This document shows, piece after piece, positions 1 to 64,000 of a stretch of DNA of 64,000 nucleotides. Below the pieces are notes generated by a model, which worked only from the letters and a program-made list of their open reading frames with translations, did not search any database and had not been told where the DNA came from. Both the position numbers and the translations under genes were made by a program. Each line of letters opens with the position of its first letter. Position 1 is the first letter of the stretch. Source of the stretch: Pseudonocardiaceae bacterium (GTDB taxonomy: Bacteria; Actinomycetota; Actinomycetes; Mycobacteriales; Pseudonocardiaceae); the NCBI GenBank assembly GCA_036494465.1, contig DASXOJ010000147.1:22955-86954 (forward strand), in the 5' to 3' direction.

Positions 1-1216
1 CCTCGCCGGCGATGCCGAGCGGTTCGCGGCTGGTGGCCAGGATGCGCAGCCCGGCGAACCGGGACAGCAGCCGATCGGCCAGCTCGGCGACGCCGTCGAC
101 GATCTGCTCGCAGTTGTCCAGCACCAGCAGCAGCGACTTGTCCGCGAGCACGTCGAGCAGGCGTTGTGCTGGCTCGATCGTCGCGCCGGGCTGGTTCAGC
201 TCGCCGAGCAGCCCGCTGCCGTGCCTGCCGAACGCGGCCAGCACCGTCGGCGCGATGCCGCCTGATTCGGTGACCGAGGCCAGTTCGACCAGCCAGGTGC
301 CGTCCGGCGGGGTTGGCCCCGCAGCCGTCTCGATGGCCAGCCGGGTTTTGCCGACGCCACCGAACCCGGTCAACGTGACCAGTCGCGCGGTGCCGAGCAA
401 CTGGCGGACCCGCGCGACCTCGGTTTCCCGCCCGACGAAACTGGTCCGCGCGGCGGGCAGGTTCCCGCTGGACGTGAGCTCCACGTCAGTCAGGGCGAGT
501 TGGTGGGCGTCGCGCAGTTCCTGGCCGGGGTCCATGCCGAGTTCGTCGGCGAGACGGGCGCGGATCCGGTCGAACGTGGCGAGCGCGTCCGCGCGGCGGC
601 CGGTGCGCAGCAGGGCGCTGATGAGCAGGGCGGCCGGGCGTTCGCGCAGCGGGTGCGCCGCGCAGGTCTCTTCCAGTTCGGCGACGAGCACGGCCGGATC
701 GATGACAGCGGGCGTGACCGCGAGGTCGGCGGCGATCCGGTCCAGGTGGGCGGCGTCGCGCAGCTCGGTGAGCCGGGTGCGCGGCGCGATCGCGAACTCG
801 GCGTCCGGCGCGTCGGCCAGCGCCGGACCGCGCCAGAGGGCGAGCGCGGCGCGCAACGTGTCGGCGGCGTGCGCGGGATCGCCGCAGCGGGCCGCGTCGA
901 CCAGTTCGGTGAACCGGGTCGCGTCGAGGTTGGCCGGGGAGACGTCGAGGGCGTAGCCGGTCGGGTGCGAGCTGATCGCGGCGCGGTCGTTGCCGAGCGT
1001 TCTGCGCAGCCGGGCGATCAGGGTTTGCAGGGCGCCTGCCGGATCGGCTGGAGGAGCGCCGGGCCACAGGTCGTCGATCAGGGCGCCGGTGCTGACCACC
1101 CGGCCCGCGTCAACGGCCAGCCGCAGCAGCAACAGGCGAGGTCCGGCCGCGGTGATCTCGATCGGCGTACCGGTGGAGCCGTGCACGGTGAGCGGTCCGA
1201 GGATGCCGATCCGCAC
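1..1216 (-). CDS. AfsR/SARP-family regulator (OmpR-type HTH + BTAD + NB-ARC ATPase); 3' end lies outside the window
   Basis: Hand translation from GTG at 1216: VRIGILGPL...LIDDLWP...ALWRGPAL...HPLRE...GNLPAARTSFVGR...LTGFGGVGKTRLA (P-loop)...LLVLDNCE. GGAGG RBS upstream. Not in the ORF track because it runs off the edge. Confidence 0.9.
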   Translation of the reverse strand, partial: MRIGILGPLTVHGSTGTPIEITAAGPRLLLLRLAVDAGRVVSTGALIDDLWPGAPPADPAGALQTLIARLRRTLGNDRAAISSHPTGYALDVSPANLDATRFTELVDAARCGDPAHAADTLRAALALWRGPALADAPDAEFAIAPRTRLTELRDAAHLDRIAADLAVTPAVIDPAVLVAELEETCAAHPLRERPAALLISALLRTGRRADALATFDRIRARLADELGMDPGQELRDAHQLALTDVELTSSGNLPAARTSFVGRETEVARVRQLLGTARLVTLTGFGGVGKTRLAIETAAGPTPPDGTWLVELASVTESGGIAPTVLAAFGRHGSGLLGELNQPGATIEPAQRLLDVLADKSLLLVLDNCEQIVDGVAELADRLLSRFAGLRILATSREPLGIAGE

Positions 1217-1238
1217 CGCCGCCTCCGCTCCTATGGCG

Positions 1239-2063
1239 CTACAACGACCACCCTTGCGCACCGGGCCAGGTGCACGCGGTCGCGCCCGCGTGGGTCGCCG
1301 CCTGCAACGCCTCGGTCCGGTCCGCGCCAGCGGCCAGCGCCGCAGCCAGTGCCCCCGCGAACGCGTCGCCCGCGCCAGTGGTGTCGACCACGTCGATCTT
1401 AGGCGCGGTCGAGGTAGCGCCGCCCCAGCGGGCACCCGCCGAGCCGAGCGTGACGCACAACGACTCCGGCGCGGTCGAACCGAGCTGCGCGGCCTCGTGC
1501 TCGTTGACGATCAGGGGGTCGACGGCGGCGAGGAGTTGCTCGGGCAGCGGCATCCACGGCGACGGGTTCACGATCAGCCGGATGCCGCACTCCACCGCGA
1601 TCTCGGCGACCCGCAGCACCGAGGGCATCGGGATTTCCAGTTGCAGCACCAGCACATCCGCCGAGCGGATGGTGTGCTCCTCGACCTCGACGGCCTTCTC
1701 ATCCATGGCCTCGTTCGCGCCCGGGACCACGATGATGGTGTTCTCGCCGTGCTCGTCGACGGCGATCAACGCGGTGCCGGTCGGCGTGTCCGGCGCGACC
1801 ACCACCCCGGAGCAGTCGACGTGCCGGGCGGACAGTCCGCGCCGGTAGGCGTCACCCGCCTCGTCATCGCCGATCCGGCCGATCAACCTGGTCTTGGCGC
1901 CCGAACGGGCCGCGGCTAACGCCTGGTTGGCGCCCTTGCCACCGGGCAGCCGGGTCAGGCCCTGGCCGCGCACGGTCTCGCCGGGCGTCGGATGTGCGTT
2001 GACGTGCGTGATGACGTCGATGTTGAGCGAACCGACCACGCAAACCCGGGGTTGCCTGCTCAT
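1239..2063 (-). CDS. rbsK: Ribokinase / PfkB family carbohydrate kinase
   Basis: PfkB motifs PGGKGANQA and DTTGAGDAF; translationally coupled to the upstream nucleoside hydrolase. Confidence 0.88.
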   Translation of the reverse strand: MSRQPRVCVVGSLNIDVITHVNAHPTPGETVRGQGLTRLPGGKGANQALAAARSGAKTRLIGRIGDDEAGDAYRRGLSARHVDCSGVVVAPDTPTGTALIAVDEHGENTIIVVPGANEAMDEKAVEVEEHTIRSADVLVLQLEIPMPSVLRVAEIAVECGIRLIVNPSPWMPLPEQLLAAVDPLIVNEHEAAQLGSTAPESLCVTLGSAGARWGGATSTAPKIDVVDTTGAGDAFAGALAAALAAGADRTEALQAATHAGATACTWPGAQGWSL

Positions 2064-3040
2064 GCCGACACCACCGGAGCGAGCAGGGTCTGGGTGAACA
2101 GCTGGCCGTAGCGGTCACCGTCGATGCCGAGCCCGACGCTGACCCGCTCGGTGAGCAGGGGATGACCGTGGTGTTCCGCGTCGCCGCGCAACGACCTCCG
2201 GTCCACGATGGTTTGGCCTCTGGTGAGGCCGCTGGCGAGTTCGACCTGGAGGGGTAAGAGCTCGGTGCGCAGGTGCTCGGGTTCGGCGACCGCGCAGACC
2301 GCGCCCGCGTCGCCGAGGTGCGCGCCGCCAGCTCTGCCGATGCGGTGGTCGCCGCCGCTGGCGCGCAGCGCGTGTTCGAGGAGTCGGCCTGCGAGCACGG
2401 CACCGGGATCGGTGCTGGCGGAGAGGCTGGTGACCTCGGCAGCGGAGGCGGTCGCGCCGTAGAAGACGTCCAGCCCGTACATGGTCACCGGGGCGTCGCA
2501 GCCGAAGACGATCGCGGCTGACTCCGGGTCGTGCCAGACGTTGAACTCGGCGACCGCGGTGGCGTTGCCGGTGGAGGCGGAGCCGCCCATCACCATGATC
2601 TTGGCGAGCTTGGCGGTTACTTCCGGGTAGGCCCGCAGCAGCAGGGCCAGGTTGGTCATCGGAGCCAGCGAGACGAGAGTCACCGGCTCGGCGTTGTTCA
2701 TGATGCGGCTGCGTAACAGCTCGATGGCGTGCATTTCGGACGGTTTTCGCTCGGATTCGGGCAGGCCGAGATCGGCCATGCCGTCCTTGCCGTGCACATG
2801 GGCGGCGTCGCGGTTCGGTTCGAGCAGCGGCCTGCTCGCGCCGCGCGCCACCGGGACCTCGCCGGCGCCTGCCGCGTCGAGCACCTTGAGCGTGTTGCGC
2901 ACGACCTGGTCGACGTGGGTGTTACCGGCGACGCAGCTGACGCCGAGCAGGTTGAGTTCGGGGTGCCGGGCCGCGAACAGGATGGCCAGGGCGTCGTCGA
3001 CGCCCGTGTCCACGTCAAGCAGGATGTCGATCATCGGCAT
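2060..3040 (-). CDS. Nucleoside hydrolase (IU-NH family)
   Basis: Ca-binding motif DVDTGVDDALA, VHGKDG, AEFNVWHDPE. Start moved to ATG 3040 (RBS CAGGAAGG). Confidence 0.9.
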   Translation of the reverse strand: MPMIDILLDVDTGVDDALAILFAARHPELNLLGVSCVAGNTHVDQVVRNTLKVLDAAGAGEVPVARGASRPLLEPNRDAAHVHGKDGMADLGLPESERKPSEMHAIELLRSRIMNNAEPVTLVSLAPMTNLALLLRAYPEVTAKLAKIMVMGGSASTGNATAVAEFNVWHDPESAAIVFGCDAPVTMYGLDVFYGATASAAEVTSLSASTDPGAVLAGRLLEHALRASGGDHRIGRAGGAHLGDAGAVCAVAEPEHLRTELLPLQVELASGLTRGQTIVDRRSLRGDAEHHGHPLLTERVSVGLGIDGDRYGQLFTQTLLAPVVSA

Positions 3041-3272
3041 TGCCTTCCTGTCCCACGACCTACCACGCACGGTAGCTCTTGCCCGCCGGTTGCCTCGCGT
3101 GCGTGCACTTTCCATCTTGGCTGGTCATGTCGGCTGGTGCCGGACCATCCGGACATGAGCGCCTGATCGTGTCGCACACAACAAGGACGGAATGACTGGC
3201 CGTTGCGGTTGGTTGGGAATTGACGCGTAAGTCCTTCACGTATCAGAACGTCGTTTTTCTCGGAGGTCGACC

Positions 3273-4199
3273 TTGGCGAGCAGCAGCATCCCGGCGGATC
3301 GGACCTGGCTGGTCGCCTTATCGGCAGCTTTGTGGGGCACCGACGGCCTGCTCCGCAAACCGCTGGCCGACGTCCTGCCGGCAGCCACGGTCGTGTTCTG
3401 GGAGCACGCGATCGTCTTCGTCGTGCTGCTGCCGTGGGTGCCGATGGCGCTGCGGGCGCTGCGCCGGTGCACCTGGCGGGAGCGGGCCGCCGTGATCGCG
3501 GTCGGCGTCGGCGCGTCCGCGCTGGCCACCGCCCTGTTCACTCAGGCGTTCGCGGTCGGTGATCCGGTGACCCCGCTGGTGCTGCAGAAGTTCCAGCCGA
3601 TCTTCGCCATCCTCGCCGCCTGGCTGGTACTCGGCGAGCGAATCCGGCGCGGGTACCTTTGGTTCGCCATTCCGGCGATCGCGGGGGCCTGGCTGTTGAC
3701 CTTCCCGAATCCCTTTCAGGTTCAGGTCAGCGCCGCCGAGTCCGCGTTGCTCGCGTTGGGCGCCGCCGCGCTGTGGGCGGGCGGCACCGTCCTCGGCCGA
3801 CTGGTCAGCGAGCGGCTCTCCGCGTGGGAGGTGACCGTGCTGCGCTATGTGTTCGGTCTGCTCGGCGCGAGCGCCATCGTGCTCGTCCAGGGCGCGCCGA
3901 TCGGTGTCCACTCCGGCGACATCCTCGGACTCGTACTGCTCGCGCTGGTGCCCGGTCTGCTCGCGCTCGGGCTCTACTACACCGGCCTCCAGGCGACGCC
4001 CGCGGCGCGCGCCACCCTGGCCGAGTTGGCGTTTCCGGCGACCGCCGCGGTGCTCGGCGTGACCGTGCTCGGCGCGACGTTCACGGTCAGCCAGTGGACC
4101 GGCTTCGCGGTCGTGCTGCTGGCGGTGACCGGTCTCGGGTGGCACGAACGCCGCGCCCGCAGCGCCTTGGTGGCGGCACCGATCCAGTTGGCGGCGTGA
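3273..4199 (+). CDS. EamA/DMT family transporter
   Basis: About 10 hydrophobic helices in two repeats; TTG start with GGAGG RBS. Confidence 0.85.
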   Translation: MASSSIPADRTWLVALSAALWGTDGLLRKPLADVLPAATVVFWEHAIVFVVLLPWVPMALRALRRCTWRERAAVIAVGVGASALATALFTQAFAVGDPVTPLVLQKFQPIFAILAAWLVLGERIRRGYLWFAIPAIAGAWLLTFPNPFQVQVSAAESALLALGAAALWAGGTVLGRLVSERLSAWEVTVLRYVFGLLGASAIVLVQGAPIGVHSGDILGLVLLALVPGLLALGLYYTGLQATPAARATLAELAFPATAAVLGVTVLGATFTVSQWTGFAVVLLAVTGLGWHERRARSALVAAPIQLAA

Positions 4200-4417
4200 T
4201 CGCACGGTGTTACGATCTCCCTCGTTACTCAAGAAATTCTGGCGACTCGGATCATGAACATCGCTGACATTCCGATGGATCCACGGGGTTCACCGCCATC
4301 GCCAACGGTGCGGTAAGCGCGGAAAAGATCTAGCTGAAGCGGGCTCAAGCAAAGGGCCAACAATAATGATCGATCAAGAGGTGTGAAATTCACCCTAATA
4401 GGGGCGAATGAAACACC

Positions 4418-4446
4418 TTGTGTGATCGGCATCACACCCCTATGTT
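4418..4446 (+). promoter_or_regulatory. Sigma70-type promoter (TTGTGT-17 nt-TATGTT) overlapped by a perfect CRP/GlxR-type site TGTGA-N6-TCACA (4421-4436)
   Basis: Read directly: ttgTGTGAtcggcaTCACAcccc-tatgtt, upstream of the first gene of the hydrogenase operon. Confidence 0.65.
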
Positions 4447-4525
4447 TGGCTACCGAGAGATCGATCAGCTCGACCGAACTGCCCCCACCACAAATTGGTT
4501 CCACCACATGAGGAAGTGACCCGCA

Positions 4526-5146
4526 ATGGCGCGGTCGTCCGTTGAGGTGAGCTCCGTCGCGGAATTGTTCGATCGTCGAGTGGCGCCGATCGAGGCGCTG
4601 GCCCACGATGCCACCGCGGTCGCGCGGGCGTGCCACGCCATGGCGATTCGCTTTCACCAGGGCGGAAAACTTGTCGTCTTCGGCAACGGTGGGCCCAGCA
4701 CCGACGCGCAGCACGTCGCGGTCGAGTTCGTCCACCCGGTCATCGTCGGAAAACGCGCACTGCCCGCTATTTCGCTGACCGCCGATATTGCCACCATCAC
4801 CGGCATAGCCAATCGAGACGGACTCGCCGAAATATTCGCCCACCAGATACGTTTCCTTGCCGAGCCAGCGGATATCGCCCTCGGTATATCAACCGACGGT
4901 GACTGCGAGAACGTGCTGCGCGGGCTGAGCGTGGCACATGGTCTCGGCATGTTGACCATTGCCCTGGTCGGCGGAAACGGCGGAAAGATCGCGGCCAGCC
5001 GCGAAATCGATCACCTGTTGATTGCCGATTCGAATGATCCCCGGGTGATCAAGGAAGTACACGTGACCACGTATCACATTCTGTGGGAACTGGTGCACGT
5101 GTTCTTCGAGCAGCCCGGCGTGCTCGCCCCGGGAGTGCTGACATGA
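4526..5146 (+). CDS. GmhA-like SIS-domain protein 1 (hydrogenase-associated)
   Basis: FGNGGPSTDAQHVAVEF, GISTDG and EVHVTTYH align with phosphoheptose isomerase motifs. Confidence 0.85.
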   Translation: MARSSVEVSSVAELFDRRVAPIEALAHDATAVARACHAMAIRFHQGGKLVVFGNGGPSTDAQHVAVEFVHPVIVGKRALPAISLTADIATITGIANRDGLAEIFAHQIRFLAEPADIALGISTDGDCENVLRGLSVAHGLGMLTIALVGGNGGKIAASREIDHLLIADSNDPRVIKEVHVTTYHILWELVHVFFEQPGVLAPGVLT

Positions 5147-5382
5147 CCGAACCGCAGTACGTACCGGATCTCCAGGAAAGCCAGGAGTGCCACGACGAAG
5201 TGTGCATCACCTGCTCGGACCTCGCGGTCCAGGTCAGGGTGCTGCGCCTGCAGGCCGATGATCTGGCCATTGTGGACACTGGAAGTAGCGAGGAGGAGGT
5301 CAGCGTCGCGCTGGTGTCCGCGCACGTCGGCGACACGATACTGGTGCACGCCAGCGAGGCCATCGCGGTGATCCGGCCATGA
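5143..5382 (+). CDS. Atypical HypC/HybG/HupF-family protein
   Basis: ATGA overlap with SIS1. OB-fold pattern ...EVSVALV...VGDTILVHA..AI, preceded by CHDEVCITCSD. Confidence 0.75.
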   Translation: MTEPQYVPDLQESQECHDEVCITCSDLAVQVRVLRLQADDLAIVDTGSSEEEVSVALVSAHVGDTILVHASEAIAVIRP

Positions 5383-6041
5383 CCGAGGTCGAGGCCCTCT
5401 ACCCGTTCCTCTACGCAGACACCAGCAACATCGACGCGGTGCTCCAGGAGGTCCGCAGGTCTACTGTGGACAAGGCGAACGAGATCATCGCGCTGCGCCG
5501 TCAGGTGCTCGCCGTCGACGGCGCCCGGCTCGCCGAATGCGCCGACGACATGGCCGAACGTTTCGTGGCGGGCGGACGGCTGCTGACCTTCGGCAACGGC
5601 GGCAGCTCGACCGACTCGCAGGACCTGGCCAGCCTGTTCCTCGGTCACGAACGCCCGCTGCCCGCGTTCGGCCTCACCAACGACATCGCCGTGGTCACCG
5701 CGCTGTCCAACGACGTCGGCTTCGATGTCGTGTTCTCCCGCCAGATAGCGGCCTTCGCGCGGTCCGGTGACATCGCGGTCGGCCTGTCCACCAGCGGCAA
5801 CTCGGCCAACCTGTTGCGTGCCTTCGACGAAGCCGCCCGACGCGGCCTGTTGACGGTCGGCATCGCCGGTTACGACGGCGGCAAGATGGCCGAGCTGGAC
5901 AGCATCGACTACCTGTTCGTGGTGAACTCCGCTTCGGTGCACCGCATCCAGGAAGCCCAGACCACGATCTACCACGTGCTCTGGGAATTGACGCTGACCC
6001 TGACAAGTTCTGCAGCATCGATGAGAGGTGATCCGTCGTGA
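5379..6041 (+). CDS. GmhA-like SIS-domain protein 2 (hydrogenase-associated)
   Basis: FGNGGS, LSNDVGF, GLSTSGNSAN, RIQEAQTTIYH. Confidence 0.87.
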   Translation: MTEVEALYPFLYADTSNIDAVLQEVRRSTVDKANEIIALRRQVLAVDGARLAECADDMAERFVAGGRLLTFGNGGSSTDSQDLASLFLGHERPLPAFGLTNDIAVVTALSNDVGFDVVFSRQIAAFARSGDIAVGLSTSGNSANLLRAFDEAARRGLLTVGIAGYDGGKMAELDSIDYLFVVNSASVHRIQEAQTTIYHVLWELTLTLTSSAASMRGDPS

Positions 6042-7105
6042 CAGCGACTGAGCCAGCCCATGCCGCCACAGCGGCGGAGGAAGAGTCTCCCATCCATATC
6101 CTCTGGATCAATGCCGGATTGAGCTGTGACGGGGACTCGGTGGCGCTGACCGCGGCCACCCAGCCGAGTATCGAGGAGATCGTGCTCGGCGCCCTGCCCG
6201 GCCTGCCCAAGATCGCGGTGCACTGGCCGTTGATCGACTACGAATGCGGGCCGCTGCAAGGCGCGGACACGTTCATCGAATGGTTCTACAAGGCGGATCG
6301 AGGCGAACTGGAACCGTTCGTGCTGGTGATCGAGGGGTCCATCCCGAACGAGTCCATCAAGCGCGAGGGCTACTGGTCGGGTTTCGGCAACAACCCGCTC
6401 ACCGGCCAGCCGATGACCACCAGCGAATGGCTGGACCGGTTGGCGCCCAAGGCATTGGCGGTCGTCGCGGCGGGCACATGCGCCTGCTACGGCGGCATCC
6501 ACGCGATGGCGGGCAACCCGACCGGCGCGATGGGCGTGCCCGACTACCTCGGCTGGGACTGGAAGTCCAAGGCCGGTCTGCCGATCGTGTGCATCCCGGG
6601 TTGCCCGACGCACCCGGACAACTTCTCCGAGACCCTGCTCTACCTGCTGTACCAGGCCTCCGGTCAGGCACCGATGATCCCGCTTGACGACCAGCTGCGC
6701 CCGCGCTGGTTGTTCGGGTCGACCGTGCACGAGGGGTGTGACCGGGGCGGTTACTACGAGCAGGGCGAGTTCGCCGATGAATACGGCTCACCCAAGTGCC
6801 TGGTGAAGCTGGGCTGTTGGGGTCCGGTCGTCAAGTGCAACGTGCCCAAGCGGGGCTGGATCAACGGGGTCGGTGGTTGCCCGAACGTGGGCGGCATCTG
6901 TATCGGCTGCACGATGCCGGGCTTCCCGGACAAGTTCATGCCGTTCATGGACAAGCCGCTCGGCGCGAACGTGTCGGCAACGGCGAGTGTCACCTACGGC
7001 TCGATCATGCGCAAGCTGCGCGGATTCACGGCGCGCAAGGCCGACAAGGAACCGGCCTGGCGCAGCAAGGGTGAACTCAAGACCGGCTACCGGTCCTCCT
7101 GGTAA
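6038..7105 (+). CDS. hhyS: Group 1h [NiFe]-hydrogenase small subunit
   Basis: SCDGD, CACYGG, GCPTHP, HEGC, CLVKLGC, GCPNVGGICIGC FeS motifs; no Tat leader. Confidence 0.93.
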   Translation: MTATEPAHAATAAEEESPIHILWINAGLSCDGDSVALTAATQPSIEEIVLGALPGLPKIAVHWPLIDYECGPLQGADTFIEWFYKADRGELEPFVLVIEGSIPNESIKREGYWSGFGNNPLTGQPMTTSEWLDRLAPKALAVVAAGTCACYGGIHAMAGNPTGAMGVPDYLGWDWKSKAGLPIVCIPGCPTHPDNFSETLLYLLYQASGQAPMIPLDDQLRPRWLFGSTVHEGCDRGGYYEQGEFADEYGSPKCLVKLGCWGPVVKCNVPKRGWINGVGGCPNVGGICIGCTMPGFPDKFMPFMDKPLGANVSATASVTYGSIMRKLRGFTARKADKEPAWRSKGELKTGYRSSW

Positions 7106-7115
7106 GGGAAGCGCG

Positions 7116-8897
7116 ATGGCAACGACCAAGGGCAACAGCGACACCGACAAACTAGTCGAGATGTCGTGGGACCCGATCACCAGGATCGTCGGTAGCCTCG
7201 GGATCTACACCAAGATCGACTGGGCGCAGAAGCGCGTTGTCGAATGCCACAGCACCTCGTCGGTGTTCCGCGGCTACAGCATCTTCATGAAGGGCAAGGA
7301 CCCGCGCGACGCGCACTTCATCACCAGCAGGATCTGCGGCATCTGCGGCGACAACCACGCGACCTGCTCGGTCTACAACCAGAACATGGCCTATGGCGTG
7401 CGCCCGCCGCACCTCGCCGAGTGGATCATCAACCTCGGCGAGGCCGCCGAGTACATGTTCGACCACAACATCTTCCAGGAGAACCTGGTCGGCGTCGACT
7501 ACTGCGAACGGATGGTCCGGGAGACCAACCCGGGCGTGCTGGAACTGGCCAACCGCACCGAATCCCCGCACGCCGAACAGCACGGTTACCGCTTCATCGG
7601 CGACATCATGCGCGCGCTCAACCCGTTGGAGGGCGAGTTCTACCGCGAGGCGTTGCAGGTCAGCCGGTACACCAGGGAGATGTTCTGCCTGATGGAGGGG
7701 CGCCACGTGCACCCGTCCACGTTGTACCCGGGCGGCGTTGGCACGGTGGCCACGATCCAGCTGTTCACCGACTACCTGACCAGGCTGATGCGCTACGTGG
7801 AGTTCATGAAGCGCGTCGTCCCGCTGCACGACGACCTGTTCGACTTCTTCTACCAGGCCCTGCCCGGCTACGAGATGGTCGGCTACCGCCGCACCATGCT
7901 CGGCTGCTGGGGTTCGCTGAACGACCCGGACCACTGCGACTTCAGCTACCGGAACATGACCGACTGGGGCAGGCGGATGTTCGTCACCCCGGGCGTCGTC
8001 GTGGACGGCAAACTGGTCACCACCGACCTGGTCGACATCAACCTGGGCATCCGGATCCTGCTCGGTTCCTCGTACTACGAGGACTGGGAGGACCAGGAGA
8101 TGTTCGTGCACAACGACCCGTTGGGCAACCCGGTCGACCGTCGGCACCCGTGGAACCAGCACACGATTCCTCGGCCGGCAAAGCGCGACTTCGACGACAA
8201 GTACTCGTGGACCATGTCGCCGCGCTGGTTCGACGGCAAGGACTACCTCGCGCTGGACACCGGCGGCGGCCCGCTCGCCCGGTTGTGGCCGACGGCGCTG
8301 GCCGGCCTGGTCAACCACGACTACATCCGCTCCACCGGCCACAGCGTGATCATCAACCTGCCCAAGACCATGAACAAGCCGGAGGTCACCTTCGAGTGGA
8401 AGATTCCACAGTGGAGTAACGCGCTGGAGCGCAACCGCGCCCGCACCTACTTCCAGGCGTACGCGGCGGCATCGGCGATGCACTTCATCGAGAAGGCACT
8501 GGCCGAGGTGCGCGCAGGGCACACCAAGACCTGGGAGTCGTTCAAGGTGCCCGAGGAAGCCATCAGCTGCGGGTTCACCGAAGCCGTGCGCGGTGTGCTC
8601 TCGCACCACATGGTGATCAGGGGCGGCAAGATCGCCAACTACCACCCGTACCCGCCGACGCCCTGGAACGGCAGCGTCCGCGACTCCTACGGCACCGCAG
8701 GACCCTACGAGGACGCGGTGCAGAACACGCCGATCTTCGAGGAGAACACCCAGGAGAACTTCAAGGGCATCGACATCATGCGCGCGGTTCGCAGCTTCGA
8801 CCCGTGCCTGCCCTGTGGCGTGCACATGTCCGTTGGCAACGGAAAGGTGCTCAACAAGCTGCACTCGCCACACGCCTTCAACAACGACCAGATCTGA
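7116..8897 (+). CDS. hhyL: Group 1h [NiFe]-hydrogenase large subunit
   Basis: L1 TSRICGICGDNH and L2 SFDPCLPCGVH (group 1h/5 signatures), followed by a cleavable C-terminal tail. Start ATG 7116. Confidence 0.95.
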   Translation: MATTKGNSDTDKLVEMSWDPITRIVGSLGIYTKIDWAQKRVVECHSTSSVFRGYSIFMKGKDPRDAHFITSRICGICGDNHATCSVYNQNMAYGVRPPHLAEWIINLGEAAEYMFDHNIFQENLVGVDYCERMVRETNPGVLELANRTESPHAEQHGYRFIGDIMRALNPLEGEFYREALQVSRYTREMFCLMEGRHVHPSTLYPGGVGTVATIQLFTDYLTRLMRYVEFMKRVVPLHDDLFDFFYQALPGYEMVGYRRTMLGCWGSLNDPDHCDFSYRNMTDWGRRMFVTPGVVVDGKLVTTDLVDINLGIRILLGSSYYEDWEDQEMFVHNDPLGNPVDRRHPWNQHTIPRPAKRDFDDKYSWTMSPRWFDGKDYLALDTGGGPLARLWPTALAGLVNHDYIRSTGHSVIINLPKTMNKPEVTFEWKIPQWSNALERNRARTYFQAYAAASAMHFIEKALAEVRAGHTKTWESFKVPEEAISCGFTEAVRGVLSHHMVIRGGKIANYHPYPPTPWNGSVRDSYGTAGPYEDAVQNTPIFEENTQENFKGIDIMRAVRSFDPCLPCGVHMSVGNGKVLNKLHSPHAFNNDQI

Positions 8898-8959
8898 CGT
8901 GACGGAACTACCGGCGCCCGCGCATGCCGTGGGCGCCGGTACGCAATGGCGGAGGCGAC

Positions 8960-9829
8960 ATGGGCCAGGACGCGCACCAGATCGGCCAGCACGTCGAGCA
9001 GGCGCTGACCGAGATCGGCAAGACCGGCGACGAGAACATGCGCGCGCGGGTCGAGGACCTGGTCTCGACGTTGGTCGAGTTCTACGGTTCGACGCTGGAG
9101 CGGGTGATGGAGCTGGTGCACGAGCGCGGCGACATCGCGCTCACCTCGGCTCTCGGCGATGATCCGCTGGTCGGCAGCGTCCTTGTGGTGCACGACCTGC
9201 ACCCGCTGTCCACCGAGCAACGCGTGCGGGTCGCGCTGGACAAGGTCCGTCCCTACCTCGGTTCGCACGCGGGCGACGTCGACCTGGTGGGCGTGGTCGA
9301 CGACGTGGTCCAGCTGCGCCTCGCGGGCAGTTGCAACGGATGCCCGTCGTCGACGGTGACCGTGAAGCTCGCGATCGAGAAGGCGATCCAGGATGTCGCG
9401 CCCGAGATCGTGGACATCCAGGTCGAGGGCGTCGTCGACGAATCGGAGCTCGGCCCGGGCGGACACAAGCTGCTCCCGTTGACCTCGGTCGACGCGCCAC
9501 CCCCGCCCCGGATCGAATCCGACTGGTTCGAGGTAACAGCCGCCACGTCGCGCGACACCGTCACCAGCGTGCGGCTCGGCGACGTGGCCACCTTGCTGTG
9601 CAACGTGGGCGATCACCTCTACGCCTACCGCGACCACTGCCCGACCTGCGGTTCGGTGCTCGCCGCGGGCAGCCTGGACGGCACGGTCCTGACCTGCCCG
9701 AACTGCGCCAGCCACTTCGACGTCACCCGCGCCGGTCGCGGCACCGGCAAAACCCACCTCGATCCGCTGCCGCTGCTGACGGAGGCCGGTCACATCAGGG
9801 TGGCGTTGCCGGTCGAGGTGCTCTCATGA
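8960..9829 (+). CDS. NifU-like domain + Rieske-like domain protein (HhyE-type FeS carrier)
   Basis: LAGSCNGCPSS NifU motif; HCPTC...TCPNCASHF. GGAGG RBS before ATG 8960. Confidence 0.85.
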   Translation: MGQDAHQIGQHVEQALTEIGKTGDENMRARVEDLVSTLVEFYGSTLERVMELVHERGDIALTSALGDDPLVGSVLVVHDLHPLSTEQRVRVALDKVRPYLGSHAGDVDLVGVVDDVVQLRLAGSCNGCPSSTVTVKLAIEKAIQDVAPEIVDIQVEGVVDESELGPGGHKLLPLTSVDAPPPPRIESDWFEVTAATSRDTVTSVRLGDVATLLCNVGDHLYAYRDHCPTCGSVLAAGSLDGTVLTCPNCASHFDVTRAGRGTGKTHLDPLPLLTEAGHIRVALPVEVLS

Positions 9830-10455
9830 CCTCGGGCCTGCGTCGCTTCCGCAAGCCGGACACTCCTCCTGAGCCGGAGCAGGCCCCGCCGGTCGTCACC
9901 GGCGAGCAGCGTTGCGACATGTGCGCGACGCCGGTCAGCGAGGCAGAGCACTCGCACGTGGTCAACGTCGAGACCCGCGCGATCATGTGCACCTGTCGCG
10001 GTTGCTACCTGCTGTTCACGCATCGCGGCGCGGGCAAGCACCGGGCAGTGCCGGATCGCTACGTCCACGAGCCGAAGCTGGTGCTCGGCGCGGCGATGTG
10101 GGAGTCCGCGGGCATCCCGGTCGGCATGGCGTTCTTCTTCACCAACTCGCTGCTGGACAAGACGATGGCCTTCTACCCGAGCCCGGCAGGCGCGACCGAA
10201 TCACTGTTGCCGCTGGACGCCTGGAGCACCCTGCTGGCCGACAATCCGCGCTTCGCCGACGTCCGACCGGACGTGGAAGCGTTGCTGGTCAAGCGAACCG
10301 ACGACGGGTTCGCGTGCTTCCTGGTGCCGATCGACGTCTGCTACGAGCTGGTCGGCCTGATCCGGTTGCACTGGCGCGGGTTCGACGGCGGCAGCGAGGC
10401 GCGCGAAGCCATCGACGCGTTCTTCGCGCAGTTGCGGGAGCGCAGCGATGGCTGA
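9826..10455 (+). CDS. Hydrogenase-associated conserved protein (DUF5947-like, Cys-rich)
   Basis: ATGA overlap; CDMC...HSH...CTCRGC; FYPSPAGATES motif typical of group 1h clusters. Confidence 0.75.
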   Translation: MTSGLRRFRKPDTPPEPEQAPPVVTGEQRCDMCATPVSEAEHSHVVNVETRAIMCTCRGCYLLFTHRGAGKHRAVPDRYVHEPKLVLGAAMWESAGIPVGMAFFFTNSLLDKTMAFYPSPAGATESLLPLDAWSTLLADNPRFADVRPDVEALLVKRTDDGFACFLVPIDVCYELVGLIRLHWRGFDGGSEAREAIDAFFAQLRERSDG

Positions 10456-11080
10456 GCTGAGCTTCGAATGTCTCGGTGCCCGCCCAGACCCCTACGGCAC
10501 CAGCCCCACCTTGCTGTTCAAGCTACGGATCACCGAGGCCGACGGCGCGCCGGTGCACGCGGTCGCGCTGCGCTGCCAGATGCGCATCGAACCGCAGCGC
10601 CGCCGCTACAACGACGACGAAGCCGAGCTGCTGACCCACCTGTTCGGCGAACGCGCCCGCTGGGGCGACACGTTGAAGCCGATGCAGTTCACCACCGTCT
10701 CGATCATGGTGCCGAGTTTTCGCGGCAGCACCGAGATCGACCTGCCGGTGCCGATCACCTACGACCTGGAGGTGGCAGCCGGCAAGTACTTCCACGCGCT
10801 CGCCGACGGCGTGGTCCCGATGGCGTTGATGTTCAGCGGGACCGTGTTCAGCAAGGGACAGAACGGGTTCTGGGTGGACCAGATCTCGTGGAGCTCGGAT
10901 GTGAACTACCCGATGCCGATCACGGTGTGGCAGAACCTGATGAACACCTACTTCCCCGGCGAGGCGTGGATCCGGCTGTCCAAGGCCACCGTCGACGAAC
11001 TGTTGCGCTACAAGGCCAAGCACGCCATCCCCACCTGGGACGCGGCGATGACCGCCCTCCTCAAGGAGGCGGAGCAATGA
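10448..11080 (+). CDS. Hydrogenase-associated conserved protein (DUF6084-like)
   Basis: Coupled ORF; CQMRIEPQRRRY, TYDLEVAAGKYF, FSGTVF; position in a group 1h operon. Confidence 0.75.
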   Translation: MAELSFECLGARPDPYGTSPTLLFKLRITEADGAPVHAVALRCQMRIEPQRRRYNDDEAELLTHLFGERARWGDTLKPMQFTTVSIMVPSFRGSTEIDLPVPITYDLEVAAGKYFHALADGVVPMALMFSGTVFSKGQNGFWVDQISWSSDVNYPMPITVWQNLMNTYFPGEAWIRLSKATVDELLRYKAKHAIPTWDAAMTALLKEAEQ

Positions 11081-12366
11081 CCGCCGAAGCACAGTTCGAA
11101 CTGGTCAAGCCGGTCGCCGACGCGGTCCTCTACGAGGGCTACCTGCTCTACCCGTACCGGGCGTCGTCGACCAAGAACCAGGTCCGCTGGCAGTTCGGGG
11201 TCTTGATGCCGCCCGCCTTCGTGGCCACCGGCAGCGGCGAACGCGACACCATGTTCGTCGACTTCCTCGCCGAACCGCGTCCCACCGCCGTCGCGCACGT
11301 ACGCGTGCGGTTCCTCCAGGTGCAAACCAGACTGACCGAAGGGACCAGTTGGCAGGAGGCCGTCGAGCAGGAGGCAGACGTCTCGTTCGCGATCTCGGAC
11401 CTGCTCGCCGCGGAACGCGTCACCCCGATCACCATCCCCGGCGGCACCGAAACCGACGGCGAAACCGAACGCACCCGAGCCCCGCTGACCGCCGAAGTCC
11501 GGGCCAGCGCGGCAGAACTGCCCGGCCCCTACGGCGGCGTGCGAGTCCGGCTGACCATGTCGAACACCAGCACCGCGACCGACACGGATCGCGAAGCCGC
11601 GCTGCGCACGGCGCTGATCGCCTGCCACGCGGTGCTGGTGCTGCGCGACGGCCGGCTGATCTCGTTGCTCGAACCGCCGGAATGGGCCAAGCCGGCGGTG
11701 AAGGCGTGCCAGCAGGATGGCGCCTGGCCGATCATGATTGGCTCCGAGGACGCCCGGGACATGCTGCTCGTCTCGCCGATCATCCTCGACGACTACCCGG
11801 GCATCGCGCCGGAGAGTCCGCAGAACCTGTTCGACGGCACCGAGATCGACGAAATCCTCACTCTGCGCACGTTGGCCCTGACCGACGACGAGAAGCGCGA
11901 AGCCCGCGCGACCGATCCGCGCGCCAAGGAGATCATCGACAACGTCGATGGCATGCCTGCCGAGCTCTGGGACCGCCTGCACGGCACCATCCGCTACCTG
12001 CGCGCGGTCACCGGCGAAGTCGACCAGGTGCCCGAATTCCGCGAGCCAGGCGAGTTGAAGCCACCGGACGCACCGTGGTGGAACCCGGCCGCCGACGAAT
12101 CCGTGTCCCCGGAAACCGACAGTGTCGTGGTCGCGGGAAAGGCCGTCGCCAAAGGCAGCCGAGTGATCCTGCGCCCAGGTCTCAAGCGAGCAGACGCGCA
12201 GGACATGTTCCTGACCGGCCGGATCGCCAACGTCGAGTCGGTCATCTTCGACGTGGACGGCGACATCCACCTGGCCGTCACCCTGGAAGGCGATCCCGCC
12301 GCCGAGTTGGAGCTGTTGCAGGGCCGGTTCCGCTACTTCGCGCCCGAGGAGGTCGAACCGCTATGA
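11077..12366 (+). CDS. Hydrogenase-associated conserved hypothetical protein
   Basis: ATGA overlaps at both ends; ADAVLYEGYLLYPYR, WQFGVL, SPIILDDYP, DGTEIDEILTLR, PWW, ADAQDMF. Confidence 0.8.
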   Translation: MTAEAQFELVKPVADAVLYEGYLLYPYRASSTKNQVRWQFGVLMPPAFVATGSGERDTMFVDFLAEPRPTAVAHVRVRFLQVQTRLTEGTSWQEAVEQEADVSFAISDLLAAERVTPITIPGGTETDGETERTRAPLTAEVRASAAELPGPYGGVRVRLTMSNTSTATDTDREAALRTALIACHAVLVLRDGRLISLLEPPEWAKPAVKACQQDGAWPIMIGSEDARDMLLVSPIILDDYPGIAPESPQNLFDGTEIDEILTLRTLALTDDEKREARATDPRAKEIIDNVDGMPAELWDRLHGTIRYLRAVTGEVDQVPEFREPGELKPPDAPWWNPAADESVSPETDSVVVAGKAVAKGSRVILRPGLKRADAQDMFLTGRIANVESVIFDVDGDIHLAVTLEGDPAAELELLQGRFRYFAPEEVEPL

Positions 12367-12845
12367 GGATCCTGATCGCCGGGATCGGCAACATGTTCCT
12401 CGCCGACGACGGGTTCGGCGTCGAACTCGCGCAGCGCCTCGCGACGCACGACTTCCCGGACAGTGTGACCGTCGCGGACTACGGCATCAGCGGCATGCAC
12501 CTCGCCTACGACCTGATGACCGGCTACGACACCACCATCCTGCTCGACGCGACCGCGCGCGGCGACGAACCCGGCACCGTCACCGTCGTCGAACTGGACG
12601 AGAACCACCCGTTTTCCGGTGGGCAGAGCGCGGTCGACGCGCATGGCATGCAACCCGACGCGGTGGTCGAGCTGCTCACCCTGCTCGGCGGCCAACCCGG
12701 TCGGATGATCCTGGTCGGGTGCGAACCCGCCGAGGTCACCGACCGGATCGGCCTGTCCGCGCCGGTCACCGCCGCGCTCGACGGTGCCGCGCTTGCCGTC
12801 ATCGACCTGGTCGACCACGAGCTCGCTGTCAGAGAGGGGGTGTGA
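12363..12845 (+). CDS. Hydrogenase maturation endopeptidase (HyaD/HupD family)
   Basis: ILIAGIGNMFLADDGFG, LLDA, DAHGM motifs. Confidence 0.92.
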   Translation: MRILIAGIGNMFLADDGFGVELAQRLATHDFPDSVTVADYGISGMHLAYDLMTGYDTTILLDATARGDEPGTVTVVELDENHPFSGGQSAVDAHGMQPDAVVELLTLLGGQPGRMILVGCEPAEVTDRIGLSAPVTAALDGAALAVIDLVDHELAVREGV

Positions 12846-12851
12846 TCGCAG

Positions 12852-12959
12852 TTGTTGCGAAGAATCATCGTGCTCGCCGCCGTGGCGTGGCTGGCGAGCG
12901 TTGCCTACCGGAAACTCGCGCCGGACGTAAAGAGATACGTCGAGATGAGCCGCATGTAA
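12852..12959 (+). CDS. 35-aa small membrane protein (DUF6893-like)
   Basis: TTG start; MLRRIIVLAAVAWLASVAYRKLAPDVKRYVEMSRM-stop. One hydrophobic helix plus a PDxxRY..SRM tail. Below the ORF-track cutoff; fills the gap between the protease and hypC. Confidence 0.7.
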   Translation: MLRRIIVLAAVAWLASVAYRKLAPDVKRYVEMSRM

Positions 12960-12983
12960 CCGAAACCTGAGGAGATGCATGAC

Positions 12984-13256
12984 ATGTGCCTCGGCATTCC
13001 CGGCGAGGTGATCGAAATCCTCGCGGACAAACCGGATCTGGCCAGGGTCGAGGTCAGTGGCGTACGTCGCGCCATCAACATCGGCCTGCTCGGTGACGAC
13101 AAACCCAAGCCAGGGGAATGGGTCCTGATCCACGTCGGCTTTGCACTGTCCAAAATCGACGAAGCCGAGGCGAAAGCCGCCCTGGACTTCCTGGAGAGCA
13201 TCGGTCAGGCCTACGCCGACGAGATCGACGCGCTCCGCGAATCACTAATAGAATAA
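12984..13256 (+). CDS. hypC: Hydrogenase assembly chaperone HypC
   Basis: MCLGIPG (Cys2) and WVLIHVGFAL. Start placed at ATG 12984 so that Cys is residue 2; GAGGAG RBS. Confidence 0.93.
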   Translation: MCLGIPGEVIEILADKPDLARVEVSGVRRAINIGLLGDDKPKPGEWVLIHVGFALSKIDEAEAKAALDFLESIGQAYADEIDALRESLIE

Positions 13257-13270
13257 GGAGGTCGGGTCGA

Positions 13271-14398
13271 ATGCGGTACGTCGACGAGTTCCGGGACGCG
13301 GACACCGCGCACGCGCTGGCCGCGAAGATCGCCGGTCTGTGTGAACCGGGGCGGCAGTACAAGTTCATGGAGGTGTGTGGCGGACACACGCACACCATCT
13401 ACAAACACGGCCTCGAGGACTACCTCCCCGAGAGCATCACCCTGGTACACGGCCCCGGTTGCCCGGTGTGCGTGATCCCGATGGGACGCGTCGACGACGC
13501 CATGGCGCTGGCCTCCGCGTCGGACGTGATCATGACCTCGTTCGGGGACATGATGCGTGTCCCGGGCAGTCGCGGCTCGTTCTTCGACGCCAAGGCGAAC
13601 GGCGTCGACATCAGGATGGTCTACTCGCCGCTGGACTCGTTGAAGATCGCCAGGCAGAATCCGGACAAGCGGGTGGTGTTCATGGCCATCGGCTTCGAGA
13701 CGACCGCGCCGTCGACCGCGATGACGGTGTTGCGCGCGGCGCAGGAAGGGCTCGAGAACTTCTCGATCTTCTGCAACCACGTCACCATCGTGCCTGCCAT
13801 CAAGGCCATTCTCGACTCGCCGGACCTGCGCCTGGACGGGTTCCTCGGGCCAGGCCACGTGTCGACCGTGATCGGCTGCCGGCCGTACGAGTTCATCTCC
13901 CGCGACTACGGCAAACCCGTTGTGGTCGCCGGTTTCGAACCGCTCGACATCCTTCAGTCCATCTACATGCTGATGATCCAGCTCAGCGAGGGCCGCGCCG
14001 AGATCGAGAACCAGTACTCGCGCGTGGTGCCGTGGGACGGGAACATCGTCGCGTTGAAGGCGATCAACGAGACCATGGAACTGCGGCCGTACTTCGAATG
14101 GCGCGGACTCGGTTTCATCTCGCACTCCGCGTTGCGCGTGCGGGAGAAGTACGCGCGGTTCGACGCGGAAGAACTGTTCGAGGTGCCCGGGGTGCGGGTC
14201 GCCGATCCCAAGGCGTGCCAGTGCGGTGAGGTGCTCAAGGGCGTGCTGAAACCGTGGGAGTGCAAGGTGTTCGGCACGGCCTGTACGCCGGAGACGCCGA
14301 TCGGCACGTGCATGGTCTCGCCCGAGGGCGCCTGCGCCGCCTACTACAACTTCGGCCGGTTCACCCGCCAGCGGGTCAAGGAGGCGACGGTGCGGTGA
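13271..14398 (+). CDS. hypD: Hydrogenase maturation protein HypD
   Basis: EVCGGH, GPGCPVC, GFETT and C-terminal CQC...C...CMVSPEGAC motifs. Confidence 0.95.
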   Translation: MRYVDEFRDADTAHALAAKIAGLCEPGRQYKFMEVCGGHTHTIYKHGLEDYLPESITLVHGPGCPVCVIPMGRVDDAMALASASDVIMTSFGDMMRVPGSRGSFFDAKANGVDIRMVYSPLDSLKIARQNPDKRVVFMAIGFETTAPSTAMTVLRAAQEGLENFSIFCNHVTIVPAIKAILDSPDLRLDGFLGPGHVSTVIGCRPYEFISRDYGKPVVVAGFEPLDILQSIYMLMIQLSEGRAEIENQYSRVVPWDGNIVALKAINETMELRPYFEWRGLGFISHSALRVREKYARFDAEELFEVPGVRVADPKACQCGEVLKGVLKPWECKVFGTACTPETPIGTCMVSPEGACAAYYNFGRFTRQRVKEATVR

Positions 14399-15555
14399 CC
14401 GAGCAGAAGAACTGGGTCGAAGAGGCGCTCGCCGAACACGAGAGCCAGGTCGACCAGAGGCACTTTTCCAAGGTGGCGCCAGGGGAACGCGAGGCGCTGG
14501 TCCTGGAACGCATCGACAGGGCCAGGCGGGCTCGCGCGCGGGTCAAGGAAGAACGGATCACCCTCGCGCACGGCTCCGGTGGCAAGGCGACGCACACGTT
14601 GATCGAGGCGATCTTCCTGGACGCCTTCCGCAACCCGCTGCTCGAACCCATGGAGGACGCGGCAAGACTCTCGATGGCGGGCGGCCGGATCGCGCTCACC
14701 ACCGACAGCTACGTGGTCTCGCCACTGTTCTTCCCCGGCGGCGACATCGGTGATCTCGCGATCAACGGCACCGTCAACGACCTCGCGGTGTCCGGCGCGA
14801 CGCCGATGTACCTCTCGGCCGGGTTCATCCTGGAGGAGGGCTTCCCGGTCGCCGACCTGCAACACATCGTGGCGTCCATGCGCGCCGCCGCCGAGGCCGC
14901 CGGCGTACAGGTGGTCACCGGGGACACCAAGGTCGTCCAGCGCGGCAAGGCCGACGGCTGCTACATCAACACCGCCGGTGTCGGCGTCGTGCCCGACGGG
15001 CTCGATCTTGGCGTGGTCAACGCGAAACCGGGCGATGCGGTGCTGGTGTCCGGGCCGATCGGCGATCACGGCGTCACGGTGATGCTGGCCAGGGGCGAGC
15101 TGGACATCGACACCGACCTCACCTCGGACACCGCCGCCGTCAACGGCCTGGTCGCCGACCTGCTTGCCGCCGTGCCCGGCGGTGTTCGTGCCATGCGGGA
15201 CGCGACGCGCGGCGGAGTGGCGACCATCCTGAACGAGGTCGCCAAGGCAGCCGATGTGAGCGTGATCGTCGCCGAGGACGACATCCCGGTGCGCGCGGAG
15301 GTGCGCGGCGCGTCCGAACTGCTCGGCATCGACCCGCTCTACGTGGCCTGTGAAGGCCGGATCGTCGCGATCGTGGACGGCGCCGTAGCAGACGCGGCGC
15401 TGGACGCCATGCACAACAACCCGCTCGGCCGCGAGGCCGCGATCATCGGGCGGATCGCCGCCGACCCGCCCGGCATCGTGCTGCTGCGCACCGCGTTCGG
15501 CGGCACCCGGATCGTGGACATGCTGGTCGGTGACCCGCTGCCCAGGATCTGTTAG
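14395..15555 (+). CDS. hypE: Carbamoyl dehydratase HypE
   Basis: AHGSGG, TTDSYVV, NDLAVSG, RDATRGG, C-terminal PRIC. Confidence 0.95.
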   Translation: MTEQKNWVEEALAEHESQVDQRHFSKVAPGEREALVLERIDRARRARARVKEERITLAHGSGGKATHTLIEAIFLDAFRNPLLEPMEDAARLSMAGGRIALTTDSYVVSPLFFPGGDIGDLAINGTVNDLAVSGATPMYLSAGFILEEGFPVADLQHIVASMRAAAEAAGVQVVTGDTKVVQRGKADGCYINTAGVGVVPDGLDLGVVNAKPGDAVLVSGPIGDHGVTVMLARGELDIDTDLTSDTAAVNGLVADLLAAVPGGVRAMRDATRGGVATILNEVAKAADVSVIVAEDDIPVRAEVRGASELLGIDPLYVACEGRIVAIVDGAVADAALDAMHNNPLGREAAIIGRIAADPPGIVLLRTAFGGTRIVDMLVGDPLPRIC

Positions 15556-15884
15556 TGCACGAGCTCTCCATTACCCAGAGCGTGGTGGACGCGGTCCTGG
15601 ACCGGTTGCCGGACACCCGGATCGCCGGTGTGCAGCTGGAGATCGGCAAGCTGTCCGGGATCGTGGCGGATTCGGTGCGGTTCTGCTTCGACCTGGTGGT
15701 GGCCGGCACGTTGCTGGAAGGCGCCCGGCTCGACATCGACGAGCCGGGCGGCCGGGCGCGCTGCGCCGAATGCGACACCGAGTTCGATGTGGACGACCTG
15801 ATTCTGCTGTGCCCGTGCGGCAGCGCGAACGTTGCCGTGCTGACCGGGCAACAGCTGCGGATTCGATCGGTTGAGGTGGTCTGA
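15555..15884 (+). CDS. hypA: Nickel metallochaperone HypA
   Basis: MHELS; CAEC and CPCG zinc-site motifs. Confidence 0.92.
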   Translation: MHELSITQSVVDAVLDRLPDTRIAGVQLEIGKLSGIVADSVRFCFDLVVAGTLLEGARLDIDEPGGRARCAECDTEFDVDDLILLCPCGSANVAVLTGQQLRIRSVEVV

Positions 15885-16583
15885 ATGTGCGCGACCTGCG
15901 GCTGCGGCGACACCCACACCCACTCCGACGAGCACCAGCACCGGACCGTGCTGCTCGAACAGGACGTGCTCGCCAAGAACGACCACCTCGCGCACGCCAA
16001 CCGGCACTGGCTCGCCGACCGGCGGGTACTCGCCGTCAACCTGATGAGCTCGCCGGGCGCAGGCAAGACCACCCTGCTGGAACGCACCATCCCCGAACTC
16101 CCGATTTCGGTCATCGAAGGAGATCAGGAAACCCAGTTCGACGCCGACCGGATCCGCGCGACCGGCTGCGCCGCCATCCAGATCAACACCGGCGCCGGCT
16201 GCCACCTGGACGCCGAGATGGTCGCGCGCGCCCTGCGGGAACTCGACCCGCCCACCGACTCGATCGTGATGATCGAGAACGTCGGGAACCTGGTCTGCCC
16301 GGCGCTGTTCGATCTCGGCGAGGCCGCGAAGATCGTGATCACCTCGGTCACCGAGGGCGCGGACAAGCCGCTGAAGTACCCGCACATGTTCCGCGCCGCC
16401 AACCTGGTGCTGCTCAACAAGACCGACCTGCTGCCCTACGTCGAGTTCGACGTTGACCGGTTCATCGCCGACGCGCGCAAGCTCAACCCGGACATCGTCG
16501 TGCTGCGCCTGTCCGCCACCCGGGGCGAGGGCATCGCCGACTGGCTGGACTGGCTGCGCAAACGCCTCGCCGCGCACACCTGA
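15885..16583 (+). CDS. hypB: Nickel incorporation GTPase HypB
   Basis: MCATCGC, His stretch, SSPGAGKTT, GCHLDA, ENVGNLVCP, NKTD. Confidence 0.95.
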   Translation: MCATCGCGDTHTHSDEHQHRTVLLEQDVLAKNDHLAHANRHWLADRRVLAVNLMSSPGAGKTTLLERTIPELPISVIEGDQETQFDADRIRATGCAAIQINTGAGCHLDAEMVARALRELDPPTDSIVMIENVGNLVCPALFDLGEAAKIVITSVTEGADKPLKYPHMFRAANLVLLNKTDLLPYVEFDVDRFIADARKLNPDIVVLRLSATRGEGIADWLDWLRKRLAAHT

Positions 16584-16907
16584 GCTACTAGCCAGCGAGC
16601 GCGCGCCAGCTCAACGCGCACGAGGCGTTCGGGTTGTCGGCCGGACTTTGCACGGCGACCTGGTTGCCCGTCACCTTGACAGCCATCCCCCACGGATCAT
16701 CTGCCGGACTGTACTCGGCTCGAAGTGCGGTCGGTCCGCTGTTTCGTCCATCGACGGCTCATAAATCCTGAGTGATCCGGATCATGGGTGCATTTGTTCC
16801 GGCCGGGTGTTCAATTCAGTTCAGCCGAGACGCTCGGACGCAGTGCAGGACAAGGGACTTCCGGGTTCTGCGACTCGCGCGGCGCAGGCACTGGGTGGAG
16901 GCGCGAC

Positions 16908-17153
16908 GTGACAGGCGAGACGTTGGTCGGCAGGACCGGCCGGATCGTCACGGCTGTGCGCGGCGGTTCGCGTCCGGGGGAGGTGCGGGTCGTCGTCGAC
17001 GGCATCCCGCACTACTACCTCGCCTTTTGTGCCGAGCCGTTGTCCAGTGGCGCGGCGGTGTTGATCATCAACAGCCGCGGCTCCCGCCAAGTCGACGTGG
17101 AACCGTGGATCCATCCTGGCGCGGACTCGGACGTCCGCGGTGAAAGGTCGTAG
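16908..17153 (+). CDS. Short NfeD-like (OB-fold only) flotillin partner
   Basis: GGAGG + GTG 16908; LVGRTGRIVTAVRGG..PGEVRV...VLII...V.VEPW; 2 nt upstream of the flotillin. Confidence 0.7.
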   Translation: MTGETLVGRTGRIVTAVRGGSRPGEVRVVVDGIPHYYLAFCAEPLSSGAAVLIINSRGSRQVDVEPWIHPGADSDVRGERS

Positions 17154-17155
17154 CG

Positions 17156-18286
17156 GTGTTTGGATATCGCGTGCCCGCGCCCAATGAGGCGTTGCTCATC
17201 AGCGGGCGAAAACAGCGTGGTGTGGACCGGTTACAGTTCAAGATCGTCACCGGGCACGGCGCGTTCGTGATGCCGATCTTCGCGCGCTCCAGCAGGCTCT
17301 CGCTGGCCATGCAGGAAGCCGAAGTCTATGAAGACTGCTTCACTCAGCAAGGACTGACGCTCGCCGTGCAGGCGGTCATCGCGTTCAAGGTCGGCGACGA
17401 CCACGAGTCGATAGCCGCGGCAGCGCGCCGTTTCCAGGGCGACCAGCGACAGATGGCGACGCTGGTCGGCCGGATCTTCTCCGGCCACCTGCGCAGCATC
17501 ATCGGCAGCATGACCGTCGAGTCGATCATCCGCGAGCAGCAGACGCTCGCCATCGCGATTCTGGACGCGAGCACCGGCGAGATGGCGCGCATCGGCCTGG
17601 CCGTCGACTCGTTGCAGATCAGCAGCATCGACGACAAGGGCTCCGGCTACATCCGCGCGCTCGCCGCGCCGCACCAGGCCAGGGTCAACCAGGACGCGAA
17701 GGTCGCCCAGGCAGCGGCCGACCAGATGAGTGTCCAGGCGCAGCAGGAAAGCGTGCGCGCGCAGAACGCCTACGCCCGCGAAACGGCTGTGATGCAGGCG
17801 CGCTATCAGGCCGAGATCGACGAGGCCCAGCAGACCGCCGCGCAGGCCGGTCCGCTGGCGGAGGCCAAGGCGCAGCAGGCGGTGCTCGCGGAAAAGGCAC
17901 AGGTCGCCATGCGCAACGCGGAACTGCGCGAAGCCGAACTGATCGCCGAGGTCGTCAAGCCCGCCGAGGCCGAAGCCGACCGGATCGTGCGGCTGGCCAA
18001 GGCGCAGGCCGACGCCACCAAACTGTCCGCGCAGGCAGCGGCAGCGGAGGGCCGGATCGCGCTCGACCAAGCCGTGATCGCGCAACTGCCGGAGATGCTG
18101 CGCGCGGCGGCCGAAGGGTTGCAGGGCTCGAACCTGACGGTGCTGGACGGTGCCGACGGCCTGACCGGCGTGGTCGCTTCCCTTGCCGGGCAAGGCATGG
18201 CGCTGCTCGACTCGGTGCGCAACGGCCTCGCGGGCAGCGTCCCGGCGAACCTGGCCGGGGTCGCCAAGTTGGATCAGGCGGACTGA
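17156..18286 (+). CDS. Flotillin / SPFH domain protein
   Basis: YRVPAPNEALLISG, SPFH core (GHLRSIIGSMTVE, DSLQI), Ala/Glu-rich coiled-coil tail (AEAEA). Confidence 0.9.
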   Translation: MFGYRVPAPNEALLISGRKQRGVDRLQFKIVTGHGAFVMPIFARSSRLSLAMQEAEVYEDCFTQQGLTLAVQAVIAFKVGDDHESIAAAARRFQGDQRQMATLVGRIFSGHLRSIIGSMTVESIIREQQTLAIAILDASTGEMARIGLAVDSLQISSIDDKGSGYIRALAAPHQARVNQDAKVAQAAADQMSVQAQQESVRAQNAYARETAVMQARYQAEIDEAQQTAAQAGPLAEAKAQQAVLAEKAQVAMRNAELREAELIAEVVKPAEAEADRIVRLAKAQADATKLSAQAAAAEGRIALDQAVIAQLPEMLRAAAEGLQGSNLTVLDGADGLTGVVASLAGQGMALLDSVRNGLAGSVPANLAGVAKLDQAD

Positions 18287-20535
18287 TCGCGGGCTGCCGC
18301 GACGGCGGCTTGGCCCAGGCTGATGCCGCCGTCGTTGCACGGTACGCGTGCATGGGTGAGTACACGGAAACCACGCGCTCGCAACGAATTCATGGTGCGC
18401 GTGGTGAGCAGCAGGTTCTGCCAGACGCCACCGGACAACGCCACCACGCCGATCCCGGTCTCGTCGCGGATCAGCGCACAGGTGTTCGTCACCGCGTCCG
18501 CGACCGCGTTGTGAAAGCGCGCCGCGATGACGGGACTCGGCTCGCCGCGTAGGAGATCATCGACGATCGCGCGGATCAGTTCCGCGCAGGGCAGAGTGTC
18601 GTGTGTGGACATCGGATAGGTGCCGCAAACAGAGGGGTCGGCATGTTGTTCGAGTTCGATCGCGGCCTGGCCTTCGTAGTTGATGGTGTCGCGAATACCG
18701 AGTAGTGCGGCGACGGCGTCGAACAGGCGTCCCGCACTGGAGGTGTGCGGCGAGTTCACCCCGCGCTCCGCCATCCCGAGCACGGCAGCCCAGTCCGGTG
18801 CGTTGCGGTCCCGCACGGCCAGATCGGGAATGCCACCCGGGTAGGCGGCCGCGAGGTGCGCGGCAGCCATCCGCCACGGCGCGCGGATGGCTGCCGTCCC
18901 GCCGGGCATCGGCACCGGGTCGAGATGACCGGCGCGGGTGAAACGGGCGAGGTCGGCCACCAGGAATTCGCCGCCCCAGATGGTGCCGTCGGTACCGTAT
19001 CCGGTGCCGTCGAACGCGACGCCGATGACCGGACCGGATTCGCCGTTGTCCGCCAGGCAGCTGGCGATGTGCGCGTGGTGGTGTTGCACGGCGACCAGCT
19101 CGACGCCGTCGAGCTCCAGCGCGTACTTGGTGGACAGGTATTCGGGGTGCAGGTCGTGCGCGACGACCACCGGATCGATGTCGAAAAGGCGGCGGAAATG
19201 CGCGATGCCTTCGGTGAACGAGCGCAGCGTCTCGAAGTTCTCCAGATCACCGATGTGGTGGGAGAGGAACGCGCGATTGCCCTTCGCCAGGCAGAAGGTG
19301 TTCTTCAGTTCGGCACCGCAGGCGAGCACGGGACGCGGAAATCCGTGTGTCAGCGTTACTGGTTCAGGCACGTAGCCGCGCGAGCGGCGCAGCACGGATT
19401 CGCGACCGTCGAACGGGCGCACGATCGAATCGTCGGTGCGGATGTGGATCGCGCGGTCGTGCACCAGGAAGGCGTCGGCGATGCCGCGCAGCCGGTCGAG
19501 CGCGTCGGCGTCGCGGTAGGCGATCGGTTCGTCGGACACGTTGCCGCTGGTCAACACGATCGGCTTGGCCGCTGCGGCGAGCAGCAGGTGGTGCAGCGGC
19601 GTGTAGGGCAACATGACGCCGAGCTGTCGATTGCCTGGGGCGAGGGCATTCGCGATGGATGCGCTGGGGATGCGGGGGAGTAGCACGATGGGGCGGCGGC
19701 GACTGGTCAGCAGGGATTCGGCGAGATCGTCCACTTCGCACAGTGTGCGCGCTTGTTCCACTGTGGACACCATGACCGCGAACGGCTTGTCCTCGCGGTG
19801 TTTGCGCGCGCGGAGCGCGGCCGTCGCGGTCTGGTTGGTGGCGTCGGTGGCGAGGTGGTAGCCGCCGAGGCCCTTCACGGCGACGATCGCGCCGTCGAGG
19901 AGCAGGTCGGTCGTTGCGCGGATCGGGTCGTTCGCCTCGTGGTCGAGCAGAGCGGTGCCGAGCAGGCTGAGGTGCGGGCCGCAGGCCGGGCAGCAGGTCG
20001 GCTGCGCGTGAAAGCGGCGGTCGGCTGGATCGTGGTACTCGGCGGCGCACTCCGCGCACATCGCGAACTCCGCCATTGTCGTGAATGGACGGTCGTAGGG
20101 CACGTCGCGGACGATGGTGAAGCGCGGGCCGCAGTTGGTGCAGTTGATGAACGGGTAGCCGAACCGGCGATCGGCCGGGTCGGCGAGTTCAGCCAGGCAG
20201 TCCGCACAGGTGCTGCTGTCCGAGGACACCAGCGTCGCGCGTTCGCCGCCCACCGGGCTCGCCACGATGCTGAACCCGGGCGCGCCGGTCGGCGGGATGT
20301 CGCGGATGGCGACGCGTTCCACGCTGGCCAGCGGGGGAGCGTCCACGCGCAGCGCGGTCAGGAAATCCTCGACCCGCGCCGCTGATCCCTCCACCTCGAC
20401 GAACACGCCGTGCACGTCGTTGCCGACCAGACCGGCCAGACCGAGGCGGTTGGCCAGCGCGTAGACGAACGGACGGAAGCCGACGCCCTGCACGACGCCC
20501 TCGACCCGGACCTCGGTCCGCACGTGGCTGGCCAC
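18274..20535 (-). CDS. hypF: Carbamoyltransferase HypF
   Basis: Acylphosphatase VQGVGFRP, two CxxC zinc-finger pairs, KGLGG, HHHAH, DGTGYG, PCNDGGISLGQ. Start approximate. Confidence 0.95.
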   Translation of the reverse strand: MASHVRTEVRVEGVVQGVGFRPFVYALANRLGLAGLVGNDVHGVFVEVEGSAARVEDFLTALRVDAPPLASVERVAIRDIPPTGAPGFSIVASPVGGERATLVSSDSSTCADCLAELADPADRRFGYPFINCTNCGPRFTIVRDVPYDRPFTTMAEFAMCAECAAEYHDPADRRFHAQPTCCPACGPHLSLLGTALLDHEANDPIRATTDLLLDGAIVAVKGLGGYHLATDATNQTATAALRARKHREDKPFAVMVSTVEQARTLCEVDDLAESLLTSRRRPIVLLPRIPSASIANALAPGNRQLGVMLPYTPLHHLLLAAAAKPIVLTSGNVSDEPIAYRDADALDRLRGIADAFLVHDRAIHIRTDDSIVRPFDGRESVLRRSRGYVPEPVTLTHGFPRPVLACGAELKNTFCLAKGNRAFLSHHIGDLENFETLRSFTEGIAHFRRLFDIDPVVVAHDLHPEYLSTKYALELDGVELVAVQHHHAHIASCLADNGESGPVIGVAFDGTGYGTDGTIWGGEFLVADLARFTRAGHLDPVPMPGGTAAIRAPWRMAAAHLAAAYPGGIPDLAVRDRNAPDWAAVLGMAERGVNSPHTSSAGRLFDAVAALLGIRDTINYEGQAAIELEQHADPSVCGTYPMSTHDTLPCAELIRAIVDDLLRGEPSPVIAARFHNAVADAVTNTCALIRDETGIGVVALSGGVWQNLLLTTRTMNSLRARGFRVLTHARVPCNDGGISLGQAAVAAARDQSA

Positions 20536-20557
20536 CGGGCCAGTGTGCTCCCGATCA

Positions 20558-21346
20558 CTACCGTTGACCAGCCAGCCGCCGCCACACCCGGACCACCGCG
20601 CCGTCGTCCTTGGCCAGGTGGTCGACGACACAGCGGCGCAGGTCGAGCAGGTCCGGGTCGTCGCGGAAGAACTCGGTCAGTTCGGTGGTGTACGCCCAGC
20701 GCGCCACCAGCGCGAACTCGGTCAGCTCGCCGCCGGTGAAACCGGTGGTCGGCAACCGGACCAGCACGGTATGCCCGTCGCCGACCAGCAGCAGCGAGCG
20801 CGGCACGCTCGGGTTGACCATGCCGGTCACGCCGGCCGGAAACGGATGCCGCAGACCGGCCGCGTCGATCAGGGCCGGGCCGCGCTGGTCGAGGTGCAGG
20901 CCGCCGTTGTGCCACCAGCCCGCGCTCGGTCGTGGCCCGTCGGCGGAGAGCCACGCGTCGACCCTGGACAGCAGCGGACCGTTCGCGGTGTCCTCGACCG
21001 GCGGGTGCGGACGGATCCAGAGCAGTGCCGGTTCGGTGCTGAGCTGGTCGGCGCCGATCTGCGGTTCGCGTTCCGCGCGACGGGCCCGGACCGTGCGCCG
21101 GATGGCGAAGCCGATCAGGATCACCGCAAGCGCCTCACCGCAGGCGAACACGCTTCGGGTCGCGACCGCAGGCAGGCGCACGGAATCCAGTAGCGCCGCC
21201 ACATCGACGACGAACACCGCGATCGCGATCGCCGCGAAACCGAGCCGGGCGCCCGATCGGCGCGGGCGCCGGGCCGCTTCCCAGGTGAGCGGGACCACCA
21301 GGGCGATGGTCAGCCACGTGATCACCGCTTGCCAGATCTCGGGCAT
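20558..21346 (-). CDS. Hypothetical membrane protein (about 3 N-terminal TM helices)
   Basis: GGGAGG RBS before ATG 21346; fills the gap between the GH15 gene and hypF. Confidence 0.6.
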   Translation of the reverse strand: MPEIWQAVITWLTIALVVPLTWEAARRPRRSGARLGFAAIAIAVFVVDVAALLDSVRLPAVATRSVFACGEALAVILIGFAIRRTVRARRAEREPQIGADQLSTEPALLWIRPHPPVEDTANGPLLSRVDAWLSADGPRPSAGWWHNGGLHLDQRGPALIDAAGLRHPFPAGVTGMVNPSVPRSLLLVGDGHTVLVRLPTTGFTGGELTEFALVARWAYTTELTEFFRDDPDLLDLRRCVVDHLAKDDGAVVRVWRRLAGQR

Positions 21347-21385
21347 CGTCGCCACCTCCCTGCGCGACCAGGGTACGTCCGCGAG

Positions 21386-24300
21386 CTAGCTGATCGGCAC
21401 GCCCGTGATCACCACCGCACCCTTCGTCGGATCCAGTTCGGTCGACTGGTTCACCCCGCCCGGTGTGAGCACGTCCATCGCCGCGGGCACGGTCGACGGA
21501 TCGAGCGCGCAGATCGGACTGTTGTTGCCCGACGCGCACACACCGAAGCTGTAGCCACCGGGGGTCGGCGTGAACGCGCGGGCCTGGTCGGCGCTGAACC
21601 CGTCCTGTCCGGCCAGCACCACCGCGAACGACCAACCCGATGCGGGCGTGCCGAACGTGGCGGCAGGCACCGCGATGGTGATGGTCTTGGCGGTCGTGGA
21701 CGCCACCACGTTCGCGGTGCCGACCGCGTCGCCGTTCGCGTCCACCCAGACCGGCGACGCGAAGCCCTGCACCTCGATGCGCTGGCTCCAGCCAGGGTTG
21801 AGCGTGTAGTTGCGCGCGGCATAGGCCGCCTGGGTCGAGCTCGTCGCGCCCGGCGTCTGCACGTAGATGTCGAGCAGCTGCGCGCCCATCACGCTGCCGA
21901 AGGTCGGCACCAGGTTGTTCAGGGTCGTGCGCAGGTAGACCGTGCCGCCGACCTGGATCACCTGGAACCGGGTCAGATCGAACGAACCGGCCGCGAAATC
22001 GGACGCGGTCGGGTACTGGAAGGTGCCGGGGCCGTTGTCGTCGCCGGTCGGGTCGGTGACGTCCAGCGTGGTGGTGCCGCCGATCACGTCGCCGGTGACC
22101 GAGGTCTGCGCGTAGCCGGTGCTACGACCGTCCGATGTGGATGATGCGACGGTGAGCACGTTGGTGCCGAAGCCGATCGGCGCGCTCACGCCGAACGTGC
22201 CGTCCGCGCCCGCTGTCGCCGTCGCGGTGCTCGATGCCGCACCGGTGTCGGTGTCGGTCGCCTCGACGACCACCTTGGCGCCGGGCTTCGTGGTGCCGGT
22301 GACCGTGGTGGTGCTGGATTCGATGGTGGCACCGGCACTGGGCGCGGTGATGGTGACCGGCAGCGCGGTCGGCGCCGGGTGGTTGACGTAACGGTCGGTG
22401 GTGATCGCCGGTTGCTCCAGGTCGCGGCCCGCGCCGATGTCCAGGATCAGCCGCGCTTCCTGCGCCTGCGCCCAGGACAGCGGCGACGCCGAACCGGCGG
22501 CTTTCCCATCAGTGAAGCCGATCGAGGCCGTGGTCGGGTCGGTGCCGTATGGCGACGCGGCGAGGTCAGGGTCCTCCCAGGCTTGTTCGGGCACCAGGCC
22601 GACGCCCGAGGAGAAGTTGGTCATGGCATTGAGCAACGTGTTCGCGCCGGAGCGGTTGCCGGTGGACAGGTCGGATTCGGCGCGCTCACCGGAAAGCACC
22701 GGCCACAGGTGCCCGGTCCCGATGTCGGTGGTCGGCCACGGCTGGCCCTGGTTGGTGCAGGAGGACTGGCTGGGCTGGTAGCAGTCGCCGTATCCGTCCG
22801 CGCTGCCCGCCGCCGCGTCGTTACCGTAGCGGTAGTAGCCGGTGCCGCTGGGCGTCTGCACCGAGATCTGCTTGTCCAGCACGGCGAGCGACGCCTGGAT
22901 GTCCGGATCGTTCGCGGGCAGTTCGCCGAGCCGGACGAGTTCCTGGAAGCCGCCGTCGATGACTTGGCGCTGGTCGACCGTTGGCCCGCCGTTGCCGAGG
23001 CTGTAATTGATGGCCGCGTTCGGGTCGCCGGTCTTGGACAGCCGGATGAAGTAGCGCGGCGCGTCCGGACCGCTCGTGGTGACCGTCCAGTTCTTGATGT
23101 TGCGCTGGAAATCGTCCGCTGTCGCCTGGTAGAGCTGGGCGCGCGCGGTGTCGTGGTGCATGGTCGCGATCGCCGACGCTGCCGTGAGACCGGCGATCTC
23201 GGCGGCGATGGTGGACGGTGAATAACCGGACTGTTCCTCCCACCGCTCGACGCCGAACGACGGACCGTGCGCGACCAGGAAGTCGGCGGCGCGCTCGATG
23301 TGCTGGCTCCACAACGTGTTGTCGCCGCCGAGTCCGGCCTGGTAGGCCATCAGGATCGGGTAGGCGGACTCGTCGAGCTGGTCACCACCGGTGTCCGGCG
23401 CGAGTTTGCCGTTGAGCAGCGAGTTGCGCGGCAGTTGGCCGTTGGCCTGCTGCTGGCGGTCGAACAGGAAGGTGACCGTGTCGCGTGCGGTGCGCAGGTC
23501 GCCGTCGGTGAGCAGGCCGGTGAAGATCTCGTACAGGTCGCGGGCGAACACCTCGCGGTACGAGCCGAAGTACACCGCCTTGCCGCCGACGACCGTGCCC
23601 GCGTTCACCGCCTGACCCCACGGGCTGGCCAGCGATGCGACGACCGCGCCCGGATAGGTCTTGTCCTCGCTGGCTTTGAGCACGTTCGCGCTCAGGTAGT
23701 ACGCGGCGCGGTCGTTCGCAGGCGGTTGGTGCAGCGTCGCGTCGTAGGTGCGCCAACCCTGCTGGTAGCTGGCCTGGGTGGCCGGGAACGGGGTGTTCAG
23801 CGACGCACCGGCGGTCGACACGGCGTCGGACTGGGTGCGGCCGAAACCGAGCGCGAGGGTGATCGCGTCGTTGGGGCGCGGGGTCACGTCCTCGGTCGAG
23901 GTGATGTGCCCGTTGGGCGCGGTGGCGTAGGTCGTGCCGAGGGCGTGGGTGGCGTCGAGCGAGGTGAGGCCGTCGCTGGCGGTGCCCGCGTAGCCGACCG
24001 ACGCGGCACCGGACGCGCCGGCGCGCAGCGCGGCGTAGGTGGGCACGGCGTAGTCGCGGTTGATGGCCTGGCTGGTGGTGGACGTGTCGTAGACGACCGG
24101 GACGGCGGTGTTGCCCGCGCGTTGCACGGTGCCGGTGTCCGCGCCGCCGTTCTGGCTGCCGCCACCGCCGTTGCCGTTGATGTGCGCGTCCAGCCGGGCA
24201 TACACGTGCAGGCCGCGCGTGTCGCCGTGCAGCTGGGTGCGCATCAGCACGGTGTCCCTGGCCGGGTCGGTCAGGTAGGTGGTGATCAGCTGGTAGTGGT

Positions 24301-24661
24301 GCTTCGCGCTGGTCGCGGTCACCGTGCAGACCATGCCGGTCGGGTCGGCGGCGACGGTGTAGCTGAGGTCGCGGGTTTGCAGGTCGGTGAACGTCGAACC
24401 GTCGGTGACCACGTACTGCAGGGTCGAGACGTTCGTGTTGTCGATGGTCGGCTCGTAGACGTCGGACAGCACGCCGTCCGCGACCGTGTACCAGACCTTC
24501 GAGCCGCCCCGCGCGGTGCCGACGCAGTCCTTGCGCGCGTTGTCGAAATAGGACGGTGCGCCTGGACCGCCCGGTGCGGTGGCAGTCTGTGCCGCTGCTG
24601 GCATTCCCGATACCGCGATTGTCGTCGCGACAACAATCGCGGCTGTGCGCGCGAACTTCAT
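21386..24661 (-). CDS. Secreted glucodextranase/glucoamylase (GH15 + Ig + DOMON/CBM-like C-terminus)
   Basis: Signal peptide ending PAAA; GH15 motifs QLDE, ERWEE, PLSWA; C-terminal DPTGDDNGPGTFQYPT. Confidence 0.9.
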   Translation of the reverse strand: MKFARTAAIVVATTIAVSGMPAAAQTATAPGGPGAPSYFDNARKDCVGTARGGSKVWYTVADGVLSDVYEPTIDNTNVSTLQYVVTDGSTFTDLQTRDLSYTVAADPTGMVCTVTATSAKHHYQLITTYLTDPARDTVLMRTQLHGDTRGLHVYARLDAHINGNGGGGSQNGGADTGTVQRAGNTAVPVVYDTSTTSQAINRDYAVPTYAALRAGASGAASVGYAGTASDGLTSLDATHALGTTYATAPNGHITSTEDVTPRPNDAITLALGFGRTQSDAVSTAGASLNTPFPATQASYQQGWRTYDATLHQPPANDRAAYYLSANVLKASEDKTYPGAVVASLASPWGQAVNAGTVVGGKAVYFGSYREVFARDLYEIFTGLLTDGDLRTARDTVTFLFDRQQQANGQLPRNSLLNGKLAPDTGGDQLDESAYPILMAYQAGLGGDNTLWSQHIERAADFLVAHGPSFGVERWEEQSGYSPSTIAAEIAGLTAASAIATMHHDTARAQLYQATADDFQRNIKNWTVTTSGPDAPRYFIRLSKTGDPNAAINYSLGNGGPTVDQRQVIDGGFQELVRLGELPANDPDIQASLAVLDKQISVQTPSGTGYYRYGNDAAAGSADGYGDCYQPSQSSCTNQGQPWPTTDIGTGHLWPVLSGERAESDLSTGNRSGANTLLNAMTNFSSGVGLVPEQAWEDPDLAASPYGTDPTTASIGFTDGKAAGSASPLSWAQAQEARLILDIGAGRDLEQPAITTDRYVNHPAPTALPVTITAPSAGATIESSTTTVTGTTKPGAKVVVEATDTDTGAASSTATATAGADGTFGVSAPIGFGTNVLTVASSTSDGRSTGYAQTSVTGDVIGGTTTLDVTDPTGDDNGPGTFQYPTASDFAAGSFDLTRFQVIQVGGTVYLRTTLNNLVPTFGSVMGAQLLDIYVQTPGATSSTQAAYAARNYTLNPGWSQRIEVQGFASPVWVDANGDAVGTANVVASTTAKTITIAVPAATFGTPASGWSFAVVLAGQDGFSADQARAFTPTPGGYSFGVCASGNNSPICALDPSTVPAAMDVLTPGGVNQSTELDPTKGAVVITGVPIS

Positions 24662-24729
24662 GGCCAAGCCCTCCCAGTCGCCAAGGCGTGCCATGCTTCC
24701 CGCCCGCTATCGCGCGCGCAAGCGGCCGA

Positions 24730-25347
24730 TCAGGCGCTGACGGATTCGATGTGCGCGAGCACGGTGTCCAGCGCGGCCTCCAGCGCGAGCGTGTCGCGCC
24801 GGGTCTGGGTGAGCAGCAGGCCGCCCTGCACCGCCGCCAACGTGGCCAGCGCCAACTGGTCGGGATCGGCGTCGGGGCGCAGGTCGCCGCGCCGGTGCAT
24901 GGCGCGCAGGCCGTCCCGGATCGCCTCTTCCCAGCGCCGGAAGCCGTCCGCGAGTTCGACCCGGGCTTCCGGGTCGCGCTCGGCGAGTTCGCTGGCCAGC
25001 GAGCCGATGGGACAGCCGCCGGAGCACTGGCGGGCGCTCTGGATGTCGACCAGCACGTCGCGCCACGCGCGCAGCGCGGTCAAGCTGTCCAGCTTGCTCA
25101 GCAGCGGCTGCTGAGCGTCGAGGATGGCCTGCGTCTGGAACGCGATCACCGCGCGCACCAGGTTCCGCTTGTCGCCGAAGTAGTGGTAGATCTGCGAGGT
25201 GTTCACGCCCGCCGCGGTCTGCACGTCGTCGGTGCTGGTGCCCGCTACGCCCTTGGCGAACATGAGCTGTGCCGCCGCCGCGACGATGCGATCCCGGGTC
25301 GCCTGACCCTTGCGGGTCAGCCGGGCGGTGGATGCGTCAGCGGCCAT
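24730..25347 (-). CDS. TetR family regulator (TetR_C_13-like)
   Basis: TRDRIVAAAAQLMFAKGV...IYHYFGDK; GCPIGSLA. TATCCT -10 lies 7 nt before the ATG, so probably leaderless. Confidence 0.88.
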   Translation of the reverse strand: MAADASTARLTRKGQATRDRIVAAAAQLMFAKGVAGTSTDDVQTAAGVNTSQIYHYFGDKRNLVRAVIAFQTQAILDAQQPLLSKLDSLTALRAWRDVLVDIQSARQCSGGCPIGSLASELAERDPEARVELADGFRRWEEAIRDGLRAMHRRGDLRPDADPDQLALATLAAVQGGLLLTQTRRDTLALEAALDTVLAHIESVSA

Positions 25348-25367
25348 GGTCACCAGGATACCCGCCG

Positions 25368-25387
25368 TTTGGAGGGCTCAATCCAAA
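25368..25387. promoter_or_regulatory. Inverted repeat TTTGGA-N8-TCCAAA, candidate TetR operator
   Basis: Seen directly, just upstream of the TetR -10 element. Confidence 0.5.
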
Positions 25388-25950
25388 AGTTGAGCCTGCT
25401 TCCACTCGCTCCGCAGCACCGCGCAGACGATCTCGGACGTCCACTCGCTCTTGACCAACTTGCTCTCGACCAGGTTCGCCTCGGTGCGCATGCCCGATTT
25501 GGTCAGCACCCGGTGCGACGCGGTGTTGCGCGCGTCCAGCTTGCCGACGATCCGGTGCAGCTCGACCTCGCGAAAGCCAAGGTCGATCAGGGCGCGGGTG
25601 GCCTCGGTGGCGTAGCCGTGGCCCCAGTGCCCGGGATGCAGGGTGTAGCCGACCGTGGCGCCGCCGTGCTGCTCGCTGGTCCAGTGCAGCATGACGTTGC
25701 CGATCGCGGTGTCCGGATCGTCCTTCAAGGTGACCACCAGCGAGAGGTAGTCGCCCTCCCGCTCAAGGGCCACGTTGCCGATCCGGTCGGCCAGCAGTTC
25801 CCGCACGCTCTCCGGTGCGAGCGGCCCCTGGTCGAAGTAGCGCATCACCTCGGGCCGGGCGAACAGGTCGCACAGGGCCGGGTAGTCGGCCTCCGCGTAC
25901 GGTCGCAGCAGCAGCCGGGCTGTGGCGATGGGATAGCTGGGCCGGGACAT
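25378..25950 (-). CDS. RimJ/RimL-type GNAT acetyltransferase, copy B
   Basis: TARLLLRP, VGYTLHP..WGHGYATE, RN.AS.RVL.K.GM. Confidence 0.9.
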   Translation of the reverse strand: MSRPSYPIATARLLLRPYAEADYPALCDLFARPEVMRYFDQGPLAPESVRELLADRIGNVALEREGDYLSLVVTLKDDPDTAIGNVMLHWTSEQHGGATVGYTLHPGHWGHGYATEATRALIDLGFREVELHRIVGKLDARNTASHRVLTKSGMRTEANLVESKLVKSEWTSEIVCAVLRSEWKQAQLLD

Positions 25951-25957
25951 ACTGGCC

Positions 25958-26530
25958 TCACTTCGAGAGTAGAGCCTGCTCCCACTCGGTCCGCAGCACC
26001 GCGCAGATGGTCTCCGAGGTCCACTCGCCCTTGACCCACTCGTTCTCGACCAGGTTCGCCTCGACGCGCATGCCTGCCTTCTCCAGCACCCGCCGCGACG
26101 CGATGTTGCGCGTGTCCAGCCTGCCGGAGATCCGGTGCAGTTCGGTCTCGCGGAAACCCAGGTCGACCAGGGCGCGGGCGAGTTCGGTCGCGTAGCCCTT
26201 GCCCTGCTGGTCAGGGTGCAGGGTGTAGCCGACCTCGCCCTGCGCGTGGTCCTCGCTGACCCAGTGCAGCATCGCGGTGCCGATCGGGGTGTCCGGATCC
26301 TCCGCGAGGACCACCACGAGCGAGAGGTAGTCGCCACCCTTCTCCAGCGCCACCCCATCGAGTCGCTCGGCGATCATCGCGCGCACGTTCTCCGGCGAGC
26401 GCGGCTGTTCGTAGAGGTAGCGCACGACTTCGGGGCGCGAGTAGACGTCGAGCAGGCCCTCGAAGTCGGTGGTGGCGTAGGGGCGCAGCAGCAGGCGCGC
26501 GGTCTTGATCGGATAGTCGGGCCGGAACAT
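25958..26530 (-). CDS. RimJ/RimL-type GNAT acetyltransferase, copy A
   Basis: Same motifs; QQGKGYATE acetyl-CoA loop. Confidence 0.9.
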   Translation of the reverse strand: MFRPDYPIKTARLLLRPYATTDFEGLLDVYSRPEVVRYLYEQPRSPENVRAMIAERLDGVALEKGGDYLSLVVVLAEDPDTPIGTAMLHWVSEDHAQGEVGYTLHPDQQGKGYATELARALVDLGFRETELHRISGRLDTRNIASRRVLEKAGMRVEANLVENEWVKGEWTSETICAVLRTEWEQALLSK

Positions 26531-26546
26531 GCCGGGACCCTAGCAA

Positions 26547-26816
26547 CTAGCCGGTCAGCGACGCGATCGGTTTGGCGGGCGTGGTCAGCATGGAGAGCTG
26601 ATCGAGGGACAGGCCGACCGCTTCGGCGATGGCGACCACGGTGAAGAAGGCTGGCGTTGGCACCCGGCCGTGCTCGATCTTGCGCAGCGTTTCCACGGAT
26701 ACACCGGCCGCCGCGGCGATCTCCACGCTGGTCCGGTCGCCTCTGGCCGCGCGCAGGGCCGCGCCGAGTCGGGCGCCGCGATCGTGGTCTTGCGCGCTCA
26801 GCGGGGGGCGAACCAT
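26547..26816 (-). CDS. XRE family HTH regulator
   Basis: LRAARG...IAAAAGVSVETLRKIEHGRVPTP; divergent from map. Confidence 0.87.
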   Translation of the reverse strand: MVRPPLSAQDHDRGARLGAALRAARGDRTSVEIAAAAGVSVETLRKIEHGRVPTPAFFTVVAIAEAVGLSLDQLSMLTTPAKPIASLTG

Positions 26817-26874
26817 GACACCAATAGTAGTACCGTGATAGAAATACCGGTATAACTATTGGCAAGGAGGATTC

Positions 26875-27642
26875 ATGGTCGAGTTGAAGACACCGAAAGA
26901 GCTGGCCGCCATGCGCGAAGCCGGGCGAGTCACCGCGACGGCCCTGATCGCGGTCGGGGAGCAGGCCAAGGCCGGGGTGTCGCTGCGCGAACTCGACCAG
27001 GTCGCCGCCGACGTGCTGCGCGAAGCCGGGGCGCGTTCGTCGTTCCTGCACTACCACCCGCGCTTCGCGCCGACGCCCTACCCGGCGGTGCTGTGCACGT
27101 CGGTCAACGACGCGATCGTGCACGCCATCCCTGGCGACTACCGGCTACGCGACGGCGATGTGCTCAGCGCGGACTTCGCCGCCGAACTCGGCGGCTTCCA
27201 CGGCGATTCCGCGTTCACCATGGCGATCGGCGAGGTGACCGCCGAGGACCGGCAACTGATCGAGCACACCCGCGCCGCGCTGGAAGCGGGCATCGCGGCG
27301 GCCGTCCCGGATGGACACCTCAGCGACATCTCGCACGCGGTCGGCGTGATCGGGCGCAAGTACGGCTACGGCATCCCGGTCGACTTCGGCGGGCACGGCA
27401 TCGGCAGGCACATGCACGAGGACCCGTCGGTGGCCAACGAAGGCAGGCCAGGACGTGGTCTGCGGCTGCGGCCCGGCCTGACCCTCGCGATCGAGCCGAT
27501 GTTCATGGCGGGCGGCCACAACGAATACCGCACCGCGCCGGACGGCTGGGGACTGCACACCGTCGACGGCGGCAACGCCGCCCACTTCGAGCACACGATC
27601 GCGATCACCGAAGACGGCCCGGTGGTGCTCACCGCCCCGTAG
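26875..27642 (+). CDS. map: Type I methionine aminopeptidase
   Basis: Metal ligands in SAD...GD, GHGIG..MHE, IEP and HFEHT; AAGGAGG RBS. Confidence 0.93.
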   Translation: MVELKTPKELAAMREAGRVTATALIAVGEQAKAGVSLRELDQVAADVLREAGARSSFLHYHPRFAPTPYPAVLCTSVNDAIVHAIPGDYRLRDGDVLSADFAAELGGFHGDSAFTMAIGEVTAEDRQLIEHTRAALEAGIAAAVPDGHLSDISHAVGVIGRKYGYGIPVDFGGHGIGRHMHEDPSVANEGRPGRGLRLRPGLTLAIEPMFMAGGHNEYRTAPDGWGLHTVDGGNAAHFEHTIAITEDGPVVLTAP

Positions 27643-27727
27643 AAGTGGGGTTAACTCCCCGGACAGCGGTGAACGATGCGGTCAGAATGGACAGCGCACC
27701 GCAGAAAACCCGCGCTGGAGGACGACC

Positions 27728-29023
27728 GTGACCGCGACAATCGCCGAGAAGACCCCGCTTGCCACGAACCACTTCAAGCTGGCCTGGTGGGGGCTGGCGC
27801 TCGGCGTCTACTCCCAGATCGGGGTCGCGCTGTTCTGCTGCGTGGTCACCTTCGTCGGGCTGATCCCGGTGTGGGTCGGCATCCCGGCCTCGCTGATGTT
27901 CTTGGGCCTCACCCAGCGCTTCGCCGACCAGCACCGGTTGTGGTCGGCGCGGGTGATGGGCGTCCCGATCGCGCGCCCGTACAAACCGACACCGGAGGGG
28001 TGGTGGCTGGCGCGGATTCGCGGCCACCTCACCGACAGGCAGTCCTGGCGCGACCTGGCCTGGCTGCTGGTGAACGCGACCGCGGGCCTGTTCCTGAACC
28101 TGCTGCCGATCTGGTTGCTGGCCGGTGTCGCGTGGTACCTGGTCCTGCCGTTCCTGTTCTTGGTCACGCCGCCCGGCGTCTTCGACACGAACTACGGCTT
28201 GTTCCGGGTGGACAGCGTCGGCACCGCGTTCCTCACCTACGCGTTCTCGATCGTCAGCTTCGTTCTGTTCTGGCGGCTGACCGGGCCGATCATGCGCCTC
28301 AAGGCCCGACTCGACCGCTGGCTGCTCGGCCCGGTGCAGAGCGAGGCACTGGCCAAGCGGGTCGAGCAGCTGACCGAGTCACGCGCGGACACCGTGGACA
28401 CCCAGGCCGCCGAGCTACGCCGGATCGAACGCGACCTGCATGACGGTGCCCAGGCGCGGCTGGTCTCGCTCGGCATGAGCCTGGGCATGGCGGAAGAACT
28501 GCTGGCCAGCAACCCGCAGGCGGCGCAGGGCCTGCTCGCCGAGGCACGCGAGTCGACCGGGCTGGCCCTGTCCGAGCTTCGCGATCTGGTCCGCGGCATC
28601 CACCCGCCGGTACTCGCCGACCGCGGCCTGGACGGCGCGGTGCGCGCGCTGGCGATGGCCTCGCCGCTGCCGGTCGAGGTCACCGTCGACCTGCCCGGCC
28701 GCCCGCCCGCGCCGGTCGAGTCCGCGATGTACTTCGCGGTCGCCGAGACGCTGACCAACCTGGCCAAGCACAGCGGCGCCACCAGCGCCTGGATCCGGGT
28801 CAGCTACACGGAGGGCAGGCTCGGCGTCATGGTCGGCGACGACGGCCGGGGCGGCGCGGTCGCCGAGAGCGGCGGTGGCCTGCACGGCATCGAACGGCGT
28901 CTGTCAGCATTTGACGGAATCGTGCACATCGCCAGCCCACTGGGTGGGCCGACCATCGTGACCATGGAGCTGCCGTGCGTGTTGTCCTCGGTGAAGATCT
29001 CGCCCTCCTCCGAGACGGCCTGA
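27728..29023 (+). CDS. Two-component sensor histidine kinase (HisKA_3)
   Basis: N-terminal TM sensor; ERDLHDGAQARL, ETLTNLAKHS, DDGRGG, GGGLHG. Confidence 0.92.
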   Translation: MTATIAEKTPLATNHFKLAWWGLALGVYSQIGVALFCCVVTFVGLIPVWVGIPASLMFLGLTQRFADQHRLWSARVMGVPIARPYKPTPEGWWLARIRGHLTDRQSWRDLAWLLVNATAGLFLNLLPIWLLAGVAWYLVLPFLFLVTPPGVFDTNYGLFRVDSVGTAFLTYAFSIVSFVLFWRLTGPIMRLKARLDRWLLGPVQSEALAKRVEQLTESRADTVDTQAAELRRIERDLHDGAQARLVSLGMSLGMAEELLASNPQAAQGLLAEARESTGLALSELRDLVRGIHPPVLADRGLDGAVRALAMASPLPVEVTVDLPGRPPAPVESAMYFAVAETLTNLAKHSGATSAWIRVSYTEGRLGVMVGDDGRGGAVAESGGGLHGIERRLSAFDGIVHIASPLGGPTIVTMELPCVLSSVKISPSSETA

Positions 29024-29619
29024 TCCGGCTGCTCGAAGCGCACGACTTCGAGGTCGTCGAGGCCGTGGACAACGGGCCATCGCTGTTGCACGCGCTGATC
29101 GAGCACAAGCCGGACGTCGCGGTCGTCGACGTCCGGCTGCCGCCCACGTTCACCGACGAGGGACTGCGCGCCGCCATCGCGGCGCGCGCCGAGGTGCCCG
29201 GCCTGCCGGTGCTGGTGCTGTCCCAGTACGTCGAGCAGCTCTACGCGCGCGAGCTGCTCTCCGACGGCCAGGGCGGGGTCGGCTACCTGCTCAAGGATCG
29301 GGTGGCGAACGTCGGCCAGTTCCTGGATGCGGTGCGCCGGGTCGCCGACGGCGGCACCGCGATGGACCCCGAGGTGGTCTCGCAACTGCTGGCGCGCAAC
29401 GCGGGCCGTGAGCCGTTGCACAAGCTGACGCCGCGCGAACGGGAAGTGCTCGAACAGATGGCCGAGGGCCGGTCCAACGCGGCCATCGCGGGCAAGTTGT
29501 TCATCACCGAAAAAGCGGTGTCCAAGCACACGAACAACATTTTCGCGAAAGTCGGACTGCCCCAGTCGAGTGACGACAATCGCCGGGTTCTCGCAGTGCT
29601 CGCCTTCCTGAACAACTAA
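28975..29619 (+). CDS. NarL/LuxR family response regulator
   Basis: EDLALLR, DVRLPP, GYLLK, LTPREREVL. Confidence 0.93.
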   Translation: MRVVLGEDLALLRDGLIRLLEAHDFEVVEAVDNGPSLLHALIEHKPDVAVVDVRLPPTFTDEGLRAAIAARAEVPGLPVLVLSQYVEQLYARELLSDGQGGVGYLLKDRVANVGQFLDAVRRVADGGTAMDPEVVSQLLARNAGREPLHKLTPREREVLEQMAEGRSNAAIAGKLFITEKAVSKHTNNIFAKVGLPQSSDDNRRVLAVLAFLNN

Positions 29620-29659
29620 CTCCGCCGTATGCTGCTTGCTTGCCGGATCGGAGGATCTG

Positions 29660-30457
29660 ATGAGCACAGCGGCGGACTGGGTGCCCAGTGACATGGATGT
29701 CGGCGTACCCAGTGCGGCCCGGGTCTACGACTACCTGCTCGGCGGTGCGCACAATTTCGACGTGGACCGGATCGTCGGCGAGAAAGTGCTTGCCGCTGCG
29801 CCGAATGGCCGACAGATCGCGCGGTCCAACCGGGCTTTCATGAGTCGCGCCGTGCGGTTCATGGTGGCCGGCGGCATCCGCCAGTTCCTGGACCTGGGCT
29901 CGGGGATCCCGACCGTGGGCAATGTGCACGAGATCGCGCAGCACGCCGATCCGGACTGTCGCGTCGTCTACGTCGATCACGATCCCATCGCGGTCGCGCA
30001 CAGCCAATTGATGCTGTCCGGTAATCCGCTCGCGGTCGTGGTGAACAAGGATCTGACCGACCCGAAGTCGCTGCTCAAGAATTCGACCGTGCGGAAATTT
30101 CTCGATTTCGACAAACCCATCGGCTTGCTGATGGTCGCGGTGTTTCATTTCGTGCCGGACGACAAGGAACCGGCAGAGATTGTCAAAACCTACCTGGACG
30201 CGATTCCGGCCGGCTCGTACGTGGCGATATCGCACCTGACCGCCGACCAGATGGCCGATGAGATGGCGGGTGTCGTCGAGGCGATGCGCAACAGCCGCGA
30301 TCCGATGTACTTCCGGAGCTATGCCGATGTCGCCGCATTGTTCGACGGGCTGGACGTGGTCGAGCCGGGTGTGGTGAGCGCGCCGTTGTGGCACCGGGAC
30401 TACGGCGACGACGTCGACCAGGAGGGCGTCTACGCCGGGGTCGGTCGCAAGCTCTGA
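29660..30457 (+). CDS. SAM-dependent methyltransferase (actinobacterial Methyltransf_19 type)
   Basis: PSAARVYDYLLGG, QFLDLGSGIP, VYVDHDP; GGAGG RBS; TATGCT -10 at 29628. Confidence 0.88.
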   Translation: MSTAADWVPSDMDVGVPSAARVYDYLLGGAHNFDVDRIVGEKVLAAAPNGRQIARSNRAFMSRAVRFMVAGGIRQFLDLGSGIPTVGNVHEIAQHADPDCRVVYVDHDPIAVAHSQLMLSGNPLAVVVNKDLTDPKSLLKNSTVRKFLDFDKPIGLLMVAVFHFVPDDKEPAEIVKTYLDAIPAGSYVAISHLTADQMADEMAGVVEAMRNSRDPMYFRSYADVAALFDGLDVVEPGVVSAPLWHRDYGDDVDQEGVYAGVGRKL

Positions 30458-30465
30458 TCCAGTGT

Positions 30466-30515
30466 GCTGTCAACCGAGGTTGACAGCGCCCGTGGTGTCA
30501 ACCTAAGTTGACACC
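30466..30515 (+). promoter_or_regulatory. Twin palindromic operators TGTCAAC-N4-GTTGACA embedded in a leaderless promoter (TTGACA 30480, TAAGTT 30504)
   Basis: gctgtcaaccgaggttgacagc (30466-30487) and ggtgtcaacctaagttgacacc (30494-30515); ATG lies 7 nt after the -10. Confidence 0.8.
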
Positions 30516-30516
30516 C

Positions 30517-30744
30517 ATGGATGGAGTTCAACTCGCCGAGCAGGCGAGCAGTCGTGATCCCGAGATCGGGTTGCGCGCCGTCCGGGCCCTGCGCGAACTG
30601 GCCGACCGGCTGGAATCGTTGCAGGTCCAGAGCGCGCGCGACGCGGGCTGGTCGTGGCAGGAGATCGCCAACCGGCTCGACGTGACCCGCCAGGCGGTGC
30701 ACAAGAAACACAGCGGCCGACGACTTTTCGGCAAGGAGGACTGA
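30517..30744 (+). CDS. Small HTH DNA-binding protein (ClpC2 N-terminal-like)
   Basis: ARDAGWSWQEIANRLDVTRQAVHKKH HTH. Confidence 0.82.
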   Translation: MDGVQLAEQASSRDPEIGLRAVRALRELADRLESLQVQSARDAGWSWQEIANRLDVTRQAVHKKHSGRRLFGKED

Positions 30745-30745
30745 G

Positions 30746-31303
30746 ATGTTGGAGCGATTCACCGAACAGGCGCGCGCCGCGGTCGTCACGGTCGCGCAGC
30801 AGCAGGCGCGGCACGTGCCGAGTTCGCGCGACGGCGGCAAACCGGCGGTCACCGTCGCGCACCTGCTGCTCGCCATCGCCGACGAGGAAACCGGCCCGGC
30901 GGCGGAACTGCTGCACGCGCACGGCATCACCGGATCGGCGGTGCGGGACCGGATCCGCGCCGATCAGAAGTCCGAACTGGACGCTGAAGCGCTCGCAACG
31001 CTCGGCATCGACCTGAGCGCCGTGCGGGAAGCCGCCGAGGCGAGTTTCGGGCCGGGCGCGCTGGAGGGCGGTGGTACCGCACGCGGGCGGATTCCGTTCG
31101 GTGCCAACGCGAAGCGCGTGCTCGCGCTCGCCGTGCGGGCCACCGGTGACGTGCGGCGCAACCGGATCGGCACCGAACACGTGCTCTACGGCGTGCTGCG
31201 CGCCCGCGACGAGGCGACCGGCGAGATCCTGGCCGCGCTGAACGTGGACTCGACGAGGCTCGCCGACGAGGCGGCCGCGTTGGTCGGCCCGGCCGCCGCC
31301 TAG
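30746..31303 (+). CDS. Stand-alone Clp N-terminal repeat domain protein (no AAA+ module)
   Basis: ERFTEQAR...AHLLLAI and IPFG..AKRVL...IGTEHVLYGVL repeats. Confidence 0.85.
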   Translation: MLERFTEQARAAVVTVAQQQARHVPSSRDGGKPAVTVAHLLLAIADEETGPAAELLHAHGITGSAVRDRIRADQKSELDAEALATLGIDLSAVREAAEASFGPGALEGGGTARGRIPFGANAKRVLALAVRATGDVRRNRIGTEHVLYGVLRARDEATGEILAALNVDSTRLADEAAALVGPAAA

Positions 31304-31338
31304 CCGACCAATCCGTTGACCGGGGTGCGAATGCCCTT

Positions 31339-32145
31339 CTAGGCGAGGCGTTCGCGCAGGAACTCGACGACCCGCTCGCGCGCGGTCAGCGCCGGGTGAC
31401 CCGGTTGTTCGCGCACTTCTGCGGTGAGTACGGAGTGCGCGCGCTTGCTGAACCCGGTCGGGTTGCCCGGTGCCGAGTCCAGCTCGATCACGTCGAACGC
31501 GTCGCCGAGCCGGTTCTTCAAGGTGGTGAAGCGGTCCTTGGGCGAGGTGCCGTCCTCGCTGAACCGCAGCCCCATCACGCACAGGTTGTCGTTGGTGGTC
31601 CGCTGCACGACCGTGGCCAGTTCCTTTTCGGACAGGCCGGGGTCGGCGCGGTGGGCCGCGTTGATCGGGAACGGCACGGACGGCTGGCTGAGCACGGGCG
31701 CGAGCACCACGTCCTCGACGGCGACGGCCAGCGCGAACCCGCCGGTGAAGCACATGCCGATCACGCCGACGCCCTTACCGGGGGTGCGCCCGGCGAGATC
31801 CTTGGCGACCGCGCGCAGGAAACCGGTGATCGGTCGCTCGGCGTCCAGCGCGAACGCGCGGAACTCCGAGGCGACGCACAGCCTGCCGATCACGCCGAGC
31901 GCGTAGCCGGCCGTCATCGGCTTGCCGGGCGTGCCGAACGGGGAGGGCACCACGACGGTGAAGCCCTGATCGACCAGGTGGTCGGCGAGGCCGAGCACCT
32001 CGGGGGTGATCCCGGGGACCTCGGGGATCAGCACCACCCCGGGGCCATCGCCCTTCTCGTAACAGTCGTAGGTCAGGCCGGCTCCCGTGAAGGGCGCTTT
32101 GCGCCAGCCGGTCAGGTCCGAGGTGGGTGCCGTGTCGGTGGTCAC
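31339..32145 (-). CDS. Dienelactone hydrolase family protein
   Basis: GMCFTGG nucleophile elbow, PEVPG, AHSVLT. GTG start 32145. Confidence 0.85.
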   Translation of the reverse strand: MTTDTAPTSDLTGWRKAPFTGAGLTYDCYEKGDGPGVVLIPEVPGITPEVLGLADHLVDQGFTVVVPSPFGTPGKPMTAGYALGVIGRLCVASEFRAFALDAERPITGFLRAVAKDLAGRTPGKGVGVIGMCFTGGFALAVAVEDVVLAPVLSQPSVPFPINAAHRADPGLSEKELATVVQRTTNDNLCVMGLRFSEDGTSPKDRFTTLKNRLGDAFDVIELDSAPGNPTGFSKRAHSVLTAEVREQPGHPALTARERVVEFLRERLA

Positions 32146-32152
32146 GAGCGGA

Positions 32153-32710
32153 TCATGCCACCGGTGCGATGGGCAGGCCGAGTCCGGTGAGCATGATGTC
32201 GAGCATCTTGCCCGCGCGCGCCACGCCGTCCTCCTCGGTGGCGATGGAGACCGCGTGCGCCATCCGCAGCAGTTCGACCACCTCGATGTCGCTACGCACC
32301 ACGCCGGATTCCTGCAAGGGCGTGAGCAGTTCGCCCGCGGTCGCGCGCATGGCTTTGCGGCAGTAGTCGAAGTTCTCGCCGTTGTGGTCCATCGCGGTCT
32401 TGAGCGAACGGGCCAGGCCCTTGTTGGCGAAGATGAACTCGAGCTGGGCGTGCATCCAGGCACAGAGCGCCTGCTCGGGTGGCAGTTCCTCGCGCAGCCG
32501 CTTGCCAAGGTCGGCCAGCGCGATGATCTCCTCCCGGTAGATGGCTTCGATCAGCGCGTCCCTGGTGGGGAAGTGGCGGTAGAGGGTGCCTGCGCCGACG
32601 CCCGCCTTCTTCACGATCTCGTCGAGCGGCGCGTCGATGCCGTGTTCGGCGAAGACCTGCTTGGCCACGGCGACGATCCGCGCGGCATTGCGCTGGGCGT
32701 CGGCACGCAT
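32153..32710 (-). CDS. TetR family regulator
   Basis: RADAQRNAARIV...GVGAGTLYRHFPTR; GAGGAGG RBS. Confidence 0.9.
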   Translation of the reverse strand: MRADAQRNAARIVAVAKQVFAEHGIDAPLDEIVKKAGVGAGTLYRHFPTRDALIEAIYREEIIALADLGKRLREELPPEQALCAWMHAQLEFIFANKGLARSLKTAMDHNGENFDYCRKAMRATAGELLTPLQESGVVRSDIEVVELLRMAHAVSIATEEDGVARAGKMLDIMLTGLGLPIAPVA

Positions 32711-32745
32711 GGGTTCGATCCCTCCTCGAGTCCACATCGAGTATC

Positions 32746-32826
32746 CGGAGAGATTCTCCGAATAGACTTGCGCAATCGGAGAGTCTCTCCATATCGTAGG
32801 GCACGTTCAAGCGGAGAATGTCTCCG
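32746..32826. promoter_or_regulatory. Three CGGAGA-N3-TCTCC(G/A) operators; the middle one lies between TTGCGC (-35, 32768) and TATCGT (-10, 32792) of the MFS promoter
   Basis: Copies at 32746-32760, 32777-32791 and 32812-32826 in the divergent TetR/MFS intergenic region. Confidence 0.8.
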
Positions 32827-32852
32827 GTTGCTGTTCCGTAGGGGGAATATCC

Positions 32853-34295
32853 GTGACCGAGCGGACCCTGACCGCGCCCGTCAGCCAGGCGGCGCCGCGG
32901 TCAGCACGAGCCGGGCTCGTGCTGATCACCATCCTGACCTGCCAACTCATGCTCGTGCTCGACATCACCGTGATGAACGTGGCGCTGCCGCACATCCAGG
33001 TCGACCTGCACTTCACGCCGACCGGCCTGTCCTGGGTGATGAGCTCCTACACGCTGATCTTCGGCTGTCTGCTACTGCTCGGCGGCCGCGCGGGAGACCT
33101 GTTCGGCAGGCGCCGGATGTTCGTCGTCGGCGTCGCCGTGTTCACCATCGCCTCGCTGTTCGCCGGACTCGCCCAGACCGCGTCCTGGCTGATCATCGCC
33201 CGGATCGCGCAGGGCCTCGGCGCCGCTGCCGCGGGCCCGAACACGTTGGCGCTGATCACCAGCACCATCTCCGACGCCAAGGCCCGAGTGCGCGCGTTCG
33301 CGCTGTTCTCCGCCATGTCCAGCGGCGGTTTCGCGGTCGGCCTTATCGTCGGCGGGCTGCTTACCGAAATCGGCAGCTGGCGCCTTGGCATGTTCATCAA
33401 CGTGCCGTTCGGCATCGCCGTCACCGTGCTCGCGCGGCGCTTCATCGCCGAACCGGAGCGCAACGCCGCCCGGCTCGACCTGCCCGGCGCGATCACCTCG
33501 ACCCTGGGCGTCGCCGGGCTGGTCTACGGCTTCGTGCGCGCGGCGTCCGCAGGCTGGGGCGACCCGGTCGTGTTGACCACCCTGATCGGCGGCGCGCTGC
33601 TGGTCGGACTGTTCCTGCTGGTCGAACGCCGTGCCACCGAACCGCTGCTGCGGCTGAGCCTGCTCGCCGACGGCAACCGGGCCCGCGCCTACGCCAACAT
33701 GTTCCTCGGCCCGATGGCGATGACCTCGATGTTCTTCTTCCTCACCCAGTTCATCCAGGACGTGCTTGGCCTCAAACCGCTGGTCACCGGGTTCGCGTTC
33801 CTGCCAATGGCCGCGTCGATCTTCGCGGTCAGCCGGGTCATGCCGCGCCTGCTGCCGCGCTTCGGGCCCAAGGTGCTGGTCACCGCGGGCACTGGGCTGA
33901 TGGTGATCGGCCTGGTCTGGCTCACCCAGCTGGGCGTCACCAGCGGCTACTTCCCGACGCTGTTCGGCCCGTTGCTGCTGATGGGTATCGGCGGTGGCCT
34001 CGGCTTCTCACCGTTGAACGTGATCATCATGTCCACGGTGCCGGTCCGCGACGCGGGCGCGGCAGGCGGTGCGTTGCAGACCATGCAGCAGATCGGCAGT
34101 TCGCTCGGGCTTGCGGTGCTGGTCACAGTGTTCGGCCGGGTGTCGGCGACGGCCATCGCGCACCACGAGTCCGCCGGGCAGGTGCTGGTGTCCGGCATGA
34201 CCAGCGCATATGTCGTCGCGGCCGGTTGCGCGGTCGCCTCGTTCATCGTCGCGCTGACGTTCCGGCGCCAGGGAAACAGCGAGCGAACCGCGTGA
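32853..34295 (+). CDS. DHA2 (EmrB/QacA) MFS efflux transporter
   Basis: LDITVMNVALP, GGRAGDLFGRR, about 14 TM helices. Confidence 0.92.
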   Translation: MTERTLTAPVSQAAPRSARAGLVLITILTCQLMLVLDITVMNVALPHIQVDLHFTPTGLSWVMSSYTLIFGCLLLLGGRAGDLFGRRRMFVVGVAVFTIASLFAGLAQTASWLIIARIAQGLGAAAAGPNTLALITSTISDAKARVRAFALFSAMSSGGFAVGLIVGGLLTEIGSWRLGMFINVPFGIAVTVLARRFIAEPERNAARLDLPGAITSTLGVAGLVYGFVRAASAGWGDPVVLTTLIGGALLVGLFLLVERRATEPLLRLSLLADGNRARAYANMFLGPMAMTSMFFFLTQFIQDVLGLKPLVTGFAFLPMAASIFAVSRVMPRLLPRFGPKVLVTAGTGLMVIGLVWLTQLGVTSGYFPTLFGPLLLMGIGGGLGFSPLNVIIMSTVPVRDAGAAGGALQTMQQIGSSLGLAVLVTVFGRVSATAIAHHESAGQVLVSGMTSAYVVAAGCAVASFIVALTFRRQGNSERTA

Positions 34296-34365
34296 AGCGG
34301 GCATAAAGTCGATCGATACGGAGGTTGCTGGTAACGGATTGAGTCCGTTCAGGGGAGTGCGGTTG

Positions 34366-35982
34366 ATGCGTCGGGTGTGGGTGTGGCCGTTCGGCTTGGT
34401 CGCGATCGCGGTGGGGATCTTCGCCGGGATCGTCGCGGTGCGGGGTGCCGTGCCCGGTTGGGCCGCGCAACCCAGCCACGGCTTCACCCAGAACAGTCCC
34501 GCCCTGCACGGCCTGCTGGTCGCGTTGCTGCTGCTCGTGCTCGGCTGGGGCCTGCTGCGCGCCAAAGCGGTCGCGCTGGTCGCGAGCGTGCTGCTGATCG
34601 GCTGGGTCACCCTGGCCATGCGGCACACCAGCTGGAGCATCCTGCCGATCGGCTACGCGCTCGCGCTCGTCCTGTGCTATCACGGCTTTCCCGCCGTGCC
34701 GGACCGCGGCCAGGTGCGCGCCGCGGTGCGCAACGGACTGCTCGCCCTTGGCGTGACCCTGCTGATCGAATGGGCGGCCCGGCACGACTGGGCCGCCCAC
34801 CTCGGCCTCGCCGCGTCCACCCTGATCGTGATCGTGGTGGTGTTGATCACCACCCTGCGCGCGGCGCCCGCGCCCGCCCCGGCCACCGAGGCCGAGCGGG
34901 CCCGGATCGCCGCGCTGGTGCGCAGGCCCGGCGCGGACACGCTGGCGCCGTTCGCGTTGCGCTCGGACAAGTCCTACCTGTTCAGCGCGGACGGCACCGC
35001 CGCGATCGGCTACCGGGTGCTGCTCGGCGTCGCGGTCGTCGGCGGCGACCCGATCGGCGACCCGCGCGGCTACGACGACGTGATCGCCAGGTTCATGGCG
35101 TTGTGCCGCCGCAACGGCTGGCGGCCGGCGGTGCTCGGCGCCCGCGCCGAACTCGACCCGCTGTGGCGCGCCCAGCACCTCACCGGCCTCCAGGTCGGCG
35201 AGGAAGTCATGCTCGACGTGCCCGCGTTCGGCCTGGCCACGCGCAAGATGCGCAACGTGCGCCAGGCCGTCGGCCGCACGCACAACGCGGGCATCACCAC
35301 CCGGGTCGTGCGCGCGGGCGAGCTCGAACCGGAGCTGTTCGCGGAGATGTCCGAGGTGTCCAACGCCTGGCTGGGCAAGGCGCGCGAGCGCGGGTTCTCC
35401 ATGGTCATGGACGGCCTGTTCGACGCCGGCAACCCGGACAGCGTCTTCGTGCTCGCCTTCGACGCGGACCGGCACGTGGTCGGCTTCCAGCGCTACCTGC
35501 CCGCCGGTTTCGGTTACGGCCCAACGCCCGCACCGGGCGCCGCGCTGTCGCTGGACGTGATGCGCCGCGAACGCGGCCGGTTCAACGGGCTCAACGAGCG
35601 CATGATCGTCGACCTTGTCGACTACGCGAAACAACACGGCATCGGCACCGTGTCGCTGAATTTCGCCGCGTTCCGCGCCCTGCTCGACCGGGGCGCGCAG
35701 CGCGGTCCTGTGCAGCAGCTCGGCTACCGCACCCTGCACCTGCTCGACCCGTTCATCCAGGTCGAGTCGCTGTACCTGTTCAACGCCAAGTTCCGCCCCG
35801 GGTACCTGGGCAGGCGGGTCGCGTTCGGCAGCTGGTTCGCGCTGCCGGTGGTGTTGCTCGCGCTGCTCGGCCTGGAGTTCGCGCTCCCGTACGACCTGCA
35901 CCGAGGCCAGCGCGCGCCCGAACCAGTCGAAGCGGACCGCTCGCGGCTGCTCGCGATCTGGCGCGTTCCGACCCGGCATTAG
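34366..35982 (+). CDS. Membrane protein with an MprF/LPG-synthase C-terminal (DUF2156) domain
   Basis: FALRSDKSYLF, GDPIG, RNVRQAVGR, ERGFSM, SLDVMRR, LNERMI, SLNFAAF, SLYLFNAKFRP; short N-terminal TM region. Confidence 0.88.
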   Translation: MRRVWVWPFGLVAIAVGIFAGIVAVRGAVPGWAAQPSHGFTQNSPALHGLLVALLLLVLGWGLLRAKAVALVASVLLIGWVTLAMRHTSWSILPIGYALALVLCYHGFPAVPDRGQVRAAVRNGLLALGVTLLIEWAARHDWAAHLGLAASTLIVIVVVLITTLRAAPAPAPATEAERARIAALVRRPGADTLAPFALRSDKSYLFSADGTAAIGYRVLLGVAVVGGDPIGDPRGYDDVIARFMALCRRNGWRPAVLGARAELDPLWRAQHLTGLQVGEEVMLDVPAFGLATRKMRNVRQAVGRTHNAGITTRVVRAGELEPELFAEMSEVSNAWLGKARERGFSMVMDGLFDAGNPDSVFVLAFDADRHVVGFQRYLPAGFGYGPTPAPGAALSLDVMRRERGRFNGLNERMIVDLVDYAKQHGIGTVSLNFAAFRALLDRGAQRGPVQQLGYRTLHLLDPFIQVESLYLFNAKFRPGYLGRRVAFGSWFALPVVLLALLGLEFALPYDLHRGQRAPEPVEADRSRLLAIWRVPTRH

Positions 35983-36151
35983 GGGACTGGTTAGGGGCCC
36001 CGGTTAGGGGCTGCCACCTCGGATTACCTCGGTCGGGGGACACCATCCGGGCACACCCGTGCCTGGCTTGCTTTCCGCTCACCAACAGGCGCATTGTTGC
36101 GGTTACCAAGTATTTGCGTAGCTCATGCAACGGCGTAAGGAGGTGGCGGTC

Positions 36152-36730
36152 GTGCTGTCTGACGTGCCCGCGATGCGGAGCTCTCATGTGGAGAACGCCG
36201 ACCACCAGGTCAACGACGACACCGACGCCTGCCAGCCCGACCGGCTCGCCGCAGCGGCCGATCTCGGCAGCCAGTGCACCCGTTTCATCCGGCTGGTCCG
36301 CAAGGTCGGCGCCAGTCTCACCTTCCAGCGCCACGACGGCATCGAGTCCGCCGCGTACGCGCTACTCGCCGTCGCGGTGGTGGCCGGACCGCAGCGGTTG
36401 ACCGCGCTCGCCGAAGCGGTGCACGCCGACCCGTCCACGGTCAGCAGGCAGACCGCCGCGCTCGTCCGGCACGGCCTGCTGGAACGGCGCGCCGATCCCG
36501 CCGACGGCCGGGCCACGCTGCTGGTCGCCACACCCGAGGGGGTTCGGGTGTTCGAGGACAACAAACGGCTGCGCAGCAGGATGTTGGCGACCGCGCTGGG
36601 GGACTGGTCCGTCACGGACCTTGCCGCGCTGACCGTCCTGCTGGAGCGGTTGAACACCGACCTGGAAGGCGGCATCGAGTCCTACTTCCGGGCCGCCGCC
36701 GAATCAAGGACACCGGGACAGCCGAGATGA
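36152..36730 (+). CDS. MarR family regulator
   Basis: LAEAVHADPSTVSRQ, RRADPADGRA; AAGGAGG RBS before GTG 36152. Confidence 0.88.
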   Translation: MLSDVPAMRSSHVENADHQVNDDTDACQPDRLAAAADLGSQCTRFIRLVRKVGASLTFQRHDGIESAAYALLAVAVVAGPQRLTALAEAVHADPSTVSRQTAALVRHGLLERRADPADGRATLLVATPEGVRVFEDNKRLRSRMLATALGDWSVTDLAALTVLLERLNTDLEGGIESYFRAAAESRTPGQPR

Positions 36731-39360
36731 CCGCGACCAGACCGCGCCCCGGCGCTGCGACCGACCACATCGGACTGGCCCCGGTCGAACCGCCGCGCGC
36801 GGTGCTGACCCACCGCCAGGTCGTCCTGGTTTTCATCGGGTTGATGCTCGGCCTGTTCCTCGCCGCGCTGGACCAGATGATCGTCTCGGTGGCGATCCGC
36901 ACCATCGCCGACGACCTGCACGGCCTGGACATCCAGGCGTGGGTGACCACCGCCTACCTGATCACCTCGACGATCAGCACGCCGCTCTACGGCAAGCTCT
37001 CCGACATCTACGGTCGCAAGCCGTTCTTCATCACCGCGATCGTGATCTTCATCGTCGGCTCGGTCGCGTGCACCTTCGCCAACTCGATGTACATGCTCGC
37101 CGGCTTCCGCGCCTTCCAGGGACTTGGCGCTGGCGGGCTGATGTCGCTGGCGCTGGCCATCATCGGTGACGTGGTGCCACCGCGTGAACGCGCCAAGTAC
37201 CAGGGCTACTTCCTCGCCGTGTTCGGTTCGGCCAGCGTGCTCGGGCCGGTCGTCGGCGGGTTCCTCGCCGGACAGTCGCAGATCCTGCACATCGCAGGCT
37301 GGCGCTGGGTGTTCCTGGTGAACGTGCCGATCGCGGCGATCGCGCTGATCGTGGTCGGCAGGGTGCTCAACCTGCCGCACATCCGGCGCAGGCACCGCAT
37401 CGACTACTGGGGCGCGCTGACCATCACCATCTGCCTGGTCCCGCTGCTGATCATCGCCGAGCAGGGCCAGCAGTGGGGCTGGACCTCGCCCCGAGCGTGG
37501 CTGTGTTACGGCGTCGGCGCTGGCGGCCTGGTGCTGTTCATCGTGGCCGAGCTGCTGATGCGCGACGACGCGCTGATCCCGATGCGACTGTTCCGCTCCG
37601 GTGTGTTCAGTGTCACCTCAACCGCCAATTTCATTGTCGGTATGGGCATGTTCGGCGGCATGGCGGTTATTCCGCTCTATTTGCAGATTGTCAAGGGAGC
37701 GTCGCCGACAAAGGCCGGCCTGCTCATTCTGCCACTCGTTCTCGGTATCGCTTTGGCGTCAGTTTTTTCCGGACAGTTGACGGCCCGAACTGGTCGATAC
37801 AAGATTTTCCCACTGCTCGGGACGGCGCTGATGGTCGCCGGTCTGCTGTTGTTGAACACCATCAACGCGGACACCCAACTGTGGCGTACCGACATCTGGA
37901 TGTTCATTTTCGGTTTCGGTCTCGGCAACTGTATGCAGACGCTGATCATCGCGGTGCAGAACGCCGTACCCGCCAGGGATATGGGCGTCGCGTCGTCCTC
38001 GGCCACGTTCTTCCGCCAGATGGGCGCCACCCTGGGTACCGCGGTTTTTCTGTCCATTTTGTTCAGCGTGCTCGGCGGCAAGATCGGCAGTGCCTTCGCG
38101 ACCGAAGCGCGCTCCGCCCCGTTCCAGGCCGCGCTGCACGATCCGGCGGTGATCGCCAATCCCGCCAACGGGCCGGTATTCGCCATACTGCATAATGGTG
38201 GAGTCGGTGCCGCTGCCGGCGGATTGGCCCAGGATTCATCGTTTGTGCAGCGGCTCGATCCGCGATTGGCGCGACCGTTCTTGGACGGTTTCGCCGACTC
38301 GCTGCATCCGGTTTTGCTGACCGCCGCCATAGTGGTCGCGGTCGGTTTCGGTGTATTGCTGTTCTTGAAAGAGGTCCCGCTGCGGATGCAGTCGGGCCTC
38401 GAAGCGAGGATGGCCGAGGACGGCGCCGGGGGCGGTGCCGATCCCGGCGATCAGCTCGGTGGTGAAGGAGGAGGCGTGAGCGCTGGCGAGTATGGCTCCG
38501 TCGAGTTCGACTCAGCGGATCTCAACGGCCGGACGGGTTTGGGCGAGCTTGCGGGAGCGATGCCGATGAGCGGCAGGGACGGGTTTGACGCCCCGGGTGG
38601 CGCGTCGATCAGCGGGCACGTGCGCAGATCGGACGGTCACCCCATCGCGGATTCCGCGCTCACCCTGATCGACATGTCGGGCAGACAGGTCGGCCGCAAC
38701 GCGTCGGGCGTGGACGGCGGGTTCCACATCGTGGTGCCGGGTTCCGGTGCGTACGTGCTGATCGCGTCCGCGGGCGCGCACCAGCCGCAGGCGTCCACGG
38801 TGACCGTCGGAAACGGTCCGGTGACCGTCGACGTGGTGCTGACCGGCACGAGCAGCCTCGCGGGCACGGTCTCCATCGCGGGCCGGGGCACGCCGGTCAT
38901 CGGCGCGGCCGCGACCCTGGCCGATGGCCACGGCGAGGTGGTCAGCTCGCAGCTGACCGACGCGACAGGCAGGTACCTGTTCGGTGAACTGGTCGGCGGC
39001 GTCTACACGCTGGTGATCAGCGCCGAGGGCTACCAGCCGATCGCGACGACGGTCACCGTCGAGTCGACCGGGACGACCACTCAGGACGTGCAGCTCGCCG
39101 GTGGTTCGCACCTGCGCGGCGTCGCGCGGATCGCGGACGGCCGGGTCGTGCCGGACGCGCGGGTCACCCTGCTCGACGGGGCAGGCAACGTGATCGGCAT
39201 GACGACCACCGGTGACGACGGTGAGTACAGCTTCGACGACCTGCCCGAAGGTGACTACACGGTCATCGCGAGCGGCTACCCGCCGGTGGCCAGCACGCTG
39301 CGGGTCGTCGGCGGCGAATTCGGTCAACACGACGTGCGATTGGGACACCCGCAGTCATGA
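36727..39360 (+). CDS. DHA2 MFS transporter fused to three C-terminal carboxypeptidase-regulatory-like beta-sandwich repeats
   Basis: ATGA overlap with MarR; LSDIYGRK, about 14 TM helices; three ~85-aa repeats with G.V...G..V..A..TL.D..G...T...G.Y...G.Y.L pattern. Confidence 0.88.
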   Translation: MTATRPRPGAATDHIGLAPVEPPRAVLTHRQVVLVFIGLMLGLFLAALDQMIVSVAIRTIADDLHGLDIQAWVTTAYLITSTISTPLYGKLSDIYGRKPFFITAIVIFIVGSVACTFANSMYMLAGFRAFQGLGAGGLMSLALAIIGDVVPPRERAKYQGYFLAVFGSASVLGPVVGGFLAGQSQILHIAGWRWVFLVNVPIAAIALIVVGRVLNLPHIRRRHRIDYWGALTITICLVPLLIIAEQGQQWGWTSPRAWLCYGVGAGGLVLFIVAELLMRDDALIPMRLFRSGVFSVTSTANFIVGMGMFGGMAVIPLYLQIVKGASPTKAGLLILPLVLGIALASVFSGQLTARTGRYKIFPLLGTALMVAGLLLLNTINADTQLWRTDIWMFIFGFGLGNCMQTLIIAVQNAVPARDMGVASSSATFFRQMGATLGTAVFLSILFSVLGGKIGSAFATEARSAPFQAALHDPAVIANPANGPVFAILHNGGVGAAAGGLAQDSSFVQRLDPRLARPFLDGFADSLHPVLLTAAIVVAVGFGVLLFLKEVPLRMQSGLEARMAEDGAGGGADPGDQLGGEGGGVSAGEYGSVEFDSADLNGRTGLGELAGAMPMSGRDGFDAPGGASISGHVRRSDGHPIADSALTLIDMSGRQVGRNASGVDGGFHIVVPGSGAYVLIASAGAHQPQASTVTVGNGPVTVDVVLTGTSSLAGTVSIAGRGTPVIGAAATLADGHGEVVSSQLTDATGRYLFGELVGGVYTLVISAEGYQPIATTVTVESTGTTTQDVQLAGGSHLRGVARIADGRVVPDARVTLLDGAGNVIGMTTTGDDGEYSFDDLPEGDYTVIASGYPPVASTLRVVGGEFGQHDVRLGHPQS

Positions 39361-40295
39361 GCACACAACCAGAGTCGACCGACTGGTTCGGCCAGCCCGC
39401 GTCGGCGGAAACGACCTCGCAGGAACCGCCCGCCGCACCGCTGATCCCGCCCGCACCGGCTTCGGTGCCCGCGGGTGAGCCGATCGGCGTCAGCGCGACC
39501 GTGCACACCTCGGACGGCTGGCCGGTGCCCGCCGCCGTGTTGACGGTGACCGACGCGACCGGCCAGCAGGTGGCCAGGGTCGGCGCGGACGCCGATGGGC
39601 GGCTGGCGACCAAGCCGCTGCCGGTCGGCACCTACACCGCGATCGTCACCGCGCCGGGCTTCGATCCGACCGCGCGTGCCGCGCTGGTCACCAGCAGCGG
39701 CGCCGAACTCGGCACCGTCGAACTGGCCAGGGTCGCGGACGCGGAGCTGCCCGCGCCGGGCATCTACACCATCGATCCGGTGCACTCGGCGATCAACGTG
39801 ACCGCGCGGCACCTCGGCTTCGCCACGGTGCGCGGCCGGTTCACCGAGTTCAGCGGCAAGATCGAGATCGGCACGCCGGTCGAGCAGTCGCGGGTGACCG
39901 CGCTGATCGAGGCGGCGAGCATCGACACCGGCAACAAGATGCGCGATGACCACATGCGGTCGGCGGATTTCATGGGCGTCGACGTGCATCCGGTGATCCA
40001 GTACGTGGGCACCTCGATCACGCCGCTGGGCGGGGAGAAGTGGCGGGTGGACGGCAAGCTCACCCTCAACGGCACGACCCGCCCGATCGCGCTGGACCTG
40101 ACCTACCTGGGTGTCGGCCCGGACTCGTGGGGCGGCACGCGTGCCGCGTTCCGCGCGGTCACCGATCTGAAGCGCGAGGACTTCGCGATGAACTTCAACC
40201 AGATGGTCCGCGCCGGGGTCGCCGCAGTGGGCACCACGCTGCGGGTGGAACTGGACATCGAGGCGCTTCAGGGCGATGGTCTGCCGTCGTTCTGA
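39357..40295 (+). CDS. YceI (lipocalin-like) protein with an N-terminal carboxypeptidase-regulatory-like domain
   Basis: IDPVHSAI.V..RHLG..TVRGRF, RDDHMRSADF; N-terminal repeat of the same type as the MFS tails; no signal peptide. Confidence 0.9.
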   Translation: MSTQPESTDWFGQPASAETTSQEPPAAPLIPPAPASVPAGEPIGVSATVHTSDGWPVPAAVLTVTDATGQQVARVGADADGRLATKPLPVGTYTAIVTAPGFDPTARAALVTSSGAELGTVELARVADAELPAPGIYTIDPVHSAINVTARHLGFATVRGRFTEFSGKIEIGTPVEQSRVTALIEAASIDTGNKMRDDHMRSADFMGVDVHPVIQYVGTSITPLGGEKWRVDGKLTLNGTTRPIALDLTYLGVGPDSWGGTRAAFRAVTDLKREDFAMNFNQMVRAGVAAVGTTLRVELDIEALQGDGLPSF

Positions 40296-40311
40296 CCGAG
40301 TATTCCCAGCT

Positions 40312-40345
40312 CAGGCCCTGTCACGTCGTCTCGTGACAGGGCCTG
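40312..40345 (+). terminator. 14-bp stem-loop after yceI
   Basis: caggccctgtcacg-tcgtct-cgtgacagggcctg. Confidence 0.65.
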
Positions 40346-40480
40346 CGTGCGCGGTGCACGTGATCGGATTCACTGTTCGTCCCAACTTTGATAGTTGTGC
40401 ACAGCAAACAAAATTAGTTAGCATAGTTAAAGTAATTGGCGGGACGTAGACGAGTCATGAGCTCGTCCAGGGGAGTGGCC

Positions 40481-43105
40481 GTGGCCATCGCAGCACAGGA
40501 AGCAGCAGCCGGAGTACCGGGCGGTCGAGCACCGGACCGGCGCACTCGATCCCTCGCTGACCTCGGGCCGAACTACAAGTGGATCGCGCTGTCCAACACC
40601 ACGCTGGGCATGCTCATCGCCACCATCAACTCGTCGATCGTGCTGATCGCCCTGCCCGACATCTTCAAGGGCATCAACATCAACCCGCTCGACCCGAGCA
40701 ACACCAGCTACCTGCTCTGGATGATGATGGGCTTCCTCGTCGTCACCGCGGTGCTGGTGGTCAGCTTCGGGCGGATGGGCGACATGTTCGGCCGCGCCAA
40801 GATGTACAACCTCGGCTTCGCGGTCTTCACCATCTCCTCGATCTTCCTCGCGGTCACCTGGATGGACGGCAGCGCGGCAGCCTTGTGGCTGATCGGCTGG
40901 CGCATCATCCAGGGCATCGGCGGCGCGTTCCTGATGGCCAACTCCAGCGCCATCCTCACCGACGCGTTCCCGGCCAACCAGCGCGGTCTTGCCATGGGCT
41001 TCAACGGTGTCGCCGCGATCGCCGGTTCGTTCCTCGGCCTGATCATCGGCGGCCTGCTCTCGCCGGTCAACTGGCACCTGATCTTCCTGGTGTCCGTGCC
41101 CATCGGCGTGATCGGCACCATCTGGGCCTACATCAAGCTGCACGACACCGGCGAGCGCCAGCACTCCAAAATGGACTGGTGGGGCAACATCACCTTCGCG
41201 GTCGGCCTGATCGCGGTACTGGTCGCCATCACCTACGGCATCCAGCCCTACGGCGGCAAGTCCATGGGCTGGACCAACCCGTGGGTGCTCGGCGCCATCA
41301 TCGGCGGCGTGATCATCCTGGTGATCTTCGGCATCATCGAGACCAAGGTGCCCAACCCGCTGTTCAACCTCTCGCTGTTCAAGATCCGCTCGTTCGCCTT
41401 CGGCAACCTGGCCAACCTGACCGCGTCGCTTGGCCGAGGCGGTCTGCAGTTCATCCTGATCATCTGGCTGCAGGGCATCTGGTTGCCGCAGCACGGTTAC
41501 AGCTTCGCGTCGACTCCGCTGTGGGCGGGCATCTACATGCTGCCGATGACCGTCGGGTTCCTGCTCTCCGCGCCGCTGTCCGGAGTTCTCTCCGACCGGC
41601 TCGGCACCAGGGTGTTCGCCGCGGTCGGCATGTTCATCACCGCGCTGACCTTCGTCGGGCTGATCATCGTCCCGGTCAACTTCAACTACATCGCGTTCGC
41701 CGGCATCCTGCTGCTCAACGGTCTCGGCATGGGCATGTTCGCAGCGCCGAACCGGGCCGAGATCATGAACAGCCTGCCCGGCAACGCCCGTGGCGCCGGC
41801 GCGGGCATGACCGCGACCTTCCAGAACGCGGCCATGGTGCTGTCCATCGGCGTGTTCTTCAGCCTGATCATCGCCGGTCTGTCCGCGCACCTCCCGTCGG
41901 CGTTGACCACCGGTCTCACCGCACACGGCGTGTCGGCCAGTTCAGCGGCACAGATCGCCTCGCTGCCCGCGGTGGGCGTGCTGTTCGCGGCGTTCCTCGG
42001 CTACAACCCGATCCAGCAACTGCTCGGGTCGAGCATCCACACGCTGCCCGCCGCGCAGGCCAACTTCCTGACCGGCCGCAGCTTCTTCCCGAGCCTGATC
42101 TCCGGTCCGTTCGCGGACGGCCTGACCATCGCGTTCGTCTTTGCCATCGTGGCCTGCGTGATCGGTGCGATCGCCTCGCTGGCCTGCAAGCCGGCGAAGC
42201 TCTTTGCCCCCGTTGAGGACATCGGCACCGAACTCGCGGGCATCGCGGGTGAACTCGTCGACGAGGACCCGTTCGAGGTCCCCGCCGCGACGCTCACCAT
42301 GACGAATGGCAACAGTCACAACGGTCATGGCGTGCACGAACTCGGCACCATGCTCGGCGGCACCGTGCTCGGTCGTGGCGGCGTGGCCGCCGCAGGCGCG
42401 GTCATCACGCTGACCAGCCCGACCGGCCAGCAGATCGAACGCGCCACCGTCGCCCAGGACGGCACCTATCGTCTCACCGGACTGCGGCCCGGCGGCTACA
42501 CGGTCATCGCCAGCGCGCGCGGTTTCGCCCCGCAGGCGCTGTCCGCGCAGGTCACCGAGACCGAGTCGGCGCGCCGCGACTTCGTGCTGGAAGGCGCCGG
42601 CGCGGTCGGCGGCACCATCCGCGCCGCCCAGCAGGGACCGGGCGTGCCGGACGCGACCGTGGTGGTCACCGACGCCACCGGCGCCGTGGTCGGCCAGTCC
42701 ACCAGCACCCCGCACGGCGACTACCGGATCTCCGGTGTCCCGGACGGCACCCTGACCGTCACCGCGGACGCCAGGGGACACCAGCCCGCCGCCGCGCAGG
42801 TCACCGTGCAGGGCGGTCCGGTCACCATCGACCTGGTGCTGTCCGCGGTCGGTGGCGTGCTCGGCGCGGTCCGCTCGATCAACGGCCGCCCGCTGGCCGG
42901 TGCCACGCTGACCGCGGTCGACGCGGACGGCCGGGTGGCCGCGACCGTCGTCGCCGACGACTCCGGCCAGTACCGCCTCGACGGCCTGCCGGACGGCCAG
43001 TACACCGTGGTCGCCAACCTCTACCAGCCGATGGCTCAGCCGATCCGGATCGGCCCCGGCCAGACCGTGCAGCAGGACGTCACTCTGCACCCGCACGGCG
43101 CGTAA
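40481..43105 (+). CDS. Second DHA2 MFS transporter with three C-terminal carboxypeptidase-regulatory-like repeats
   Basis: GRMGDMFGR, about 14 TM helices, then three repeats. Start uncertain (GTG 40481 has a GGGGAG RBS; 40436 and 40457 are alternatives). Confidence 0.87.
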   Translation: MAIAAQEAAAGVPGGRAPDRRTRSLADLGPNYKWIALSNTTLGMLIATINSSIVLIALPDIFKGININPLDPSNTSYLLWMMMGFLVVTAVLVVSFGRMGDMFGRAKMYNLGFAVFTISSIFLAVTWMDGSAAALWLIGWRIIQGIGGAFLMANSSAILTDAFPANQRGLAMGFNGVAAIAGSFLGLIIGGLLSPVNWHLIFLVSVPIGVIGTIWAYIKLHDTGERQHSKMDWWGNITFAVGLIAVLVAITYGIQPYGGKSMGWTNPWVLGAIIGGVIILVIFGIIETKVPNPLFNLSLFKIRSFAFGNLANLTASLGRGGLQFILIIWLQGIWLPQHGYSFASTPLWAGIYMLPMTVGFLLSAPLSGVLSDRLGTRVFAAVGMFITALTFVGLIIVPVNFNYIAFAGILLLNGLGMGMFAAPNRAEIMNSLPGNARGAGAGMTATFQNAAMVLSIGVFFSLIIAGLSAHLPSALTTGLTAHGVSASSAAQIASLPAVGVLFAAFLGYNPIQQLLGSSIHTLPAAQANFLTGRSFFPSLISGPFADGLTIAFVFAIVACVIGAIASLACKPAKLFAPVEDIGTELAGIAGELVDEDPFEVPAATLTMTNGNSHNGHGVHELGTMLGGTVLGRGGVAAAGAVITLTSPTGQQIERATVAQDGTYRLTGLRPGGYTVIASARGFAPQALSAQVTETESARRDFVLEGAGAVGGTIRAAQQGPGVPDATVVVTDATGAVVGQSTSTPHGDYRISGVPDGTLTVTADARGHQPAAAQVTVQGGPVTIDLVLSAVGGVLGAVRSINGRPLAGATLTAVDADGRVAATVVADDSGQYRLDGLPDGQYTVVANLYQPMAQPIRIGPGQTVQQDVTLHPHGA

Positions 43106-43124
43106 CCAACCCGATCAGCCCGGC

Positions 43125-43159
43125 GCCTGGCCGCACAATCCTTGTGTGGCCAGGCTTTT
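43125..43159 (+). terminator. Intrinsic terminator
   Basis: gcctggccgcacaa-tcc-ttgtgtggccaggc followed by TTTT. Confidence 0.75.
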
Positions 43160-43426
43160 CGGCGTCGATGGCCAACGGATCACAGGCGTGTGAACCCCGG
43201 TTACGCGCGCCGGGTGGTCGAAGATCGTCGGTGGGCGGTCGGTCGCTGACAGGACCGGGCATGTTCCCGCCCTGGCACGGATGTCGGCTTACCGACGGCT
43301 GCCGTGCGGTGGCCGCGTGCACCCGCCGAATGGCCGGTTGCAGCCCGCAACAGGTCGATAATTCTCGTGGCGGCTAACACTTCGCCTTCCTCGTCCGAAG
43401 CACCTTACGGAGGTATGCGACACATC

Positions 43427-43657
43427 ATGAGCACGACCACGGAAACGCGTATGGAAACTGACCAGAACACGCAGGACGACGGAGCGGAGAGACTCCCCAC
43501 CGTGCCCTGCAGCGTCATCTGGAGCCGTGGTCACGCCTACGTCCTCGAACTCATCGTGAACCGCCCGCGCTGGGTAGGCCGCGACGACCGGGGTCGCCCG
43601 GTCGAGTTCAGCTGCACCGAGCTGCAGCGCCGCGGCTGGAGCCGCACCGCCGACTGA
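43427..43657 (+). CDS. Small hypothetical protein
   Basis: LPTVPCSVIWSRG.AYVLE...RPRWVG.DDRGRP...ELQRRGWS; GGAGG upstream; start uncertain. Confidence 0.65.
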   Translation: MSTTTETRMETDQNTQDDGAERLPTVPCSVIWSRGHAYVLELIVNRPRWVGRDDRGRPVEFSCTELQRRGWSRTAD

Positions 43658-43688
43658 AGGTCGTGCCGCCCTGTGGCAGGCTAAGGCC

Positions 43689-44300
43689 GTGGGGCAGGCA
43701 GAAGACACGAAAACCGTCGCTGACCAGCGGTCCGAGGACCGCTGGTTGACCGTGCCGAACGCGCTGAGCGTGCTGCGGCTGCTGGGCGTCCCGGTGTTCC
43801 TGTGGCTGCTGCTCGGCCCGCACGACGACCTGATCGCGCTGGCCCTGCTGGTGTTCAGCGGCGTGACCGACTGGCTGGACGGCAAGCTGGCGCGCTGGCT
43901 CAACCAGATGAGCCGGCTCGGCGCACTGCTCGATCCGGCCGCGGACCGGCTCTACATCTTCGCCACCCTCGTCGCATTCGTGCTGCGCGGCATCGTGCCG
44001 TGGTGGCTCGCGGTCGTCCTGGTGGCCAAGGACGTGGCCGTCGGCCTGTGCCTGCCGGTGCTGCGCCGCGCCGGTTACCAGCCGCCCGAGGTGCACTACG
44101 TTGGCAAGGGCGCGACATTCGCGCTGCTCTACGCGTTTCCGCTGATGCTGCTCGCCCAGAGCGGCTCCATCGCGGCCACCATCGCGCGGCCGATCGGGTA
44201 CGCGTTCATCATCTGGGGATCGGCCTTGTACGTGTGGTCTGGTCTGCTGTACGTCGTCCAGGTGGTGATCGCTGTGCGGCGTCCCGACCGGATTGGCTAA
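43689..44300 (+). CDS. pgsA2: CDP-alcohol phosphatidyltransferase (PgsA2/Rv1822-like)
   Basis: TDWLDGKLAR...GALLDPAADR signature; synteny with gcvH-garA. Confidence 0.88.
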   Translation: MGQAEDTKTVADQRSEDRWLTVPNALSVLRLLGVPVFLWLLLGPHDDLIALALLVFSGVTDWLDGKLARWLNQMSRLGALLDPAADRLYIFATLVAFVLRGIVPWWLAVVLVAKDVAVGLCLPVLRRAGYQPPEVHYVGKGATFALLYAFPLMLLAQSGSIAATIARPIGYAFIIWGSALYVWSGLLYVVQVVIAVRRPDRIG

Positions 44301-44342
44301 ATTTGCGCACACAGCGAAACAGCAGCGTGAGGAGCGTTCGAC

Positions 44343-44726
44343 GTGGTACCCGAGGAGCTGAAGTACACCCAGGAACACGAGTGGGTGGCTCGAACCGGTG
44401 AGGACTCGGTGCGGATCGGCATCACCGACTTCGCCCAGACCCAGCTCGGTGACGTGGTGTTCGTGCAGCTTCCCGAGGTGGGGGAGCAGGTCACCGCTGG
44501 TCAGGCGGTCGGTGAGGTCGAGTCGACCAAGAGTGTCTCGGACATCAACGTGCCGGTCGCCGGTGAGGTCATCGGGCGCAACGACGCCCTGGACGCCAGC
44601 CCGGAACTGGTCAATTCGGACCCATACGGCGAAGGCTGGATGATCGAGATCAAGCTCGCCGACACTTCCGAGGTCGACGGTCTGCTCGATGCCGATGCGT
44701 ATCGGCAGCTGACGGAGCAGGCGTGA
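44343..44726 (+). CDS. gcvH: Glycine cleavage system H protein
   Basis: YTQEHEW, GITDFAQ, lipoyl-Lys motif VESTKSVSD, NSDPYGEGW. Confidence 0.96.
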   Translation: MVPEELKYTQEHEWVARTGEDSVRIGITDFAQTQLGDVVFVQLPEVGEQVTAGQAVGEVESTKSVSDINVPVAGEVIGRNDALDASPELVNSDPYGEGWMIEIKLADTSEVDGLLDADAYRQLTEQA

Positions 44727-44839
44727 TAACGATCTTTCGTCGACTCTTCGGCCGTAAGGGGAGTCAACGCCGGGCTGAGGCGCAGGGCACGGTACGTTGG
44801 GATGGTCACAACGAGTCCAGCAGCAGGAGGAGAGCCCAG

Positions 44840-45286
44840 GTGAGCACGAACGACGGGCCCGGGGTACCACCGGAGGGATTGCCGGAACGTACCTCGGTTT
44901 TCCGGGCCGACTTCCTTTCCGAGGGCGAGCCGGCTGAGACACCCGTCCCTGAACCCAGTGTCGCCGGTGTCGACGCGCTGCCGACTGGTTCTGCTCTGCT
45001 CGTGGTGAAGCGCGGCCCCAACGCGGGTTCGCGGTTCCTGCTGGACCGCGACACCACCAGTGCGGGCCGGCACCCCGACAGCGACATCTTCCTCGACGAC
45101 GTCACGGTTTCCCGTCGGCACGCCGAATTCCGCAGGGAAAGCGGCGAGTTCGTGGTCATCGACGTGGGCAGCCTGAACGGCACCTACGTCAACCGGGAGC
45201 CGGTCGACCAGGCCGTGCTCGCCAACGGTGACGAGGTGCAGATCGGCAAGTTCCGGCTGGTGTTCCTGACCGGATCGAACGCCTGA
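44840..45286 (+). CDS. garA: FHA-domain protein GarA/OdhI
   Basis: TSVFRADF; GRHPDSDIFLDDVTVSRRHA; DVGSLNGTYVN. Confidence 0.93.
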   Translation: MSTNDGPGVPPEGLPERTSVFRADFLSEGEPAETPVPEPSVAGVDALPTGSALLVVKRGPNAGSRFLLDRDTTSAGRHPDSDIFLDDVTVSRRHAEFRRESGEFVVIDVGSLNGTYVNREPVDQAVLANGDEVQIGKFRLVFLTGSNA

Positions 45287-45335
45287 TCCCATCTCTGTCC
45301 GGCTCCGGGGGCGGGGCCCGGTGAGGAGTTCTGCG

Positions 45336-46076
45336 GTGACTGCGGCGGGGCGGCCACAACGAGACGGGTTGAGCATCGGGGCGGTGTTGGCACAACTCCG
45401 CCCCGAGTTCCCGGACGTGACGATCTCGAAGATCCGTTTCCTGGAATCGGAGGGGCTGGTGTGCCCTGGCCGGACTCCGTCCGGCTATCGGCAGTTTGCC
45501 CCTGCCGACGTCGAGCGGCTGAAGTTCGTGCTGGCCGCGCAGCGCGACCACTACCTGCCGCTGAAGGTCATCAAGGAACAGCTCGACGCGGTCGACGATG
45601 GCCGCTGGCAGGGCGCGCCACTCGCGCCCCGGCTGGCCAAGAACCTCGCCGCGCTGGACGGCTCGGGGCACGCGCCGAAGGCAGCGGATTTCCAGGCGGG
45701 CCCGGAAATCCGGATGACCAAGGAGGAGTTCCTCCGCGAGGTCGGCATCGACAACGCGACCCTGGTGGAACTGGAACAGTACGGCCTGGTCAAGCCCGGT
45801 GCCGCCGGTTTCTACAACCCGGACGCGGTCGTCGTCGCGCGCACCGTGAAGACCATGACCGAGTTCGGCATCGAACCGCGCCACCTGCGCGCCTTCCGCG
45901 CCTCCGCCGATCGCGAGGTCGGTTTACTCGAACAGATCGTGACGCCCTTACAGCGGCAGCACGACCCGGACGCCCGGGCTCGCGCCGACGAGGTCGTCCG
46001 CGAACTCGCCGCCCTCTCCGTCACGCTGCACACCCTCTTGGTAAAGGCCGGTCTGCGCGCGGTAACTGGCGGTTGA
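45336..46076 (+). CDS. ftsR: MerR family regulator (FtsR/Rv1828-like)
   Basis: SIGAVL..L..EFPDVTISKIRFLE, RTPSGYR; directly after garA as in other actinobacteria. Confidence 0.85.
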   Translation: MTAAGRPQRDGLSIGAVLAQLRPEFPDVTISKIRFLESEGLVCPGRTPSGYRQFAPADVERLKFVLAAQRDHYLPLKVIKEQLDAVDDGRWQGAPLAPRLAKNLAALDGSGHAPKAADFQAGPEIRMTKEEFLREVGIDNATLVELEQYGLVKPGAAGFYNPDAVVVARTVKTMTEFGIEPRHLRAFRASADREVGLLEQIVTPLQRQHDPDARARADEVVRELAALSVTLHTLLVKAGLRAVTGG

Positions 46077-46272
46077 TTGGGCCGGATGCGGCGCAAGAGC
46101 GCCGGTTTCGTCGGCAAAATGTCGTATCGTAACCGCGAAGGTCCAAGTAGGGGTAAGCATCTGGCTCCGATGGCGGGTAGCGTCTGAGGTAGCTGCGAAA
46201 CTTGATGCGAGCAGAGCAGCACACGCTGTTGGTCCCGGTCTGGTCCTTGGTCGCTTGAGGAGGCGAAGCCCG

Positions 46273-46746
46273 ATGAGCGAGATGCGAGTCGTCGGTGTTC
46301 GAGTCGAGTTGCCCCAGAACCAGCCAATCTTGCTGTTGCGCGAGGCGTCTGGTGATCGCTACCTGCCGATCTGGATCGGCTCGGTCGAGGCCACCGCGAT
46401 CGCGCTGGAACAGCAGGGTGTCCGGCCGCCCCGCCCGCTGACCCACGACCTGCTCAAGGAGATCATCTCCGCGCTCGGTCGTGAGCTGGAACAGGTCCGG
46501 ATCACCGGCCTCCAGGAAGGCACGTTCTACGCGGAGCTCGTCTTCGACGGCGACGTACGCGTTTCCGCCCGCCCCAGCGACTCGGTAGCGCTGGCGCTGC
46601 GCGTCGGGGTGCCGATCCACGCGGAGGAGTCGGTGCTCGCCGAGGCCGGCCTGATCATCCCGGACGAGCAGGAGGACGAGGTCGAGAAGTTCCGCGAGTT
46701 CCTCGACTCGGTCTCGCCGGAGGACTTCCGCGGAGCGGACACATGA
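46273..46746 (+). CDS. Bifunctional nuclease family protein (DUF151, Rv1829-like)
   Basis: LPIWIG, RPLTHDL, ARPSDSVALA, EKFREFLDSVSPEDF. Confidence 0.9.
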   Translation: MSEMRVVGVRVELPQNQPILLLREASGDRYLPIWIGSVEATAIALEQQGVRPPRPLTHDLLKEIISALGRELEQVRITGLQEGTFYAELVFDGDVRVSARPSDSVALALRVGVPIHAEESVLAEAGLIIPDEQEDEVEKFREFLDSVSPEDFRGADT

Positions 46747-46796
46747 GCAGAGCCGCGGAGCGGACACCTGAGCAGAGCCGCGGAGCGGATACCTGA
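46728..46796 (+). repeat. Tandem 25-nt repeat (two full units plus partials) spanning the nuclease stop codon
   Basis: tgagcagagccgcggagcgga(c/t)acc at 46744-46768 and 46769-46793, preceded by ccgcggagcggacaca. Confidence 0.85.
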
Positions 46797-46820
46797 CGGA
46801 GCCACGCTCCCCAACTGACG

Positions 46821-46860
46821 AAGTCCGGCCGGCCCGTGCGAATACGGGCCGGCCGGACTT
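46821..46860. terminator. 17-bp perfect hairpin, probable bidirectional terminator
   Basis: aagtccggccggcccgt-gcgaat-acgggccggccggactt between convergent genes. Confidence 0.8.
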
Positions 46861-46873
46861 GTTCGGTGTGGGT

Positions 46874-47350
46874 TTACAGGGAGGTGTTGGTGGCCCAGAC
46901 CGCGCTGTTGCCCTTGTAGATCACCACGTTGCCGTCGTCCTGGACCCACAGCGAGCACTGGCCGCCGCAGACCCCGCTGGTGCCCGACGCCCAGGTCGCG
47001 GTGCTGCCGCGGTAGACGACCAGGTTGCCGTCGCGCTGCCAGACCGCGTAGTTGGAGCCCAGCGAGTAGCCGTTCTGCCAGGACAGCGCGCCGCTGTTGT
47101 CGTGATCGACCGCGAGTTCGATGGTGGCCGGGTCCTCCTGGACCAGCTTGAGCACATTGCGCCCGTTGGGCGAGACCTGCCAGTAGGCGCTGCTGTTGTT
47201 CTGCCAGACATAGCCCAGGCCGACCTGGTGGCCTTCGCCACCCGCTGGCCGGGCAGAGGCCGGTGCGGCCAGAGCGATCAGGGCGACGGCTGTGGCCGCG
47301 ATCGCGGTGAGAACTGTTCGGACGTGCGACCGTGTGGTCGACGATGACAT
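46874..47350 (-). CDS. Secreted bulb-type (GNA/B-lectin) mannose-binding lectin domain protein
   Basis: Signal peptide ending APASA; QRDGNLVVY and QDDGNVVIY (QxDxNxVxY), WASGT/WATNT; GGAGG RBS. Confidence 0.87.
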   Translation of the reverse strand: MSSSTTRSHVRTVLTAIAATAVALIALAAPASARPAGGEGHQVGLGYVWQNNSSAYWQVSPNGRNVLKLVQEDPATIELAVDHDNSGALSWQNGYSLGSNYAVWQRDGNLVVYRGSTATWASGTSGVCGGQCSLWVQDDGNVVIYKGNSAVWATNTSL

Positions 47351-47772
47351 GGTGCTACCTCCCAAGGCAGGCGGACTTTCATAACAAAACAGACATTAGC
47401 CACAATCGAAAGTCCACAAAAGCGACATTCGTAGGTTGACGGGCAGTGGCCCGGATGCGTCCGAGTGAGTGCGTGATCAACAGCCTGGCCTCGATCCGGA
47501 CAGTTATCGTCCGGATCGGCCTGGTCCAGGGAGTATCGGGGTCGGCTCAGCCCATCCTTATGTGATCAACAATTCAGCCAGTCGAGCTGCTCCCGCGCGT
47601 CGCGTTGACCGGTCCGCTCACCGGTCTTACCGTCGATGTCAGTGAATCGCGGCGGTGTGATTCGTAGTAGAACGAACGACACCGCTGCGTAAGCGTGACC
47701 GGCCAACCCCCAGCGGAGGGGTCGGGGGTCGCGCGGACCGGTCCTTCGCGGGCCGGACGAGGGGAGGCAGGC

Positions 47773-48357
47773 GTGGTGCAGGAAGTACCCGACCGGGCCG
47801 AGAGTTCCGCCGGTGCCGCGGCCGGCGAGCAGGCCGCGCTGTTCCCGGACGCCTCGTTGCCGGATGAGCTGGTCGGCTACCGGGGTACTGCGGCATGCCA
47901 GATCGCCGGCATCACCTACCGGCAGCTGGACTACTGGGCGCGCACCTCGCTGGTCGCGCCGACGATCCGCACCGCGCACGGGTCCGGGTCGGCCCGGCTG
48001 TACTCGTTCAAGGACATCCTGGTGCTCAAGGTGGTCAAGCGGCTGCTGGACACCGGGGTCTCGTTGCAGAACATCAGGGTCGCCGTCGACCACCTGCGCA
48101 AGCGCGGCGTCGCCGATCTGGCCCGGATCACCCTGTTCAGCGATGGCACCACCGTCTACGAGTGCACCTCGCCCGAGGAGGTCGTCGATCTGCTCCAGGG
48201 CGGTCAGGGTGTGTTCGGCATCGCGGTCAGCGGCGCCATGCGCGAGATCAGCGGCACCATCCACGAGTTCCCGGCCGAGCGCGCCGATGGCGGCGAGATC
48301 GAGATGGTGACCGAGGACGAGCTGGCCCGGCACCGCAGGGAACGCCGCACGGGCTGA
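47773..48357 (+). CDS. MerR family regulator (Rv1830/McdR-like)
   Basis: GYRG..ACQIAGITYRQLDYWART, RLYSFKDILVLK, SPEEVVDLLQGGQGVFGIA. Confidence 0.92.
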   Translation: MVQEVPDRAESSAGAAAGEQAALFPDASLPDELVGYRGTAACQIAGITYRQLDYWARTSLVAPTIRTAHGSGSARLYSFKDILVLKVVKRLLDTGVSLQNIRVAVDHLRKRGVADLARITLFSDGTTVYECTSPEEVVDLLQGGQGVFGIAVSGAMREISGTIHEFPAERADGGEIEMVTEDELARHRRERRTG

Positions 48358-48437
48358 CCAGCAATATCGGTCACTGTCGCGCGTGCCACTAGTGGGGATC
48401 GAGCGATCACCGGGTACGCTTTGCAGGTAGTCGTAGA

Positions 48438-48637
48438 CCCCGTGCGGGAGAGTCCGGACGAGATCTGTCCGGCGCCGAAGGAGCAATTCCTCCCCGGAAC
48501 CTCTCAGGCAGCCAGGACCGCGTGGGCGAGACGCCTCTGGAAAGCGGGTTCGCTGAACCCCGCCGACGGTGCAAAGCCGGTCTGACCGGCTGAAGCTCTC
48601 AGGCATCCGCGGTTATCGGGCGGGTACGGACAGAGGG
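48438..48637 (+). ncRNA. Tandem glycine riboswitch
   Basis: Aptamer 1: GGAGA, CCGAAGGAGCA, CTCTCAGG. Aptamer 2: GGAAA, CCGACGGTGCA, CTCTCAGG, GACAGAGG. Directly upstream of gcvP. Confidence 0.93.
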
Positions 48638-48715
48638 GGAGGGCCGGTTCTGCGGGCGTGGTGCGCCAGCAGGACACCAGCCCAGCTTGCCCCCTGACCC
48701 GCTGGAGGCCCGCCC

Positions 48716-51592
<2,877 letters not shown>

Positions 51593-51632
51593 CGCAAGCG
51601 GCCATCGAGCCGCTAACATGGTCGCCACACCC

Positions 51633-51678
51633 AGGCGGCTACGGCGAGTACTGACCTCAGTCGCCGCCGTAGCCGCCT
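51633..51678 (+). terminator. Stem-loop after gcvP
   Basis: aggcggctacggc ... gccgtagccgcct, 13-bp arms. Confidence 0.55.
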
Positions 51679-51703
51679 AGTTTGCTTCCGGGAGTGACAC
51701 GCC

Positions 51704-52444
51704 ATGCAGAACGACCGGCCTCGGCGCGGCAAAGGTCGGAAGGGCCGCGACAATCGAGGCGGGCCCGCGGAGGACAGTGGCTTCTTCACCAACGACGGCT
51801 TCGAAGCCGAACTGGACGCGGTTGCGTTCGAGAACACCGCGCTGAACAACATGGACCCGATCCGCGAGGCGCAGCTGTTCGAGCAGTTCGAGCAGGACTA
51901 CCGCTCCGGCGGCTACGAGCCCGGCACGAACGTCGACGCCGAGGAGACTCGCGAGCGGTTTGGCCCGGACCCGCGCGACATCTCCGGCTACCGCCCGCTG
52001 GCCAAGCGCACCGATTCCGGCTACCACCTGGCCCCCGAAGACCACCCCGCCGACGACCGCCGCCGCGACGACCGGCGCCCGAATGACCGCCGCGCCAACG
52101 ACTCCCGCGCCAACGACCCCCGGGCTGACCGCCGCCCAGACGACCGCCGCGCCGCTGACCGTCATGCCGCGGACCGCCGCGACGAACGCCGCCCAGATGA
52201 CCGCCGCGATGATCGTCGCGCCGATGCTCGTCGCGGTGATCGGCCGCGCCACGGCAGGTCCCGTCCGCCCGAGGGCGGCGCGCGCATCCCGATGTTCACC
52301 CGCAAGATCAGCCCCGCACCAGGCCAGCGACCGTCCGGCGCTAGCCAACCGTCTCCGTTCGGCGAGCTCACCGGCTACGTCGTGCCGATCGCGGTCGCGG
52401 TGGTCATCGTGATGGTGCTCGTGGTACTGCTGCTCAACCGTTAG
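51704..52444 (+). CDS. Hypothetical tail-anchored protein with an Arg/Asp mixed-charge repeat
   Basis: GGGAG RBS; DDRR-type repeats; one C-terminal hydrophobic helix. Confidence 0.65.
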   Translation: MQNDRPRRGKGRKGRDNRGGPAEDSGFFTNDGFEAELDAVAFENTALNNMDPIREAQLFEQFEQDYRSGGYEPGTNVDAEETRERFGPDPRDISGYRPLAKRTDSGYHLAPEDHPADDRRRDDRRPNDRRANDSRANDPRADRRPDDRRAADRHAADRRDERRPDDRRDDRRADARRGDRPRHGRSRPPEGGARIPMFTRKISPAPGQRPSGASQPSPFGELTGYVVPIAVAVVIVMVLVVLLLNR

Positions 52445-53091
52445 TCGTTGTGCCTCGGGTCGGCACCGTTCAACGTCCAGTGCCGGGCGACCGAAGGCAT
52501 CCAGAACTCGTTGTCGTCCCGGGTGACCGGCCGCATGCCGATCCAGCTGATCGCGAGCTGGCCGCCCTCGTGGTCGCTGTAGAGCAGTTCGACCGCGAAC
52601 GGTTCGCGCGCCTTGATGACATCGCACAGCGGCTGGTAGAACTCGTCTTCCTTGTCGCGCACCGCGGCTTGCCAGTAGCTCGTGTCGCCGGCGGCGATGT
52701 AGAGATCGCGCCCCTGGGTGCGGAACTCGTCGATCTGGCGGTGCTCCGGCGGTGAGGCCGCGTACGGGATGGTCAGGTACCAGCCCTGGAGCACACCGAT
52801 GCCGGAGCCGACGTTGCGCAGCGAGATCGCCAGGTAGATGTTGTCGTCGTCGATTTCGGCGATCCCTTGCCCACCCCGCAGATGCGCCCAGTGCCGGTCC
52901 TGCCAGATCAGTTTCTCCTCCGGGTCGCCCGCGCGGGAGGGCACCAGCACCGGTTTGAGGGTCTGCAACAGCGCGCGCTCGGCCACCCGCGCGGACCGGT
53001 TGGCTGAGCGGATCGAGGCGAACGTGGCCACCGCGAGCACCAGGGTGCCCAGCGCGGTGGCCAGATTGGACAGTGTCGCGACATCGGGCAC
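52441..53091 (-). CDS. Hypothetical protein with an N-terminal TM helix
   Basis: GTG 53091 lies 7 nt after a TACAGT -10 (leaderless); LATALGTLVLAVATF helix. Confidence 0.7.
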   Translation of the reverse strand: MPDVATLSNLATALGTLVLAVATFASIRSANRSARVAERALLQTLKPVLVPSRAGDPEEKLIWQDRHWAHLRGGQGIAEIDDDNIYLAISLRNVGSGIGVLQGWYLTIPYAASPPEHRQIDEFRTQGRDLYIAAGDTSYWQAAVRDKEDEFYQPLCDVIKAREPFAVELLYSDHEGGQLAISWIGMRPVTRDDNEFWMPSVARHWTLNGADPRHND

Positions 53092-53139
53092 GCAGCGAAC
53101 TGTAGCGGGCAAATCGCCAGCTTGGGACCGGATTCAGCG

Positions 53140-53562
53140 CTACGCGAGCCGAAAGTCGGCGTAGTCGAACCCGGGGGAGACCACGCAACTCATCAGCGTG
53201 TCCGCACTGACACGCTCGGTCGACTGCCACTGCCCGGCCGGGATGTGCACCTGCGGCCGTTGCCCTGACTCGATGTCCGGGCCCAGCACCACCTCGGTCA
53301 CCGCGCCGGGATCGGCACTCTCGCCGCCGAACCGGAGCGTCACGGGCGCGCCCCGGTGCCAGAACCACAGTTCGTCCGAACGCAACTGGTGCCACGCCGA
53401 CTGCTGACCTTGTTCGAGCAGGAAGTAGATCGCGCTGGCGACAACGCGCTCGCCGGGAAAACCGGCCGGTTCGACGGCGTGCGCGGATCGCCAGGTCGCG
53501 GCGAAGAATCCGCCCTCACCGACCAACGGCGTCAACCCCAACTCCGCTGCCCACTGTTCCAT
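53140..53562 (-). CDS. Cupin superfamily protein (DUF985/Cupin_5)
   Basis: EGGFF, SAIYFLL, WHQLRSDELWFWHRG, CVVSPGFDYADF. Confidence 0.88.
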   Translation of the reverse strand: MEQWAAELGLTPLVGEGGFFAATWRSAHAVEPAGFPGERVVASAIYFLLEQGQQSAWHQLRSDELWFWHRGAPVTLRFGGESADPGAVTEVVLGPDIESGQRPQVHIPAGQWQSTERVSADTLMSCVVSPGFDYADFRLA

Positions 53563-53573
53563 GCCGACCGAGC

Positions 53574-54800
53574 TTAGGGCGCCTGGGCGCCGGTCCACGC
53601 GGTGACCAGCCGCTGCGAGGTGTCCGGATCGGTCGGCAGGGCGGTCGTGTGCACGGTGCCCCAGTCCATACCGGGCGAGGGCACCGGCCGCTGGCTGCCG
53701 CTGGTGGTGCGGAAGCCGGACTTGGCCAGTTGCTGCTGTTCGGCCGGGCTGCGCAGGAACGCGCGGAACATCTGCGCGGCCTGGCCCTGCGAGCTGTTCA
53801 CCCAGTTGCCTGCCAACGGCACGTACGGGAAATCCAGGCACGGCCCGCTGCCGGTCAACCGGACCTCGTCGAGCACGTTCTCGGGCTTGGTGACGCCGTC
53901 GGTGCCCAGATTGCGTTCGTAGAGCGACACTTCCGGCACCGGCACCGCCGAATACGGCGCGCCCTGCACACCCGGCGATTTGGCCAGCGCGATCAGCGCG
54001 GTCAAGGTGTCCGACGGCAGGCTCTGCGGCTGTTTGGTCGCGACCGTGGTGATCGCGCCCGCGACCGGCGCGGAGGTGAGTGCGTCCGGGGTCAGCGGGG
54101 TGTTGCCGGGGTCGACCATGGCTTCCAGCGCGAGTTGGCTGGCCGGGTTGGTGGCCGGATTGGGCAGGTCGACGGTGAACGCACCCCAGGTCGGTTCGCC
54201 GAGGCTGGACCAGCCGGTGTCGGAGGCGAGCAGGTTCGGCAGCCCCGGCCAGGACAGTTGCGCGGTCCCGGACATCGCCCGCGCCGCGTCCGGCGGCATG
54301 GCGAGCACGATCGGGCTGGTGGCGACCGACTGGACCACGTCCCCGACCAGCGCGCCGTGCTGGCTGACCAGCTGGTTGGTCCACAGCGACGAGTCCGCGA
54401 GCCACGCCTGCGGCTTGGGCCCGTACTTGGTCGCGTCCCAGGTGCCGGTCAGGCCGGCCAGTGCCTGCGCGGGGTCGACCGCGCTGACCTGGATCTGCAC
54501 GCAGTGCTCGGCGACGACGATCTGCTGCGCGTTGTACGCCTCGGCCGCGTTCCTGGTGGCCACCGCGATCGACGGAGCCGCCGCCACCTGGACGTTCATC
54601 GGGCCGTCGTCGCAGGCGTGGGCCTGGGCTTCGTTGCGCGCCTTGAGCACGCCGCCCATCCACATCCAGGCCACGCCGCCCAGCAAAACCAGGATGACCA
54701 GCGCGACCACGACGATCGGCCAGCGCGCGATCCGCCGCAGGCCGAGTGGCGACCGCGCCTGGCGGCGCATCGTCCACTTGTCCGACCGGTGTCGCGACAT
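53574..54800 (-). CDS. Membrane-anchored substrate-binding-domain protein (Rv1836c-like, apparently without VWA)
   Basis: N-terminal TM; VAAAPSIA, PQAWLADSSLW, SVATSPIVLA, LDFPY, LAKSGFR. Confidence 0.75.
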   Translation of the reverse strand: MSRHRSDKWTMRRQARSPLGLRRIARWPIVVVALVILVLLGGVAWMWMGGVLKARNEAQAHACDDGPMNVQVAAAPSIAVATRNAAEAYNAQQIVVAEHCVQIQVSAVDPAQALAGLTGTWDATKYGPKPQAWLADSSLWTNQLVSQHGALVGDVVQSVATSPIVLAMPPDAARAMSGTAQLSWPGLPNLLASDTGWSSLGEPTWGAFTVDLPNPATNPASQLALEAMVDPGNTPLTPDALTSAPVAGAITTVATKQPQSLPSDTLTALIALAKSPGVQGAPYSAVPVPEVSLYERNLGTDGVTKPENVLDEVRLTGSGPCLDFPYVPLAGNWVNSSQGQAAQMFRAFLRSPAEQQQLAKSGFRTTSGSQRPVPSPGMDWGTVHTTALPTDPDTSQRLVTAWTGAQAP

Positions 54801-54909
54801 TGTTCCCCTTGTTCCCCTTATGACAGAGCTGAATCGGCGTCACGCTAACAGGTGACGGTTGTACTCCGGATGAAACCGCGCTCAGTAGTCGCTTATTGGC
54901 GGCCAGCGT

Positions 54910-55800
54910 TCAGTTCGACGGTACGGGCGCCAGCAGGTCGGCGCAGACGGCGAGCAGTCTGGCGCGCAGTGGTGCCGCACCCCGCGCGAACCCCGCCTGT
55001 TCGCGGGCGTATTCGGCGCGGCCCTGCGGGGTTTCGATCGGCACCGGTTGGTAGCCGAGTGAACGCAGATCGTAAGGACTGGCGCGCATGTCGAGTTCGC
55101 GCACCCGCAGTGCCAACGCGAAGCAGTCCGCGACGAGTTCGGCGGGCACGTACGGGTCCAACTTGTAGGCCCATTTGAATAAATCCATGTTCGCGTGCAA
55201 ACAGCCCGGCTGTTCCAGTTCGGGCTGACGTGCCCTGGTGGGCTGGATCGTGTTGTGCGGGACCGCTTCCGGCGTGAAGAACCGGAACGCGTCGAAATGC
55301 CCGCAGCGCACCGTCAGGCTCTCGACCACCGCGTCGGTGCCGGTCGAACCGAGCCGCAGCGGCCAGTCGTGGTGCCGCACGTCCTCCTGGCCGATCCGGT
55401 ACACCATCGCCCACTCGTGCAACCCGAAACAGCCAAGGTGCGGCGGTCGAGACGCGGTCGCGGCGAGTAGTCCCGCGATGAACTCGGCGGTCTGCACCCG
55501 GGTGGGCGGCAGCACCGGGTCGACCATGACACCGTCGTCGGTCTCGACGAAACCAGGCCGTGCCAGCAGAGAACGAGCCGCATCGCCGCCAAGGACCACC
55601 CCGAGCCCGGGCGTCCAGCGCAGCAGCCGCGCCGGACGTTGCGAGTAGTAGGTGAACAGGAAGTCCAGCACCGGGTGCTTTTCCCCGCGCGCCTTACGTT
55701 GCCGGTGCGGCTCCGTCCACTGGCGAACGCGGTCCTGGTGTGCGGCCCGCCGGGCCAGCCATTCCCCCTCTTGAAGAGTCACCGCGGGTAGCAGAATCAT
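54910..55800 (-). CDS. Conserved actinobacterial protein (often labelled 3-methyladenine DNA glycosylase; function unverified)
   Basis: KHPVLDFLFTYY, CFGLHEWAMVY, CGHFDAFRFFT, EQPGCLHANMD, ELDMRASPYDL; ATGA coupling. Confidence 0.75.
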   Translation of the reverse strand: MILLPAVTLQEGEWLARRAAHQDRVRQWTEPHRQRKARGEKHPVLDFLFTYYSQRPARLLRWTPGLGVVLGGDAARSLLARPGFVETDDGVMVDPVLPPTRVQTAEFIAGLLAATASRPPHLGCFGLHEWAMVYRIGQEDVRHHDWPLRLGSTGTDAVVESLTVRCGHFDAFRFFTPEAVPHNTIQPTRARQPELEQPGCLHANMDLFKWAYKLDPYVPAELVADCFALALRVRELDMRASPYDLRSLGYQPVPIETPQGRAEYAREQAGFARGAAPLRARLLAVCADLLAPVPSN

Positions 55801-56792
55801 GCCGGGAAGTGCTTGTCCAGCCAGGTGGTCACGATGGTGAGTGCGTTCGCGCGGACCGGGGGAGCGGACAGGAACAGGTCGTGCATGCCGCCCGGAATCG
55901 CCACGCTTTCCGTGTTGGGCCCGATCTTCGGCGCCCACTGGTGGATCTGATCGACATCGAGCACGGCGTCCGCGTGCATGATCGGTTCGGTCCACTTGAG
56001 TTGGCGCAACAGGCTCTTGTCCGAGTGCATGACCAGCACTGGTCCGGGCACGGCCAAACCCTGGTGCAGTTCGTGATGCGCGCGCCGCACCGCGGCCAGC
56101 CACCCCACCCGGACCGGCACTGCTGGCAATGGTTTCCAGTCCAGCCGGTAGTCCCACGCGCCGTGGTGGTCCTGGTGCAGGCTCTCGCCGTAGGCGGTGC
56201 TGGACGTCGGCCGCAGCGCGTACATCGGCGCGAGCTTGCCGAGCAGCTGGATCAGCGGACTGGCCAGCACCCGGGTGTGCCACGGTTCGGCCAGTTCCAG
56301 CCAGGGACTGTTCAACACCAACCCGTCGACGACCCCGTCGGCGCGCCGCGCGTGTGCCCACAAACTCGTGACCAGTCCGCCGGTGGAGTGCCCGAACACG
56401 ACCAGTCGCTGATATCCGGGTACCGCGCGGATCAGTTCGGCCGCCGCGTCGAGTTCCTCGAAGTAGCCGTGCATGTCGGTGCTGAAGTTGATTTCCTGGC
56501 CCGGCCGGATCGACCGGCCGTACCGGCGCAGATCCAGTCCGTAGACGTCGAATCCGAGCGCGGCGAGTTGCCCGGCGAGCTCGCCCTGGAGGAAGTAGTC
56601 GGCCCAGCCGTGCACCAGCAGCAGAGAACCCCGCCCCGGGTTCGCGGTCGCGGGCAACCGAACCAGGGTCGCGACCACGTCGCCGTGCGCGTCCGGCCGC
56701 AGCGGGATGGTGCGCGCCTGGAAGTCGCCGCCGAGCGCGGCATCCGGCTGCCAGCCCTCGGTGGTTCCCTCAGTGGTTTCAGTCTCGGTCAT
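55797..56792 (-). CDS. Alpha/beta hydrolase (lysophospholipase-like)
   Basis: VHGWADYF, DLRRYGRS, GHSTGG, HDLFLS. Confidence 0.88.
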   Translation of the reverse strand: MTETETTEGTTEGWQPDAALGGDFQARTIPLRPDAHGDVVATLVRLPATANPGRGSLLLVHGWADYFLQGELAGQLAALGFDVYGLDLRRYGRSIRPGQEINFSTDMHGYFEELDAAAELIRAVPGYQRLVVFGHSTGGLVTSLWAHARRADGVVDGLVLNSPWLELAEPWHTRVLASPLIQLLGKLAPMYALRPTSSTAYGESLHQDHHGAWDYRLDWKPLPAVPVRVGWLAAVRRAHHELHQGLAVPGPVLVMHSDKSLLRQLKWTEPIMHADAVLDVDQIHQWAPKIGPNTESVAIPGGMHDLFLSAPPVRANALTIVTTWLDKHFPA

Positions 56793-57853
56793 GATCGGAT
56801 CGCCTCGGAGGAGTCGCGGGTCACGTGGGTGCCATCGTGCACGGTACCGACGTATTCCTCCACCAGATCTTCCAATGCCACAACGCCTGCCAGTGACCCG
56901 TCCGGGCGTACCGCGCTCGCCAGGTGCGAGTTCGCCCTGCGCAACGCGGACAGTGCCTCGTCGAGCCGGGCATCGGTGGGCAGTTCGGGCAGGCCGCGCA
57001 CCCGGTCGGCGGGGACCGGAGTGGACTGTTCGGCGTTCGCGATGTCCAGGATGTCCTTGACGTGCAGATAACCGGCGAGATGACCGTTGGTGCGCAGCGG
57101 GAACCGGGAGAAACCGGTCTTCGCGACCAGGTCCTCCACATCGCCGACGGTCGGCGCGGCAGGCAACGTGGCCAGCTCCGCCATCGGTACCACCACGTCG
57201 GCGACGGTGCGGTGCGTCGAGGACAGCGTCTGGGCCAACCGCCGGTGCTCCGAACCCTCCAGCAGCCCTTCGCGTCGCGACTCGGCGATCAGCGAAGCCA
57301 GCTCGTCCGGCGTGTACGCACTGTCCAGTTCGGACTTCGGGGTGACCCGGATCAGCTTGAGCACGCCCGATGCGATCGCCGTGTAGAGGTTGAGCAGCGG
57401 CCGGGTGAACTGGCAGAACCGCAGGTGGATCGGCACCAGCCACATCGCGGCCCGCTCCGGTCCGGCCAGCGCCAGGTTCTTCGGCACCATCTCGCCGAGC
57501 AGCGTGTGCAGCATGGTGACGACGCACAGCGCGATGGCGAACCCGATCACGTGCACCACCGCGTCCGGCACGCCCAACGCGGTGAACGGCCGCTCCAACA
57601 GGTCGGAGACGGCGGGCTCGGCCAGCGCACCGAGACCCAGCGAGCACAGCGTGACGCCGAGCTGCGCGCCCGCGATCAGCAACGGCAACTGGCTGCTGCC
57701 GCGCAACGCGGTGCGGGCCCGCGCCTTGCCCTCGTCGGCCAGGATTTCCAGCCGGTCCCGGCGCGCGGTGATCACCGCGAACTCGGCACCGACGAAGAAC
57801 GCGTTGCCCGCCAGCAGCAACACGGTCAGGAACAGGGCGAGTCCGGTGCTCAT
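56789..57853 (-). CDS. CNNM/DUF21 + CBS ('hemolysin family') protein, Rv1841c-like
   Basis: NAFFVGAEFA, QLGVTLCSL, GEMVPK, GFSRFP, LEDLVEE. Confidence 0.9.
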   Translation of the reverse strand: MSTGLALFLTVLLLAGNAFFVGAEFAVITARRDRLEILADEGKARARTALRGSSQLPLLIAGAQLGVTLCSLGLGALAEPAVSDLLERPFTALGVPDAVVHVIGFAIALCVVTMLHTLLGEMVPKNLALAGPERAAMWLVPIHLRFCQFTRPLLNLYTAIASGVLKLIRVTPKSELDSAYTPDELASLIAESRREGLLEGSEHRRLAQTLSSTHRTVADVVVPMAELATLPAAPTVGDVEDLVAKTGFSRFPLRTNGHLAGYLHVKDILDIANAEQSTPVPADRVRGLPELPTDARLDEALSALRRANSHLASAVRPDGSLAGVVALEDLVEEYVGTVHDGTHVTRDSSEAIRS

Positions 57854-59175
57854 ACGACACCGCCCTCGGCCGGTCGGGTCAGCCGCAACTCGGCGACCCG
57901 GTGCCGGTCCATGCCCATGACGGTGATCCGCCAACCGTCCACTCGAACCTCATCGCCCACGTCCGGGATGCGACCCAGGTGCGCCACGACCATGCCGGCC
58001 AGGGTTTCGTACTCGCCCTCGGGCATCTCGAACCCGGTCGCTTCCTCGACCTCGTCGTCGCGCAACAGTCCGGAGACCATCCAGTTGTTCGGTCCGAGCG
58101 GGCGCACCGGCGCGGTCTCCCGCCGGTCGTGCTCGTCGCGCACGTCACCGACGATCTCCTCGATCAGGTCTTCCAACGTGACCAGGCCAGCGGTGCCGCC
58201 GTACTCGTCGACCACGATCGCGCACTGCAACCCGGACGCGCGCACCCGATCCAGCAGCGCGTCCGCGGGCAGCGTTTCGGGCACCGTCGGCACCGGACGC
58301 AGCAGCGCGGACACCCTGGTCGTCGCGCGTTCCGCGATCGGCACACCGAAGGTCTGCTTGACGTGCACCATGCCGCGCACGTTGTCGAGGTCGTCGTCGT
58401 GCACCGGGAAGCGGGAGAACCCGGTCTGCCTGCTGGCCTCGATCAGGTCGAGCACGGTCGCGTCCGACTTCAACGACTCGACCTGTACCCGGGGCGTCAT
58501 CAGCTCTTCCGCGTCGCGATCGCCGAAGCGCAGCGACCGGTCCAGCAGCGTCGCGGTGCCCGGGTCGAGCGTGCCCTGCTGGGCACTGGAGCGCACCAGC
58601 GAGCCCAGTTCTTCCGGCGAACGCGCGGAGCGCAGTTCCTCGGCAGGCTCGACGCCGAGCCTGCGCACCACCCAGTTCGCCGACCCGTTCAGCGCGTTGA
58701 TCAGCCAGCCGAACACCACCGAGAACCAGGTCTGGAACCCGGCGACCGCGCGCGCCGTGGCCAGCGCTCGCGCGATGGCGAGGTTCTTCGGCACGAGCTC
58801 GCCGAACACCACCGACAACGTGGTGGCCAGCAGCAGCGCGATCACGTAGCCGATCACTTCGGCGACGCTCTGCGACAGCCCGATCTTCGCCAGCACCGGT
58901 TCCAGCAACCCGGCGATGGCGGGCTCGGCGAGATAACCGACGGCCAGCGTGGTCAACGTGATGCCCAGCTGCGCGCCGGACAGCTGGAACGACAACGCTC
59001 CGTGGGCCTTCGCGACCTGCTTGGCGCGCCGGTCGCCGACCTGCCGGACGTGCGTGTCGACCTGGAGTTTCTCCAGGGTGGTCAGCGAGTACTCGGCCGC
59101 GACGAAGACGGCGGCGGCCGCGGTCAACACGATGACGAGTACGACTTCGAGGGCGTCGAGCACGGTCCCGGTCAC
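57850..59175 (-). CDS. CNNM/DUF21 + CBS + CorC_HlyC protein, Rv1842c-like
   Basis: FVAAEYSL, QLGITL, GELVPK, MTPR, VDEYGGTAGLVTLEDLIEEIVG, YETLAG. Confidence 0.92.
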   Translation of the reverse strand: MTGTVLDALEVVLVIVLTAAAAVFVAAEYSLTTLEKLQVDTHVRQVGDRRAKQVAKAHGALSFQLSGAQLGITLTTLAVGYLAEPAIAGLLEPVLAKIGLSQSVAEVIGYVIALLLATTLSVVFGELVPKNLAIARALATARAVAGFQTWFSVVFGWLINALNGSANWVVRRLGVEPAEELRSARSPEELGSLVRSSAQQGTLDPGTATLLDRSLRFGDRDAEELMTPRVQVESLKSDATVLDLIEASRQTGFSRFPVHDDDLDNVRGMVHVKQTFGVPIAERATTRVSALLRPVPTVPETLPADALLDRVRASGLQCAIVVDEYGGTAGLVTLEDLIEEIVGDVRDEHDRRETAPVRPLGPNNWMVSGLLRDDEVEEATGFEMPEGEYETLAGMVVAHLGRIPDVGDEVRVDGWRITVMGMDRHRVAELRLTRPAEGGVV

Positions 59176-59404
59176 CGCGACACCCCCAGTGCGCGGTGAT
59201 CCGGGTTTGGATGGCAACCAGGACTGGTGTCGCCAGGGCCTGATGTTGATTCAACACAGCGCCCCGGCTGACTACTGCCAGGTGTGGGTGCGTCGCGCAC
59301 CGAGGAACTCACTCCCCAAGAAAACTAAGCTCGGATTGAATGACCCCGAGCATAGTTGTTCGCGTCGCTGGTTGCCGCGATCTCCACCCCAAACCGGGTC
59401 TGTG

Positions 59405-60271
59405 TCACCTCGTCGAGGAGACCAGCACGCTGTACGGCGCCCCGCCGAAGGCCGGATCGAGCACCCGAGGCACCTTCCGGCCGTATTCGACGGCGAGCCC
59501 GGCCGGATCCGATGCGCACGCCCGCCAGCCTTCCCCGGTCAGCCACTCGGCAGGTTCGGCGGCGAGATCGCCAGGCCAGAGCCGCTTCGGCGCGGCGTCG
59601 ATGCCCTGCGCGGCTTCGGCGAACATCGGCAGTTCGCTCAGATCCATCCGGACATGCTCGGTCGCCAGCCTGCTGCCCTCGGCCGATGCCGCGGTGAGCT
59701 CGCGAAGCAGCCGCTGGGCACCGTCGTCGCCGAGATAGGGCAGCAGTCCCTCGACCGACCAGGCGATCGGCTCGTCGGTGCGTAACCCGGCGGCGCGCAG
59801 CGGCGGCAGCCAGTCCTCGCGCAGATCCGCGCCGACGGTGACGCGCTCGCAGGTCGGCTGTTGCCCGGACGCGTCCAGCACGCGTTGCTTGAACCGCAGC
59901 ATCACCGGCTGGTCGACCTCGAACGCGGTAGTGCCCACAGGCCAGCCGAGCCGGTAGGCCCGCGCGTCCAGCCCGGCCGCCAGGATCACCATCTGACGCA
60001 CACCCGCCTTCGCGGCTTCGGCGAAGTAGTCGTCGAAGAAACGAGTGCGGATCGCGATGAAGTCGGCGAGCAGGTGCAGAAAACCATCCTGCTCGGGTCC
60101 GTCGATCGGCGGGATCTCGGTCGGTGCGTGTGGCGCGACCGCGGCGACGAACTCCGCGGCCAGCGGGTCGTCGAACAACCGGTCGGCGCGCACGCTCTCC
60201 CTGGCCCGCGTCCAGGCCACTCCGAACGCGGTCCAGCCGACCGCGTTGATCTCCTCAGCCAGGTCAGTCAC
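59405..60271 (-). CDS. SAM-dependent methyltransferase (LCM/TIGR00027-like)
   Basis: LFDDPLA, RTRFFD, VILAAGLDARAYRL, EVDQP, DLREDW, EGLLPYL; TACTGT -10 lies 6 nt upstream (leaderless). Confidence 0.9.
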   Translation of the reverse strand: MTDLAEEINAVGWTAFGVAWTRARESVRADRLFDDPLAAEFVAAVAPHAPTEIPPIDGPEQDGFLHLLADFIAIRTRFFDDYFAEAAKAGVRQMVILAAGLDARAYRLGWPVGTTAFEVDQPVMLRFKQRVLDASGQQPTCERVTVGADLREDWLPPLRAAGLRTDEPIAWSVEGLLPYLGDDGAQRLLRELTAASAEGSRLATEHVRMDLSELPMFAEAAQGIDAAPKRLWPGDLAAEPAEWLTGEGWRACASDPAGLAVEYGRKVPRVLDPAFGGAPYSVLVSSTR

Positions 60272-60300
60272 GCGCGAACAGTATCAAGGACGCAAATCGG

Positions 60301-61614
60301 TCAAGCTGGCACCGAGCGCACCGCGCGTCCTGAATCGACAGAGCCCCGTACCGGGAGGTGCAGCACTCCGTTGATGTTGCGGGAATGCCGCCTTCGTGGC
60401 CGCCCCGCCAATGCCAGGTTCGGGTACCGCGTGAACAACGCGCGCAACGCGGTCGCCGCCTCGATCCGGGCCAGTCCCGCACCGAGGCAGTAGTGCACGC
60501 CTGCCGAGAAGGCCAGGTGGTCGCGGTTGTTCGGCCGGGTCGGGTCGAACCGGTCCGGGTCGGCGAACACCGAGGGGTCGCGGTTCGCGCCGGCCAGCAA
60601 CAACAGGATCGGCTCGTCCCGTTTGAAGTCCACCCCGGCCACGGTCACCGGCTCGTGCGCCAGTCGCATGGTGAACTGCACCGGCGGATCGTGCCGCAGC
60701 ACCTCTTCGACCAGGTCGTCCGCGCGATCCGGGTTGGCAACGAACCAGGCCAGCGCGTCCGGGTTGCGCAGCAGCGCGAGCACCGCGTTGCCGATCAGGT
60801 TGACGGTGGTCTCGAAGCCCGCGACGAGCAGCAGTTCGGTGCTGGCCAGCAGATCCGCGTGCAACACCTCAGGTTCGGTGTCGGCGGCCGCGACCAGTTC
60901 GCTGATCAGGTCGTCGCCGGGTTCGGCCCGGCGGCGTTCGATCAACGTGGTGAAGTACTCGGACATCTCCTCCAGGGCGGTGCTGAGCCGCTGGTACTCG
61001 TCGACGGTGCGCACGTCGTCCAGGGAAGCGCCGAGGATGGCGCCCCACGGCAGGAACTTCGGGTACTCATCGCCCGGTACGCCGAGCAGGTCGCAGATGA
61101 CCTGGACCGGTACCCGCACCGCGAAGCCGTCGATCAGGTCGAATTCCTCGCGGTCGCCGAGTTCGTCCAGGAACCCGTCGACCACGCTTTCGATCCGGTC
61201 GCCGCGAGCGCGCAGCGCCTTCGGGCTGAACCAGGGTGCGACCATCTTGCGCAGCCGGGTGTGTGTCGGCGGGTCGAGCGACAGGAACGAGTCCTCGATC
61301 GGGTGCACCGCCCTGCGCGCGCCGAGACCGCTCTGGAACGACTGCCGCGCGATGTCGTCCGCGGTGCGTACCCCGAACCGTTGATCGCGCAGGATCGAGT
61401 TGACCACCGAATGCGACGCCGACGAATACATCTGCAGCCGGCTCCTGCTGATCTCGCCCTTGGCCCGCACCCGGTCGTAGAGTCGGTAGGGCACGGTCTT
61501 GGGGCGGCGCGCCAGCACGGCAGCGCTCGGATCGCCGAGCAGGGCGTGGCCGCGCAGGATCGAACGGAACATCAGCAGACCGAAGCGGAGCCGGGCTCCC
61601 ACGGGTTGGGCCAT
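60301..61614 (-). CDS. Cytochrome P450
   Basis: I-helix AGFETT, ExxR (EEVLR), heme motif FSAGVHYCLG. Confidence 0.95.
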   Translation of the reverse strand: MAQPVGARLRFGLLMFRSILRGHALLGDPSAAVLARRPKTVPYRLYDRVRAKGEISRSRLQMYSSASHSVVNSILRDQRFGVRTADDIARQSFQSGLGARRAVHPIEDSFLSLDPPTHTRLRKMVAPWFSPKALRARGDRIESVVDGFLDELGDREEFDLIDGFAVRVPVQVICDLLGVPGDEYPKFLPWGAILGASLDDVRTVDEYQRLSTALEEMSEYFTTLIERRRAEPGDDLISELVAAADTEPEVLHADLLASTELLLVAGFETTVNLIGNAVLALLRNPDALAWFVANPDRADDLVEEVLRHDPPVQFTMRLAHEPVTVAGVDFKRDEPILLLLAGANRDPSVFADPDRFDPTRPNNRDHLAFSAGVHYCLGAGLARIEAATALRALFTRYPNLALAGRPRRRHSRNINGVLHLPVRGSVDSGRAVRSVPA

Positions 61615-61706
61615 CAGTCGACCTCCGGCGGCTTGACGAGACAGTGGCGATGGTCAAGAATCTTACTGACTAAACTAGATGAAACATTAGTGTCCGAGGA
61701 GCTCCC

Positions 61707-62303
61707 GTGCCATCCCCGTCCGATTCTGCGCTGCCCGAGCCGTCGCGTGATGTGTCCGTGCTGCGCATTTCCGACGCCGACCGCGAGCAGGCCGTTGCCG
61801 TGTTGAACGAGGCGGTGGCCGACGGCCGGTTGACCTGGGAAGAACACGCCGAGCGAGTCGACCTGGCGCTCAAGGCCCGCACCAGGGCAGAGCTCGCGCC
61901 CTACCTCGTCGATCTGGGCAAAGCGGCGGTCGCGAAGCGCAACGTCGGCGAGCCGCAGCTCGTGGTCGCGCGCGGCAGCAAGATCATCCGCTCGCCCGAA
62001 CCGGGTCGCCGTGTGGTGGCCCGCGCCCTGTTCGGCGCCGTCTACCTCAAGCTGACCGAGCTCGAACCCGGCACCGAGACCGAAGTGGACGCGTCGTCGT
62101 TCTGCGGCAAGGTCGTGCTGATCGTCGGCGAGGACACCACCGTGATCGACGATGGCCAGGCCGTGCTCGGCAAGCGCAAGATCCTCACCGAGGTACCGTC
62201 CGGGGACGGCCCGATCATCCGGATCACCGGTCGCAGCACACTGGGTCATCTCAAGGTCGTCCAGGAAGGCTCGGACTGGTGGGGTCACTGGCACGCGCGC
62301 TGA
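61707..62303 (+). CDS. DUF1707 domain protein
   Basis: LRISDADREQAVAVL...GRLT..EH.ERV....ARTRAEL; C-terminal LiaF-like beta region. Confidence 0.85.
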   Translation: MPSPSDSALPEPSRDVSVLRISDADREQAVAVLNEAVADGRLTWEEHAERVDLALKARTRAELAPYLVDLGKAAVAKRNVGEPQLVVARGSKIIRSPEPGRRVVARALFGAVYLKLTELEPGTETEVDASSFCGKVVLIVGEDTTVIDDGQAVLGKRKILTEVPSGDGPIIRITGRSTLGHLKVVQEGSDWWGHWHAR

Positions 62304-63489
62304 CCCGCTGATGCGTGCTCGGCCCGCCGACCAGCCAGCCGAGTCCGGCAGCCACCAGTTGCATCACCGCGACCACCACGATCACCTTGCCCGCGCCGAG
62401 CCCCGGCGCGAGCACGCCACCCAGTACGGATCCGAGCGCGAACGCGCCGATCTTGAGGCTCGCCCCGGTCGTGCTCACCTGGCTGAGCAGGCCGGGCGGC
62501 GAGTACTGCTGCCGAGCCGCGAACAGTGCGGGCAGCGTCGGCCCGGACGCGATTCCGGCCAGCAGCAACAGCGGCAACGCGACCAGCAGCGACGACGCCA
62601 ACGGCCAGCTGAGCATCATCAGGCCGAATGCCGCCGTGGTGATCAGCACCCGCCGCTCCGGTCGCCGGGTGTCCTTGCGGGCCATGGTCAACGTGCTGAC
62701 CAGACAACCAACTTCCAATGCGGTCCACAGGTAGCCGCTGTACGTCGGCTGCCCGCCGACCCGCGCCGCGTACAGCGGCAACACCACCGCGAGCATGCCG
62801 ACCGAGCCCCAGCCGACCGCGCTGGTCAACGTCGCCGCGCGCAGCGGCGGCTCGCTCACCACCTGACGCAGCCCGGCGCGTACGGCAGCCGCGATGCCGA
62901 CCGGCCGATCGCCGGTGCGCGGCGCACCGGGCGGAATGGTCAACGCGGCAGCGGCGCCCAGGGTCGCGATACCGCATACGGCTAGCAGCGCCTGCGCGGG
63001 TCCGATGGTCGCGGCCAGCGCACCGGCCAGCGCCGGTCCGCCGATGCTGCTCAGGTTGAAAGTGGTTGCGTCCATCCGGTTCAGCTTGTTGAGCGCGGCA
63101 CCCGGCGACGCCGACCCCGGCGCAAGACTCGGCACCAGACTGGTGAAACCACCGGTCGTTCCCGGCACCACGACACCGCCCAGTGCGGCCAGCACCACCG
63201 GCACCACGATCGGCGTGCGCCCCACGGTGAGCACCAGCGCGAGCGCGCTCACCGCCACCACCAACTGGCCGGCGGCAAGCGCCCGAGCCCGGTGCCGCAG
63301 CCTGCCCAGCCAGGCGCCGAACACCGGCCCGGAAACCAGCGACGGCAGCGTCCACGCGCCCGTGACCAGGCCGACCTCCTGCGGATGCCCGGTGCGCAAC
63401 AACACCAGCAACACCAGACCGGGCGTGAGCATCTCGTCGGCCAATCGGGCCAGCGTCGCGGCCGTGCAGTACCGGCCAAGCATGCCCAT
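62251..63489 (-). CDS. MFS transporter (12 TM)
   Basis: About 12 hydrophobic segments starting at MGMLGRY; divergent from the CGNR gene. Confidence 0.85.
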   Translation of the reverse strand: MGMLGRYCTAATLARLADEMLTPGLVLLVLLRTGHPQEVGLVTGAWTLPSLVSGPVFGAWLGRLRHRARALAAGQLVVAVSALALVLTVGRTPIVVPVVLAALGGVVVPGTTGGFTSLVPSLAPGSASPGAALNKLNRMDATTFNLSSIGGPALAGALAATIGPAQALLAVCGIATLGAAAALTIPPGAPRTGDRPVGIAAAVRAGLRQVVSEPPLRAATLTSAVGWGSVGMLAVVLPLYAARVGGQPTYSGYLWTALEVGCLVSTLTMARKDTRRPERRVLITTAAFGLMMLSWPLASSLLVALPLLLLAGIASGPTLPALFAARQQYSPPGLLSQVSTTGASLKIGAFALGSVLGGVLAPGLGAGKVIVVVAVMQLVAAGLGWLVGGPSTHQRVSARASDPTSPSLPGRP

Positions 63490-63507
63490 CACACACCTGC
63501 CCCTGCT

Positions 63508-63538
63508 TGTAACGGCTTTAGCGAAGATAGCCGTTACA
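63508..63538. promoter_or_regulatory. 10-bp-arm inverted repeat between the divergent MFS and CGNR genes
   Basis: tgtaacggct-N11-agccgttaca. Confidence 0.55.
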
Positions 63539-63577
63539 GTGCACATGTACATAGTGATTTCGTGGAGGTTGGAGCGC

Positions 63578-64000
63578 ATGGCGAGGTCGATCCGGGACCC
63601 GAAACGGTTCGTCCATCTGGCCGTCGACCTGGTGAACACCGCCCGCGACGGCCACGACTTCATGGTCACGCCGTACGACCTGCATGCGTTCCTGCTCGAA
63701 TCCGGCGAACCGGAACCGTTCGACGTCAACGGGACCGACGTGGCCGAGGTGCTCGAACTGCGCGGGCGGCTGCGCAGGGTCTTCATGGCATCGTCCGAGG
63801 ACAAAGCGGCCAAGGTGCTCAACGAGGTGCTGCACGAGTCGGCGACCGCGCCCTACCTGTCCCGGCACGACGAGGTCGGCTGGCACCTGCACGTGGCCAA
63901 ACCGGACGCGGAGTGGGCCGAGTGGCTCTCCGCGCTGACCGCGACCGGCCTCGCCGAACTGGTCAGTGGTGGCGGCTTCGACCGGATGCGGGTCTGCGCC
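63578..64000 (+). CDS. ABATE/CGNR zinc-finger regulator; 3' end lies outside the window
   Basis: Hand translation: AVDLVNT...LRGRLRRVF...LNEVL...PYLSRHD..GWHLH...GLAELV...RMRVCA. Confidence 0.85.
   Translation, partial: MARSIRDPKRFVHLAVDLVNTARDGHDFMVTPYDLHAFLLESGEPEPFDVNGTDVAEVLELRGRLRRVFMASSEDKAAKVLNEVLHESATAPYLSRHDEVGWHLHVAKPDAEWAEWLSALTATGLAELVSGGGFDRMRVCA

Follow-up and report, generated by a model that had tools for sequence, protein, structure and literature searches.

Why should an actinobacterial hydrogenase locus encode two GmhA-like SIS proteins, each of which carries only part of the GmhA active site? The question arises in a window of 64,000 nucleotides (contig DASXOJ010000147.1, Pseudonocardiaceae bacterium), in which genes for the two proteins, SIS1 and SIS2, lie directly 5' of the genes for a group 1h-type [NiFe]-hydrogenase. 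Group 1h and 2a [NiFe]-hydrogenases oxidise atmospheric H2 and are the main biological H2 sink. They are also candidate air-stable catalysts, the production of which requires that all maturation factors be known. In the literature, the genes studied here are merely listed as "gmhA" neighbours. We report that the residues of one GmhA site are divided between SIS1 and SIS2, and we infer from sequence comparison that the two proteins probably form an obligate A/B hetero-oligomer with one composite metal/phosphosugar site per pair. Together with a HypC-like protein encoded between them, the pair would serve as an accessory maturation module of O2-insensitive [NiFe]-hydrogenases.

Gene layout and residues of SIS1 and SIS2

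SIS1, the A-type half (4526..5146, + strand; 206 aa; Pfam SIS_2), has the ribosome-binding site GAGGAAG approximately 9 nt 5' of its start. It is followed on the same strand by a gene for a HypC/HupF-like protein (5143..5382; 79 aa; Pfam PF01455) and by SIS2, the B-type half (5379..6041; 220 aa; Pfam SIS_2). The apparent gap of 233 bases between SIS1 and SIS2 is therefore not empty, the HypC/HupF-like gene in it having been overlooked in the earlier note. Next on the + strand are hhyS, encoding a group 1h-type [NiFe]-hydrogenase small subunit (6038..7105; Pfam NiFe_hyd_SSU_C and Oxidored_q6), and hhyL, encoding the large subunit (7116..8897; Pfam PF00374). Start and stop codons overlap as ATGA at the SIS1/HypC-like and HypC-like/SIS2 junctions and as GTGA at the SIS2/hhyS junction; SIS1, the HypC-like gene and SIS2 are translationally coupled through the former, and SIS2 is coupled to hhyS through the latter. 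A promoter and terminator scan 5' of SIS1 gave no signal beyond chance.

Conserved 1h-cluster accessory genes follow on the + strand (8924..12845), encoding a NifU+Rieske protein (8924-9829), DUF5947 (9790-10455) and DUF6084 (10448-11080) proteins, a 429-aa protein that matches no Pfam family (11077-12366) and a maturation protease (12363-12845), in a gene order identical to that of the AH cluster on C. necator pHG1. The hyp block, also on the + strand (12975..16583), consists of canonical hypC (12975-13256), hypD (13271-14398), hypE (14395-15555), hypA (15555-15884) and hypB (15885-16583), and hypF lies on the - strand (18274..20631). The SIS1-SIS2 pair is flanked by an EamA transporter gene on one side and by hhyS on the other, and no heptose-pathway gene (HldE, GmhB, HddA) is next to it.

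The HypC-like gene (5143-5382) matches PF01455 with an E value of 8e-9 and 35.9 bits, against a cut-off of 28.5 bits. Its 79-aa product carries the motif C16-H17-x3-C21-x2-C24-S-D, and the C-x4-C-x-T-C-S-D pattern is kept in approximately 95 loci. The segment C-S-D-L-A-V-Q-V aligns with the N-terminal MCLGIPGQV region of HypC/HupF/HybG proteins, of which the essential cysteine in HypC is residue 2, HypC-C2 (PMC12134894). In the HypC-like protein, by contrast, the aligned cysteine is internal (C24) and a 23-residue N-terminal extension adds two conserved cysteines, C16 and C21. The gene coexists with the canonical hypC of the hyp block.

Residues of the SIS proteins are numbered after E. coli GmhA, in a sequence identical to PDB 2i22_A residues 21-212. 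In the alignment, SIS1 retains H61, E65 and H180 (H63, E67 and H184 in its own numbering) and has changed D94 to R97, S121 to D124, S124 to C127 and Q172 to K176. SIS2 retains N93-D94 (N111-D112), S119-T120-S121 (S137-T138-S139), S124 (S142), Q172 (Q191) and H180 (H199), with H61 changed to D82 and E65 to L86. Every residue assignment that the earlier note had made for the two proteins is thus borne out. The GmhA pocket N52-G-G-S55, N93-D94, S119-T120-S121, S124 is present in SIS2, whose phosphosugar site is whole (N73-G-G-S76, N111-D112, S137-T138-S139, S142, R189, Q191, E192), and SIS1 has R97, D124 and C127 instead. SIS1 possesses family-specific invariant residues of its own: C36, H70-P71, K76 and H191. 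The H61/E65/Q172/H180 set is complete in neither protein alone, only in both summed.

Both proteins are predicted to have the GmhA/SIS_2 fold. Their best solved relatives in a phmmer search of the PDB are GmhA structures (E 1e-28 to 1e-31), with DiaA also among the matches. The GmhA equivalog model TIGR00441 gives 125.1 bits for SIS1 and 130.4 bits for SIS2, both below the curated cut-off of 209.45 bits.

Conservation, fusion and the undivided form

The earlier note had proposed that orthologs be aligned; such alignments show the reciprocal split in 176 A/B pairs, drawn from databases and from the genomes sampled. All 54 A-type and all 56 B-type copies in a sample of 60 actinobacterial loci fit it, and the A type and the B type are each monophyletic there (support 0.98 and 0.96, respectively). 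One apparent "B only" locus, L067, was rejected, as a truncated A-gene remnant is present there.

A profile search with the A-type alignment yielded at least 600 matching stretches, the best 80 of which all came from Actinomycetes and were 60-93% identical. The split recurs in 80/80 named genomes, A always having an adjacent B-type gene. In each of the 80, positions 61/65/180 of the A type read HEH and positions 68/69/187 read HPH, and the B type reads NDSTSSQ in 77, with two copies deviating by one residue and one only partly readable; H61 and E65 occur in none of the 80 B copies. Judging from these alignments, the reciprocal split is not due to chance. Nor is A decaying, because two motifs peculiar to it, TDAQHxxVEFVHPVIVGKRALPA and YHxLWELVHVFFE, are invariant (26-sequence alignment A1), and both are present in SIS1.

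The two chains also covary. A-Q172 goes with B-D61/D65 in 49/51 pairs, and A-K172 goes with B-D65 in 0 of approximately 100 A-K172 pairs, a pattern that could trace back to a small number of independent events in evolution.

Joined halves are common among the genomes. A::B single-frame fusions occur in approximately 38 of the 60 sampled loci, as well as in Thermus, Gemmatimonadota and Acidobacteriota proteins, and among 150 representatives at 50% identity the order is A-B in 34 and B-A in none. In mycobacteria the HypC-like domain is fused to the A half, and some proteins have the arrangement A::HypC-like::B. The natural A::B fusion of Thermus scotoductus, modelled with AlphaFold2 and assessed by pTM and per-domain fold matches, has a pTM of 0.86. 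Each of its domains matches GmhA chains with a target-normalised TM of 0.84-0.89, and the whole aligns with GKRP and the GlmS isomerase domain over 400-475 columns (query-normalised TM 0.57-0.66). In GlmS/GFAT and GKRP two SIS domains form one unit with a single sugar-phosphate site, a tandem architecture common to the fused A::B orthologues, whereas the domains in the window are separate polypeptides. The resemblance to GlmS/GFAT and GKRP further differs in its low identity (only 10-12%), in SIS subclass and in the lack of GmhA-type metal-site residues.

An undivided form also exists. In the AH/group 1h cluster of Cupriavidus necator H16 (pHG1, WP_011153996.1), hypC and hypD are separated by a single SIS gene, and Afipia carboxidovorans (pHCG3, WP_013913768.1) has a counterpart of the same hydrogenase-linked subfamily as A and B; the gene order in both clusters is hypF-hypC-SIS-hypD-hypE. 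These proteins contain every residue of both halves plus H68/P69/H187, showing the A hallmarks HxAVEF(V/L)HPV and YHILW(D/E)LVH as well as those of B (NGGS, ND, STSGNS and HRxQE), and an N-terminal LYPFL motif. The single protein, one undivided gene with the complete set, is presumably a homo-oligomer. Compared with it, the window holds a duplicated, reciprocally degenerated two-gene form with a HypC-like gene between the halves.

The proposed composite site

GmhA (EC 5.3.1.28; SIS_2; PDB 2i22, 2x3y, 2xbl, 5i01) is clearly homologous to the A/B pair and shares its fold, and the pair jointly has the Zn/catalytic residues H61/E65/Q172/H180 and the phosphate loop S119-T120-S121/S124. The active site of GmhA itself spans subunits. 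Its zinc is bound by H61, E65 and H183 of one monomer along with Q175 of the adjacent one (PMC5387315), in agreement with the earlier note, which had placed the site at a subunit interface with His/Glu/His on one chain and Gln on the next. For M. tuberculosis GmhA, modelling and docking group N53, the phosphate loop S121-S126 and Q173, with E66 supplied by the other monomer (PMC7705670); PMC11056994 is a further source for the chain assignments. GmhA displays half-of-sites reactivity, a hybrid tetramer with one intact site reaching full kcat per site (PMC5705639). It is, however, a homotetramer with four complete sites, whereas here the residues are divided between two paralogous chains. GmhA also has R69 where hyp-linked proteins have P69, lacks the extra invariant H68 and H187 seen in the A type and the undivided form, and is found among heptose genes rather than the hyp and hydrogenase genes that surround SIS1 and SIS2.

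The proposal that each paralog is incomplete singly, and that the two would jointly make one composite site dedicated to the hydrogenase, is favoured by all of the comparative tests. It is supported because the partition of kept residues is the chain partition of the GmhA site, because the reciprocal pattern is conserved in 176 A/B pairs, because the halves are fused in many genomes with A always first, because the single hyp-linked SIS of Cupriavidus and Afipia has the complete residue set, and because all sampled loci bar one control sit, over the length of their contigs, in hyp or hydrogenase clusters. For a physical A:B complex, with or without the HypC-like protein, the fusions and the covariation of the two chains are indirect support.

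The ancestor would have been a hydrogenase-linked GmhA-like protein that was duplicated, with reciprocal residue loss then giving SIS1 (A) and SIS2 (B). The predicted assembly is a GmhA-type hetero-oligomer, for which A2B2 is the simplest composition. At each A:B interface, A would contribute the metal/catalytic H61/E65/H180 and the family-specific H68 and H187, and B would contribute Q172 and the phosphosugar pocket N52-S55, N93-D94, S119-T120-S121, S124 and R170. Each A:B pair would have one complete site, the symmetry-related site being dead owing to B's D and L at 61 and 65 and to A's K172 and degenerate phosphate loop. As GmhA homotetramers use one site per adjacent pair at a time, the loss of one site per pair may cost little, and half-of-sites kinetics are thus a possible reason that reciprocal loss was tolerated. 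Retention of H180 in approximately 80% of B copies counts against a simple dead-site model, which needs no H180 there. Metal binding might still be possible in fused lineages at the reverse site, where D61/D65/H180 of B would meet Q172 of A. The pair probably binds a metal ion as well as a phosphorylated ketose or aldose. The system would be a natural case in which a homo-oligomeric enzyme with shared sites is predicted to have become an obligate heteromer through reciprocal loss, with both the intact ancestor-like form and re-fused forms extant.

An unlikely alternative is that the A/B complex acts without turnover as a phosphosugar sensor, which would tie hydrogenase maturation or stability to carbon status. 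SIS domains commonly serve as ligand-sensing modules, for example in RpiR-type regulators and GKRP, and the A::B fusion model aligns with the tandem-SIS regulator GKRP and the GlmS isomerase domain. Mycobacterial hydrogenase expression is also described as responding to carbon supply (PMC13098282). Yet strict retention of H61/E65/H180/Q172, along with two more invariant histidines, goes beyond the demands of ligand binding. The proteins carry no output domain, DNA-binding or otherwise, and where they are fused to a further domain it is HypC-like, an indication of cofactor chemistry. A sensor of this kind would likewise require the A/B heteromer.

It is less probable still, in our estimate, that SIS1 and SIS2 are two independent proteins, SIS1 a non-catalytic scaffold or adaptor like DiaA and SIS2 a homo-oligomeric sugar-phosphate binder, their adjacency reflecting only a shared pathway. 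DiaA is a GmhA-fold tetramer that has lost its catalytic residues and has a non-enzymatic role in DnaA binding, for which the signature is L190/F191. It is among the best solved matches for both proteins (E ~1e-20), and in mycobacteria A by itself is fused to the HypC-like domain. The adaptor precedent is real in that DiaA uses the GmhA fold for protein-protein interaction (PMC4697000). DiaA is, however, a homotetramer without a complementary partner, without E65 and without a hydrogenase-gene link, and the genomic context of SIS1 and SIS2 argues against a DiaA-type replication-initiation role. Independence would leave unexplained why the kept residues are the exact two chain-halves of one GmhA site, as well as the repeated fixed-order A::B fusions, the intact single-gene form and the inter-chain covariation, and it sits poorly with the presence of a B-type gene beside every A in the named genomes.

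The genome contains a third GmhA paralog, detected in a six-frame search, with all residues intact (TIGR00441, 149 bits) and, according to Pfam scans, a GT4 glycosyltransferase and an HldE-like kinase/nucleotidyltransferase as neighbours. The earlier note's argument that actinomycetes make no heptose is consequently wrong for this genome, which has a heptose pathway with an intact, separate GmhA beside an HldE-like gene. Ordinary heptose biosynthesis, in which SIS1 and/or SIS2 would be working sedoheptulose-7-phosphate isomerases making glycan glycero-manno-heptose with incidental hydrogenase adjacency, is very improbable: orthologues are labelled "D-sedoheptulose 7-phosphate isomerase" in databases and GmhA is the closest characterised family, but both proteins score far under the equivalog cut-off, neither has the full catalytic set, this separate GmhA with its GT4 and HldE-like neighbours is already at hand, and A/B genes were found with hyp genes across several phyla and in no case with heptose-pathway genes. 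An ordinary GmhA, a DiaA-like adaptor and an independent function were all considered and ranked low.

Linkage to hydrogenase genes and HypX

Apart from one canonical GmhA control, all sampled loci (59/60) belong to hyp or hydrogenase clusters, within the reach of their contigs. The favoured A/B heteromer, with the three-cysteine HypC-like protein, would constitute an accessory module in Hyp-dependent maturation, serving the group 1h enzyme here and, elsewhere, a second hydrogenase type approximately 40% identical to it. A whole-genome search found hhyL to be single, with no second copy; its relatives in other Actinomycetota are 60-88% identical. By a hand count, the A type is present in approximately 38 of the 49 Actinomycetota genomes that encode an HhyL of 60% identity or more. 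It was undetected in approximately 10 of the 49 genomes with a 1h-type large subunit, and at least three Streptomyces-like 1h genomes have no SIS homologue whatever at the thresholds applied. The module is therefore not strictly required for every 1h enzyme.

The A motif occurs in at least 597 scanned genomes, and a protein database search with the fused form as query matched at least 8,000 proteins at E <= 1e-20. Copies are found in Actinomycetota, Deinococcota, Bacillota, Gemmatimonadota, Acidobacteriota, Chloroflexota and Pseudomonadota, the breadth beyond Actinomycetes being drawn from plasmid records and protein searches. The SIS/HypC-like module is thus widespread and tightly coupled to hyp genes, yet it is missing from a 2025 review of [NiFe]-cofactor biosynthesis, in the text of which "SIS" does not appear (PMC12134894).

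HypX was surveyed in 401 Actinomycetota genomes with C. necator HypX as query, and an either/or pattern with the SIS module was sought. HypX occurs in 9 of the 401, and no clean anticorrelation with the SIS module was found among them. Two Streptomyces-like genomes with a 1h-type hydrogenase have HypX and no A type; one of them has no SIS at all, and there HypX adjoins hhyL. HypX and the A type occur together in four genomes, in two of these at 40% identity with partial coverage, and C. necator has both HypX and the SIS module. A full-length HypX homologue was found neither in the genome studied here nor in approximately 53 of 57 A-type genomes.

The origin of CO in organisms that lack HypX is an acknowledged open question (PMC12134894). 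It is unlikely that the composite A:B site is a working metalloenzyme which, with the HypC-like protein, provides an input when Fe(CN)2CO is assembled in air and HypX is missing. The idea fits that question, the lack of full-length HypX here and in most A-type genomes, and the position of the single proteobacterial SIS gene between hypC and hypD, but it is weakened because HypX and the SIS module show no clean anticorrelation. Were the module an enzyme of cofactor synthesis, it would have implications for where the CO ligand comes from.

Gene layout of the SIS1-SIS2 locus

The interval 4526-6041 comprises three plus-strand genes: SIS1 (4526-5146; 206 aa) and SIS2 (5379-6041; 220 aa), each encoding a SIS_2 domain, and between them a HypC/HupF-like gene (5143-5382; 79 aa; Pfam PF01455, E 8e-9). 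The earlier note had listed both SIS genes and did not mention the one they enclose. A GAGGAAG ribosome-binding site lies upstream of SIS1, and stop and start codons overlap at the SIS1/HypC-like (ATGA), HypC-like/SIS2 (ATGA) and SIS2/hhyS (GTGA) junctions. Downstream of SIS2 are hhyS and hhyL, encoding the small and large hydrogenase subunits, and, in the same cluster, genes for a NifU+Rieske protein, DUF5947, DUF6084, a 429-aa protein and a maturation protease, together with canonical hypC (12975-13256), hypD, hypE, hypA and hypB; hypF is on the opposite strand to the rest of the cluster. A whole-genome search found this to be the sole [NiFe]-hydrogenase of its genome. The nearest organism-named homologues of SIS1 are from Pseudonocardiaceae. 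Upstream of the operon are genes for a SARP/BTAD-type regulator (2-1435, minus strand), a PfkB sugar kinase (1239-2063, minus), an inosine-uridine nucleoside hydrolase (2060-3115, minus) and an EamA transporter (3273-4199, plus).

The 429-aa protein (11077-12366, plus strand) is another uncharacterised companion of group 1h hydrogenases. It matches nothing in Pfam; 1h clusters repeatedly carry a gene at this position, and its equivalent in the C. necator pHG1 AH cluster is annotated 'hypothetical protein'.

Residue partition and its conservation

SIS1 and SIS2 score 125 and 130 bits, respectively, against the GmhA equivalog TIGR00441 (cut-off 209 bits). Among solved structures, both match GmhA best (E 1e-28 to 1e-31) and DiaA next. 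Residues are numbered by an E. coli GmhA reference identical to PDB 2i22_A, and the numbering can therefore be trusted. SIS1 keeps H61 (its H63), E65 (E67) and H180 (H184), and reads N96-R97 at N93-D94, S122-T123-D124 at S119-T120-S121, C127 at S124 and K176 at Q172. SIS2 keeps N93-D94 (N111-D112), S119-T120-S121 (S137-T138-S139), S124 (S142), Q172 (Q191) and H180 (H199), and carries D82 at H61 and L86 at E65. The alignment thus agrees with every residue assignment in the earlier note, whose premise of a GmhA active site shared across subunits is also correct (PMC5387315, PMC7705670, PMC11056994). Three chains contribute to each GmhA site, with Zn ligands from two of them (PMC11056994). In modelled and docked M. 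tuberculosis GmhA, N53, G55, S121-S126 and Q173 are grouped around the substrate, Q173 and E66 belonging to different monomers (PMC7705670). The sites described in PMC5387315 are stated by its authors to equal those of B. pseudomallei GmhA. On these published chain assignments, SIS1 has kept the residues of the 'metal and catalytic' chain and SIS2 the residues of the 'Q172 plus phosphosugar' chain of that same site; the two sets are two chain-halves of one site. B. pseudomallei GmhA displays half-of-sites behaviour within each adjacent site pair, and a hybrid tetramer with one intact site has a kcat per site equal to that of wild type (PMC5705639). The reciprocal loss could thus have been tolerated: capacity need not drop in a heteromer in which each pair has a single live site.

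In order to examine conservation of the split, as the earlier note had proposed, 401 Actinomycetota genomes were searched with SIS1, 60 loci were fetched, and all SIS domains were aligned to the E. coli numbering. All 54 A-type (SIS1-like) copies in these loci keep H61, E65 and H180 and are degenerate at N93-D94 and in the phosphate loop. The 56 B-type (SIS2-like) copies all keep NGGS, ND, STS, S124, Q172 and E173, and without exception lack H61 and E65. In a FastTree phylogeny, A and B are each monophyletic (support 0.98 for A and 0.96 for B). When one genome of each species was scanned with the A-type alignment, at least 600 stretches matched, 597 of which were confirmed; the named loci examined, the best 80 of the at least 600, include Amycolatopsis, Saccharopolyspora, Kutzneria, Microbispora, Streptosporangium, Actinomadura and others. 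In all 80, A has HEH at 61/65/180 and HPH at 68/69/187 and is adjoined by a B-type gene; 77 of these genes show NDSTSSQ, two depart from it at a single residue and one is partly readable. The complementary split is conserved in both samples. H180 is absent from 17 of the 77 strict B copies, as expected if B's own metal half-site were dead. The A type is not a decaying pseudoenzyme. Its own invariant features are the motifs TDAQ-H61-xxV-E65-FV-H68-P69-VIVGKRALPA and Y-H180-xLWELV-H187-VFFE, and a cysteine that is C36 in SIS1.

In one metagenome-assembled genome (L067; G122:C308, ~6365-6418), an A-type gene is reduced to its final ~18 codons (HLWELVHVLFEQPGLL). A repetitive insert precedes this remnant, and the HypC-like gene, B gene and hhyS downstream of it are intact; either the A gene has been disrupted or the contig is misassembled.

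The argument in the earlier note that an actinomycete has no LPS heptose to make does not hold for this organism. Its genome has a third GmhA paralog (G000:C112, ~26300-26962; L001 1039-2004), in which every canonical catalytic residue is present. This paralog is neighbored by genes for a GT4 glycosyltransferase and an HldE-like PfkB kinase and nucleotidyltransferase (cytidylyltransferase), and the locus looks like a bona fide heptose pathway. Activated heptose would thus come from a separate GmhA, which adds weight to another role for SIS1 and SIS2.

Undivided, fused and modelled forms

The AH (group 1h) cluster of C. necator H16 pHG1 is ordered hypF-hypC-SIS-hypD-hypE-hypA-hypB, and Afipia carboxidovorans pHCG3 shares the hypF-hypC-SIS-hypD-hypE core. 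Unlike SIS1 and SIS2, their single SIS combines A and B hallmarks in one protein (NGGS, H61, E65, H68, P69, ND, STS, S124, R170, Q172, H180 and H187 all present). In the simplest history, the ancestor would have been an intact hyp-linked homo-oligomer that underwent duplication, then reciprocal residue loss.

The two halves have been rejoined many times. A and B occupy one open frame in ~38 of the 60 sampled loci, usually just after hypE. Thermus thermophilus pTHTHE1601 has, between hypE and hypF, a gene for a 392-aa A::B protein (both halves in one polypeptide); among the matches listed, its identity to relatives from Gemmatimonadota and Acidobacteriota is 68-74%. A database search with the Thermus fusion found at least 8,000 proteins at E <= 1e-20. 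In a set of 150 representatives (50% identity), domain order was A-B in 34 and B-A in none. A Mycobacterium intracellulare plasmid has the A half fused to a HypC-like domain, then B, and two database proteins (P0217, P0237) are A::HypC-like::B triple fusions. These fusions indicate that the three window genes are one functional unit.

On Sulfobacillus acidophilus plasmid CP003180.1 (L152), an A::B gene (7854-9088) between hypE and a glutaredoxin gene is frameshift-split and carries no CDS annotation. A small glutaredoxin-like gene lies directly 3' of the fused gene both there (9084-9311) and in Thermus pTHTHE1601 (L150; 10085-10345), where it is annotated as Uxx-star selenoprotein-type; a glutaredoxin is also marked in acidobacterial 1h clusters (PMC5900883). 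An LYPFL motif precedes the B-type domain in the window (5397-5414; SIS2 residues 7-12) and in the linkers of both fused loci, with variants 'ALYPFLY', 'FLYPFLGQ' and 'DLYPFLH' in split, fused and single-gene forms across phyla.

In GmhA, the interface brings residue 172 of one chain up to residues 61 and 65 of its partner. Among 176 tabulated A/B pairs, Q at A-172 accompanies D61/D65 in B in 49 of 51, and K at A-172 (~100 pairs) accompanies an uncharged B-65, never Asp. This covariation fits a GmhA-like A:B interface and is suggestive only, since the counts are raw and shared ancestry was not corrected for. In the window lineage, SIS1 K176 may act as a plug against SIS2 D82 at the 'reverse' site.

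An AlphaFold2 model of the Thermus scotoductus A::B fusion (P0291; 37 aligned sequences) has a mean pLDDT of 85.8 and a pTM of 0.86, with low confidence only in the linker and one loop. In a Foldseek search of the PDB, each domain matches GmhA chains at a target-normalised TM of 0.84-0.89. The whole model matches the GlmS/GFAT isomerase domain and GKRP, tandem-SIS proteins with one site per pseudo-dimer, over 400-475 columns (query-normalised TM 0.57-0.66).

Association with hydrogenases and a proposed role in maturation

Homology, residue partition, fusions and synteny of SIS1 and SIS2 are direct observations. Residue partition, conservation, fusions and covariation together argue for the heteromer first proposed from the window: SIS1 and SIS2 would form an obligate A/B hetero-oligomer in which each pair has a single composite site for metal and phosphosugar, probably a new, heteromeric variant of the GmhA/SIS kind. 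It would act with the three-cysteine HypC-like protein in Hyp-dependent maturation, making the pair a candidate unrecognised hydrogenase maturation factor. That protein has conserved cysteines C16, C21 and C24, and C-x4-C-x-T-C-S-D is kept in ~95 loci; whereas the key cysteine of HypC is at position 2, the HypC-type cysteine here is internal.

Published work found on these SIS genes consists only of listings: a 'putative phosphoheptose isomerase (gmhA)' in group 1h synteny figures (PMC5900883), gmhA as 'often found in group 1h and group 2a hydrogenase operons' (PMC11879354), entries in gene tables (PMC3505973) and a neighbourhood census (PMC12727194). SIS proteins go unmentioned in a 2025 review of how the [NiFe] cofactor is made (PMC12134894).

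Every sampled A/B locus lies among hyp/hydrogenase genes, as far as contigs reach. By hand count, ~57 of the 401 genomes have a clear A type and three more a degenerate one; of the 49 genomes whose HhyL is at least 60% identical, ~38 have the A type, and other A-type genomes have a large subunit ~40% identical. The SIS module is common, not universal, since at least three Streptomyces-like genomes of the 401 have a 1h-type enzyme and no SIS homologue at the thresholds used.

That the module supplies CO or iron in air is a low-probability speculation. Full-length homologues of HypX are absent from the window's own genome and occur in only nine of the 401 Actinomycetota genomes, among which HypX and the SIS module show no clean mutual exclusion. 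In a Streptomyces-like genome without any SIS homologue (G054:C1), the gene for the 1h-type large subunit is preceded, ~1.3 kb upstream, by one for a full-length HypX homologue (7925175-7926863 and 7928198-7929952), and other genomes carry HypX and the SIS module together.

Follow-up and report, generated by a model that had tools for sequence, protein, structure and literature searches.

The window (the whole stretch of 64,000 nucleotides that was analysed) contains two small genes in tandem, one encoding a helix-turn-helix (HTH) protein and the other a protein with a Clp N-terminal (Clp_N) domain (Table 1). The two open reading frames (ORFs) lie in different frames and are separated by a single base, G 30745. 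The Shine-Dalgarno sequence of the second gene overlaps the final HTH codons (Gly-Lys-Glu-Asp), implying translational coupling, and related loci have a comparable purine-rich sequence in the final codons of their HTH genes. Fused ClpC2 joins HTH and Clp_N in one polypeptide of about 230 to 260 aa; here a stop codon and 1 nt stand between them. The initial annotation of this DNA had described separate HTH and Clp-N genes 1 nt apart and had quoted the peptide ARDAGWSWQEIANRLDVTRQAVHKK from the first. The ORFs, their frames, and the stop codon bear out this description, and the peptide is found in the HTH protein. A frameshift fusing the two ORFs, one of the findings named there that would overturn the reading, is excluded: contigs from four independent soil-metagenome runs span 30440-31320 with 0 to 3 substitutions and no indels, and the split is conserved in relatives.

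Table 1. Features of the gene pair and its upstream region, with positions in the window.
Feature	Position	Strand	Remark
Distal operator, TGTCAAC-CGAG-GTTGACA	30468-30485		16-bp core GTCAAC-N4-GTTGAC
Proximal operator, TGTCAAC-CTAA-GTTGACA	30496-30513		holds -10-like TAAGTT (30504-30509)
HTH gene, 75 aa	30517-30744	+	ATG 30517, TGA 30742-30744
Shine-Dalgarno AAGGAGG of the Clp_N gene	30733-30739	+	6 nt before the second ATG
Clp_N gene, 185 aa (P0004)	30746-31303	+	ATG 30746, TAG 31301-31303
Thr6 of RFT (residues 4-6), alpha1 N terminus	30761-30763	+	half of the retained ClpC2-type phospho-arginine (pArg) pocket
T36-V37-A38-H39, degenerate repeat-1 "GTEH"	30851-30862	+	second pocket lost
Residues 47-106 of Clp_N	30884-31063	+	includes about 30 residues found in neither the ClpC1 NTD nor the ClpC2 CTD
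PFG117-119	31094-31102	+	with TVAH marks the second pArg pocket as lost
G142-T143-E144-H145, repeat-2 GTEH	31169-31180	+	completes the retained pArg pocket

Two copies of a palindrome precede the HTH gene. The right half of the distal copy includes a -35 hexamer, TTGACA (30480-30485), and its core begins at -48 relative to the ATG, a position shared family-wide. The proximal copy ends 3 nt before the ATG (core start at -20), which makes a leaderless mRNA probable; in loci with the start codon placed straight after the second palindrome, a proximal site recurs at -19/-20. Our reading of the -10 element is based on the actinobacterial pattern TANNNT and on the published clpC2 promoter (PMC10030653). 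A promoter scan of the E. coli type calls none here. The published clpC2 operator, CGTCAAC-n5-GTTGACG, overlaps the -35 and -10 elements and belongs to a leaderless transcript (PMC10030653). As read from these motifs, the promoter of the pair follows that design apart from its 4-bp spacer: the half-sites, their doubling, their positions, and the leaderless layout are as in ClpC2, with N4 in place of N5, so these are not ClpC2 operators in the strict sense. The distinction holds across loci. Two N4 sites are present at 79/81 split loci and N5 at none (0/81), whereas at fused ClpC2-like loci the paired sites are N5 in 12/12 cases and never N4.

Sequence comparison identifies the 75-aa protein as homologous to the N-terminal domain of ClpC2, a resemblance that the initial annotation had proposed. 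BLASTP aligns 55 aa of it with the genome's own fused ClpC2 (40% identical, E = 4e-9), and a family-versus-family comparison of split HTHs with fused N-domains (hhalign) gives a probability of 97.6% (E = 4.8e-12, 47 columns). The homology is to the HTH of that domain (...ARRSGASW..IG..MGVTKQAAQKR), and the protein lacks the domain's first ~14 residues. The ClpC2 string given in the initial annotation is nearly identical to real fused ClpC2 sequences (ARRSGASWTDIGKSMGVTKQAAQKRF). Of the HMM and structure comparison suggested there, the HMM part came out positive and the structural part did not: a Foldseek search of the HTH model against the PDB returned only insignificant generic HTH matches and did not retrieve the ClpC2 N-domain crystal structure. 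Similarly, phmmer found nothing significant in the PDB, missing the ClpC2 N-domain, and Pfam gave sub-threshold HTH matches only (HTH_11, E = 2e-4). The model shows a long helix (residues 15 to 42) followed by the HTH (47 to 54 and 58 to 66), and 34 of the 75 positions are invariant among 18 diverse homologs. We set aside the idea that the acidic tail (..GKED) docks into a pArg pocket in the manner of ClpC2 helix alpha8. In related loci the tail codons double as the Shine-Dalgarno sequence of the next gene, which explains their conservation at the DNA level.

The 185-aa protein has two Clp_N repeats (PF02861, E = 1.5e-15), scoring 57.5 bits against a gathering threshold of 20.7, and Pfam detects no ATPase. 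Its best match in both structure and sequence is the N-terminal domain (NTD) of ClpC1 (Rv3596c; PDB 3wdb, 3wdc, 6cn8, 8ibp), with a phmmer E value of 1.8e-15 against the PDB and, for the AF2 model (pLDDT 85), a Foldseek E value of 7e-8 and a TM score of 0.82. The Pfam assignment, the PDB match, and the model together confirm the earlier description of a Clp-N protein without an ATPase, and the ClpC1 N-domain is a closer match to the protein than the ClpC2 C-domain is. By analogy, we presume it to be a ligand-binding decoy and sensor that mimics the ClpC1 N-domain. Both Clp repeats and the F80/K85 helix of ClpC1 are retained, whereas the AAA+ modules are missing and one pArg pocket is present where ClpC1 has two. 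Two insertions set it apart from the ClpC1 NTD: about 30 more residues lie between the repeats, and the alpha1-alpha2 loop is 6 to 7 residues longer, the latter being specific to the window's subclade. A canonical Clp N-domain is expected to have 8 helices; the model has 10. Residues 78 to 106 are the family's top conserved motif, LDAEALATLGIDLxxVRxxxExxFGPGAL, and the segment from 47 to 106 may be where the HTH protein makes contact.

Published structures of ClpC2 with pArg form the pocket from the alpha1 N terminus and the alpha5-alpha6 loop, with the contacting Thr residues 97 apart, a spacing that we reproduced by count in fused ClpC2 sequences. Judged from sequence alone, the 185-aa protein has one intact pocket of this type, combining the alpha1 Thr of RFT with the repeat-2 GTEH; the other pocket is degenerate, as in fused ClpC2. 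The initial annotation had paired the motifs in the same way (RFT with GTEH intact, VAH and PFG degenerate); all of them are found, and the pairing agrees with the ClpC2-pArg structures. T6 and T143/E144 are intact across the window's seven-member subclade. Most Clp_N proteins of the split family keep the other pocket or neither (neither in 30/84), and the Mycolicibacterium homologs that we read have neither. This variation, with one pocket here (A) and the other (B) or none elsewhere, suggests decoys tuned to different signals across actinomycetes. The ClpC1 residues F2, F80, K85, and E89, which contact cyclomarin and rufomycin, are conserved family-wide (73/77, 60/77, 69/77, and 61/77, respectively). 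Their equivalents in the window are L2, F118, K123, and A127. Two of the four are thus kept, and the changes at the other two cyclomarin-contact positions (F2L and E89A) make antibiotic binding uncertain.

The split module is very common rather than unique to the window. Homolog searches recovered 1334 clusters of small HTH proteins and 1594 Clp_N clusters, and the module occurs in at least 580 actinobacterial species (genome_contigs). A Clp_N ORF lies directly downstream of the HTH gene in 79/81 loci, with gaps between -8 and +7 nt in 70/77 scored loci. The survey of fused and split forms that the initial annotation had proposed therefore finds the split recurrent, next to 12 fused loci with N5 operators. 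In 80 loci, the pair has no conserved third gene next to it. Across the family the HTH proteins share 65 to 90% identity and the Clp_N proteins about 40 to 45%. The window's genome carries both the split pair and an intact fused ClpC2. Eleven f5/g6 genomes each gave one strong hit and one weak hit in a frame of 194 to 338 aa, and we read the weak hits as the N-domain of a fused ClpC2. In a tree of Clp_N domains, the ClpC1, fused, and split groups are separate, a topology that does not polarise fusion versus fission.

Further, the pair resembles a module of M. smegmatis, MSMEG_3760 and MSMEG_3761 (clpC3) (Perrone et al. 2017, PMC5660060; PMC10454040; and, for Hoi et al. 2023, the accounts in PMC12678426 and PMC10864484). 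ClpC3 is likewise a stand-alone Clp-repeat protein with a small gene directly upstream, and the two genes are co-induced, with log2FC values of 3.40 and 3.45 in cold shock. For MSMEG_3760, a pair of motifs 16 bp long and containing a 6-bp palindrome was reported at -47 and -19 (PMC5660060); the operator cores in the window lie at -48 and -20. Here, too, an HTH gene is coupled to a gene for a stand-alone Clp-repeat protein in the range of about 185 to 190 aa, and the roughly 30 extra residues contain EALxxLGIDLxxVRxxxExxFGxGAL, a motif shared with Mycolicibacterium and Nocardia proteins. Pairs were found in both genera, the Mycolicibacterium pair consisting of an HTH protein and a 188-aa Clp_N protein. 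The published MSMEG_3760 reverse primer matches split-type HTH genes at 19/20 positions. From the primer, the motif positions, and the annotation, rather than the M. smegmatis sequences themselves, MSMEG_3760/3761 is probably the same kind of module. By RT-PCR, the two M. smegmatis genes were scored as separate transcripts (PMC5660060). Reviews relate that ClpC3 is induced by, and binds, cyclomarin and ecumicin (PMC12678426, PMC10864484), and that the pArg receptor is not preserved in ClpC3; the window's Clp_N protein, in contrast, keeps the ClpC2-type pocket. Our literature search found no paper naming MSMEG_3760 as a regulator or tying the palindromes to it.

The explanation that we favour, at a probability of roughly 0.7 for the whole, is a pair of genes that represses itself, of the same kind as ClpC2 and ClpC3, with sensing in trans. 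The known ClpC2 (Rv2667; also ClpC2 of M. smegmatis and of S. thermoviolaceus; Taylor et al. 2023, PMC10030653; Anderson et al. 2026 preprint, 10.64898/2026.06.30.735635) is a fused sensor-repressor in one polypeptide, and the split pair is a widespread two-polypeptide relative of it. They have in common a homologous HTH or N-domain, a part resembling the ClpC1 NTD, and a leaderless gene that is self-repressed, here by analogy, and whose -35 and -10 elements are overlapped by two palindromic operators built from GTCAAC half-sites. That the locus is an intact two-gene module of this kind we hold with high confidence. By the same analogy, HTH dimers would sit on both operators and hold the pair silent. 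The Clp_N protein would associate non-covalently with the HTH protein and supply the ligand sensing and higher-order contacts that the C-domain gives within fused ClpC2. Binding of pArg-marked proteins or of ClpC1-targeting cyclic peptides to Clp_N would then loosen the repressor, both genes would be induced, and the accumulating Clp_N protein would buffer ClpC1 as a decoy. The spacer, shorter by 1 bp, may keep this circuit apart from the fused ClpC2 circuit with N5 sites in the same cell. Signalling of the ligand by the Clp_N protein to a separate HTH repressor, for which the initial annotation had offered ligand-controlled complex formation and which leans on ClpC2 as its model, falls somewhat short of even odds in our estimate. 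The HTH is far better conserved than Clp_N, an uncommon pattern in a complex whose partners co-evolve tightly. DNA contacts of ClpC2 have also been placed on C-domain arginines (Taylor et al. 2023), and if the same applies to the pair, more than the HTH may be needed. More tentatively, the 75-aa HTH could read the GTCAAC half-sites by itself, with the ClpC1-NTD mimic sensing ligand in trans, possibly via the invariant segment.

Alternatively, the HTH protein could be an autonomous repressor and its partner a passive cargo. Negative autoregulation by the HTH alone would then set the level of a Clp_N decoy that neither binds the HTH nor senses, and any induction would come from turnover of the HTH or its titration by something else. 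The small protein makes up a full HTH fold by itself, its long helix would suit it to forming dimers, and its conservation is independent of a fast-evolving partner. Pocket content varies so widely in that partner that a fixed sensing role is not obvious. Against this stand the strong inducibility of the M. smegmatis module and the reported induction of ClpC3 by ClpC1-NTD ligands that it binds itself, a pattern most simply accounted for by communication between the ligand-binding protein and the repressor. The tight translational coupling suggests stoichiometric partners, and the invariant family-specific segment of the partner is unrelated to the ligand pockets. We consider the passive-cargo reading unlikely, but it is the strongest competitor.

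A toxin-antitoxin-like pair is very improbable. In such a pair the HTH protein would be an autorepressing antitoxin like M. tuberculosis RelI (PMC13284704; Rv2663/Rv2664 system) and the downstream protein its toxin. A small autoregulated HTH gene with a coupled second gene does resemble type II loci, and RelI is among the best PDB sequence matches of the HTH (9sdc). That match (E = 0.14), however, is not significant while the match to the ClpC2 N-domain is, no toxin family matched the Clp_N protein, and this partner is a non-catalytic Clp_N protein related to ClpC2 and ClpC3, which act as protective decoys; we therefore rejected a RelI-type antitoxin. The proximity of the ORFs and their summed length (75 + 185 aa), near that of fused ClpC2 (232 to 259 aa), would fit a clpC2 pseudogene cut by sequencing error or recent frameshift, but the probability of this is negligible given the split across many genera with a separate Shine-Dalgarno sequence and start at each locus, differing frame relations, the indel-free metagenome assemblies, an intact fused ClpC2 elsewhere in the genome, the systematic difference in operator spacing, and the separate tree groups. 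The frame relation between the ORFs (-1 in 20 loci, 0 in 6, +1 in 4, +2 in 19, and +3 in 14) also rules out programmed recoding that would fuse them.

ClpC1 ranks among the leading targets for drugs against tuberculosis, and ClpC2 and ClpC3 blunt ClpC1-directed antibiotics and BacPROTAC degraders. The split module gives each of the two jobs of ClpC2, recognition of DNA and binding of ligand, to a protein of its own. Since each protein can be purified or deleted without the other, experiments can ask which domain of ClpC2 recognises the operator and how a bound ligand leads to DNA release. ClpC3 would gain a candidate dedicated regulator, and the orphan MSMEG_3760 palindromes of 2017 a candidate binding protein. 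If the HTH alone reads the half-sites and sensing occurs in trans, the sequence reader of fused ClpC2 would be the HTH of its N-domain rather than the arginine helix of the C-domain proposed in 2023. Lineages would then have tuned the sensor to differing inputs through pocket A (as in this window), B, both, or neither.

The N4/N5 rule offers a clean case of paralogous repressor circuits set apart by 1 bp; if the same proposal holds, this insulation would let two or three paralogous decoy circuits run in one cell without cross-talk. We looked for a wider N4 regulon by a genome-wide site search and discarded it. The 8.56-Mb genome contains one further GTCAAC-N4-GTTGAC site, which lies within the ORF of an MFS transporter and is probably there by chance, so the regulon looks like the pair itself.

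The window encodes a 75-aa HTH protein and a 185-aa Clp_N protein in different frames, a single base separating the stop codon of the first gene from the start of the second. Pfam assigns the 185-aa protein to Clp_N (PF02861; two repeats, E = 1.5e-15) and detects no ATPase domain in it, in agreement with the initial annotation, which had described an ATPase-less Clp-N domain 1 nt after an HTH gene. Pfam HTH matches to the 75-aa protein are all below threshold; in its AF2 model (pLDDT 88) a helix-turn-helix comes after a long helix, and Foldseek finds no significant neighbor for it in the PDB. A weak PDB match (9sdc; E = 0.14, not significant) is to RelI, which serves as antitoxin in the RelS-RelI (Rv2663-Rv2664) pair (PMC13284704); locus numbers put that pair within a few genes of M. 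tuberculosis clpC2 (Rv2667).

Coordinates of the gene pair, its operators and neighbors, and related features elsewhere
Feature	Position	Strand	Remark
Sensor histidine kinase	27728-29023	+	upstream of module
NarL/LuxR-type response regulator	28975-29619	+	after histidine kinase gene
SAM-dependent methyltransferase	29636-30457	+	PF04672, E = 9e-91; ends 59 nt ahead of HTH start
Distal palindrome	30468-30485		TGTCAAC-N4-GTTGACA, 18 bp; includes TTGACA (-35); upstream of HTH gene
Proximal palindrome	30496-30513		TGTCAAC-N4-GTTGACA, 18 bp; includes TAAGTT (-10); ends 3 nt before ATG
HTH gene, 75 aa	ATG 30517 to TGA 30742-30744	+	ORF
Shine-Dalgarno AAGGAGG	30733-30739	+	within final HTH codons, 6 nt ahead of Clp_N ATG
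Clp_N gene, 185 aa	ATG 30746 to TAG 31301-31303	+	ORF
Dienelactone-hydrolase-family protein	31339-32073	-	convergent with Clp_N gene
TetR/SbtR-like regulator	32153-32737	-	convergent with Clp_N gene
ClpC2 paralog P0002, 204 aa	L007:1249-1860	-	contig C99, same genome
Further N4 site, GTCAACTGCGGTTGAC	G000:C181:37184-37199 (L015:1501-1516)		same genome, inside MFS transporter ORF
NarL/LuxR-type regulators beside other modules	L005:579-1244; L007:596-1249; L147:543-1196		extracted loci

A frameshift dividing one fused ORF would have explained the arrangement, but contigs from four independent soil-metagenome runs show no indels and 0-3 substitutions across 30440-31320, ruling out a sequencing or assembly artifact. 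Conserved recoding that joins the two genes is likewise ruled out, since their frame relation varies among loci. The genome is itself of soil-metagenome origin (8.56 Mb, 308 contigs), and its closest named relatives are Pseudonocardiaceae MAGs.

Both proteins are related to ClpC2, as initially proposed for the HTH. The same genome carries a canonical 232-aa fused ClpC2 on contig C239, and the 75-aa HTH is 40% identical to its N-domain over 55 residues; aligning 18 split-type HTHs against 10 fused N-domains with hhalign gives a probability of 97.6% (E = 4.8e-12). The ClpC2 peptide quoted in the initial annotation is likewise nearly identical to sequence of real fused ClpC2 proteins. The 185-aa protein is nearer to the ClpC1 N-domain (phmmer E = 1.8e-15; Foldseek TM-score of the model, 0.82) than to the ClpC2 C-domain (E = 1.3e-9 and 4.8e-5; TM-score, 0.62-0.69). 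In a Clp_N domain tree, ClpC1, fused, and split proteins form separate groups, with the window inside a well-supported seven-member subclade. The 204-aa paralog on contig C99 retains the initial N-domain helices along with the two Clp repeats but lacks an HTH stretch of about 26 residues. Its gene is nonetheless preceded, at -47/-19, by a pair of N5 operators (TGTCAAT-N5-GTTGACG and TGTCAAT-N5-ATTGACG) and would need repression in trans, presumably by the fused ClpC2 of C239.

The split arrangement is old and widespread. Protein searches recover 1334 clusters of the ~76-aa HTH at 65-90% identity and 1594 of the ~183-aa Clp_N protein, mostly at 40-45%, and the module occurs in at least 580 species of the genome collection, in genera including Actinomadura, Streptosporangium, Kitasatospora, Streptomyces, Kribbella, Nocardia, and Mycolicibacterium. 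Even sampling of the phylum gave matches at E <= 1e-8 in 105 of 401 genomes, about 84 of them strong and split-type by hand count. In 79 of 81 loci the HTH gene is followed immediately by a same-strand Clp_N ORF, with a gap of -8 to +7 nt in 70 of the 77 scored, and the Shine-Dalgarno sequence of the Clp_N gene is encoded within the final HTH codons; no conserved third gene adjoins the pair in 80 loci. Split and fused forms coexist in the window's genome. Eleven genomes labeled f5/g6 have one strong match and one weak match in a frame of 194-338 aa, which we read as the N-domain of a fused ClpC2.

Published clpC2 operators (CGTCAAC-n5-GTTGACG) lie 1-2 nt upstream of the ORF, are usually doubled, and overlap the -35 and -10 elements of a leaderless transcript (Taylor et al., PMC10030653). 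The window's pair has this design, the systematic difference being its N4 spacer. Its palindromes are spaced 28 bp apart, and the position of the putative -10 in the proximal one suggests that the mRNA is leaderless. The promoter is not called by a simple scan of the E. coli type; its reading draws on the actinobacterial TANNNT -10 and the published clpC2 promoter. We scanned the window together with 80 loci of named genomes, allowing up to two mismatches: 79 of these 81 split loci have two GTCAAC-N4-GTTGAC sites, 27-29 bp apart, and N5 sites occur in none; all 12 fused ClpC2-like loci (2 from this genome, 10 from others) have two N5 sites and no N4 site. Spacer length thus separates the forms without exception in this sample. 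The proximal site begins at -19/-20 where the start codon is placed directly after the second palindrome. The only other N4 site in the genome, probably there by chance, lies within a transporter gene, so the module appears to regulate only itself. Eight split loci (L078, L081, L086, L087, L089, L090, L093, and L098; Kribbella, Trebonia, Streptomyces, and MAGs) form a sub-family with GTCAGC-ATAT-GTTGAC / GCTGAC operators, and most of these loci encode a longer downstream Clp_N protein (195-292 aa) that has additional C-terminal sequence.

The module is a frequently occurring two-gene version of a characterized system, and its Clp_N half has probably been described already, under the name ClpC3. 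In M. smegmatis, MSMEG_3761 is named clpC3, and the adjoining MSMEG_3760, annotated as a conserved hypothetical protein, is co-induced with it by cold shock (log2FC, 3.45 for clpC3 and 3.40 for MSMEG_3760; PMC10454040). A 16-bp motif with a 6-bp palindrome occurs twice, at -47 and -19 of the MSMEG_3760 ATG, and is not bound by the adjacent TetR (Perrone et al., PMC5660060); these positions are those seen across the split family. The MSMEG_3760 reverse primer of that study agrees at 19 of 20 bases with the 3' termini of split-type HTH genes from M. mageritense and M. rutilum (..QKYNRR) and from a further, metagenome-derived homolog (..QKHNRR), and Mycolicibacterium and Nocardia species carry the HTH with a 188-aa Clp_N protein. 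ClpC3 is therefore very likely the Clp_N partner of the split family, with MSMEG_3760 as its HTH, although RT-PCR placed the two genes on separate transcripts (Perrone et al., PMC5660060). We found no paper assigning MSMEG_3760 as a regulator. Reviews of Hoi et al. 2023 describe ClpC3 as induced by and binding both cyclomarin and ecumicin, and as having no pArg receptor (PMC12678426, PMC10864484); the missing receptor fits the pocket-less Mycolicibacterium homologs scored here.

The ClpC2 pArg pocket comprises the alpha1 N terminus and the alpha2-alpha3 and alpha5-alpha6 loops, with contacting threonines 97 residues apart (Anderson et al. 2026, preprint 10.64898/2026.06.30.735635). The RFT and repeat-2 GTEH threonines of fused ClpC2 proteins are separated by 97-100 residues, so the initial pairing of these motifs across repeats was right. 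In our scoring, pocket A requires both the alpha1 Thr/Ser and the repeat-2 [TS]E, whereas pocket B requires both the PFT Thr/Ser and the repeat-1 [TS]E.

Pocket residues by protein group
Group	n	A and B	A only	B only	Neither
ClpC1 NTD	14	14	0	0	0
Fused ClpC2-like	12	1	11	0	0
Split Clp_N	84	5	10	39	30

The window's Clp_N protein scores as A only, consistent with the proposal of one intact and one degenerate pocket. It and its close relatives, which have TVAH/AVH (repeat 1) and PFG (repeat 2) in common, make up 7 of the 10 such split proteins; the window's protein has thus retained the ClpC2-type pocket, departing from the prevailing pattern in its family. Among four positions that contact cyclomarin, F118 and K123 are retained and L2 and A127 changed. 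Split proteins also have about 30 additional residues between the Clp repeats, ending in their most conserved motif (EALATLGIDLxxVRxxxExxFGPGAL), a candidate site of contact with the HTH, which is just as invariant.

Homology, architecture, the operator rule, and the pocket residues are established at the level of sequence comparison; the initial finding is real and its interpretation stands. By analogy with ClpC2, HTH dimers on both operators would repress the pair, the Clp_N protein would bind pArg-marked proteins and perhaps cyclic peptides, binding would be relayed to the repressor through a non-covalent HTH-Clp_N complex, and the induced Clp_N protein would buffer ClpC1. In the principal alternative, the HTH would act alone, with the Clp_N protein as passive cargo; that ClpC3 ligands induce the M. 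smegmatis module, as the reviews relate, makes this less likely. What is new is the repressor assignment, the strict N4/N5 rule, and the pocket pattern, including the window's ClpC2-like pocket. DNA contacts of ClpC2 have been placed on C-domain arginines (Taylor et al., PMC10030653), a claim that the split module is naturally suited to testing.

The Clp_N stop codon lies only 35 nt from that of the facing dienelactone-hydrolase-family gene, with no terminator-like hairpin between them. A NarL/LuxR-type response regulator adjoins all three ClpC2-like modules of the genome and the M. mageritense pair; the 80-locus sample does not show this proximity to be conserved, so it may be chance. The regulators of the window and C99 look like close paralogs.

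Follow-up and report, generated by a model that had tools for sequence, protein, structure and literature searches.

Why should an efflux pump and a lipocalin encoded beside it carry the same beta-sandwich domain? The question is raised by a locus in a 64,000-nucleotide stretch of DNA from a Pseudonocardiaceae bacterium (the window, to which all positions refer). There the initial annotation described two MFS pumps and a YceI lipocalin sharing seven such repeats, and proposed a new efflux architecture under MarR control with cytoplasmic tails on the pumps. The features of the locus are collected in Table 1. The marR, MFS-1 and yceI genes are co-directional and overlap in turn by the tetranucleotide ATGA, read directly at 36727-36730 (marR/MFS-1) and 39357-39360 (MFS-1/yceI); from this arrangement the YceI protein is judged to be translationally coupled to MFS-1. 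The regulator scored 43.3 bits against PF01047 (cut-off 24.6), which places it in the MarR family, and its coupling to the pump was borne out by this match together with the overlap. Between yceI and MFS-2 lie a perfect 14-bp hairpin and an AT-rich spacer. The hairpin is likely a terminator or attenuator between two units; a simple terminator scan did not list it because no T-run follows. By a simple promoter scan, neither marR nor MFS-2 has a sigma-70-like site ahead of it, and no palindrome common to these two upstream regions was found. The operon is situated in a housekeeping region, with a CDP-alcohol phosphatidyltransferase and a lysyl-PG-synthase-domain gene adjoining and no biosynthetic cluster.

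Table 1. Features of the marR-MFS-1-yceI-MFS-2 locus, in window coordinates.
Feature	Position	Strand	Basis or remark
marR-family regulator	36125-36730	+	Pfam MarR E 3.4e-11; stop overlaps MFS-1 start (ATGA)
MFS-1 gene, 877 aa	36727-39360	+	14-TM DHA2 core, disordered linker, three CarboxypepD_reg domains
MFS-1 transporter core, OtrB/Tcr3-like 14-TM DHA2 drug:H+ antiporter type	36727-38427	+	Pfam MFS_1 E 3e-53
MFS-1 disordered Gly/Asp/Glu-rich linker, TM14 to first beta-sandwich	38428-38595	+	pLDDT <50 for aa 568-623
MFS-1 repeat 1 (CarboxypepD_reg), with G-x-Q-x-x-R	38602-38847	+	aa 626-707; Pfam, repeat alignment, AlphaFold2 strands
MFS-1 repeat 2 (CarboxypepD_reg)	38851-39102	+	aa 709-792; Pfam, repeat alignment, AlphaFold2
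MFS-1 repeat 3 (CarboxypepD_reg)	39106-39348	+	aa 794-874; Pfam, repeat alignment, AlphaFold2
CPD-YceI protein, 312 aa	39357-40295	+	Coupled to MFS-1 via ATGA (predicted); AlphaFold2 mean pLDDT 86
YceI N-terminal beta-sandwich (CarboxypepD_reg), conserved DGW and G-x-Q-x-x-R	39483-39731	+	aa 43-125; PF13620 44.6 bits
YceI lipocalin-like eight-stranded barrel	39765-40265	+	PF04264 E 1.2e-40
Perfect 14-bp inverted repeat, 17 nt past yceI stop	40312-40345	+	Inverted-repeat search
MFS-2 gene, 882 aa	40457-43105	+	DHA2-like core and three CarboxypepD_reg repeats
MFS-2 transporter core and linker, QacA/EfpA-like DHA2	40457-42346	+	Pfam MFS_1 E 4.9e-36
MFS-2 repeat 1 (CarboxypepD_reg)	42347-42595	+	aa 631-713; Pfam, repeat alignment
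MFS-2 repeat 2 (CarboxypepD_reg)	42599-42847	+	aa 715-797; Pfam, repeat alignment
MFS-2 repeat 3 (CarboxypepD_reg)	42851-43093	+	aa 799-879; Pfam, repeat alignment
14-bp inverted repeat past MFS-2 stop	43125-43155	+	Inverted-repeat search

The seven repeats proved real, each border falling within 3 bases of that first proposed, and a Pfam check assigned all of them to CarboxypepD_reg (PF13620, here CPD), a transthyretin-like beta-sandwich; a tail with three of them is denoted CPDx3. Against a cut-off of 32.3 bits, the three PF13620 stretches of the MFS-1 tail scored 115.8 bits (E 1.1e-33), those of the MFS-2 tail 136.1 bits (E 5.2e-40), and the single stretch in the YceI protein (aa 45-115) gave E 1.8e-11. 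Pairwise identity among the seven is 27-40%. The proposed fold was likewise supported by structure: Foldseek matched the YceI N-terminal domain to domain II of carboxypeptidase D (1qmu, E 1.9e-4), and the AlphaFold2 models of MFS-1 and CPD-YceI both contain seven-to-eight-strand sandwiches. A likeness to the Cna-B/SpaA/SdrD-B domains of adhesins and pili is evident from overlapping Pfam matches (SdrD_B, SpaA) and from structural matches (SdrD, the TIE protein), with CarboxypepD_reg as the top-scoring model throughout. Unlike those surface domains, however, the repeats have no sortase signal and are predicted to be cytoplasmic. Lysine is absent from six of the seven, a single loop lysine (ATKPLP) occurs in the remaining one, and the mean per domain across orthologues is 0.09-0.69. 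The lysine-based cross-link typical of surface Cna-B domains is thus not possible in those six; we rejected Cna-B/SpaA isopeptide chemistry on this ground, and the repeats do not belong to that class.

Both pumps are, by family, predicted to be proton-coupled drug-type exporters. MFS-1 scored 241.8 bits on TIGR00711 (cut-off 230.2), as expected of a DHA2 (EmrB/QacA) transporter, and was aligned by Foldseek to EmrB, EfpA and QacA over approximately 530 columns with target-normalised TM scores of 0.81-0.85. For MFS-2, which matched QacA with an E of 4.3e-31, TIGR00711 was the best family at 170.2 bits, below the cut-off, and MFS-2 is therefore described as DHA2-like and not as a certified member. 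Motif A (G-x-x-x-D-x-x-G-R-K/R) is present in the TM2-TM3 loop of both, as GKLSDIYGRKP in MFS-1 and GRMGDMFGRAK in MFS-2. MFS-1 also scored 479 bits with the OtrB model (NF000095) and 438 bits with the Tcr3 model (NF000009); since the curated cut-offs are 999 and 1000 bits, it is not an orthologue of either. The spacer between the end of the core match and the first tail repeat (r1) is 56-188 aa across 74 orthologues, a measure differing from the pLDDT-based linker of Table 1.

The lipocalin barrel was identified by PF04264 at aa 137-303 (139.8 bits, cut-off 23.7). Foldseek aligned it to YceI-family relatives of 22-37% identity, namely PA0423 (7bwl) and E. coli YceI (1y0g), each with a target-normalised TM of 0.90, and TT1927b (1wub), with 0.85; the last, which is polyisoprenoid-binding, is also the closest solved relative by profile search against the PDB (E 1.4e-49). 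The barrel matches BcnA/BcnB as well, and the PA0423 entry is titled 'antibiotic sequester'. Other deposit titles among these relatives include 'putative periplasmic protein' and 'conserved hypothetical secreted protein', and three of the relatives, E. coli YceI, PA0423 and BcnA/BcnB, consist of one domain and reside in the periplasm or are secreted. The eight-stranded barrel of the CPD-YceI protein resembles those of TT1927b (T. thermophilus), E. coli YceI, PA0423 (P. aeruginosa) and BcnA/BcnB (B. cenocepacia). The protein also has an N-terminal beta-sandwich, is predicted to be coupled to an MFS pump bearing the same domain, and has no signal peptide. Its residues 1-40 are hydrophilic and were modelled at low confidence without regular structure. 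No export signal was found among 76 CPD-YceI orthologues either: in 46 of them fewer than 12 residues precede the domain, and in the remainder the stretch ahead of it lacks a hydrophobic core. The genome also encodes a plain YceI, accompanied by a MarR gene of its own and by no pump.

On which side of the membrane do the repeats lie? All the evidence places the CPD domains of pumps and carrier in the cytoplasm, an orientation that we infer rather than measured. It follows from the topology of 14-TM pumps, from a carrier without a signal peptide, and from a free tail in Kutzneria, a soluble 252-aa protein encoded beside the YceI gene with neither TM segment nor signal peptide. The 14 helices first proposed were supported for MFS-1 by hydropathy, the AlphaFold2 model and structural alignment; by hydropathy MFS-2 has 14 clear helices and one ambiguous hydrophobic segment (aa 497-515). 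The opposite arrangement, in which tails and lipocalin would be extracellular and form a surface-exposed capture device, is suggested by the surface proteins from which the fold is best known (the SdrD, SpaA and TIE protein matches above), and the extra segment of MFS-2 could in principle be a fifteenth helix. That segment, however, sits in the K/R-poor TM13-TM14 loop, where QacA presumably has an external hairpin, and MFS-1 has 14 helices. Neither the 76 lipocalin orthologues nor the free Kutzneria tail have a signal peptide, and six repeats could not form the surface-type cross-link. We regard an extracellular location as very improbable; the cytoplasmic tails and the lipocalin without a signal peptide, as originally described, are both supported.

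The gene pairing is not confined to this genome and recurs in hundreds of actinomycete species, Streptomyces among them. Over 2,900 protein clusters matched the pump fusion and over 1,000 the YceI fusion, and CPD-YceI is encoded in at least 515 species genomes. The architecture is therefore not new, as had been claimed; both fusions are already deposited publicly, in thousands of copies that bear generic names, and a literature search on the pump-tail and CPD-YceI fusions found no paper. A CPDx3-tailed pump lies directly upstream of CPD-YceI on the same strand at 74 of 81 loci, the seven exceptions being two contig edges, two split genes in Kutzneria, one fragmented gene and two rearrangements. 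In an even sample of 201 Actinomycetia genomes, 12 had CPD-YceI, and a CPDx3 tail coding region was directly upstream on the same strand in every one (12/12; two of the upstream open frames were short, one of them truncated where its contig stops). What seemed to be a stand-alone tail in another genome (G077) proved to be cut by a contig end and was not counted. At 47 of 74 related loci a MarR gene was detected immediately ahead of the pump. The module is near-universal in the Streptomyces-like genus sampled (7/8 genomes) and occurs also in Actinomadura, Kutzneria, Saccharopolyspora and Amycolatopsis. In Kutzneria the transporter part is gone, while the free tail is still directly beside the YceI gene. 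Judged by gene order, these data show that the linkage of carrier and tailed pump is tight and ancient, in agreement with the functional link first suggested. The conserved unit, on the same basis, is marR, one tailed pump and CPD-YceI; the initial view of two pumps sharing the module did not hold, MFS-2 being a lineage-specific addition.

The tail is also found apart from the lipocalin. CPDx3- or CPDx2-tailed DHA2 pumps occur in approximately 12 of the 201 sampled genomes without CPD-YceI, in several families, and MFS-2 orthologues in two close relatives lack the tail, ending approximately 45 aa past TM14; the tail thus serves some purpose where the lipocalin is absent, and evolution can dispense with it. 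Two further exporters with the domain are encoded in this genome, a third tailed pump (contig C187) and a FUSC-family exporter with one r1-type CPD (C93), and no YceI gene adjoins either of them; in all, the exporters of this genome with the domain are three MFS pumps of two subfamilies and the FUSC exporter. One Streptomyces-like genome has a second CPD-YceI with no pump adjoining, and a 2-TM-anchored CPDx3 protein without a transporter is encoded in a Streptomyces-like genome.

Across 74 orthologous loci the motif G-x-Q-x-x-R is present in 73 of the r1 domains and in all 74 YceI-CPD domains, and in none of the second (r2) or third (r3) repeats; DGW is conserved in 73 of the YceI-CPD domains. 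Mean pairwise identity is 62% for r1, 59% for r2, 67% for r3 and 66% for YceI-CPD, compared with 61% for the transporter core, showing at the level of sequence that the tails are under purifying selection equal to that on the core. Distances of YceI-CPD and the tail repeats correlate beyond those of core and barrel, which were regressed out (partial r 0.31-0.46); this co-variation is weak evidence for a link. When domain charges were compared, all four domain types were acidic or near neutral, and no charge complementarity between tail and YceI domain was obvious.

We tentatively favour, at a probability somewhat short of even, a conserved actinomycete export module in which the lipocalin docks on the pump. 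Its components are a regulator of the MarR family, a DHA2-type proton antiporter with 14 TM helices, akin to OtrB, Tcr3 and EmrB, whose long disordered tether ends in three cytoplasmic transthyretin-like domains, and a cytoplasmic YceI lipocalin with one domain of the same family. The ligand of the lipocalin would be hydrophobic, perhaps an isoprenoid lipid or else an antibiotic or metabolite of lipophilic character, and would be bound in the cytoplasm or at the membrane's inner leaflet. Contacts between beta-sandwiches would hold the lipocalin at the pump, where the cargo would be released at a cytoplasmic or lateral entry, and MarR would leave the promoter once the same class of compound accumulates. 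MFS-2, a second tailed pump from another DHA2 subfamily and probably transcribed separately, could use the same carrier. The very strong linkage, the signature common to r1 and YceI-CPD and the free Kutzneria tail are consistent with docking, which is only partly supported: tailed pumps without CPD-YceI and tail-less MFS-2 orthologues count against docking as the tail's only role. A broader and rather doubtful version would have CPD act, in actinomycetes that form mycelium, as a homotypic 'address tag' on the cytoplasmic side, with the r1-type G-x-Q-x-x-R surface as recognition code and the lipocalin plugging into any tagged exporter.

Several of these observations could be explained without docking. 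The tail might be intrinsic to the pump, helping it to oligomerise, fixing its position in the hypha or allowing a cytoplasmic factor to gate it, with the lipocalin domain binding the same third partner or membrane feature; pump and lipocalin would then be co-localised, not docked. Tailed pumps without CPD-YceI, the 2-TM-anchored CPDx3 protein and the FUSC-family exporter all fit such a role, and G-x-Q-x-x-R would suit a site for a shared ligand or partner no less than a mutual interface. The conserved unit, on the other hand, encodes no third partner, and the Kutzneria tail has stayed beside the YceI gene with no transporter part to serve; we consider this explanation unlikely, if not markedly so. 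An improbable one is that the lipocalin works without the pump, soaking up or buffering the inducing compound in the cytoplasm in the way that BcnA does extracellularly; the beta-sandwich would then only stabilise the lipocalin or make it oligomerise. The deposit titles of BcnA/BcnB and PA0423 describe antibiotic-capturing proteins, and both the plain YceI with its own MarR gene and the second CPD-YceI do without a pump, but buffering leaves unexplained the near-constant tight or translational coupling of the CPD form to a pump with the same domain, as well as the signature common to r1 and YceI-CPD.

A further rival concerns the cargo. The module could export or flip an endogenous isoprenoid-type lipid (a quinone, polyprenyl carrier, carotenoid or hopanoid-like molecule) rather than drugs, with YceI as a cytoplasmic lipid chaperone, as might be suspected from the polyisoprenoid-binding TT1927b. 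EfpA, solved with bound lipids, is among the solved structures nearest both pump cores, and those nearest MFS-1 also include an Rv1410 homologue deposited as a putative triacylglyceride transporter. The near-universal presence in the Streptomyces-like genus and, in this genome, the housekeeping neighbours of the operon point the same way. Nevertheless, the MFS-1 core scores far higher with OtrB and Tcr3 than with any lipid transporter, and MarR-type control is typical of inducible detoxification. Lipid export seems to us unlikely.

The closest characterised relatives of MFS-1, by profile score, are the MarR-regulated tetracycline exporters OtrB and Tcr3. These are 14-TM proton antiporters of the DHA2 family, as MFS-1 is predicted to be, and we know of no partner lipocalin for OtrB. 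The MFS-1 core aligns to the OtrB model end to end (aa 25-571 to profile 17-555 of 563), and the approximately 300-aa linker and tail lie beyond it. A MarR-family gene likewise adjoins OtrB (with OtrR, Streptomyces rimosus) and CtcR (Tcr3; with CtcS, S. aureofaciens). CtcS, a MarR protein, represses the Tcr3-type pump CtcR, tetracyclines relieve CtcS binding to the ctcR promoter, and OtrB pairs with the CtcS homologue OtrR (PMC6905112). Whereas ctcS and ctcR are divergent (PMC6905112), marR, pump and yceI here are co-directional with ATGA overlaps, and unlike those systems the locus lies outside any biosynthetic cluster. The characterised S. coelicolor pair SCO4121/SCO4122 was considered as the same system and dropped, the paper giving no sign of a tail or YceI gene and orthology not being established.

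Pairing of a small hydrophobic-ligand carrier with a 14-TM MFS pump in one operon recalls LprG-Rv1410 (P55) of Mycobacterium tuberculosis, which are co-transcribed and thought to act together. LprG, however, is a lipoprotein with a different fold that sits at the membrane's outer face, while the carrier here is predicted to be cytoplasmic, and the two partners here carry homologous domains for which there is no counterpart in LprG and Rv1410. Lipid export by the present module would be analogous to the mycobacterial pair, but on the inner side of the membrane. Cytoplasmic beta-sandwich tails on transporters also occur in the ABC transporter ATPases, in MalK and as the TOBE tails of ModC and MetN, where they are landing pads for soluble partners or effectors; this is analogy only, as fold family and transporter class differ and no homology of the CPD tails to these regulatory tails was detected. 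To our knowledge, no beta-sandwich tail has been described on MFS pumps.

We conclude that the locus represents a real, widespread and uncharacterised variant of MarR-controlled MFS efflux, in which the carrier paired with the pump may serve to pass hydrophobic cargo on to it. In the usual picture an MFS exporter takes its substrate unaided from the cytoplasm or inner leaflet, and a pump-tethered cytoplasmic carrier would add a step to that picture. If the address-tag reading were true, MFS exporters would have a cytoplasmic substrate-delivery partner, of which we know no example in the superfamily. With the predicted placement of the repeats, a fold regarded as a surface module has a large cytoplasmic radiation. 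A tethered carrier would provide a new means of influencing specificity and of engineering Streptomyces antibiotic producers for product export, and, since the module is widespread, one experiment in a model strain would annotate thousands of genes.

Four plus-strand genes lie at 36125-43155, all with the high third-position G+C that is usual for real genes of this genome, and encode a MarR-family regulator, two MFS pumps (MFS-1 and MFS-2) and a YceI lipocalin (CPD-YceI). In Pfam searches, each pump ended in three CarboxypepD_reg domains (CPD; PF13620), and the YceI protein began with one. All seven repeats scored far above the gathering threshold, with pairwise identities of 27-40%. The initial annotation, which had placed such repeats on these three proteins, is confirmed by Pfam, with every border within 3 bases of the one it had drawn. 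Six of the seven repeats lack lysine, which rules out a Cna-B-type isopeptide. The spacer 5' of MFS-2 is unusually AT-rich (aaaattagttagcatagttaaagtaatt) for a genome of 68-70% G+C and holds an 8-bp palindrome (TGTGCACA); it may be a promoter/operator region, and a simple scan of it gave no sigma-70 match.

Positions of the operon, its surroundings and related genes
Feature	Location	Position	Strand	Remarks
TetR gene	window	32153-32803	-	divergent
MFS transporter	window	32853-34292		480 aa
Synthase-domain protein	window	34339-35979		547 aa; C-terminal lysyl-phosphatidylglycerol synthase domain only
marR	window	36125-36730	+	MarR-family regulator, Pfam E 3.4e-11
MFS-1	window	36727-39360	+	877 aa; start overlaps marR stop as ATGA
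CPD-YceI	window	39357-40295	+	312 aa; start overlaps MFS-1 stop as ATGA
Inverted repeat	window	40312-40345		perfect, 14 bp; between CPD-YceI and MFS-2
Spacer	window	40346-40456		5' of MFS-2
MFS-2	window	40457-43105	+	882 aa; follows inverted repeat and AT-rich spacer
Second inverted repeat	window	43125-43155		3' of MFS-2
Downstream genes	window	43689-51589		pgsA-like, gcvH, FHA/GarA-like, MerR, MerR, gcvP
Plain YceI	contig C61	1179-2292		187-aa type, no CPD
FUSC/ArAE-type exporter	contig C93	7499-9937	-	PF13515, PF04632; one terminal CPD
Third DHA2 pump	contig C187	2833-5904	-	three CPD
MFS-2 orthologue	locus L001	11413-13281
MFS-2 orthologue	locus L003	5249-7135
Free tail	locus L005 (Kutzneria sp. 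CA-103260)	9737-10495		stand-alone soluble, three CPD; between marR and CPD-YceI; locus L004 alike
Two-helix protein	locus L094 (Streptomyces-like genome)	6526-7791	-	421 aa, three CPD

The core of MFS-1 exceeded the DHA2 subfamily cut-off and matched the NCBI models for OtrB (479 bits) and Tcr3 (438 bits), whereas MFS-2 fell under that cut-off and was closer to QacA and EfpA. CtcS, a MarR protein encoded next to the Tcr3-type pump CtcR, represses that pump, and tetracyclines weaken the binding of CtcS to DNA; the partner of OtrB, OtrR, is homologous to CtcS (PMC6905112). The YceI barrel resembled PA0423 (deposited as an antibiotic sequester), E. coli YceI, the polyisoprenoid-binding TT1927b and BcnA/BcnB, while the N-terminal domain resembled the transthyretin-like domain of carboxypeptidase D.

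A search with the MFS-1 tail returned 2,924 protein clusters at E <=1e-3 among the candidates scored; the best 120 of these were nearly all MFS fusions of 770-1,076 aa, from Pseudonocardiaceae, Kutzneria and Streptomyces. For the YceI fusion, the search returned 1,017 clusters; with each species represented by one genome, the fusion turned up in at least 515 species, including members of Streptomyces, Actinomadura, Spirillospora, Kutzneria, Saccharopolyspora, Amycolatopsis, Actinoallomurus, Streptacidiphilus and Fodinicola. We compared the best 80 loci together with the window (n = 81). In 74 of the 81, the gene directly upstream of CPD-YceI and co-directional with it encoded a pump with three CPD, and a MarR gene was detected before the tailed pump in 47 of these 74. 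The seven exceptions comprised two contig edges, two split genes in Kutzneria, one fragmented pump and two rearrangements, both with a tailed pump still within 6 kb. Among 201 evenly sampled Actinomycetia genomes, plain YceI was nearly universal (175/201); CPD-bearing YceI was present in 12, with the coding region of a three-CPD tail immediately upstream in all 12. These counts define marR, the tailed pump and CPD-YceI as the conserved unit. It is close to certain that marR, pump and lipocalin are functionally coupled in a conserved way. MFS-2 is an addition, whose occurrence beside the unit is limited to close relatives within Pseudonocardiaceae and, on the opposite side, to Kutzneria.

The placement of the tails and the YceI protein in the cytoplasm, also claimed at the outset, was supported by helix count, structure superposition, orthologue N-termini and a free tail in Kutzneria. 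Hydropathy analysis gave 14 hydrophobic helices for MFS-1. Its AlphaFold2 model (mean pLDDT 81.5) has 14 helices; the loop between TM13 and TM14 is helical, and TM14 is followed by a short helix, residues 568-623 at pLDDT <50 and three beta-sandwiches; the TM part superposed on EmrB, EfpA, QacA and an Rv1410 homologue over ~530 columns (target-normalised TM 0.78-0.85). Fourteen helices put both termini of MFS-1 on one side, which for DHA2-type pumps is taken as the cytoplasm. An additional hydrophobic stretch in MFS-2 (aa 497-515), within the K/R-poor TM13-TM14 loop, is read from its sequence as a putative part of that external loop. The window's CPD-YceI has no signal peptide; fewer than 12 residues precede the CPD in 46 of 76 orthologues, and no hydrophobic core precedes it in the remainder. 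Two Kutzneria genomes encode the MFS-1-type tail as a protein of its own, of 252 aa (start MDSSLIRGRV...) and with neither TM segment nor signal peptide; its gene is ATGA-coupled to marR and followed by CPD-YceI. This arrangement is a natural split of tail from transporter; at both loci an MFS-2-type tailed pump lies upstream of marR. Together, the 14-TM pumps, the signal-less YceI and the soluble Kutzneria tail place all of the domains in the cytoplasm.

Position-specific clades were resolved in a tree built from 65 repeats, taken from 13 loci and the window genome's other copies. All first repeats (r1) formed one group (support 0.80), to which MFS-2 r1 and the lone CPD of a FUSC exporter also belonged; MFS-1-type second and third repeats (r2, 0.92; r3, 0.99) each formed their own clade, and the YceI domains a separate one (0.99). 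The three repeats of a tail were therefore passed on together, and the YceI CPD is an old lineage whose divergence ran parallel to theirs. The free tail of Kutzneria falls within the MFS-1 tail clades and is thus a tail without its former transporter, kept beside the YceI gene. The lipocalin's CPD appears to have been recruited later, into a tail system already present. Compared over 74 operons, tail repeats and YceI CPD are conserved as much as the transporter core (mean pairwise identity 59-67% versus 61%), with 56-188 residues between the end of the core match and r1. The motif G-x-Q-x-x-R occurs in r1 (73/74) and the YceI CPD (74/74) and in no r2 or r3 of these operons; DGW is nearly invariant in the YceI CPD. 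YceI-CPD and tail-repeat distances stayed correlated with each other once core and barrel distances had been regressed out (partial r 0.31-0.46), which is weak evidence because lineage-specific rates could yield the correlation.

Tails and lipocalins also occur apart. The window genome's third DHA2 pump is an MFS-1 paralogue (tail 49% identical) downstream of a large SARP/AfsR-like regulator, with no YceI gene nearby. No YceI gene lies near the window genome's FUSC exporter either; the CPD of this exporter groups with pump r1, so the tag is not confined to MFS transporters. The two-helix protein has both TM helices at its N-terminus, then a Pro/Glu-rich linker and the CPD, without a transporter part; its gene adjoins an htpG-like gene. 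A second CPD-YceI without a pump occurs in another Streptomyces-like genome. The window genome's plain YceI gene, on contig C61, is divergent to its own MarR-like gene, and no MFS pump gene was called in the flanking ~9 kb; MarR-controlled YceI recurs independently of the CPD tag. MFS-2 orthologues from two MAGs of closely related Pseudonocardiaceae (L001 and L003) end ~45 aa past TM14, inside the acidic linker; the tail has been lost in both and is thus open to loss.

We propose an inducible export module, in which a hydrophobic compound would be captured by the cytoplasmic lipocalin, and contacts between beta-sandwiches, borne on a tether both long and flexible, would hold the lipocalin at the pump. 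Such docking is tentative, with a chance somewhat short of even. Tailed DHA2 pumps occur without CPD-YceI in the genome in ~12 of the 201 sampled Actinomycetia. From these and the other tails without a lipocalin described above, it follows that the tail has some role not needing the lipocalin. The lipocalin's CPD may bind either the tail or the tail's own partner. As to cargo, the OtrB/Tcr3 kinship and MarR control speak for a lipophilic antibiotic or metabolite, the TT1927b kinship for an isoprenoid lipid.

In the stretch directly upstream of marR (32153-35979), the flippase-less synthase-domain gene and the adjoining MFS gene could be a split MprF-like pair. The downstream gene order, which we take to be that known from mycobacteria, marks the surroundings of the operon as housekeeping DNA and not as a biosynthetic cluster. 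No paper was found in the literature for either an MFS-CPD or a CPD-YceI fusion, and the fusion proteins carry generic names only in public databases, except two mislabelled alpha-amylase. These two (P0091 and P0101, Streptomyces MFS proteins with three CPD) bear the UniRef name 'alpha-amylase', probably an automatic mis-annotation from the tail's carbohydrate-binding-like fold. The initial claim of a new architecture does not hold in the sense of a new kind of system or one special to the window, given the cluster counts of both searches; the module is a variant, new but widespread, of MFS efflux under MarR control.
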